Shown here one piece after another: positions 1-33,841 of a stretch of 33,841 nt of DNA. The stretch is from positions 1 to 33,841 of the forward strand of contig JAYTHY010000060.1 of NCBI GenBank assembly GCA_043732185.1. Reading direction: 5' to 3'. Source of the DNA: Fibrobacteria bacterium. GTDB lineage: Bacteria; Fibrobacterota; Fibrobacteria; UBA11236. Position 1 is the stretch's first letter; each line of letters starts with the position of its first letter. The position numbers and the translations under genes are program-made. The notes beneath the pieces were generated by a model, which worked only from the letters and a program-made list of their open reading frames with translations, searched no databases and had not been told where the DNA came from.

Positions 1-1
1 G

Positions 2-322
2 AGAAGGCCTGGCGCCGGGGTTTACATGCATTCCGATCAAGGATGCCAGTACACATCGAAGGAATATGTCACTGCCCTCAAGCGACTTGGATTCAAGCAC
101 TCTATGAGCGGTCGCGGGCAATGTTGGGACAATGCTCCGATGGAAAGCTGGAACTCAACTCTGAAGAGAGAATCCGATTTGGTCACCCAGATTAGGTCCG
201 GAATTGATGAAGTAGAGCGAGCGCTATTTATATGGATCGAAAGTTGGTATAATTTACGGAGAAGGCACTCAAAACTTGGCTATTGCAGTCCAGCCAATTT
301 CGAGAAACAAAAGGCTGCATAA
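2..322 (+). CDS. IS3-family transposase OrfB, C-terminal part (5' partial)
   Basis: Frame is open from base 2 (RRPGAGVYMHSDQGCQYTS). It carries the motifs HSDQGxQY, SMSGRGQCWDNAPMES..TLKRE and WYNxRRRHSKLGYxSP of IS3 DDE transposases. Confidence 0.93.
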   Translation, partial: RRPGAGVYMHSDQGCQYTSKEYVTALKRLGFKHSMSGRGQCWDNAPMESWNSTLKRESDLVTQIRSGIDEVERALFIWIESWYNLRRRHSKLGYCSPANFEKQKAA

Positions 323-323
323 A

Positions 324-349
324 CCGTCCGAAATTTTGGGTACACGTCA
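324..349 (-). repeat. Right terminal inverted repeat of the IS3 element
   Basis: Reverse complement reads TGACGTGTACCCAAAATTTCGGACGG. It starts with TG and lies directly after the transposase stop. The matching left IR is outside the window. Confidence 0.7.
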
Positions 350-360
350 GTTCCAATATA

Positions 361-570
361 AGATGCTATGGCGGATTCGCTCCGGCGATGCGCACGTGTG
401 CATAAGGCTGACGCGTAGGTTGCCACGCGCATGCACGGCGCCATTTTGAGAAGGCCCTGCATCATTTTCCAGAAGTATTGGAAGTTTTGAATCTGTACCA
501 AGAGCTGTTAAAGATTAAGAGGAAAATCTCAACTTCCGCAGTGCCTCCGGTAAGTAGGGTCACTTTCTAA
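361..570 (+). pseudogene. Degraded IS66-family transposase (TnpC) fragment
   Basis: Frame from 361 reads RCYGGFAPAMRTCA*G*RVGCHAHARRHFEKALHHFPEVLEVLNLYQELLKIKRKI. This matches the IS66 pattern DGYxxY...GCWAHARRKFxEA...LYxIER. In-frame stops at 403-405 and 409-411. Not in the ORF track. Confidence 0.75.
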
Positions 571-850
571 AGGCCGAATTCTCCGGCTAGGAAGACAATT
601 TTTATGAGATCGCTGGGCTTAATGGGTGTTAATAATATAAACTGGCTGGTTTCTCTTAATCTGCAATTGTTTTGTTTTAGCCCCAAGCTCCAGGAGCAGA
701 AGGAGTGTAACATCCTGATTCCTGTCGAGTTACTTTATATTTACATTCCAATTCCATCTAGGGCACTTTTTTAATAGGCCAGTATTAGGCAGTGACAGCA
801 AGTTCAACCGGCTACACAATTTTTCTGTATAACCAAATGGGCTTAGCGTT

Positions 851-2296
851 TCATTTTTCAATTATAAAGAGGCCGGAAAACCCTCGGTCAGCCGCGTCCA
901 ATCTCCATCCCCCTGCGACTCGCTGAAATCGAGCCAGCTGGCGCTTGCCTGATAAGTTCAATAAAACGGGTTCCGGAGAAGCTGCACTTCCAGCCACGAA
1001 TAAACCCTGTTGGATTTGAACCAAAACGGACTGACGTATCTGTTGCATAGTACGAATCCCGCTCACACCAGACATATCCAAGGCCAATGGTCTGGATAAG
1101 CTCCACTCACTGGCAAGTACTGCACTAGACTTTGCCAAGGCACCATGTTTGGCATGAATGAGCCGCGCTCGCCAGTAGATTTCCCCCTGGTATCCTACCA
1201 GGCTTGCAAGATCGTTGGCTTCTAGATGCAAAGTCGTGACTGCACTTACGCGATGCACCACGTCAGTAAAGGATGGGTCTTTTGCAATCTCAATTTCAAC
1301 ACTATCACCAGCAATCAAGTCCGCTTTAAAAGTCGAATCCGTACAGCCGCCATGCATGATTACTTTGAATTCCAAATCCAGCTTTCCTTTGCAGAGCTGT
1401 CCTGCTTCCGGATAATGGGGAATTGCGATGGCGATGCAAAGAGAATCGCGAACTTGGGTGACAAAGTTGTTCTGATAGCGTTTATGGATTTCATAATCGG
1501 AAAGAACACCCTCTTCCACTTTCACATAGTCGAGAATGCCGTCCAAATGCCGAGGATCATATTCACCGATTGTCCGCGAACCGATATAAGCCTCAACCAC
1601 ACTGTCTAAGCGCGGCTCCGCCCCTAAGCCTCGGACACGCCATTTATCCGTGGCATCCGTGCCATTTAAGTAAATGCGCATATTGGTACCATTCCATAGC
1701 CCTACCAAATGAGTCCATGTGTCTTTTTCTATGCAGCGATTGGTATAGACTTCCTTCCAATCTGAGGAATTGTCCATGCGCGCCATCGTAAATTCAGCAA
1801 CGCAATTGGCAAGCACTCCTCGGTCGATAAAGGAATAGTTTCCTTGAGCAGCCGACCAATCCGCTTCGGTTTTATAGGCATCGCGAAGAAGCGGGGGATA
1901 GAGGTAACCCCCACCCACTCGAAAGACGAAACCCTGCGTTGGCCCGCCCCCCCATGTGGCTGTATTCAAAATATCGGCAATAAAGCGACTGCTTTCTGGC
2001 GCGTAATTGTGAATGAGGAATCGGGCTTCTACTGTGAAGGGACCTTTTGGGCTATGAAAAGCAGGAATACGAATCAATCCTCCAGCGGGTCCAAATTCGA
2101 TTGAACCAGGATAGTCCTTGGATGGTTTTGCATCGCCCTGTATTTCTCCAAGAGGGAACGCCCCGGTCTGCTTGGCCAATTGGTTGGAATCATTGAATTC
2201 CAGGTGAAGCAATTCATTTGCAAATGTTGAATGGAGGGACAAAATTGCAAAAGTTGAATTAATAATGAAGGTTTTTATACTTATTTTAAGCTGCAT
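851..2296 (-). CDS. Secreted LamG/concanavalin-like domain protein with Ig/FN3-like region and T9SS-like C-terminal tail
   Basis: Signal peptide MQLKISIK...STFA. LamG-like motifs FTVEARF, WTHLVGLWNGTNMRIYLNG, YIGSR and LDGILDYVKV. IAKDPSF...YWRAR is FN3-like. C-terminus has LLNLSGKR...GLFII. Confidence 0.75.
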   Translation of the reverse strand: MQLKISIKTFIINSTFAILSLHSTFANELLHLEFNDSNQLAKQTGAFPLGEIQGDAKPSKDYPGSIEFGPAGGLIRIPAFHSPKGPFTVEARFLIHNYAPESSRFIADILNTATWGGGPTQGFVFRVGGGYLYPPLLRDAYKTEADWSAAQGNYSFIDRGVLANCVAEFTMARMDNSSDWKEVYTNRCIEKDTWTHLVGLWNGTNMRIYLNGTDATDKWRVRGLGAEPRLDSVVEAYIGSRTIGEYDPRHLDGILDYVKVEEGVLSDYEIHKRYQNNFVTQVRDSLCIAIAIPHYPEAGQLCKGKLDLEFKVIMHGGCTDSTFKADLIAGDSVEIEIAKDPSFTDVVHRVSAVTTLHLEANDLASLVGYQGEIYWRARLIHAKHGALAKSSAVLASEWSLSRPLALDMSGVSGIRTMQQIRQSVLVQIQQGLFVAGSAASPEPVLLNLSGKRQLARFQRVAGGWRLDAADRGFSGLFIIEK

Positions 2297-2341
2297 TTTT
2301 TACACCCTTTTCGTGATGCGGTATCATTGAATACTCATTTT

Positions 2342-2371
2342 AATATGCATTGTACTTATTTTCTTGGCAAC
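2342..2371 (-). promoter_or_regulatory. Putative promoter of the LamG gene (TTGCCA-N17-CATATT)
   Basis: Minus strand reads GTTGCCAAGAAAATAAGTACAATGCATATT, ending 46 nt from the start codon. A near-identical motif occurs at 16399-16430. Confidence 0.45.
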
Positions 2372-2521
2372 AATTGAAATTAACGCCATAACCATCTGGA
2401 ACAAACTAAAGTAATCGGTCGGTTTTGAAAACAGGTCATCAGCATATCCTCTATAAATCATACAACTGGAAAATTTTTCTAAAATACCTCAAAAGAGGAT
2501 TAACCTACTATAGTGGACAAA

Positions 2522-2549
2522 GGCGGTCCAGGTAGGCCCTGCAACCGCC
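2522..2549 (-). terminator. Possible hairpin downstream of the astacin gene
   Basis: GGCGGT/ACCGCC and CAGG/CCTG inverted repeats lie about 20 nt after the stop. The U-tract is weak. Confidence 0.35.
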
Positions 2550-2570
2550 GCAAATCAATTTTGAGTCGTT

Positions 2571-4190
2571 CTAGTTGAAGATCTGGTTGCTAGTGTTAAC
2601 CAGCCAAGGATTTCCGTTCGGACCGACATCTATAAGTGCGCCACCCCCAGGGATTGTGCGCCAAGCCGATCCGTTCCATATGGCGATTGGAAATCCACCA
2701 GGAACAATAGAACTAGTTTGGATTATATATGTAGTACCGTCTGGCCCACAACCAATATCAGACGCTGAACTGGGAAGATTCGTCCAGCCCGTACCATTCC
2801 ATCGATAGATACTTCCTCCCTCATTGACCATCCAGGCATTTCCGAGGTTGTCAACACTGATCCGGACGCCGGCTCCAGGTTTCAGATCCCAACTTGATCC
2901 ATTCCATTTGTAGACATTATACCCACCTGCGACTGCCTCATTGCTGATCCCCCAGACTGCTCCATTTGAGCCAACACCAATATCCTTGAATCCTTTACCA
3001 GCTTCCCGTCCGATCCAAGATGTTCCATTATGATAGAAGACTTGGCCGGTCGCATTCACCAACCATGGGTTACCGGAAGCATCAACATCGATCGCAACGC
3101 CTCCGCCGCCCGCAGCATTTGACCAAGTGGAACCATTCCATTTCCAAACTCCAAACCCTCCGGCAACGGCATTCGTCCCTACCACCCACGCGGTACCGTT
3201 GGCGCCAACGCCAATATCCTTTGCCGTGTTAGACGATAAATAGGTCCAGATGGATGGGTAAATGGTACCGATTCCAGCTATATCTCCCGACGATAACGAC
3301 GTCCTTTGTTTGTACCAAATCGTTCCATCGAGACGTGTCATGACGGCATTGTTGGTGTGAGATGCATCGCACGGTAAAACTGATGCAAAATCACATGAGC
3401 TATACATCATAATTGAACCATAATCCATTGGTCCATTATTCCAGCCATCTGTGACTGTACATGGAATTCCGCAGTCAAGGCTTGTTCCAAAATTGGCGTC
3501 ATTCCACGCCAAAAACTGCGCGGGTTGTGTTGCTCTATTTAAGTAGACGAGGATATCTTGGTTTCTTGTTGACCTGGATTGTTCATGGAATAGACCAAGA
3601 GCATGTCCAATTTCATGGATAGTATTGCCATCAGTGCAATTGGCGCCAATATTGATAACCTGCATACCTCCTCGCATCCCTATGCTATTAGAGAAACACG
3701 CATCTGCTAGATCTAAGTTTTGAAATTGTATGTAATTGGGATGGGAGGAATTACCGGCTGTCCATGGGACAAAACGTACATTCGTGTTCGCTTCCCAATT
3801 TGTGATAGCGCTGGTTACGCGAGTAGTCGTGGTTACGCTTGAATGAATAGTATAATAGACTACATTGTTTGGCCAACGAATGGCTGAATTTATTCGGCCT
3901 GTACTAGATGATTTTCCAAGCGGTGGCTCAAGACTGATTAGCTTTGGATCAAGTATGATGTCACCTCCAAAGACTGGTTGGCCTTCAATTTCTTGGTAAA
4001 CAATTGGAGCACCATATAAATAGCCCTTTTTCGTTTCGCCAGCTCTTCCTGGGAAAGCCTGTTCAATTGACGTCGTCCCAGAATTTGCCGTATTCGCCTT
4101 TTTATTTTCCTGGTTCTCGACCATGCAATTTTGAATTGCCAAAGCTAAAGCAATTAGTGCAAGATGTCCCATTCTCGATTTCATTTTCAT
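2571..4190 (-). CDS. Astacin-family (M12A) zinc metalloprotease lipoprotein with C-terminal tectonin-type six-bladed beta-propeller
   Basis: Lipobox-like LAIQNC, propeptide FGGDII, zinc motif HEIGHALGLFHEQSR and Met-turn SIMMY. Six repeats follow: DIGVGANGTAW, IDVDASGNPW, DIGVGSNGAVW, ISVDNLGNAW, DIGCGPDGTTY, IDVGPNGNPW. RBS AGGAG precedes the ATG. Confidence 0.9.
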   Translation of the reverse strand: MKMKSRMGHLALIALALAIQNCMVENQENKKANTANSGTTSIEQAFPGRAGETKKGYLYGAPIVYQEIEGQPVFGGDIILDPKLISLEPPLGKSSSTGRINSAIRWPNNVVYYTIHSSVTTTTRVTSAITNWEANTNVRFVPWTAGNSSHPNYIQFQNLDLADACFSNSIGMRGGMQVINIGANCTDGNTIHEIGHALGLFHEQSRSTRNQDILVYLNRATQPAQFLAWNDANFGTSLDCGIPCTVTDGWNNGPMDYGSIMMYSSCDFASVLPCDASHTNNAVMTRLDGTIWYKQRTSLSSGDIAGIGTIYPSIWTYLSSNTAKDIGVGANGTAWVVGTNAVAGGFGVWKWNGSTWSNAAGGGGVAIDVDASGNPWLVNATGQVFYHNGTSWIGREAGKGFKDIGVGSNGAVWGISNEAVAGGYNVYKWNGSSWDLKPGAGVRISVDNLGNAWMVNEGGSIYRWNGTGWTNLPSSASDIGCGPDGTTYIIQTSSIVPGGFPIAIWNGSAWRTIPGGGALIDVGPNGNPWLVNTSNQIFN

Positions 4191-4250
4191 CTCCTATTAT
4201 TTAGTGAATAACATGCTCGACCACATTTTTTAATGTCAGGCACAAAATAA

Positions 4251-4267
4251 CGCAATATCTATGCCGT
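4251..4267 (-). promoter_or_regulatory. Sigma-54 (-24/-12) promoter for the astacin-tectonin gene
   Basis: Minus strand reads ACGGCATAGATATTGCG, which is GG-N10-GC and close to the TGGCAC-N5-TTGC consensus. It lies about 60 nt upstream of the ATG at 4190. Confidence 0.72.
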
Positions 4268-4336
4268 TGAGTCGCCTGGGAATTCTTTCCTTAAATTGGT
4301 CAAAAAAACCAGTTGCATCCCACCGCCGGGAATCTC

Positions 4337-4352
4337 ATCTCAAAAATGGGAC
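4337..4352. promoter_or_regulatory. Candidate upstream activator sequence (bEBP binding site)
   Basis: Imperfect palindrome ATCTCA-AAAA-TGGGAC, about 100-110 nt upstream of the predicted sigma-54 transcription start. This is the usual enhancer position. Confidence 0.5.
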
Positions 4353-4426
4353 CCAAGGGTGGGTAATCTTGGCCTTTTTTTAGATTTAACCAAGTCCGAG
4401 TAGGGACAAGAGGTTACCATTGGATC

Positions 4427-6106
4427 ATGCCGTTCCGTCAAACTATCATAGACTACTCTGGGAGTAGGATTCCCTTGCGAAATGATGACAGATACACCAT
4501 AGTCAGGGAAATCGCCTCGGGTTCGACCGCCACGGTTTTTCTCGCCGAAGATAAGGTTTTGCGTCGGAAGGTGGCCCTTAAAAAACTGCATCCGCATCTT
4601 ACCAGCCACTATGAAACAGTCAAGCGTTTCGAGAAGGAGGCTGTCTCAGTTGCATCCCTTTCCCATGAAAACATCATCAAAATTTTTGATTTCGGGAATG
4701 AAGACAAAAACCTTTTTCTTGCTATGGAATACGTGGACGGGTTTTCGCTAGAAGCCCTATTGAATGGAGAAAACTTCAGCCTGCCAAACTTGGTGGCTCT
4801 TGATATATTCCAACAGATCTTAAAAGGATTGACAGCGGCTCATGACGTTGGGATTTGCCATCGCGATATCAAGCCTTCAAACATTTTGGTGGACAAGAAA
4901 GGCTTGGTGCGCATTGCCGATTTTGGGATTGCCTATTTGGCTGAAGAAAATTCCATCACGAAAACCGGATCCTTTCTCGGCACACCAAGATATTCAGCTC
5001 CAGAACAGGCCCAAGGCAAAACAGTCACAGCCAAATCTGATATATTTTCTACCGGCATCCTTTTTTACCGATGCCTAACCGGTAAACTTCCCTTCGAAGG
5101 AGAGACCTCCCATACCGTTCTGAAGTGTATTATCGAAAAACCCCCTCCCAAACTTCTACAAATTAATCGCCGCATTCTTCCTGGTCTTCCGGAATTGGTG
5201 GAAAAGATGCTCACCAAAATACCGGAGCGGCGACCAGATGCGAGGCATTGTCTTGTGGAACTGTCGACATTCGCTGAGATTCAGGGATTTAATTACAGCG
5301 AGGACCGCCTCCGTCGGTATTTGCTCGACCCGGCGGGGTATAAGGAAGAAGAAAGAACTGAGATCTCCGCTCATTTCATTCGGCAGGCAAGAACCTTTAA
5401 AGAAAATGGGGACTCCCGTCAAGCCCTAAAGCTGCTTTCCCAAGCGGAAATTTTTGAGGATTTGGATGCTGCCGGAAAAAGAGAATCCCAGATGCTTATG
5501 CTCAAACAGAATTCCAAGTACCGGAAATTGGCCCTCTTCTGTACCTTTCTGGCTTTTTCGGTAATCGTTGTTTTTTGGATCGCACGCCAACCTTCTGAGA
5601 TACAAACTCATCGGAAGGAAGCACAAACATATGTGAACATTTTAATTGATTCCAACAGCCTACGTGAAACGATGCCTTCAGTCTGGCCAGAATCCACCAA
5701 GGCCTTTAAAGCTGCTGCAGATTCCAAGGTTTTTCCCAAACCAATCCATCCGTCTTCCTTAAAACATTCAGCGCAGTCACAAAACCTAACCAAACCCGCT
5801 GAGACCCAAACCACGCAAGCCCTAATTACACCACAGTTTCCAACAGTACAGGAAAATGTAACCGCAACTCAACTTCCCGGTTATCTTATGATCAAAACCA
5901 GTCCCCCCTTTGCCATGATCCTTGTTGACGGAGACACCTTGGGAACGACGCCCCTTAAAAGCGCCTTTGAACTCCCCGCCGGAAATCATGAGTTGACTTT
6001 GCAAAAAGAGGGTTGCTTTCCCGTTACCTCACAGATAATTATACTTTCGGGGGAAACAGCTCTGCTACGCTTTGAATTGGCCAGACAGATAATGGTTTCC
6101 CAGTGA
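4427..6106 (+). CDS. Hanks-type Ser/Thr protein kinase with transmembrane helix and C-terminal PEGA domain
   Basis: Catalytic motifs VALKKL, HRDIKPSN, DFG, GTPRYSAPE and SDIFSTG are intact. TM segment LALFCTFLAFSVIVVFWIA. PEGA-like GYLMIKTSPPFAMILVDG..LGTTPL...LPAGNHELTLQKEG. Confidence 0.93.
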   Translation: MPFRQTIIDYSGSRIPLRNDDRYTIVREIASGSTATVFLAEDKVLRRKVALKKLHPHLTSHYETVKRFEKEAVSVASLSHENIIKIFDFGNEDKNLFLAMEYVDGFSLEALLNGENFSLPNLVALDIFQQILKGLTAAHDVGICHRDIKPSNILVDKKGLVRIADFGIAYLAEENSITKTGSFLGTPRYSAPEQAQGKTVTAKSDIFSTGILFYRCLTGKLPFEGETSHTVLKCIIEKPPPKLLQINRRILPGLPELVEKMLTKIPERRPDARHCLVELSTFAEIQGFNYSEDRLRRYLLDPAGYKEEERTEISAHFIRQARTFKENGDSRQALKLLSQAEIFEDLDAAGKRESQMLMLKQNSKYRKLALFCTFLAFSVIVVFWIARQPSEIQTHRKEAQTYVNILIDSNSLRETMPSVWPESTKAFKAAADSKVFPKPIHPSSLKHSAQSQNLTKPAETQTTQALITPQFPTVQENVTATQLPGYLMIKTSPPFAMILVDGDTLGTTPLKSAFELPAGNHELTLQKEGCFPVTSQIIILSGETALLRFELARQIMVSQ

Positions 6107-6663
6107 AAATTTTGGTTTGGAATTTCATGCTGGCCTGCTCACTGATATATCTACCAGCTTATGTCCTGTCCGAGACACCTTTGGTCTACGACCTGTTCAA
6201 ATGGGGGGAGTACGACAGTCTAGTGAAAGCGCTTGAACCAGTTATTGCAGATTGGCAAAATGGAAAAATACCTAAAAACAAGTTGGATTCAACTGAGGCT
6301 GCCAAGTCATATTTACTTATCGGCGCAGGTTATTTCGGAACTGATCGGTTGACCATGGCGGATAGCGCTTTCACATTCGTCTGCCGACTGGATAAAAGTA
6401 TACGCCTGGACCGGTTTTATGTTTCGAAGAAAATGGCGGACTTTTTTGACTCCACATGGATTATGGAAAAAACCCGGGGGGCGTCTGCTGTAGCAACACA
6501 CACTGATTCCAATCTGGTGAGACGAAAATCCCATGCCCATGAATGGTTGAAGTGGGGAACCGGAGTAGTAGCGACCGCAGCCACCTTGGGAGGAACCTAT
6601 CTGATACTATCTCACCCCCAGGAAAAAAAGACTACTGTTACTACTGTGATTGATGCCAGATGA
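6103..6663 (+). CDS. Exported hypothetical protein (TPR-like helical region, C-terminal hydrophobic segment)
   Basis: GTGA overlap with the kinase stop and ATGA overlap with the next gene. N-terminal signal peptide, AAKSYLLIGAGYFG...ADSAF helix pair, and C-terminal WLKWGTGVVATAATLGGTYLIL. Confidence 0.75.
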   Translation: MKILVWNFMLACSLIYLPAYVLSETPLVYDLFKWGEYDSLVKALEPVIADWQNGKIPKNKLDSTEAAKSYLLIGAGYFGTDRLTMADSAFTFVCRLDKSIRLDRFYVSKKMADFFDSTWIMEKTRGASAVATHTDSNLVRRKSHAHEWLKWGTGVVATAATLGGTYLILSHPQEKKTTVTTVIDAR

Positions 6664-9600
6664 AACTCTTAACGCTTTTTCTCAAACACTACATCGGTTT
6701 TCTAGTTCTGGGCTGCGGGTTTTGGTCATGCAATCTCAGCAATGATCCTGCGTCCAGCGACTATTACCTTTCACTCCTCGTCAACGATTCAATCAGCCAA
6801 TTCGACACAGTGCAAATTATCCTACTGGACCCTAAAACCGGCGACACTCGGGAATTGCTCTGGGATGGACCTCTAGCTTATCCAGACACGCTTAAACATC
6901 TGCGAACCCACTACTACCGAGGCGAAAATACAAACATCCTCATAGTGGCTGTCCGAGGCGACAGCATCCAATATAGGAGGATGGTGGAATTCCGGGGCCC
7001 AGGCGTTAAGCCCAGAATCGCTTTCGATACCACTATTGCAATTTTAAAACCAGTCCTCAAAGATACCCTGCCACCGATTTTGCTTCTATCCGGTTCCGAT
7101 TCTATCGAAATTATGAATGATGGCCACTTCTTCGATCCTGGGGCGACCTGCTGGGACGCGCATGACGGCAACCTTGATGACTTGATCCAACGAAATGGAA
7201 CCTGGGTGGATTCAATAGTGGGAGATTACAAACTCATGTACACATGCAAGGATTGGATTGGAAACCAAGCGCCTTCTTTACAGCGCATCGTGTACGTGCG
7301 CCTATCCCCGGACACCCAGCCTCCTACCCTCACCTTATCTTTACCAGATACAGTTAAGATTCCAGTAGGCAACACTTTTACAGAACCCGGAAGTGCCTGC
7401 CATGACGACCGTGAAGGAACCTTGCAAGTTGCCGTAACGGGGCATGCTGAGCACCAAGTACCTGGAACTTACGTACTCACCTACAACTGCCAAGATTCGA
7501 AAGGAAACGCCGCTACCAAAAAGCAGCGTTTTGTAGTGGTCTTTATCCCACCCGATCTAAACCCACCCGTTTTACACTTTACTGGGCCAGATAGCATTTC
7601 CTTGTTCGCTGGAAATGCGTTCGTGGATCCAGGCGCCACTTGTAGAGATGAGCGAGAAGGCGATTTGGACAGCCTTATAATCCGCACTGGAAGCATTACG
7701 GATACAGTGCCGGGTGTGTACCGCCTGGATTACAGTTGTAGGGATCATTCCGGGAACCAAGCCTTTCCAATACAGAGAAAGGTGACCTTCAAGCTACCGC
7801 CAGACACGGTTCCACCCGTGCTTGTTTTACTCGGTCAGGATACCCTGCGACTTGTTCAAGGCTCGGCTTACATTGATCCAGGAGGCTTCTGTCAGGATAA
7901 TCGTGAAGGAGCCTTGCAGGTTGCCGTAACTGGGCATGTGGAGCTCCAAGTCCCGGGAACCTACGTTCTTACCTACAACTGTAAGGACTCGAAAGGAAAT
8001 GCCGCGACTGAAAAGCGGCGTATTGTCGTGGTATTGGTCCCACCTGATCAGAAAGCACCCGCTTTACTCCTGACCGGATCCGATAGTATCCCCTTGTTTC
8101 TTGGGCAGGTATTCGTGGATCCGGGCGCCACTTGTAGAGATGGGCGCGAGGGCGATTTGGACAGCCTTATAGTCCGTACGGGAAGCGTTATGGATACAGT
8201 GCCGGGTGTGTACCGATTTGATTACAGTTGTAGGGATCATGCCGGGAACCAAGCCATTCCAGTGCAGCGGAAGGTATCCATTAAGCTACCGCCCGACACG
8301 ATACCACCTATGCTTGCTTTACTCGGTCAGGATACCCTGCGCATTGCCAAGGGATCAGCGTTTATCGAATCTGGAGGTTCCTGTAAAGACGCGAGAGACG
8401 GTATCATATTTGTTACGATAATTGGCAAGGTCAATACAGACTCGATCGGAAGTTATCTTTTAATTTATACCTGTCACGATGCGGCTGGCAATGCTGCAAT
8501 CGAAATGCGCCGCGTTGTGCAAGTATACCTTCCAGCCGATGTTGATGCACCGGTTTTGGCCATGATTGGAGCAGACTCACTTTCAATTTACCTAGGAGCC
8601 ATTTTCCACGACCCGGGCGCGACCTGTCTGGATGGCCGCGATGGAAATATGGCGGTAGAAACTGTCGGGGTAGTAAACTCTGCGCTTGAAGGCCTATATT
8701 CCATAATATATGATTGCAAAGACAAGGCGGGTAACTCAGCTACGACCAAACCCCGCAAGGTAAAAGTCGAAATCCCGCCCGATACAATTGCGCCGATCTT
8801 GGTTCTGAACGGTAGAGATTCCGTGACGGTGTTCCGATACGGAATTTTCGTCGATTCCGGCGCCACTTGTGAGGACGCCCGAGATGGGAAGTTACCCGTC
8901 ATATCGACTGGAACGCCGGGAATGTCTGCATTAGGCTTATATGCCATTGTCTACACTTGCACGGATAAAGCCGGCAATGGGGCTGTAATGACAAGAACTG
9001 TGGTCGTGATCGAGCCGCCGGACGTCACCTCTCCGGTGCTAGCTTTGGTGGGTTCAAGCGATCTAACTCTCTTTCTGGACAGTATATTCATCGATTCCGG
9101 CGCGACTTGCAACGACACCCACGATGGTGTCCTACCTGTTACGAGGACCGGAAGCGTGGACATTTCAAGGCAGGGAGAATATTCCTTGGACTATGCGTGC
9201 GTGGATGCTGCCGGCAACGTCACCCGCAAGTCTCGTAAAGTGGTTGTTACTAAGTCGCCGGAATTGGTAACGGTCCTGCCGGCAATCAAGGAGTTAATGT
9301 TGGATACGGGTTCATGGGGTACTTTTAACAATGGATATACAGGAATCTTTGCCTTTGGCACTTGGGGGGACAGCCCTTATAACAGCATTTTCCAATTCGA
9401 TTTGTCTCAGGTCAAGCGCTCCGGACTCCAATCGGCCAAAGCCGTCTTTTCAACCTTTGGATTCATCTCAGGGTGGGATGGTAGCGAAGTTAACGTTATC
9501 GTTCATGTTTTCAAGCTCAAGTCCGACTGGGTCGAAGGTACCGGCAACTGGTACTTCAGCAATGCATCCTATACCAATGGTGGCGATGAATTCCTCTCCA

Positions 9601-9956
9601 ACTATGTTTTGCCGGATTTCGTTAAATCTGGATCCACTGATCCAGCCGTGATTACGGGAACAACCAATATGGCACATGAACTGGTCAGGGTGGAAAACAT
9701 GATCGACCTGGGAACCCAAAACGTCACCGTGCGGTACACGGCCAAGCAGTCCTCGAACGGAGAACCGGCTCCTCCACAAGGTGATTTGACACCGTTTGAA
9801 ATAGATTTAACAGACTATGTGAAAAATACAATGCCCAGTGAGGACCATGGCATCTTCGTCGCACTTGAGGGGATACCTGGAGGTCGCATGATTGCGGTCA
9901 TTACCAAGGAATTGGGCACCGGAACCTTGGGACCAAAACTTATCTTATCCTACTGA
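6660..9956 (+). CDS. Surface lipoprotein with nine DUF5011-type Ig-like repeats and a C-terminal DNRLRE/CBM96-like domain
   Basis: Lipobox-like GFWSC. Nine units of DxxPPxLxLxG...DPGATCxDxxDG...GxYxxxYxCxDxAGN...RxV. C-terminal SIFQFDLSQV..QSAKAVF..VFKLKSDWVEG...EIDLTDYVK...PKLILSY. Confidence 0.85.
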   Translation: MKLLTLFLKHYIGFLVLGCGFWSCNLSNDPASSDYYLSLLVNDSISQFDTVQIILLDPKTGDTRELLWDGPLAYPDTLKHLRTHYYRGENTNILIVAVRGDSIQYRRMVEFRGPGVKPRIAFDTTIAILKPVLKDTLPPILLLSGSDSIEIMNDGHFFDPGATCWDAHDGNLDDLIQRNGTWVDSIVGDYKLMYTCKDWIGNQAPSLQRIVYVRLSPDTQPPTLTLSLPDTVKIPVGNTFTEPGSACHDDREGTLQVAVTGHAEHQVPGTYVLTYNCQDSKGNAATKKQRFVVVFIPPDLNPPVLHFTGPDSISLFAGNAFVDPGATCRDEREGDLDSLIIRTGSITDTVPGVYRLDYSCRDHSGNQAFPIQRKVTFKLPPDTVPPVLVLLGQDTLRLVQGSAYIDPGGFCQDNREGALQVAVTGHVELQVPGTYVLTYNCKDSKGNAATEKRRIVVVLVPPDQKAPALLLTGSDSIPLFLGQVFVDPGATCRDGREGDLDSLIVRTGSVMDTVPGVYRFDYSCRDHAGNQAIPVQRKVSIKLPPDTIPPMLALLGQDTLRIAKGSAFIESGGSCKDARDGIIFVTIIGKVNTDSIGSYLLIYTCHDAAGNAAIEMRRVVQVYLPADVDAPVLAMIGADSLSIYLGAIFHDPGATCLDGRDGNMAVETVGVVNSALEGLYSIIYDCKDKAGNSATTKPRKVKVEIPPDTIAPILVLNGRDSVTVFRYGIFVDSGATCEDARDGKLPVISTGTPGMSALGLYAIVYTCTDKAGNGAVMTRTVVVIEPPDVTSPVLALVGSSDLTLFLDSIFIDSGATCNDTHDGVLPVTRTGSVDISRQGEYSLDYACVDAAGNVTRKSRKVVVTKSPELVTVLPAIKELMLDTGSWGTFNNGYTGIFAFGTWGDSPYNSIFQFDLSQVKRSGLQSAKAVFSTFGFISGWDGSEVNVIVHVFKLKSDWVEGTGNWYFSNASYTNGGDEFLSNYVLPDFVKSGSTDPAVITGTTNMAHELVRVENMIDLGTQNVTVRYTAKQSSNGEPAPPQGDLTPFEIDLTDYVKNTMPSEDHGIFVALEGIPGGRMIAVITKELGTGTLGPKLILSY
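7410..8341 (+). repeat. Intragenic tandem duplication with 492-bp period (two Ig domains)
   Basis: 7410-7849 aligns with 7902-8341 at a constant offset of 492. For example, TCGTGGATCC occurs at 7621 and 8113, and CTCGGTCAGGATACCCTGCG is present in both copies. Confidence 0.9.
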
Positions 9957-9966
9957 AGCTTGCGCT

Positions 9967-11706
9967 TCATCCATCGGCAAGATGGCGAAAAAGCGTGCTT
10001 CGACCTATCCCCAGCAATGCTGCAGCCTTATCCTTCTCTCCTAAGCATGCGGCTAGTGCCTTCTGAATATAATCGAGCTGAAAAGACTTAGTGGCATCAT
10101 CCAGCGAAATCCAGTTCGCTTTGGTATCTGGAAAAGACAACTTAACCAAAGGCGAATTTGCAAACAGTACAGACTTATGGACCATATTGATGAGTTCGCG
10201 CACATTCCCAGGCCAAGCATATCGACCAATTGCAAGAAGGGTATCTGGATGGAAACCAATAATATTCTTCTCCTTGTACTGGGATTTCACCTTCTCCAAA
10301 AAATGGAAGGCGAGGATCTGGATATCCTCCCCTCGATCGCGCAAAGCGGGAAGATGGATGGAATGCTGGTTAATCCGATAAAAAAGATCCTGCCTGAAAC
10401 GCCCTTCAGCAACCCTTTCTTCCAAGTTTCGATTTGTGGCACAGATGATGCGCACATCTGTCTGGATCTCAGAAGTCTGCCCCACTGGACGCACCAATCC
10501 CGTCTCTAGGACACGTAGAAGCATAGCCTGCAAGCCCGATTCCAGTTCACCGATTTCATCCAAAAAAAGCGTGCCACCGTGGGCCGCCGTGAAAAGGCCC
10601 TTCTGATCCTGGAGAGCACCGGTAAAGGCACCCTTGCGATGTCCGAAAAGTTCACTAGCCATCAGTTCGCCACGCAACGTGCTACAATTAACCGCTAAAA
10701 AGGGTTTTTCGCGTCTCCTACTCCGCTTATGAACCAATTGGGCGAAAACGTCCTTGCCAGTCCCGGTTTCTCCTTGCAATAGGATTGCAAGGTCGCTGAT
10801 GGCAATGGCTTCAACCTCATCCATCACCTTTTCCATCGCCGAACACATAGCCACCACCCCATCTCGCCCTTTCTCAGGCTGAAGAGATGCAAGCACCTTG
10901 CTTTGCATGGCGATATAGCCGACATGATTGATGAGACACCCGGTAACCATGGAATAGACTTCCAATTCATTAAAGTCCTTGCTCCCAAATGAAACCGAGG
11001 GAGTATTGGAACCGAGGTATATAAGTCCTGAAAGCTCACCTCCTGCAAGAATCGGGCAGCAAAGTACGGATTGGAGCCTAAGATCGGAAATGCTCTTTGA
11101 ATGGGCATAGGCTGGATCAGAGAATGCATTCTGAATGAAAACACCCTTGCGAGTTTGCAGGACTTGGGCAACAATTGTATCACTGAAGAGTCTTTCTGAA
11201 TCACGCTGGCTGAAAGACACAAAGACGTTCGGCTTGCCACCTGGATCCAACGTGAAAAGAAAGGCTTCATTGCCTTTGAATACCTCGATCAATAGACCCA
11301 TAATTTTAGTCACCAAAGTCTGAAGATCCCGCTCGGTTGCAACTAGAGCACAAAGTTTGGTTAAACCCGTCTGCAAGTTCGATTTGAGCTCTACCTTTTC
11401 GCCTTCAGAGTCTTGGAGCTGTTGCAGGTGATCCAAAATCAGTGCGTAGGATCCCAACTCTAAGCGATCACCCGGTTTGAGCACGCCTTCCTCGCAGCGC
11501 TTGCCATTCAATGAAAATTTAACGCGGGTCTGGACCAAAGCAATTTTTAGCCCGCCCTCAGCAAGGAACATCCGCAAGGCCACGGAGGGAATTTCCGGAT
11601 CGGATAATATGATTTCATTTTCTGGTGCGCTCCCCAAAGTCAGGGTAGGTTCTAAAAGTGGAACGATTTCCGAGCCTTTTTCATGGAATATTCTCAGGCA
11701 GTACAT
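9967..11706 (-). CDS. Sigma-54-dependent enhancer-binding protein, FHA-like + GAF + AAA+ + Fis-type HTH
   Basis: GETGTGKD Walker A, ELFGHRKGAFTGA, LFLDEIGEL, RFRQDLFYRI, WPGNVREL and AAALLGIGRSTLFR. N-terminal FHA-like fold (LGS...LNG...LKPGDRLELG) and GAF (SVLCCPI...GLIYL). Confidence 0.93.
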   Translation of the reverse strand: MYCLRIFHEKGSEIVPLLEPTLTLGSAPENEIILSDPEIPSVALRMFLAEGGLKIALVQTRVKFSLNGKRCEEGVLKPGDRLELGSYALILDHLQQLQDSEGEKVELKSNLQTGLTKLCALVATERDLQTLVTKIMGLLIEVFKGNEAFLFTLDPGGKPNVFVSFSQRDSERLFSDTIVAQVLQTRKGVFIQNAFSDPAYAHSKSISDLRLQSVLCCPILAGGELSGLIYLGSNTPSVSFGSKDFNELEVYSMVTGCLINHVGYIAMQSKVLASLQPEKGRDGVVAMCSAMEKVMDEVEAIAISDLAILLQGETGTGKDVFAQLVHKRSRRREKPFLAVNCSTLRGELMASELFGHRKGAFTGALQDQKGLFTAAHGGTLFLDEIGELESGLQAMLLRVLETGLVRPVGQTSEIQTDVRIICATNRNLEERVAEGRFRQDLFYRINQHSIHLPALRDRGEDIQILAFHFLEKVKSQYKEKNIIGFHPDTLLAIGRYAWPGNVRELINMVHKSVLFANSPLVKLSFPDTKANWISLDDATKSFQLDYIQKALAACLGEKDKAAALLGIGRSTLFRHLADG

Positions 11707-11883
11707 ACGGACGTCGCTCCTATGGTTTGAGTGTTTTTGTTAGGAAAATTTGCCGTTTTACTTTTTTCAGATTCTAGTAAGCTTAACTCTATCCTCTGAT
11801 CACGACTATCTTCCGGAAGTATTGTGCATACGCATTCCTAGACTGGGGTTTTCGGCTAAATCGGATTTATTTAAATGCTTGTT

Positions 11884-13032
11884 TTATTCTGGAAGGGCTC
11901 CAATCAAAGCGGCTATCCACAGTCTTTCCGCATCGGCAATGCGATCCCAGTTGAACCCCTTAGCCCATTCCCGTCCGGCCTTTCCCATGGCTTCCCGCTG
12001 TTCAGCATTCAGTATCAATCCTTCCATCGCTATTCGTAGCGCCTTAACGTCACTCACTGGCACCATTACGGCGGTAACATCTGCGCTCACGCTATCCCTA
12101 AAACCCTCCGCGTCGGTTACAAGCACAGCCTTGCCAGACGCATTGGCCTCCAAAGCCGCAATTCCGAATCCTTCAAACCGGGACGGGCTGCAGAAGAATA
12201 AACACGAAGATAAAAGTTCGCGCTTTTCTTCATGGGAAACATTGGGTTTCAGTTGAATTTGATTCCCAAGCCTTACGGGAATCAAGTTGCGCACGGCAGT
12301 CAAGGCTTGCGGTGACGCGGCTCCAGCAAGCACCAGCAGAGGAAAAGGCTTCTTTTGACTGGCGGATTCTTGGGTTGCAAGACCTGCATACGCATCGATC
12401 AGGAAATCCAGTCCTTTCATATAAATGTCAAAGCGACCTAGAAATAAAATAAAAGTTGGGTCAACAGTTTTAGGCATGGACGTCAATAAAGCCGAGTCAA
12501 TGCTGTTCGATGTCACAAAAACATTGGCCGCTGCATTTTTCCGTTGAATCCAATCGGCTACGGATCGATTGGACACTAAAAAATTTCGTAAACCCCGTAA
12601 CATTAGGGTTTCGAGCAGCAAGGGGATACTTCCAAATAGCCCAAATTTCTTGAGTGCATCACGCCCCACCCGGTGGTGGACGACGGCGAAACATTTATTT
12701 CGGCATAACAGGCCGGTGATGATGGGCGCAAAAGGGGAAACGCTGTTTCCAATGACGTCGGCTCTATCGAAAAGCACTCTCAGATTGGCGGTGAGCGCAA
12801 AGCTGAGTCGACACAGCCAATTCGAATTGCCCAAACCCAGGGCCTGCATGCGAATGCCTTCCCTAACTTGTGGAGCAAATCCGGGATACCTACCGACAAA
12901 TAAAGTCACTTCCCATTCCTTGGCCAAACGGCGCAGCACTTCGAAATCGCGCAAGGCGCCACCACCCGCGCACCAGGGGTTTTGCAAACTGTCATAGGAG
13001 TAATAGGAAAGTTTAAGCTGGGAGGGTGTCAT
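11884..13032 (-). CDS. Glycosyltransferase family 4 (GT-B)
   Basis: NPWCAGGG N-terminus, FLGRFDIYMKGLD, and the PSRFEGFGIAALEANASG (EX7E) motif. Confidence 0.9.
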   Translation of the reverse strand: MTPSQLKLSYYSYDSLQNPWCAGGGALRDFEVLRRLAKEWEVTLFVGRYPGFAPQVREGIRMQALGLGNSNWLCRLSFALTANLRVLFDRADVIGNSVSPFAPIITGLLCRNKCFAVVHHRVGRDALKKFGLFGSIPLLLETLMLRGLRNFLVSNRSVADWIQRKNAAANVFVTSNSIDSALLTSMPKTVDPTFILFLGRFDIYMKGLDFLIDAYAGLATQESASQKKPFPLLVLAGAASPQALTAVRNLIPVRLGNQIQLKPNVSHEEKRELLSSCLFFCSPSRFEGFGIAALEANASGKAVLVTDAEGFRDSVSADVTAVMVPVSDVKALRIAMEGLILNAEQREAMGKAGREWAKGFNWDRIADAERLWIAALIGALPE

Positions 13033-13156
13033 AGGAAAATATTTATTTCACACTCTCAAATAAGGGTGGATTAAATGTAATTGGCTGGCTATGAAAATTG
13101 CGGGCCGCTTTTTAAAGAATGCGCGGAAAGGTTTATAAATTTTGATTTAGCTTAAT

Positions 13157-13660
13157 ATGGCACTTTCCATTCAACCTGCAACGGAAATCGACATTCCAAT
13201 CATTCGGGCACTCGCCCATGAAATTTGGCGTGAGTATTATCCAACGGTCATTTCTGGGGAACAAATCGAATACATGCTGGTCATGATGTATGCCCGTGAC
13301 ATACTCATCCAAGAGCTGCGACAGGGAAAGGTTTATGCACTCGCAAGCTGGGGAAATCGGAATGTAGGCTACCTGTCCTATTATCAAGAAAGGCCTGAAC
13401 GGCTTAAACTGTCCAAACTTTATTTGCTTAAGGATTTTCGTGGCCTGGGATTGGGAAAGCAAATGCTGGAGCATGTGATGAATGCCGCAACAGCCTATGC
13501 CGCTGTAGAAGTCAGTCTATGCGTCAACAAAAAGAATGCGCAAGCCATCGCCGCCTATGAAAAATTCGGATTTGTCCAATGTGAAGCTGTGGTAGCGGAC
13601 ATCGGAGGTGGGTTTGTGATGGATGATTGGGTATATCGGTTAATTCGGCACTTGAAATGA
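13157..13660 (+). CDS. GNAT family N-acetyltransferase
   Basis: LSKLYLLKDFRGLGLGK acetyl-CoA motif, VNKKNAQAIAAYEKFGF, and C-terminal DIGGGFVMDD. Confidence 0.9.
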   Translation: MALSIQPATEIDIPIIRALAHEIWREYYPTVISGEQIEYMLVMMYARDILIQELRQGKVYALASWGNRNVGYLSYYQERPERLKLSKLYLLKDFRGLGLGKQMLEHVMNAATAYAAVEVSLCVNKKNAQAIAAYEKFGFVQCEAVVADIGGGFVMDDWVYRLIRHLK

Positions 13661-15520
13661 AACTGGGTTGCCGCTAGGATCTCCACCATTGGCACCCAGT
13701 ACCCCGCCAGTAGTGATTATGCGTACGACATAATAGACGGTAGACCCAAGGTGAACACCGAGCAAGTCGTCCTCCCAGGAGGTGGTGGCAATGGGACCGG
13801 AAGTCGCCGCAACTCGCATAGACTCATCTAGTCGCAGCACTTCATAGGACTGTAGGAGTGGGTAGTTGAGGAGCGCATCCCATTTTAAATACGCTTTTAC
13901 TCCAGATGAAGGCAAAATCTGCAGACTAAAAATTATTGGTGGAGGGGCGGTAGGATTGTACCTGACCGCAACCGGCGGGATGCTGAGGGTATCTCCCGCC
14001 TTCACGGTAATGGATTTTAGCGTGTCCACCAGGAAATAGCCTTCTGGTGGAGTGAAAATAATTAAGTCATAGGTGCCGACTGGGACTCCGACCAATTTGA
14101 ATGGTCCATATGGAGAACCAGAGTCTGCAAAGGTATTGTAAGGTGTGTTGTCTAATGAGGCCTGGATATTTTCATTGCCTTTTTTGGGCGCGCTCACCCC
14201 AATGTTTTGCCGGGAAACAAGGCCCTTCACCGTTCCCGTTGGCCGTAAATCCAGTAACAAATTCATATTTCCATCCACCTTAATAATGCGGTATGCCTTG
14301 GTATTTGAAAGCGCGCTCACGGCTTCCACGCCATAATAATCAGGCGCCAAATGCATGAATGAAACCAAGCCGTCGATTCCGGTGAGTCCGCTGGCCAATT
14401 CAATTACAGGTGCAGGGCGCGAGTTCGGCTGGCTGGATTTTTTTGGAATGGGGAAAATCTTTACTATCGCAGCATTTGCATTCAGGCCTAAAGCCCTTAC
14501 GTTTATTTTTAAGGTGGCGTCGCCGATTGAAATTGTATCTGCTGGAATTAAAGACGCTACGCCTCCACTCCAATCGCTTTTTGTTCCGAGTTTATTAACC
14601 GTTCGGATCCGATATTGGATGGCGTGGCCGGCCACAAAGGGTGAAAAGGCATCTACAAAGACCGTATCAAAAAAGGAAAGTGTATCGGTGAGGCTGATGT
14701 CCAAGCTGTCGATTCGCTGCATTTCATAATGGGATACATTGGAGACGAAAACGGGATTCCAATGGATGCGGATGCCGCCTCCACCACTAACCGAGTCCAC
14801 GCTGGGTACACCCGGAACCGGCGGCGTTACGTACGGGCTCCATGTCAAATCCAGGCGGGGAAGAGTGGTGGTGGTACCCGCTATTACCCGCACAGAGTCC
14901 ACATAGGCCGTCAGGTAATGGCCGTCCAAGGCAGTGAATACCATTCGATATAGCCCAGAACCCAATGGACCGAATTGAAAATTTCCGGAGGTGTCTGTGA
15001 TATACGATTTGTCCGTGTGCATAAGCCGCACTACTATTTTTTCATTATTGAAAATTCCGGCAGGTCGCAAATTGGGGCCGCGCGTTACGGTGCCTTTAAC
15101 CATACCAGGGTTATCCAAAATAAGGGAAACATGCACGGGAGTGGCACTATCTAAAATTTCCGCCTGAGGGAGCCAGGCTATTTTTCCTGATACAGAATCG
15201 AAAGCCTCCAAGGAATAAGTGGAAACGGACAGCTTGGCAAAGGAAAAACTGCCGTCGCTACACGTGGTGGTTTGGGAAACCACGGATGCCATACCGGATG
15301 AATCCGCGCCGACGCGTTGTATCAGCTTCACAACCGCACCATTAACCGAGTTTCCGGATGCGTTTAAAATCTTTCCCTTAATGCCGGTAGGATTTCCCGT
15401 TTCCGTGCATGGGCCAGTTAATGGTTGATTTTCGGTGACAGGTCCACAACCACATAAATACAACCCGGCCAGCATCCCTACCGCTGTATGCCTGGACCAC
15501 TTGAAGAATAAACCCATCAT
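13640..15520 (-). CDS. Lipoprotein with carboxypeptidase-regulatory-like beta-sandwich domains and FN3-like domains, internally duplicated
   Basis: Lipobox LCGC followed by TETGN. Repeated GxVxG...T(D)xxGxFxF..L..GxY units and W...YE..R...Y.(I/V)R FN3-like units. ATGA overlap with the upstream TIGR02147 gene. Confidence 0.75.
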   Translation of the reverse strand: MMGLFFKWSRHTAVGMLAGLYLCGCGPVTENQPLTGPCTETGNPTGIKGKILNASGNSVNGAVVKLIQRVGADSSGMASVVSQTTTCSDGSFSFAKLSVSTYSLEAFDSVSGKIAWLPQAEILDSATPVHVSLILDNPGMVKGTVTRGPNLRPAGIFNNEKIVVRLMHTDKSYITDTSGNFQFGPLGSGLYRMVFTALDGHYLTAYVDSVRVIAGTTTTLPRLDLTWSPYVTPPVPGVPSVDSVSGGGGIRIHWNPVFVSNVSHYEMQRIDSLDISLTDTLSFFDTVFVDAFSPFVAGHAIQYRIRTVNKLGTKSDWSGGVASLIPADTISIGDATLKINVRALGLNANAAIVKIFPIPKKSSQPNSRPAPVIELASGLTGIDGLVSFMHLAPDYYGVEAVSALSNTKAYRIIKVDGNMNLLLDLRPTGTVKGLVSRQNIGVSAPKKGNENIQASLDNTPYNTFADSGSPYGPFKLVGVPVGTYDLIIFTPPEGYFLVDTLKSITVKAGDTLSIPPVAVRYNPTAPPPIIFSLQILPSSGVKAYLKWDALLNYPLLQSYEVLRLDESMRVAATSGPIATTSWEDDLLGVHLGSTVYYVVRIITTGGVLGANGGDPSGNPVSFQVPN

Positions 15521-16353
15521 ACGCGCCCTCGATTGTGACTGAAAGGAAAAAGATGCAAATTCAACTGGTAAATCATGTCCTCGCCGGAATCGTTCATGGC
15601 AATTGCCATAATTCGCTTTCGGAAAGCCTGGATCTCGGCTTTTATCCGCTTGAACCCGTCTTGAGAAACACCCATGGTCAATCCGCTGATATCCCTTGCA
15701 GCCGCTGGATGCTTGTCTATGGATCGTTTTGCCAAATCCATGGCTGTCTTATGAAATCCAGCCACGGACAAGGCGGCCACTTCGTCACCGGTAGTTAAGG
15801 CCAGGTCACCGACAGAATACGTGCCCTTCGGCGTCTTGTTCAATAGACCCAAACCAATCAGCAATTCTATCGAATCCTTAACTTGCTTTGCGCTTATAAC
15901 CGGATCCAATAGCAAGCCGACCCGCTCCAGATCCGCCGCCTCGGATGTATTCAACAACGGGAGCAAAGAACGCAAGGCAATGTGATGCCACGATGAAAGA
16001 TAGGCGAACTGGGCTTGGCGCAGGCGTTGATGCTTTCCATACTTTTGGATTTCCGTCAGGCGGGCAAATATCTTTTCCTTTTCCAAAGTCGTTTCAGCCT
16101 GATTGAAAAGAACTAAAGCATGAAAGTACTCCGCCTGTTTTTCTGAAAATCGGAAATACTTAGACAACTTATCCGCACTGTCATGCGACAGATTTCGCTG
16201 TCCATTCATGACGCGCAGCAAATAATCACGCGCCTTGAATCCGGCTCGTTCAGCCAACATGCGATAAGAAAAAGCAGGGCTGGCCGCCTTTTTTTCTTGG
16301 AAATACTCCCGCAAATACTGGCGGAAATCGGTATAGGAAAAAATGGATTCCAT
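15517..16353 (-). CDS. TIGR02147 family protein (DUF4423 domain, predicted HTH/winged-helix DNA-binding)
   Basis: 278 aa. IFSYTDFRQYLREYF..KK...FSYRMLAERAGF, YLSSWHH, FHK..MDLAKRSI...RDISGLT and YQLNLHLFP are the signature of this Fibrobacter paralogous family. Confidence 0.92.
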   Translation of the reverse strand: MESIFSYTDFRQYLREYFQEKKAASPAFSYRMLAERAGFKARDYLLRVMNGQRNLSHDSADKLSKYFRFSEKQAEYFHALVLFNQAETTLEKEKIFARLTEIQKYGKHQRLRQAQFAYLSSWHHIALRSLLPLLNTSEAADLERVGLLLDPVISAKQVKDSIELLIGLGLLNKTPKGTYSVGDLALTTGDEVAALSVAGFHKTAMDLAKRSIDKHPAAARDISGLTMGVSQDGFKRIKAEIQAFRKRIMAIAMNDSGEDMIYQLNLHLFPFSHNRGRV

Positions 16354-16398
16354 GGCTGCGGTATAAACAATACCAAGATGTGGAGCTAGGTTGCGCCA

Positions 16399-16468
16399 AA
16401 TATGCAGTATTTTGTGGTTTTCTTGACAACGCCGTTGTCTGTGGACAACAGCAAAACGCGTCGTCCAC
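16399..16468 (-). promoter_or_regulatory. Putative promoter/operator of the TIGR02147 operon with two adjacent inverted repeats
   Basis: GACAAC-GCC-GTTGTC (16425-16439) and GTGGACAAC-N10-GTCGTCCAC (16441-16468). Minus-strand TTGTCA...TGCATATT motif is shared with 2342-2371. Confidence 0.45.
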
Positions 16469-16497
16469 CTGAACCTGAAGGCTATCGAAGCTTTATT

Positions 16498-18276
16498 TTA
16501 AGGAAGAAAACGCACTTCCAAAATGCCGTTACCGAGCCCCTGAGGAACCCGCAAATCCGAAGCCTCGCCGACATGAGACCAAACCTGTTTCCCGTCGATA
16601 TTGAATATTTCCACCCGGGAATATCCCTTAGGGATTTCGAGAGGCATGCCCGCCTTGGCATTCACAACCAATTTGACATTCTTATGCTCCGCACGAAAAG
16701 CATTCCAATGCGTCTGCGTAGGCAAAACCTGGTCACGTGGCGTGGTTAGCGGAGTTAACATGTTATGGCTTAACATGAAAATATCATGCCAGTCAAACGC
16801 CCCACTACTGCTTGAGGACATGAGAATGGGATACAGGTTGCCGTAAGAATCCTCAGACCAGGTCGTAATCCCATCGTGAAGGCGATCCCCTCCCGATACG
16901 TATTTGTATGCCGCTGGAAACTGGCCCACGTCTATCGGGGTAGCGCCATCCGTTTTGACGGCAAGAAAATGATTATGGTTTATATCGGAAATAAACATGT
17001 AACCATAAAATGGGGAACTTGTTGCACCTCGAAATACTGGACTAATATTCCCTACGTTGGCACCAATGGCATATGAATTCGCCAAGCCGAAATTTCCGGT
17101 GGGACTGTGCCCAAAATACCAGGTGGGATTCTGGAATTTGGTACAGTCATAAACGCCGTTATAGGACGTTCCGGTAATGGTCCTGGTATATGGAACCATG
17201 TAGGAAGCAACCTCGCCTGTGACATTACTAGTAGCGGTGAAGGCGCCTCCCGCAACTGTGTTGCTCAAGGAATTTCCGACATTGCATGGGCCTTCAATGC
17301 CCAAACTATTTCCTTTAAAAACTGATGCATCTCCACCATTATTCCAACCGTAATTTTTACCAGGTAAAATATTGTTGATCTCTTCCCAAGTACCCTGTCC
17401 CGTTTCTGCGGCATATAGTTTTCCCGTCAGATAATTGTATGACATTGAATAGGAGTTCCTAAATCCAAAGGCATAGACTTCCTTTTTTACAAGGGGATTG
17501 GCGGCATTGTACCAAGGGTTATCGGTGGGAATGTGATACATTTTTCCTGCATCCTGTTTCGAGAAGTCGACACGTAATATTTTCCTGGCAAAAATGGTGC
17601 TGTCCCAGCTGCTTGCGTCGTAGGCATCGGTGCTGATGTACGCCAATCCATCCGACCCAAATATCATGTTGCTGGAACCATAGCCCGTTCCATGCAGTAT
17701 GCGGATCATTTCTGTATCCCGCGCAACGGTTTTAAAATCCGGGGACATTTTATAGCGATCAATAACGACTAGGGCCCCCGGGTTGCCTGGACCGTCATTG
17801 TTATTGGAAGGCTTGAGCCCACCTTTATACTGGGAAGGGTTCGGAAATTTGTTGTAAATGACATAGAAGTAGTGGTTGGCGGCGAAGTTCGGATCGAATG
17901 CACCACCCAACGCTCCAAATTCCCAGCCCTTCATGACCCAAGTGTTGAAATCGGCAACCTGCGTTCGGGTATATCGCTTTATAGGTCCCCATGAAGCTAT
18001 TGTGTCGGCCTTGGTTGTATCTGGATAGAGCGTCCACATATATCCAAAGTAGCCTACAACCAGAAAATGTTTAACTTTTCCTGGAACTTCATACATACCC
18101 ACTATACTCAACTGGTCCTTTTTGAAACTGAGCCCTGCTTTGGTGGTGTCGTAAATAGGCTTGGCAGTAACGCCCACAGGGAGAGATTGCGCATACGTAG
18201 CTACAATAGGCAAAAACAAACAAGAGCCCACTAACAAAATGTTTTTGATACTCAATTGCCGCTGTTGGTTTTTCAT
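16498..18276 (-). CDS. Secreted PQQ-dependent sugar dehydrogenase (GSDH) family protein with T9SS-like C-terminal domain
   Basis: Start reassigned to MKNQQ at 18276 (GGAG RBS, then signal peptide). Motifs GAFDPNF..NHYFYV.Y, FGSDGLAYIS, KILRVD, IPTDNP, EVYAFGFRN, EEIN.I.PGKNYGW. C-terminal VEIFNIDGKQVW...LGNGILEVRF. Confidence 0.85.
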   Translation of the reverse strand: MKNQQRQLSIKNILLVGSCLFLPIVATYAQSLPVGVTAKPIYDTTKAGLSFKKDQLSIVGMYEVPGKVKHFLVVGYFGYMWTLYPDTTKADTIASWGPIKRYTRTQVADFNTWVMKGWEFGALGGAFDPNFAANHYFYVIYNKFPNPSQYKGGLKPSNNNDGPGNPGALVVIDRYKMSPDFKTVARDTEMIRILHGTGYGSSNMIFGSDGLAYISTDAYDASSWDSTIFARKILRVDFSKQDAGKMYHIPTDNPWYNAANPLVKKEVYAFGFRNSYSMSYNYLTGKLYAAETGQGTWEEINNILPGKNYGWNNGGDASVFKGNSLGIEGPCNVGNSLSNTVAGGAFTATSNVTGEVASYMVPYTRTITGTSYNGVYDCTKFQNPTWYFGHSPTGNFGLANSYAIGANVGNISPVFRGATSSPFYGYMFISDINHNHFLAVKTDGATPIDVGQFPAAYKYVSGGDRLHDGITTWSEDSYGNLYPILMSSSSSGAFDWHDIFMLSHNMLTPLTTPRDQVLPTQTHWNAFRAEHKNVKLVVNAKAGMPLEIPKGYSRVEIFNIDGKQVWSHVGEASDLRVPQGLGNGILEVRFLP

Positions 18277-18519
18277 ACTTCTCTCCCGGATCTTTTTCGA
18301 ATTGGCTCGTGGTTTGGATAGGGTAGGGTAAATGCCTGATTTTAGCTGGCTAAATGCTCCCATCCCTGTGAACAATTTAATGTTTTGTGATTCTGTGATT
18401 CTTCGTTGTGGAACCATTCTGATTCCTAATAAGTCGACTCTTTGGCCAAAACAACAAGCCTTTTTAGAACTAGATTTTCTGGCGCGAGAAAACTGAAAAA
18501 TTCTTAATAAGGCGGCGGA

Positions 18520-19545
18520 ATGACGTTTGAATTTAATGGGTTCACAAGAATGTCTTTTGTCACGATGACTGGCTTTTTGCTCATAAACTGCGCCGGCCCC
18601 GCAAAGAATCGCATCAATTACGATGATTCCAAATTGACCCATGAGGAAAATTGTGATCTTTTCATCGCCAAACATAAGGAATATCAGGGCTCCAATCCGC
18701 CGGTTGGAAAGCTGCAGGTTTTTGACAAAGGCTATTCTTCGAATTGTTCGGAAGATCAAGTGGATGAGATCATCCGTTCAGAAGGGTGCAGATTAGGCGC
18801 CAAGGTCGCACAATTGAAAAACATTGTAGAGCCGTCTTATTTTGGGTCTACCTGTTTTCAAACTGAAGCGGAATTTTATGATGACGACCCCGCAAAATTT
18901 TCTCTGGATAAGAAACAGTATCTAGCGATTGACACTTTGAAGAATTCTGGATTTAGAATTGGTGCGTCAGTGGGTGCCGGGGCGCTTACTGGAGGCGATC
19001 AAACCAGGAATGGCGTGATTTGGATCAACCAAGCCAATAATGATACGGTTAAATCCGTGGTCGATCAGGCCGGCTTTGGGTTTTTTCTCGGCTATGGTAT
19101 CGGTGAACATTTTCTTCTAGACGCCGGCTATAGTGCTCGTTTTGTGACCAACCGACCTAAAGGAGGCAACAGCAAAAACAAGCTAAAGCTGTTCACAAAA
19201 AATTATCTGACTTTGGATCCTCAAGTCATTTTATTCCATAAGGATTTGCCCTTCGGAAGATTTGGAATACAATCCGGCGTGGAATTGAGGTATGTCTGGT
19301 TTCAATTGGATCCGGAATTCAAAACCTTTTTACGCGAACAAGTTCACATTACTCCTTATGAGACAACGGCATCCGGTTTTGGCTGGACGGGAAAGCTGGG
19401 AATGGAACTCCTGAGAAACAACGGTCTTTTTTCCAAAATCAACTTGGGTTATGGAAACGAATCCCCGTCTTTTGATGGCGCCAGGGCTTTAGACGCTTGG
19501 GATTTCGGTGTTGAATTTCAACTCGGTTATAAATTTAAGCACTAG
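18520..19545 (+). CDS. Lipoprotein with Cys-containing N-terminal domain fused to an outer-membrane beta-barrel
   Basis: Lipobox-like LLINC and a domain with four further Cys. Amphipathic strands from GFRIGASVGAG onward end in VEFQLGYKF, an OMP beta-signal-like terminus. Confidence 0.7.
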   Translation: MTFEFNGFTRMSFVTMTGFLLINCAGPAKNRINYDDSKLTHEENCDLFIAKHKEYQGSNPPVGKLQVFDKGYSSNCSEDQVDEIIRSEGCRLGAKVAQLKNIVEPSYFGSTCFQTEAEFYDDDPAKFSLDKKQYLAIDTLKNSGFRIGASVGAGALTGGDQTRNGVIWINQANNDTVKSVVDQAGFGFFLGYGIGEHFLLDAGYSARFVTNRPKGGNSKNKLKLFTKNYLTLDPQVILFHKDLPFGRFGIQSGVELRYVWFQLDPEFKTFLREQVHITPYETTASGFGWTGKLGMELLRNNGLFSKINLGYGNESPSFDGARALDAWDFGVEFQLGYKFKH

Positions 19546-19574
19546 CCGGCAGGCACCCGACTGCGAATCGCGTT

Positions 19575-20474
19575 TTACGGCGCAATCTTCCACTTGAAAT
19601 TTTTGCCAAGGATACAATTGCTGGTATTGAAACCGATCGAGCTCATCGGCTCTTCATAGATAAGTACATTGCGTAACGCTTCTGGAATATTTTGTACGCC
19701 GACTTCGTTGGAAACATAAGGCCGGTTTTCACGAAAGGGTGGATCATACCGATAGCTGAATTCTTTGCTTTGATCCATATAGAATTTGGCGGCTTCCCAT
19801 AATCCTTGTGGCGTACCGAAGTCGTACCAGGATGCGGACTGGCTATAATTGACTACACCGATGCGCTTCCCGTCCCGCAGGGCTGCGGTCCAGTAGGGTT
19901 TGATATCCTGCGCCCCCGGTTTTAAGTAGGCTAGAAAGGCGCGGTCATACACGGCAATACCTGAAAAAGTCAGGCGCGTGGTCTCAGCGCCTAAGGAGGC
20001 ATAGTTTTCAAAACCATGAATGCCAAGCAGTGTGCCGTTTCCATGTATGCTTAAGGTATTGTGAGTAGGCCTGAATATCCCAGCCAAGGTGGCTATGGCA
20101 CCGGACTCCACATGGTGCATAAAAAGATCGGCAAGGTCGATAGTATGGATAAGATCGCCATTGTGAACCAGAAACCGATTGGTGTTTTCTAGAATGTGCC
20201 GTGCATTCCAAAGGCAACCGCCTGTGCCTAAAATTTCCGGCTCGTACAGTATGTGCATGCCCAAGCGTTGGGCCGGTAGCGCCATTTTTTCCGGAAGGTG
20301 GTGGATGTTGCATAGGCTTTGGGAAGGCTGTAAAACCATGGCCGAGCGATAATTGATATCCAGCGCCGACTCGCCTAAAAAAGTCAACGCTGGCTTTGGA
20401 ATACGCTGCGTTAAGGGCCGCAATCGCTGGCCATAACCGGCGCAAAGGAAATAAGCGGAAAGAGTAGCGTTCAT
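19575..20474 (-). CDS. Sugar-phosphate nucleotidyltransferase (MurU-like)
   Basis: AGYGQRLRPLT..IPKP, EPEILGTGG, VHNGD, TFSGI and WYDFGTP. ATG at 20474 lies 1 nt after the namZ stop (the track's GTG at 20489 is less likely). Confidence 0.85.
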   Translation of the reverse strand: MNATLSAYFLCAGYGQRLRPLTQRIPKPALTFLGESALDINYRSAMVLQPSQSLCNIHHLPEKMALPAQRLGMHILYEPEILGTGGCLWNARHILENTNRFLVHNGDLIHTIDLADLFMHHVESGAIATLAGIFRPTHNTLSIHGNGTLLGIHGFENYASLGAETTRLTFSGIAVYDRAFLAYLKPGAQDIKPYWTAALRDGKRIGVVNYSQSASWYDFGTPQGLWEAAKFYMDQSKEFSYRYDPPFRENRPYVSNEVGVQNIPEALRNVLIYEEPMSSIGFNTSNCILGKNFKWKIAP

Positions 20475-20475
20475 G

Positions 20476-21576
20476 TTACGGAAACACATCCCCTACCGGT
20501 CCACCGATTAGAATTTCGATGGGCAGATGGCGGTGTTCATATTCATAAGGGGGCGGCTTCCACTGAAAACCGTCTGGATAGTCTTCGCGAATGGTTTTTA
20601 AGATGTCCACGGCGGTGCGATACGGTAAAAATTCGTTTCTGTCTAGCACGTGGATTTGCGCGCCCCCACAAAGCTGGCCGTGAAACTTATGAAAGGTGGG
20701 TTGAAAATACGCCTCGCGAAAATAAACGCCGGGAAGCCCCAATCGATTGAGCTTTCGCGTTAGATCCGAGGCATTGATAAACGCCGCCCCAAAGAGTTCA
20801 AAAGGCCGCGTGGTTCCGCGTCCTTCGGATACATTGGTAGCCTCCAACAGACACATCCCAGGATAGACCAGGGCTGTATCCACGGTGGGCATATTGGGCG
20901 AGGGCATGACCCAGGGCAATCCAGTCTCTTCGAAATAATCTGAGGGCTCCCAATTTTCTAAGCGCAAAACGGTCAATGCGCAATTCGGAAAAGCTTCGCG
21001 TCGAAACTGCTCCGCGAGTCCGCCAATGGTTTTGCCATGCCTAACAGGAATGGGGTGCAAGCCCACAAACGACCGATAATCGGGATTTAATAGCGGTCCC
21101 TCAACCTTGACTGAGGTTAATGGATTAGGCCGGTTCAATACCACCACGTGCACGCCTGCCTTTTCGCAAGCCCGCATGCACAAAAACAAAGTCCAAATAA
21201 AAGTATAGTAGCGCGCGCCCACGTCTTGCATGTCGACGAGCAGCACATCCAGGCCTTGCAGCATTTCCGGCGTGGGTTCGCGATGCTCACCGTACAAGCT
21301 GTAAACGGGAATCCCCCAGGTGGGATGCTGGAAATCCTGCCACTCGATCATATTGTCTTGGGTTTGCCCCAGATAACCGTGCTGCGGACCGAACAAGGCT
21401 TTTAGTTGAAAAAGATCGCCGTCATGGGACTTTAAAATGTCCGATGTGTGCACCAAATTTGATGAAACGGAGGCTGGGTGAAGCACGGCTCCAAGCCGGC
21501 AGTTTTTAAGCTCCTGGGGCCATATTTTTGCCAGGCGATCGATAGGGAGTGAAACTGGATTTTTTCTATTTTTCAT
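20476..21576 (-). CDS. namZ: DUF1343 / exo-beta-N-acetylmuramidase NamZ family protein
   Basis: LFGPQHG, VYSLYG..REPT, DMQDVGARYYTF, RPNP, PSPNMPT and SEGRGTTRPFE. Start is ATG 21576 or GTG 21621. No signal peptide is visible. Confidence 0.88.
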   Translation of the reverse strand: MKNRKNPVSLPIDRLAKIWPQELKNCRLGAVLHPASVSSNLVHTSDILKSHDGDLFQLKALFGPQHGYLGQTQDNMIEWQDFQHPTWGIPVYSLYGEHREPTPEMLQGLDVLLVDMQDVGARYYTFIWTLFLCMRACEKAGVHVVVLNRPNPLTSVKVEGPLLNPDYRSFVGLHPIPVRHGKTIGGLAEQFRREAFPNCALTVLRLENWEPSDYFEETGLPWVMPSPNMPTVDTALVYPGMCLLEATNVSEGRGTTRPFELFGAAFINASDLTRKLNRLGLPGVYFREAYFQPTFHKFHGQLCGGAQIHVLDRNEFLPYRTAVDILKTIREDYPDGFQWKPPPYEYEHRHLPIEILIGGPVGDVFP

Positions 21577-21700
21577 ACTACCTGAATGATGTACGAGGAA
21601 TGCATACTCAAAGTAATTCACCGAACCGCGTCAGGCAGCAAAAAAGACTCTCAAACAATGTGCCCCTGGAATAACTCTCCCAGGGAGAATCGAGGATAAA

Positions 21701-22207
21701 ATGGGCTCACTGAATAAAGCAACCCTGATCGGCAATTTGGGCAAGGATCCGGAAGTCCGGGCCATCCCATCCGGCGCCAAGGTCGCCAACTTTTCCATCG
21801 CCACCACGGAAAGCTATACCGGTAAAGATGGCCAGAAGGTGGATAAAACCGAATGGCACAATATCGTGATGTGGCGCGGGCTTGCGGAAGTTGCCGAAAA
21901 ATACCTGAAGAAAGGTTCGCAGGTGTATGTCGAAGGCCGTTTGCAAACCCGGTCCTGGGATGATCAAAATGGTCAGAAAAGGTATACCACCGAAATCATT
22001 GCTGACAATATGGTCATGCTCGGTCGTCCCACGGGCGGCGGTGGTGGCGGTGGTGCTCCACGCGACCATGACGAAAGCTTCTCTCGTTCCGAACAGCCCG
22101 CAATGAACCAGAGCCGGTCATCGGGTGGAAACAGTGGCGGCGGTGGAGGCGGATACAGCGCGCCCTCTTCATTACCTCCCCAAGCGGAAGACGACTTGCC
22201 CTTCTAA
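21701..22207 (+). CDS. ssb: Single-stranded DNA-binding protein
   Basis: [22 protein letters not shown] and [10 protein letters not shown], then a Gly-rich linker and C-terminal DDLPF. Confidence 0.98.
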
Positions 22208-22238
22208 ACTGTGGCAGCTCGCATTTGAATGAAATCCA

Positions 22239-22266
22239 GGGGGTCCCAATCGGGATTCCCTTTTTT
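22239..22266 (+). terminator. Rho-independent terminator after ssb
   Basis: GGGGGTCCC-AATC-GGGATTCCC stem followed by TTTTTT. Confidence 0.8.
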
Positions 22267-22274
22267 ATGTCAAA

Positions 22275-23255
22275 ATGGTAAAATACCTGGGCATGGCACG
22301 TCCTTTTCCTCTTCCTGAATTGTCCATCATTCTCCCTTGCTTCAATGAGGAAGAGAATATTCCACTCATCTATGCTGGCCTTAAACAGGCTTGCTTGGGT
22401 GTCCGCTATGAATTTATTTTCGTGGATGATGGCAGTTCCGATCAAACTCCCGCGGCCATCCACCTGCTTATCGAACGTGATCCCGCCGTTCGCCTCCTTC
22501 GCTTTGTACGCAATGCCGGGCATCAGAATGCCTTGCGCGCCGGGTACCGGTCGGCTTGTGGCACATGGGTGCTCACCATGGACGCGGACTTGCAGCACCC
22601 CCCAGATGCCATTCCCAGCATGCTTCAGAAAGCGCGCGAAGGTTTTGATGTTGTTCAAATGGTTCGATCCGGATCTCAGCCTGGCCTCTTTAAAAACTTT
22701 TTTTCCCGGTCCTTTTACAAAGTGTTCAATTCTCTTTCCGATGTGCCGATTGTCGAACACGCTTCCGATTTCCGGATGATCAGCCGCTACGCCTGCGATA
22801 TACTCAACGCCCTGCCGGAGAGAAATCTTATCGTGCGCGCCATCCTGCCCTACTTAGGTTTCACTACCGCTGCGCTTCCCTATCACCTGGCAAACCGATT
22901 GCATGGAAAGGCCGGATTCAGTTTCCGAAAGTCGCTGAACATGGGTTCCCAGGCTTTTTTCAATTTCAGTGCTTTTCCATTAAAGCTGGCCATGCGACTT
23001 GGTTTTATCATTTCCGTTCTAGCATTTGGGTACGGCATTTTTAATGTGGCCGCCAACTTTTTCAACGGACACAATGTGCCCGGCTATACGGATCTCATCG
23101 CTTCAACTTTATTTTTAGGCGGGCTCATCCTCCTTTATCTGGGGATATTGGGGCGGTATATATTGGTCATTCTCGATCACCTCAAACATAGGCCCGAATA
23201 CCTACTTGCGGAAGAAAGCCGTTCCGAATCGGTGGCGCCTCCGCGCTTATCCTGA
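22275..23255 (+). CDS. GT2 polyprenyl-phosphate glycosyltransferase (GtrB/ArnC-like)
   Basis: PCFNEEEN, VDDGSSD, RNAGHQ.AL.AG, MDADLQHPP and SDFR, plus two C-terminal TM helices and RPEY. Alternative start at 22293. Confidence 0.9.
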   Translation: MVKYLGMARPFPLPELSIILPCFNEEENIPLIYAGLKQACLGVRYEFIFVDDGSSDQTPAAIHLLIERDPAVRLLRFVRNAGHQNALRAGYRSACGTWVLTMDADLQHPPDAIPSMLQKAREGFDVVQMVRSGSQPGLFKNFFSRSFYKVFNSLSDVPIVEHASDFRMISRYACDILNALPERNLIVRAILPYLGFTTAALPYHLANRLHGKAGFSFRKSLNMGSQAFFNFSAFPLKLAMRLGFIISVLAFGYGIFNVAANFFNGHNVPGYTDLIASTLFLGGLILLYLGILGRYILVILDHLKHRPEYLLAEESRSESVAPPRLS

Positions 23256-23275
23256 TCCGCTTTTTTAAACCGGGC

Positions 23276-25669
23276 ATGCGCGCCAAGGGTTCTCTATTTC
23301 GTCCCAGAAGGCTTTGGTCCTTCCTGACGATCTTGGCAAGTTTGGCAGGTTTGGCAATTTTAGGCTTGCTTCCGGTATTGCCTATCTTGATCAAAGGCAG
23401 CCCCGTCCTCAACAATGATATGTTATTGGCGTACTTCTGTTACTTCTGGGATTTTCATAAGAACTGGGCTTGGAGCCATCCACTGGTTTTTTGGAGCTCC
23501 AGCTTCCAATGTGGAATGCCCATGCATGCCTACTGGCAAAGCGGATATCTCTATCCCATCACTTGGCTTTTTTTTGGTCCCCTCTCGCCCCTTTACGGTA
23601 TTTACCTGTTTTATGCTTTTCATTTTTCCTTGGGTATATTCGGCTTTTTAAAACTCGGTCCCCACCTGCATTTGCATAAACCCGCAGCGTTGTGGGCGGG
23701 CATTTGTTTTTCGCTCTCCGGCACCATGCTGGCCCGGTACGAACACACCACTTTCTTATCCGGTTGGACCTGGATGCCCGTGGTTCTTGCTGCTTATTTT
23801 GAGCTTCGAGATCGTCCTCGACTGCGTTCGCTTTTTCTGTATTCTCTTGCCGTTGCCATGCAAGCTTTTGGTGGACACCCGCAAGCCTCCATTACCACCG
23901 CCATCCTCGTCGGCATTTTTACCCTAGTGGACTTGATTAAAGGTCCTTCCAAAAATTCCACTGTGATCGGATCGGTTACGAAAACGGTAACGGTAACGGA
24001 TGCGATACCTAAAAGCCGGCGGGCTTCTTGGATAATATGCGGACACGTGTTGGCCTTAGTTTATTGTTCCCCCATGCTTATTCCCTTCCTGAAACTTGTT
24101 GGTGAAACCAGCCGATTTGACGGTGTCGCTTTGAATGCTGGGCCAATGGCAGCGGATAATTCAGCAGCGTCAAAATTAGAAGACGGTGTTTTCGGATTCG
24201 AGAAATTTTCTACCGGTGGCATGCGTCCCTTGCACCTGCTGTCCTTGGTGGCTCCGAATATTCTCGGAAGCCCATCCAATGGGTCGTGGTGGGGCGGCGA
24301 AGTTTGGGGAGAAGTATTCGTTTACCTGGGAGGGCTTGGTTTATTTTTTTGTTTCTTTGCCTCATGGAAGCGGTCCAGTCGCAACTTGCGGATTCTCTGG
24401 TTGGTGGGCTTGCTCGGTTTGTGGATAGCTTTCGGCAAACACCTGGGCGCCAGCCAAATTCTGTACCATATACCGGTACTCAATAATTTCCGTAGGCCCG
24501 CTCGCTTCGTCATTCTTTTTGTGATGGCCATAGCGGCTTTATCTGGTTACGGATTGCAGTTTTGGCTGGCACGGCCAAAAGGCCGCAAGTGGATGGGCTG
24601 GTTCGGGGTGGGTTGTTTTTTGGTTGCCTGCGCCTTATTGATCCTTCCGTATTTTCCCGATCTATTGGCGAAAGGTTTAATAGTTGTAGGCCAATTCCAC
24701 CCACTGGATTCAAGCAAGGATTATGGAGAAAAAATTAGCCTCTTGCTCAACTCAGCTGGGTGGGATTTTGTTTTTCTAACAGTCTCGGCCCTAGCAATCT
24801 GGTTTGTCGCCCGCCGGCCAAGAGCCCGTCTTAGCCTTTTGTTCGTCGTTCTTTTGGGGGATTTGCTCCGTCTCCATTGGGATCATTTCTATTTGTTTCC
24901 CGCCGATTATTATCGCAAACCTCCAGAAACAGTTCGGTTTTTAGATAAGACTACGGAACCCTTTTGGCGTGTCTCCCACTATCTTGAGTATCCCGGATTG
25001 GAAATGTGGCAGATGCACAATAATCCGCTTGCCCATTTTGAACTTTTGGAAAGAGAAAAGTCGGCACTCAGTTTCGGTATCCACGCCATTTTTTCTTACC
25101 GGCATGTAGGCGCTCATCTTCCTCTAATTTGGAATTGGGAGCCGGGACTGACTGCCGCGGATAAATCTACCCGTTATCTCTTCAGCAATATTTCCCTTTC
25201 AACATTTTCCGGGGATTCTCTGCGCTTACTCGGAAATATTAAAGGCATGAACGCGTATGAGTTCAATAATTGGAAGCCTAGAATTGAACATCTGCCGGTT
25301 CCTGCAGAAAGAACCACCGCCGTGTGTTCGGACGGTTTTTCCGGATTTCGAAGTGTGTGCGTGAAAGAAATAGAAGATGGTCACATGGAAATTGAAGGCT
25401 CTTTTTTAGCCGGTGACACTGTGCTGATCAGAGAGCGGGCCTACACTGGCTGGCGATATAGAGTGGACAAAGGACCATGGAGTCCAGCCAAAACTTCACC
25501 ACATCATTTCCTGCTTTTGCCTATATCCAAAGCATCCAAGCAGGTAGAGGTGGATTTTTTCCCAGCTGATTTCTACGAACTGAGTGCCGCTTGTGGCCTG
25601 ATTTCTTTACTTATCCCCGCGATCGTCCTACTTTTTCGCCGACGAATCCACAACCGGCATACTGTCTGA
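23276..25669 (+). CDS. YfhO-like polytopic membrane protein (probable GT-C glycosyltransferase)
   Basis: W....QCGMP......GYLYP, GHPQ, YLG, FRRPARF and many TM helices. C-terminal E.AYTGW...VD periplasmic domain. Directly downstream of the GT2 gene. Confidence 0.75.
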   Translation: MRAKGSLFRPRRLWSFLTILASLAGLAILGLLPVLPILIKGSPVLNNDMLLAYFCYFWDFHKNWAWSHPLVFWSSSFQCGMPMHAYWQSGYLYPITWLFFGPLSPLYGIYLFYAFHFSLGIFGFLKLGPHLHLHKPAALWAGICFSLSGTMLARYEHTTFLSGWTWMPVVLAAYFELRDRPRLRSLFLYSLAVAMQAFGGHPQASITTAILVGIFTLVDLIKGPSKNSTVIGSVTKTVTVTDAIPKSRRASWIICGHVLALVYCSPMLIPFLKLVGETSRFDGVALNAGPMAADNSAASKLEDGVFGFEKFSTGGMRPLHLLSLVAPNILGSPSNGSWWGGEVWGEVFVYLGGLGLFFCFFASWKRSSRNLRILWLVGLLGLWIAFGKHLGASQILYHIPVLNNFRRPARFVILFVMAIAALSGYGLQFWLARPKGRKWMGWFGVGCFLVACALLILPYFPDLLAKGLIVVGQFHPLDSSKDYGEKISLLLNSAGWDFVFLTVSALAIWFVARRPRARLSLLFVVLLGDLLRLHWDHFYLFPADYYRKPPETVRFLDKTTEPFWRVSHYLEYPGLEMWQMHNNPLAHFELLEREKSALSFGIHAIFSYRHVGAHLPLIWNWEPGLTAADKSTRYLFSNISLSTFSGDSLRLLGNIKGMNAYEFNNWKPRIEHLPVPAERTTAVCSDGFSGFRSVCVKEIEDGHMEIEGSFLAGDTVLIRERAYTGWRYRVDKGPWSPAKTSPHHFLLLPISKASKQVEVDFFPADFYELSAACGLISLLIPAIVLLFRRRIHNRHTV

Positions 25670-26161
25670 TTTTAAAGAATCCGCTTTTGGTGCCACTGCC
25701 GTTGAATCTGTTTTTTTCGAAAGGGTAGAGTCCGCTTTATTTTGCTTGGTAACCATAATTGTGATCAGTTGAATTAAGGGAGGATCATACGGAATATGGT
25801 CCCCTTTGGCAAATTGCAATCCTAAAGTATGCTCTCCAACCGGCAAGTCGAGAATTGTTTCGCTTTCTCCGTTACCGTAATGAATATGTGTTTCATTTTT
25901 AGCAATCGGTGAACCTGGAGGAGATAAAGGTCCATCAATGATGATATGGAAATGGCCAGCACCTTCGCGAATACCCATAATGGCAGGCTCAACGATCAAA
26001 TTATCAGCCTTCATTTGGACTTTAAACGGACTTTCCACCTGGGCATGATTTTCGAGGTTGCTAAAATAAACCTTTTTATCCCCCATTTTATTACAACCAA
26101 TGAAAAGACCAAGAAGCAGACTGGATGCTGCCCATGCATATGTGGTTGGTTTAAGTTTCAT
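25628..26161 (-). CDS. DUF4399 domain lipoprotein
   Basis: Lipobox FIGC, VYFSNL, GHFHIIID, HIHYGNGESE and LPVGEHTLGLQFAKGDH. AGGAGG lies upstream. Start is ATG 26161 or TTG 26173. Confidence 0.85.
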   Translation of the reverse strand: MKLKPTTYAWAASSLLLGLFIGCNKMGDKKVYFSNLENHAQVESPFKVQMKADNLIVEPAIMGIREGAGHFHIIIDGPLSPPGSPIAKNETHIHYGNGESETILDLPVGEHTLGLQFAKGDHIPYDPPLIQLITIMVTKQNKADSTLSKKTDSTAVAPKADSLKSDSMPVVDSSAKK

Positions 26162-26194
26162 TGCTTTTTGCAATAGTCCTCCTTGAAATACCAA

Positions 26195-26932
26195 AATTCA
26201 CAATTTTCACACTCAAACCTAAAATAATACTCCCTTATTTCAACCTATTTTGAGATTCTTAAACGGTTTACTGACTCATTTTTAACCCTACTATAAGGTT
26301 TTCAACAAAATAACTTTTCATTGTGGATATCTTTTATGTGGGGTTTTCAATAAATATTCACAGTCGATTGTTTAAAAGTGGGTTGCTATGCGTTCTTTTT
26401 TGAATTCATGGTTAATAGTTATGTAAAATTATTTTTTAACATCTATTAGCTAATCTTATCAAGGTTCATATTGGGATAATCCCTATTTACTCCTTTTTCC
26501 ACGGTTATTATAACCCCTTATTATATCGATACTTAGGTTTCTTTTTTTGGGTTTTTAACCATTGCTAACGTGTCTATTTCCTATTCCTATTTTTATATAA
26601 ATAAAGAATTAAGAAGAGAAAAGAAGAAAAGCATTTAGTTCTGGACTTTTGACTTCCCGTAGACGGACATTCCTTCGGATTTGAATTCTCAAGCAAGGGA
26701 GAGCGGGTATCGCTTCAAAAAAATCATTCCATTACACCTCGCCCGCTAAAACCTGAGAAACCTCTCCTTGGGGTCTCTCTGACACTAAATCATACTGGGG
26801 AATACTAAAATCAATTCCTTTTCTCTATTCACAAATATTAAAGCAAGGAGTGTTAGACATGACTTTTTTCATGATCTTCCCACGCTGAATACCACGACCA
26901 CAGGGAAAAGATTTGGAATAGTTTATAAAAAT
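26195..26932. other. Long AT-rich intergenic region with degenerate DnaA-box-like 9-mers (possible replication origin or regulatory region)
   Basis: No ORF of 60 aa or more. One-mismatch TTWTNCACA matches at 26203, 26299, 26322(-), 26354, 26369(-), 26433, 26495 and 26825. A/AAG-rich tract at 26595-26631. Confidence 0.35.
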
Positions 26933-27904
26933 CTAGGCTCGTTTTAAGAGCAAGTCGAGAAGACTATCTGTTGTCATATTTTCTGCTTCTGCCTGAAAGT
27001 TCAGCAGAATGCGATGGTTCAAAGCCGACTTGAAAATATGGCGAAGGTCCTCTTCTATCGGTGTGGGTCGACCCTTTAAAAGCGCCCGCGCTTTAGCTGC
27101 CAGGATAAAAAATTGAATAGCTCGGGGTCCGGCGCCCCATTTCACATATTTGGAAACTTCTTTGATTGGATTATCCGATGAAGGCCTGGTGGAGCGCACC
27201 AGTTTGACCGCCATTTCAAAAATATGATCCGAAACAGTCATGGACATGACACTGTTTTGAAGTTCTAATATTTGGCTTTGATTCAAAACGGGAATAATTT
27301 TTTCCGTTATCGTGGTGGTATGTTTTTTGACAATAGCCAATTCCTGGGCAAAAGTAGGATAGTCTAATTGTAGAGCAAACAAAAAGCGATCCAGCTGCGC
27401 CTCGGGAAGGGGATAGGTGCCTTCTTGTTCAATAGGATTTTGCGTGGCTAAAACCATAAAGGGTTCGGCGAGTTTTTCGGTACGACCAAAAACGGTAACT
27501 ATTTTTTCCTGCATGGCCTGTAATAGGGCTGCTTGCGTTTTGGGCGGGGTACGATTGATTTCATCGGCCAAAAGCATTTGAGTGAAAATTGGACCGTGGA
27601 TAAAAGACAGTTCGCGGGAACCGGTGCTTTTATTTTCCTGCAAGATTTCGGTGCCTAGAATATCCGAGGGCATTAAATCTGGCGTGAATTGAATGCGATT
27701 GAATTTTAGATTCAAAGCCTGCGCGAAACTGTTGACCATCGTGGTCTTAGCCATGCCCGGCACTCCGATAAGCAGCACATGGCCACGGCAGAGCAAGGCG
27801 ATGAGGATTTTTTCCAGGACTTCTTCCTGGCCAACGATGACTTTGCCGACTTCTTTTTGGAAGGTTTGAAGAATGCCGGGAATTTCCGCAAGGGCTATCG
27901 GCAT
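26933..27904 (-). CDS. moxR: MoxR family AAA+ ATPase
   Basis: IVGQ, GHVLLIGVPGMAKT, RIQFTPDLMPSDI, LADEINRTPPKTQAALL, ATQNPIEQEGTYPLPEAQLDRF and GAGPR. Confidence 0.95.
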   Translation of the reverse strand: MPIALAEIPGILQTFQKEVGKVIVGQEEVLEKILIALLCRGHVLLIGVPGMAKTTMVNSFAQALNLKFNRIQFTPDLMPSDILGTEILQENKSTGSRELSFIHGPIFTQMLLADEINRTPPKTQAALLQAMQEKIVTVFGRTEKLAEPFMVLATQNPIEQEGTYPLPEAQLDRFLFALQLDYPTFAQELAIVKKHTTTITEKIIPVLNQSQILELQNSVMSMTVSDHIFEMAVKLVRSTRPSSDNPIKEVSKYVKWGAGPRAIQFFILAAKARALLKGRPTPIEEDLRHIFKSALNHRILLNFQAEAENMTTDSLLDLLLKRA

Positions 27905-27919
27905 TTTAGCATCCCGTCT

Positions 27920-28321
27920 TCAATTTTTGGATTTATCAGCAACTCTTCGACGCGCTTCGGCGCGGGCTAGGGCGAGTTTGGCTTGCGCCTTTTCAAGCGC
28001 GGCGCCGGAGGGATTGGCTATCATCTCCAAAGCCTTATGCTTTGCAATCTCAACTCGCTTAAGGTCAATTTCTTCCGGAGTCTCAACGGCTTCTGCCAAG
28101 ACTACGGCTTGGTTATTGTGAAATTCCAGAAAACCGCTGGTCACATTATAATAGGTTTCTTTATGCACGATTCTTACTCGTAACAATCCTGCAACCATAC
28201 TGGATAGGATAGGGGCGTGATCCTTCAGAATTTCAAAAGGCCCGGCAGCCCCAGGAACGAGAAGTGCGTCTACCTCTCCTTCGAAAACAGCTTTGTCCGG
28301 GGTTAAGATCTGAAGTTTCAT
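27920..28321 (-). CDS. atpC: F1Fo ATP synthase epsilon subunit
   Basis: LQILTPD, PG..G.FEIL.DHAP, GFLE, LAEAVE..EEID. Follows atpD. Confidence 0.97.
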   Translation of the reverse strand: MKLQILTPDKAVFEGEVDALLVPGAAGPFEILKDHAPILSSMVAGLLRVRIVHKETYYNVTSGFLEFHNNQAVVLAEAVETPEEIDLKRVEIAKHKALEMIANPSGAALEKAQAKLALARAEARRRVADKSKN

Positions 28322-28334
28322 ACTTGTATTTACC

Positions 28335-29801
<1,467 letters not shown>

Positions 29802-30677
29802 TTAGGCGTTCAAGGCCTCAGCTCCGGAAACGATTTCAATCAATTCCTTGGTGATGGCGGCCTGACGGGCACGATTCATCTTCAAGGTTAAGGAGCCAAT
29901 CAGCTCCTTGGTATTTTTAGTGGCCGCATCCATGGCGGTCATACGCGCGGTATGTTCACCCACGGCATTTTCCAATAAGCTTCTAAACACTTGGATGGTA
30001 ACCAGCTGTGGCAAAAGTTCATTGAACACTTCGGTTGGATTGGGTTCAACGATATAATCCAAACGGAAGCTCTTATCCTTTTTATTCTTGGCCAAGTCAG
30101 CGGCCGAAGGTTTTAGGAAAGGCAGAATCTGTACCGATATGGGAACTTGGCTCAAAGCCGATTTATACTGATTGTAAACCAGATAAACCTGATCCACTTC
30201 ACCGGAAATAAAATCCTGGATGGCGCTTTGGGCAATTGCACCGGCGCTGGCAAAGCTCGGCAGGTTTGCCAAAGCATCCGTGCCCTTGGCCACGGCATAT
30301 TTATTCTTAACGACATAGTCCTTGGCGCGGCGGCCCAGGCCTACCGCATCCATAGCCTTGCTGGCATCGATAGTCCGCACAAAATGTTTGAGCAAATTAT
30401 TATTGAAGGCGCCGCAAAGACCGCGATCGGATGCCAAGACATAATAGCGAATCTTTTTCGTTTCCCGCACTTTCATCAAGGGATGATCGAGATCCGGAAA
30501 CGAGGCCGTGACCTGCTCCAGCAATTCCTGCATCTTTTGATAATAGGGCCGAGTACGATTAAAAGCTTCCTGGGCTCGGCGTAAACGCGCGGCCGATACC
30601 ATTTTCATGGCTGAAGTGATTTTGCTCGTATTCTGAAGACTCTTAATCCTCAGCCGGAGTTCTTTGATGGTGGGCAT
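29802..30677 (-). CDS. atpG: F1Fo ATP synthase gamma subunit
   Basis: KITSAMKMVSAA, SDRGLCGAFN, EHTARMTAM and RQAAITKELIEIVSGA. Confidence 0.99.
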   Translation of the reverse strand: MPTIKELRLRIKSLQNTSKITSAMKMVSAARLRRAQEAFNRTRPYYQKMQELLEQVTASFPDLDHPLMKVRETKKIRYYVLASDRGLCGAFNNNLLKHFVRTIDASKAMDAVGLGRRAKDYVVKNKYAVAKGTDALANLPSFASAGAIAQSAIQDFISGEVDQVYLVYNQYKSALSQVPISVQILPFLKPSAADLAKNKKDKSFRLDYIVEPNPTEVFNELLPQLVTIQVFRSLLENAVGEHTARMTAMDAATKNTKELIGSLTLKMNRARQAAITKELIEIVSGAEALNA

Positions 30678-30720
30678 GGTTTAGTTTTGGCTTTTCCCTT
30701 GCGAGAATTAGGCAACTCGC

Positions 30721-32241
30721 TTATGCGAATTGCTTGCCGAACTCCTCCAAAGCCTTTTTCACTTCAGCGGTCAAATCATCATCGAGCTTCTTTTTGACTT
30801 CGATGGTGTCGAGCAGCTTAGGATACTTGGCGTCAATGAACAGGAACAATTGTTCTTCGTAAGCGGCAATTTTGGCTACCGGAACTTCGTCGGCATAGCC
30901 GTTCATGCCGGCATAGACGATCATGATAGTCTTGCCGATGCGGAACGGCACGTACTGGCCTTGACGCAGGATACGCATCATGCGTTCGCCGCGGGCGAGC
31001 TGACGCTGCGTGGCCTTGTCGAGATCGGAAGCGAACTGAGCAAAGGCGGCAAGGTTACGGTACTGGGCCAAGGTGATACGTAGCGGGCCGGTTACTTGCT
31101 TGGTGGCCTTGATTTGGGCATCGCCGCCTACGCGGGACACGGACAAGCCTACGTCCACGGCGGGACGCTGACCGGCATTGAACTGGTTGGTATCCAAAAA
31201 GATTTGACCGTCCGTGATAGAAATCACATTGGTAGGGATATAAGCGGAAACGTCGCCGGCCTGAGTTTCGATAATGGGGAGCGCAGTCAGCGAACCGCCG
31301 CCTTCTTTATCCGACATTTTAGCGGCGCGTTCAAGCAGACGAGAGTGTAGATAGAAAACGTCGCCGGGAAACGCTTCGCGTCCTGGTGGGCGGCGGAGCA
31401 AGAGAGACAACTGACGATAGGCTTGAGCCTGTTTGGTTAAGTCATCATAAATCACCAAGGCATGCTGTCCGTTGTACATGAAGTACTCGCCCATGGTGGC
31501 ACCGCAATAAGGAGCCAAGTACTGGAGAGGGGCTGGGTCAGAGGCATTGGCGGCTACCACGCAGGTATACTCCATGGCACCGGCGGCTTTTAGGCGCTCG
31601 ACGATTTGAACCACCGTGCTTTGCTTCTGTCCGATGGCGACGTAAATGCACTTTACGCCCTTGCCCTTCTGATTCAAAATGGTATCGATGGCGATGGCGG
31701 TTTTACCGGTTTTGCGATCGCCGATGATAAGTTCGCGCTGTCCGCGGCCGATGGGAATCATGGTGTCGATGGCTTTGATGCCCGTTTCCATAGGTTCGCA
31801 TACGTTTTGGCGACGGACGATACCGGGAGCCTTGTCTTCAATCGGACGCATATGCGTTCTATCGAGAGCGGGGCCGCCGTCGATGGGTTCGCCAAGTGCA
31901 TTGATAACACGGCCGAGAATGGTTTCACCTACGGGCACGGATGCGATGGTCTTGGTGCGGCGGGCAGTATCGCCTTCGCTAATCGCAGCGGCATCACCCA
32001 AAATGGCTACGCCCACATTGTCTGTTTCCAAGTTCAGCACCAAGGCCGAAACGGTTTTCTTGATACCGGTAAGCTCGATGAGCTCACCGGCCATGGCATT
32101 GGTCAGGCCAAAGATACGGGCGATGCCGTCTCCGACTTGCAGCACGGTACCGGTTTCAAAAGTATCGGCGGAGGTGTCGATGGATTCCAACTGCTTGCGC
32201 AGGATGGATGTGATTTCGTCGGAACGGACTTCTGCGGCCAT
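30721..32241 (-). CDS. atpA: F1Fo ATP synthase alpha subunit
   Basis: [46 protein letters not shown] and [11 protein letters not shown]. Confidence 0.99.
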
Positions 32242-32251
32242 TTTGCGATTC

Positions 32252-32821
32252 CTATGCGGCTAGTTTCTGCCTGAGCAGATCGAGTTTATGCTTGATACTG
32301 GCGTCGGTGACGCTATCCCCTTGCTCGATACGGAAACCGGCAATCAGGGAGGCGTCGACCTTGTTGGTAACGATAAAGGTTTTGCCCGGACGTTTGATTT
32401 CCAGGCTGCGTTTCAATTTGTCCATTTGATCTTGGACGAGGGGTTTGGCGCTGACCACCGTGGCCCTTAAAATATTCTGCTGCAATTCTTCGAGCGTCAA
32501 ATAGGCTTCGGTGATGGCACGGAGCAAGGCAAACCGATTCTTGATTTCGAGCAGCTTTAAAAATTTCCGCACGAGTGGGGACAAACTTCCTGCGGCAGCT
32601 TGAATAACCTTCGCCTTTTCATTGGCTTTGCGAACTGGGTTAGTCAAAAACGGATACAAAGCCGGAAGCGTACGGAAAGCTTCCGAAAGCGCGCGCATAT
32701 CCGCAGATACCAATTCCTGTACCTTGGTTCCTGAACCGGATATTTTGTCCTTGGACCCTTGGCTCCCGGCAGTTTCCAGCAAGGTGCGGGCGTAGATTAT
32801 TGCGGCTTTTTCCTTCTTCAT
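32252..32821 (-). CDS. atpH: F1Fo ATP synthase delta subunit
   Basis: YARTL, FLTNP, FLKLL...NR, V.SAKPL and VDASLIAGF...GD...DAS. Lies between atpF and atpA. Confidence 0.95.
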
Positions 32822-32832
32822 TGTCTATGTTC

Positions 32833-33459
32833 TCATGCCTTCGCGGCCGAGACCTCATTGATCAGTTGGTCGACCAAGGCACGCTGTTTGGCGTCATCTA
32901 AATTGGCCTGAATCAATTTTTCCGCGATGCGTATAGAGAGGTCGGCCGTTGTCTTGCGGAGTTCGGAAATAGCGGCCCGTTTCGAGGCTTCGATTTCCTG
33001 ATTCGCGGAAGCGATGATTCGAGCCTTTTCCTCTTGTGCCGTTTGTTCCAACTTGCGCCGTAAATCTTCGGCGGCTTGTTTGGAGGATTGCATCAGGAGA
33101 TTTGCTTCGGTTCTGGCTTGGGCCAAAATTCGGTTTTGCTCTTCCGTGATGCGCTTGGATTCATCTTGGATTTTCGCGGCCTGATCCAGGCTGTCCTTGA
33201 TGGTTTTCTCGCGCTCATCAATAGAAGCGAGAATCGGCTTCCAGGCCATCTTGCGCAAAATAAGCAGCAAGGCGATGAAAACGAGCATGGTCCAAATCCA
33301 CACACCGGGATCGAAACGCAGGAAAGGCGGCAAGCCTCCGGCATCCCCATGCTCGACAGCGCCTGCATGTCCTACTTCGGTATGCGTTTCAGTTGCAGCG
33401 GGCGCTTCTTGTGCCACGACGGTTTCGGCCAACTGTGCTCCGTTTGATTCGGCGCTCAT
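32833..33459 (-). CDS. atpF: F1Fo ATP synthase b subunit
   Basis: DPGVWIWT..VF..LL.IL.K.AWKPI...IDERE followed by a coiled coil. Has an acidic/His-containing N-terminal extension. Confidence 0.96.
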   Translation of the reverse strand: MSAESNGAQLAETVVAQEAPAATETHTEVGHAGAVEHGDAGGLPPFLRFDPGVWIWTMLVFIALLLILRKMAWKPILASIDEREKTIKDSLDQAAKIQDESKRITEEQNRILAQARTEANLLMQSSKQAAEDLRRKLEQTAQEEKARIIASANQEIEASKRAAISELRKTTADLSIRIAEKLIQANLDDAKQRALVDQLINEVSAAKA

Positions 33460-33518
33460 TGTCTTTTCCTCTCCCAGGGAGTCGCTTCGACTCCCCTCTT
33501 TCTATTAGCCTTAGGTGA

Positions 33519-33758
33519 TTACTTAAAGGCTACGATAATACAGATAACCTGCGCGAACAAAGCCACACCTTCCACCAAAGCGGCGGCGATAAGCATGGTG
33601 GTGCGAAGGACGCCAACCGCTTCAGGCTGACGGGCGATGCCTTCCAAGGCGGAGCCGGCCAATTTGCCGATGCCGATGCCGGCGCCAATGGCTGCCAAGC
33701 CTGCGCCGATTCCGGCGGAAAGATATCCCATTCCTGCATTGCCTAATTCCATAGCCAT
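33519..33758 (-). CDS. atpE: F1Fo ATP synthase c subunit
   Basis: GAGIGIG, ARQPE loop and LVEGVALF with the ion-binding Glu. AAGGAG RBS. Confidence 0.98.
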   Translation of the reverse strand: MAMELGNAGMGYLSAGIGAGLAAIGAGIGIGKLAGSALEGIARQPEAVGVLRTTMLIAAALVEGVALFAQVICIIVAFK

Positions 33759-33785
33759 TTTTCGCTCCTTATGAAAAAATTAAAG

Positions 33786-33841
33786 TTAATGATCCTGGTG
33801 GATGGCCATTCCCACGAATAGGGCCGAAAGTAAAGTGAAAA
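33786..33841 (-). CDS. atpB: F1Fo ATP synthase a subunit, C-terminal end (5' partial)
   Basis: Minus strand reads FTLLSALFVGMAIHQDH*, a typical a-subunit C-terminus, immediately upstream of atpE. Not in the ORF track. Confidence 0.88.
   Translation of the reverse strand, partial: FTLLSALFVGMAIHQDH

What the first reader, a model, noticed from the sequence alone, without database searches (positions are those of the whole stretch)
2571..11706. Self-contained trans-envelope Ser/Thr-kinase to sigma-54 signalling module with its likely target gene
Seen: a translationally coupled operon (GTGA overlap at 6103-6106, ATGA at 6660-6663) encodes a membrane kinase with an exported PEGA domain, a small exported helical protein and a 1098-aa Ig-stalk lipoprotein. 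An FHA-GAF-GAFTGA activator ends 10 nt away on the opposite strand. On the other side, a divergent astacin-tectonin gene has a clean sigma-54 promoter and a UAS-like palindrome. Known: FHA domains couple to Hanks kinases, and bEBPs act at -24/-12 promoters from upstream enhancers. Kinase/FHA-bEBP wiring is best known from myxobacteria. Inference: the lipoprotein tip senses a surface or glycan, signals via the small protein and PEGA domain to the kinase and bEBP, and switches on a secreted cargo. No histidine kinase, receiver domain or ECF sigma is present. I know of no characterised system of this architecture in Fibrobacterota.
Basis: partly seen in the sequence, partly recalled or inferred. 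Interest (0 to 1): 0.88.

Follow-up and report, generated by a model that had tools for sequence, protein, structure and literature searches.

The report
Kinase-linked sigma-54 switch for surface proteins
A four-gene cassette (membrane kinase, small exported partner, swappable surface lipoprotein, sigma-54 activator) recurs in many Fibrobacterota genomes together with a specific two-box DNA enhancer in front of secreted-protein genes, pointing to an uncharacterised way of passing outside signals to gene expression.

Summary
Confirmed and extended. All genes, overlaps and the -24/-12 site are present. The activator clade occurs in 38 of 296 phylum genomes. Kinase-PEGA plus small TPR gene lie beside it in 29; contig ends hide the other 9. 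The enhancer is a tandem GTCYCA-N4-TGRGAC about 50 bp above the sigma-54 promoter. A matrix from 11 distant-family loci ranks the astacin promoter first in this genome (43.1 bits, next 27.4). The cargo varies (tectonin/astacin lipoproteins, LamG-cohesin-dockerin proteins, peptidases) while the element stays; two genomes hold 13 and 18 sites. Corrections: the FHA domain lacks its phosphothreonine-binding residues, so canonical docking is unlikely. The lipoprotein is swappable or absent, and small-protein/lipoprotein pairs also occur without a kinase. The tip has a DNRLRE/CBM96-type fold (Z 14-16); PEGA-TPR docking got only weak support (0.52, controls 0.00). Kinase-to-activator control and glycan sensing remain inferred. 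The scan noted similar cassettes before in Myxococcota; ten paper searches found none describing this system.

The parts
2571..4190 (-). Astacin-tectonin lipoprotein, predicted target (cargo) gene; likely start 4184
   Evidence: Pfam Astacin E 6e-26, Tectonin E 2e-14; HExxHxxGxxH and lipobox LALAIQNC in the sequence; homologues divergent from the kinase in G010 and G013
4252..4266 (-). sigma-54 -24/-12 promoter element, 50 bp after the second enhancer box
   Evidence: rpoN present in G000
4317..4352 (.). Tandem enhancer: two GTCYCA-N4-TGRGAC-type boxes (4317-4332, 4337-4352), 20 bp apart
   Evidence: top site in the 4.46-Mb genome with a matrix from 11 distant loci; only pattern match in G000, 0 mismatches; first of 4069 ORF-upstream regions
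4427..6106 (+). Hanks-type Ser/Thr kinase, helical juxtamembrane region, one TM helix, low-complexity linker, C-terminal periplasmic PEGA domain; likely start TTG 4475
   Evidence: Pfam; K52, E71, HRD, DFG and T178 invariant in 27 orthologues, T180 in 25; TM helix
6103..6663 (+). Small exported TPR-like protein with an FxWGEY motif and a Gly/Ala-rich C-terminal helix followed by a short strand-like tail
   Evidence: AF2 pLDDT 84, all-helical; only weak TPR fold hits, E>=0.1; TPR stretch in profile hits; motif in 25-28 of 29 rows; weak docking support with PEGA
6660..9956 (+). Lipoprotein: shared N-terminal domain, nine Ig repeats, C-terminal DNRLRE/CBM96-like domain (about 9261-9956)
   Evidence: tip model pLDDT 86 matches 8WAB Z 15.6 and 7VBO Z 14.1, Foldseek E 4e-6 and 7e-6
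9967..11706 (-). Enhancer-binding protein: degenerate FHA, GAF, AAA+ with GAFTGA, Fis-type HTH with recognition helix (S/G)RSTFFRY
851..2296 (-). Secreted LamG protein; a conserved neighbour in the genus but with no enhancer or promoter site, so not counted as a target
   Evidence: 69% paralogue on C90

Best explanation
A trans-envelope signalling cassette whose output is sigma-54 transcription of surface and secreted proteins. Shown by comparison: kinase-PEGA, the small TPR protein and the FHA-GAF activator travel together, usually with one lipoprotein of either of two unrelated types. The activator's target is a tandem palindrome about 50 bp above a -24/-12 promoter; here it drives the divergent astacin-tectonin gene. 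Inferred: the lipoprotein and the small protein form an outer-envelope unit; the small protein's periplasmic TPR domain contacts the kinase's PEGA domain; engagement of the lipoprotein tip (a carbohydrate-binding-type fold) by an outside polymer or surface changes that contact and activates the kinase; the kinase then relieves FHA-GAF repression of the AAA+ ring by phosphorylating the activator or docking on it without canonical phosphothreonine reading. My odds by step: cassette real 0.97; activator-enhancer-astacin link 0.9; kinase controls activator 0.7; TPR-PEGA contact 0.55; outside glycan or surface is the signal 0.45.
For: Co-occurrence: 29 of 38 activator-bearing genomes have kinase-PEGA and the small gene within 8 kb, the other 9 end at a contig edge, 24 of the 29 also have a type A or B lipoprotein, in at least five gene orders. 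Enhancer: 43.1 against 27.4 bits genome-wide; 13 of 30 held-out cassette records score >=24 against 0 of 228 control pieces; pattern in 24 of 38 activator genomes against 19 of 258 others, reversed control 2 of 296. In G130/G131, 18 of 21 examined sites have a -24/-12 element 48-55 bp downstream. The two loci with another recognition helix (G295, G290) lack the site. Kinase catalytic and activation-loop residues conserved. Tip fold. PEGA-TPR score 0.52, best control 0.00, runs agree in 100% of contacts, partner pLDDT >=87 (weak: the mark was reached by 116 of 157 solved and 2 of 215 mismatched pairs, but at <=0.60 by only 18 solved and both mismatches). The FxWGEY motif marks cassette copies and is absent from stand-alone paralogues.
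Against: No experiment links kinase to activator. The FHA lacks Arg, Ser, His and the first Asn. 17 of 30 held-out records show no site beside the cassette, several on long intact loci (G140, G134, G136, L072), and one of the 13 positives (L126) was fetched because it matched the pattern. The seed consensus was read by eye from a display that included the window. No type A or B lipoprotein in intact loci of G019 and G094. G000 has six or more kinase-free paralogues of the small gene, four of the six profile hits examined directly before a lipoprotein. The tip is acidic (pI 4.6), whereas CBM96 binds alginate through basic residues (PMC9971899, passages). Surface exposure of the lipoprotein was not tested. 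Genomes are related, so counts overstate independence.
Confidence: 0.58

Rival explanations
1. Envelope-state feedback, not outside sensing: the small TPR protein is a general display or chaperone partner of lipoproteins, and the kinase reads its load or assembly state, inducing surface proteins and proteases as an envelope response.
For: Kinase-free small-gene + lipoprotein pairs in G000, nine paralogues sharing the lipoprotein N-terminal domain; cassettes without a detected lipoprotein; mixed cargo with many peptidases.
Against: Type A lipoproteins keep a conserved CBM-like tip on a stalk of variable length; cargo is rich in lectin-like domains (LamG, tectonin).
Confidence: 0.24
2. The activator is switched by a small molecule through its GAF domain; the kinase operon is only a co-inherited modulator or acts on other substrates.
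For: GAF is more conserved than the FHA (S175, S205, P218, G227 invariant) and resembles ligand-binding GAFs of phosphodiesterases; the FHA is degenerate.
Against: Kinase and activator stay neighbours through many rearrangements, often adjacent or overlapping; the FHA fold is kept in all 34 aligned rows.
Confidence: 0.11
3. One reading: the autophosphorylated kinase is read by a phosphothreonine-binding FHA domain.
For: FHA fold homologous to GarA, Rv1747 and EmbR; conserved activation-loop threonines.
Against: Against GarA the binding positions read S26, P40, A43 and no first Asn; Arg in 3 of 34 and His in 1 of 34 orthologues, whereas a canonical FHA of the same genome keeps GR, SxxH and NG.
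Confidence: 0.05
4. Chance neighbourhood: the astacin gene and promoter-like bases are unrelated to the cassette.
For: The -24/-12 match alone is within chance; astacin is not the neighbour outside the genus.
Against: Unique top-ranked tandem site with the conserved 50-bp spacing; same layout in G010 and G013, with boxes before tectonin genes in G010, G013, G003 and G012.
Confidence: 0.02

Closest known systems
FHA-domain sigma-54 enhancer-binding proteins of Myxococcus xanthus (Jelsbak, Givskov, Kaiser 2005; only its title seen in a reference list; content recalled) and the pfk-pkn4 region
   Same: FHA-bearing activator encoded near a Hanks kinase. PMC2887360 (passage) calls the pkn4 region the only kinase region syntenic in seven myxobacteria. 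Two earlier scan notes describe PEGA-kinase + TPR + FHA activator + lipoprotein cassettes in Myxococcota.
   Different: Another phylum; degenerate FHA throughout; a defined tandem enhancer and regulon; two exchangeable lipoprotein types. Orthology to the myxobacterial cassette was not tested directly; two searches returned no named myxobacterial protein, but those searches are insensitive.
GAF-regulated bEBPs (NifA, NorR, FhlA)
   Same: GAF-AAA+-HTH, GAFTGA, upstream palindromic enhancers, -24/-12 promoter (NCBIfam hits below cut-off).
   Different: Extra FHA-fold domain and fixed linkage to a membrane kinase and exported proteins; enhancer only about 50 bp above -24.
Cell-surface signalling (TonB receptor / anti-sigma / ECF) and Bacteroidota hybrid two-component sensors (recalled)
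   Same: Works like them: an outside cue is inferred to cross the envelope and induce linked surface genes.
   Different: No TonB receptor, anti-sigma, ECF sigma or His-Asp relay; Ser/Thr kinase and sigma-54 instead.
PknH-EmbR and PASTA kinases (recalled; PMC6213207 passages)
   Same: Membrane Hanks kinase with an extracytoplasmic domain and an FHA-bearing regulator.
   Different: PEGA not PASTA, diderm envelope with accessory exported proteins, AAA+ activator, non-canonical FHA.
CBM96 / DNRLRE carbohydrate-binding modules (7VBO, 8WAB)
   Same: Fold of the lipoprotein tip (Z 14.1 and 15.6); Pfam CBM96 in 2 of 7 members.
   Different: 17-19% identity, acidic, not attached to a lyase; ligand unknown.

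Membership tests
sigma-54 enhancer-binding protein | AAA+ core with GAFTGA, Walker A/B, C-terminal HTH | tested here: met
sigma-54 enhancer-binding protein | rpoN in the genome and a -24/-12 promoter with an upstream palindromic enhancer | tested here: met
   (sequence level only)
sigma-54 enhancer-binding protein | DNA binding and ATP-dependent activation | not testable with these tools
   needs EMSA and transcription assays
Canonical phosphothreonine-binding FHA | FHA fold | tested here: met
   profile hits to GarA E 5.6e-5, Rv1747, EmbR; PF16697 above cut-off
Canonical phosphothreonine-binding FHA | G-R, S-x-x-H and N-G binding residues (motif recalled, positions read off GarA) | tested here: not met
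Hanks-type Ser/Thr kinase | VAIK lysine, helix-C glutamate, HRD, DFG, activation-loop Thr | tested here: met
Hanks-type Ser/Thr kinase | Phosphorylates the activator | not testable with these tools
CBM96 / DNRLRE module | Fold | tested here: met
CBM96 / DNRLRE module | Basic groove residues that bind alginate | tested here: inconclusive
   tip has 14 K/R against 25 D/E; no residue-level superposition obtained; PMC9971899 passages
Myxobacterial kinase / FHA-activator cassette | PEGA kinase, TPR protein, FHA(-GAF) activator and lipoprotein in one cluster | tested here: met
   architecture; the myxobacterial side rests on unchecked scan notes
Myxobacterial kinase / FHA-activator cassette | Orthology (shared clade and enhancer motif) | not tested
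   no myxobacterial genome was on hand; Atlas look-alikes of the small protein from Myxococcota score 0.88-0.89, a lead only
Slam / type XI lipoprotein exporter | TPR domain plus 14-strand barrel (recalled) | tested here: not met
   186-aa all-helical model, no barrel
Astacin M12A peptidase | HExxHxxGxxH and Met-turn | tested here: met
   HEIGHALGLFH and SIMMY; Pfam; LegP model far below cut-off (142 of 300 bits)

The most novel reading that the evidence does not exclude
A distinct class of cell-surface signalling: a swappable glycan-binding lipoprotein is held by a small protein whose Gly/Ala-rich helix crosses the outer membrane (tail outside on the lipoprotein, TPR inside on the kinase's PEGA domain), and the kinase fires a sigma-54 activator through a pseudo-FHA without phosphothreonine reading, controlling regulons of up to about 18 type IX-type and lipoprotein surface genes in Fibrobacterota, with counterparts in Myxococcota.
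Probability: 0.3. Interest if true: 0.85.

Novelty: new variant of a known kind. Interest (0 to 1): 0.66.

Why it matters
Fibrobacterota are polymer degraders whose signalling is almost unstudied. This gives a complete, testable circuit: candidate sensor, relay, kinase, activator, a precise binding site and predicted regulons. If the wiring holds, it is a route from the cell surface to transcription that uses neither a histidine kinase nor an ECF sigma. It would also explain what kinase-linked FHA-type sigma-54 activators do when their FHA cannot read phosphothreonine. The enhancer-promoter pair can be tested in a heterologous reporter even though the organisms examined here are genome bins.

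Tried and rejected
One search used the wrong part of the activator and an absurd threshold; it shows nothing. The window's LamG gene looked like the conserved fifth gene but has no site in the window or in 4 of 5 genus-level copies; rejected as a target here. No -24/-12 match (<=2 mismatches) upstream of the window's kinase or of any of 10 activator genes; 3 of 27 kinase upstream regions had one, so autoregulation is not indicated. Type A tip against type B lipoprotein: no homology (probability 0.2%). The type B profile found no informative PDB sequence and no Pfam family in the members scanned. Foldseek of the small protein gave no match at E<=0.001. The terminator scan found nothing after astacin; a hairpin there folds at z -2.3, a weak hint only. 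No RNA holder listed. Cluster look-ups gave no taxonomy. Homologue searches gave 20 and 16 proteins, one named Fibrobacteria, and did not address Myxococcota. Scan notes by sequence, by relatives and one word search were empty. Jelsbak 2005 is not held. Supplementary files were not consulted and could mention such clusters.
Full report
Observation. The window is a whole contig (C60) of a 4.46-Mb genome. Close relatives of the activator are titled Fibrobacteria, Fibrobacterota or Chitinispirillaceae; the listed holders of the DNA are sediment metagenomes, two of them possibly its source. All five ORFs, both overlaps and the 10-nt gap are as described. Pfam gives kinase + PEGA, no family for the 186-aa protein, nine PF16403 Ig repeats, FHA-like + GAF + sigma-54 AAA+ + HTH, and astacin + tectonin. 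One source-like contig spans 2200-12000 without differences. The -24/-12 match alone is not unusual (46 against 34.9 expected).

The cassette is conserved. The small protein matched 11 of 61 related genomes. A profile of the activator's FHA-GAF part matched 38 of 296 phylum genomes, in 11 of 21 families, and none of 151 in the largest family. I fetched the surroundings of all listed matches outside G000. Counting and including G000, 29 of the 38 genomes have kinase-PEGA and the small gene within 8 kb of the activator, and in the other 9 the contig ends on the side where they would lie. 24 of the 29 also have a lipoprotein of type A or B. Orders include K-S-L against E, K-S-L-E, K-S-E-L, K-E-S-L and a split form. 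Four of 7 metagenome loci found with the tip profile were close matches, two with the full cassette and one cut by a contig end. Related genomes are not independent.

The lipoprotein is the variable part. Type A (shared N-domain, 5-11 Ig repeats where counted, conserved tip) goes with a short small protein in most cases. Type B (about 340 aa) goes with a longer one. Type A tip and type B are not detectably homologous. Neither type was found in intact loci of G019 and G094; G295 and G290 have other lipoprotein-like genes. The window's tip folds confidently (pLDDT 86) and matches a chondroitin-sulfate-binding module (8WAB, Z 15.6, rmsd 2.7, 166 aligned) and the alginate-binding CBM96 (7VBO, Z 14.1, rmsd 3.1, 167 aligned), well above the next row at 8.6. 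CBM96 binds through basic residues (PMC9971899, passages), and this tip is acidic, so the ligand is open.

The enhancer. Upstream of genes beside the cassette in distant families I saw a -24/-12 element and, above it, two palindromic boxes. A matrix built from 11 loci outside the window's family (boxes 20-21 bp apart; 48-52 bp to the -24 element in 10, 62 in one) ranks the astacin promoter first in G000: 43.1 bits, next 27.4, with 20-bp spacing and a 50-bp gap. It is also first of 4069 ORF-upstream regions (next 23.5). The seed used to pick the boxes was read from a display that included the window. Among 30 cassette records not used for training, 13 score 24 or more and 10 score 30 or more, against 0 of 228 control pieces of G000; one positive (L126) was fetched because it matched, and 17 records have no nearby site, some truncated and some intact. 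The tandem pattern with up to one mismatch occurs in 43 of 296 genomes: 24 of the 38 with the activator and 19 of 258 without; the reversed control occurs in 2. G130 and G131, which each gave a training locus, hold 13 and 18 sites; of 21 further sites examined, 18 have a -24/-12 score above 10 at 48-55 bp. The recognition helix is conserved in 32 of 34 activators; the two outliers (G295, G290) lack the site beside the cassette. rpoN is present.

The cargo varies. Beside the cassette in distant families it is often a LamG-cohesin-dockerin protein, several with a type IX sorting domain (10 proteins, one more), or a VIT protein. In the genus it is astacin-tectonin and tectonin lipoproteins divergent from the kinase, with boxes in front of them in G010, G013, G003 and G012. 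Of 34 predicted targets scanned, 18 had a family (C25 and M14 peptidases, LRR-Ig, VIT-vWA, LamG, dockerin, sorting domains) and 16 had none. The window's LamG gene has no site.

The relay. The kinase keeps all catalytic motifs and activation-loop threonines in 27 orthologues. The activator's N-terminal domain is an FHA fold, but opposite GarA's Arg, Ser, His and Asn stand S26, P40, A43 and no Asn; Arg occurs in 3 of 34 and His in 1 of 34 rows. A canonical FHA from the same genome keeps them. So phosphothreonine docking is unlikely. The small protein is helical and TPR-like. Docking of its TPR part on PEGA scored 0.52 against 0.00 for three controls, runs agreeing in 100% of contacts with partner pLDDT of at least 87. 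The tool rates this weak: 116 of 157 solved and 2 of 215 mismatched pairs reached the mark, but only 18 solved and both mismatches at 0.60 or under. G000 has further paralogues of the small gene with no kinase beside them; four of the six profile hits examined lie directly before a lipoprotein gene, and they lack the FxWGEY motif that 25-28 of 29 cassette copies keep. The C-terminal helix of 34 short homologues is Gly/Ala-rich, far less hydrophobic than the kinase TM (1.39 against 2.38) and has basic residues before it (scales recalled). For a protein with a signal peptide this fits an inner-membrane anchor poorly; an outer-membrane position is an inference.

Mechanism. Most likely, the small protein and lipoprotein form an outer-envelope unit that reports through TPR-PEGA to the kinase, which activates the enhancer-binding protein by a non-canonical route, switching on surface proteins (0.58 for the whole chain; 0.9 for the activator-enhancer-astacin link). 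The main rival is envelope-state feedback (0.24).

Known or new. Ten searches (listings and abstract starts) found no description of this cassette or motif. I read passages of PMC7159879, PMC11980068, PMC4880591, PMC9971899, PMC2875238, PMC6213207 and PMC2887360. Jelsbak 2005 on FHA activators of Myxococcus was seen only as a title. The library lacks most subscription papers, and supplements were not read. Two earlier scan notes describe like cassettes in Myxococcota; they are unchecked. Atlas look-alikes of the small protein come from clusters mostly labelled Calditrichota, Fibrobacterota and Zixiibacteriota (0.95-0.96) and Myxococcota (0.88-0.89). Verdict: it works like a cell-surface signalling system and belongs to the bEBP and Hanks kinase families, but is not a canonical FHA circuit. 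New variant of a known kind, interest 0.66.

Noticed in passing
G000 C28:3644-7667, C26:20322-26859, C115:1234-5266, C14:2412-4296, C50:72481-74033, C138:39488-41674, C87:34319-34999: A recurring two-gene unit: small TPR protein with a Gly/Ala-rich C-terminal helix followed by a lipoprotein gene, with no kinase; nine lipoproteins share the window lipoprotein's N-terminal domain. Possibly a lineage-specific lipoprotein display or chaperone system.
   Followed up: partly
L032, L035, L038-L041, L043, L046, L048, L049, L028: Secreted LamG-cohesin-dockerin proteins, several with a type IX sorting domain, carrying cohesin and dockerin in one chain; dockerin proteins also at L057:1335-2678 and L033:10925-12547.
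   Followed up: partly
G130 and G131 (L141-L160): Expanded regulons of 13 and 18 near-perfect tandem sites, including gingipain-like C25 peptidases, M14 peptidases and LRR-Ig proteins.
   Followed up: partly
G013 C20 about 28600-41900 (L125, L126, L172); G010 C62; G003 C207: Arrays of duplicated tectonin and astacin-tectonin lipoprotein genes, most copies with their own enhancer boxes.
   Followed up: partly
L016:10328 and L070:6571: Weaker tandem boxes before the lipoprotein gene (G007) and at the activator's start; possible autoregulation in some genomes.
   Followed up: no
G128 L133-L135; G118 L084: Three near-identical sites with a variant promoter far from any clear gene in G128; four tandem copies of a 21-bp unit matching the box in G118, which had no activator hit.
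   Followed up: no
window 26-322: Integrase-core remnant of an insertion sequence at the contig start.
   Followed up: no
window 13640-16353: DUF4423/HTH gene followed by a carboxypeptidase-regulatory-domain protein, a pair seen in other loci too.
   Followed up: no
window 11884-13032 and 19575-21621: The GT4 glycosyltransferase and the NamZ + nucleotidyltransferase genes flank the cassette in genus relatives; in the window NamZ and LamG have moved.
   Followed up: partly
G000 C6:101967-105538 (L025): A second sigma-54 activator directly before an 806-aa membrane Ser/Thr kinase, of another architecture.
   Followed up: no
window 26933-33459: MoxR ATPase and ATP synthase operon; ordinary.
   Followed up: no
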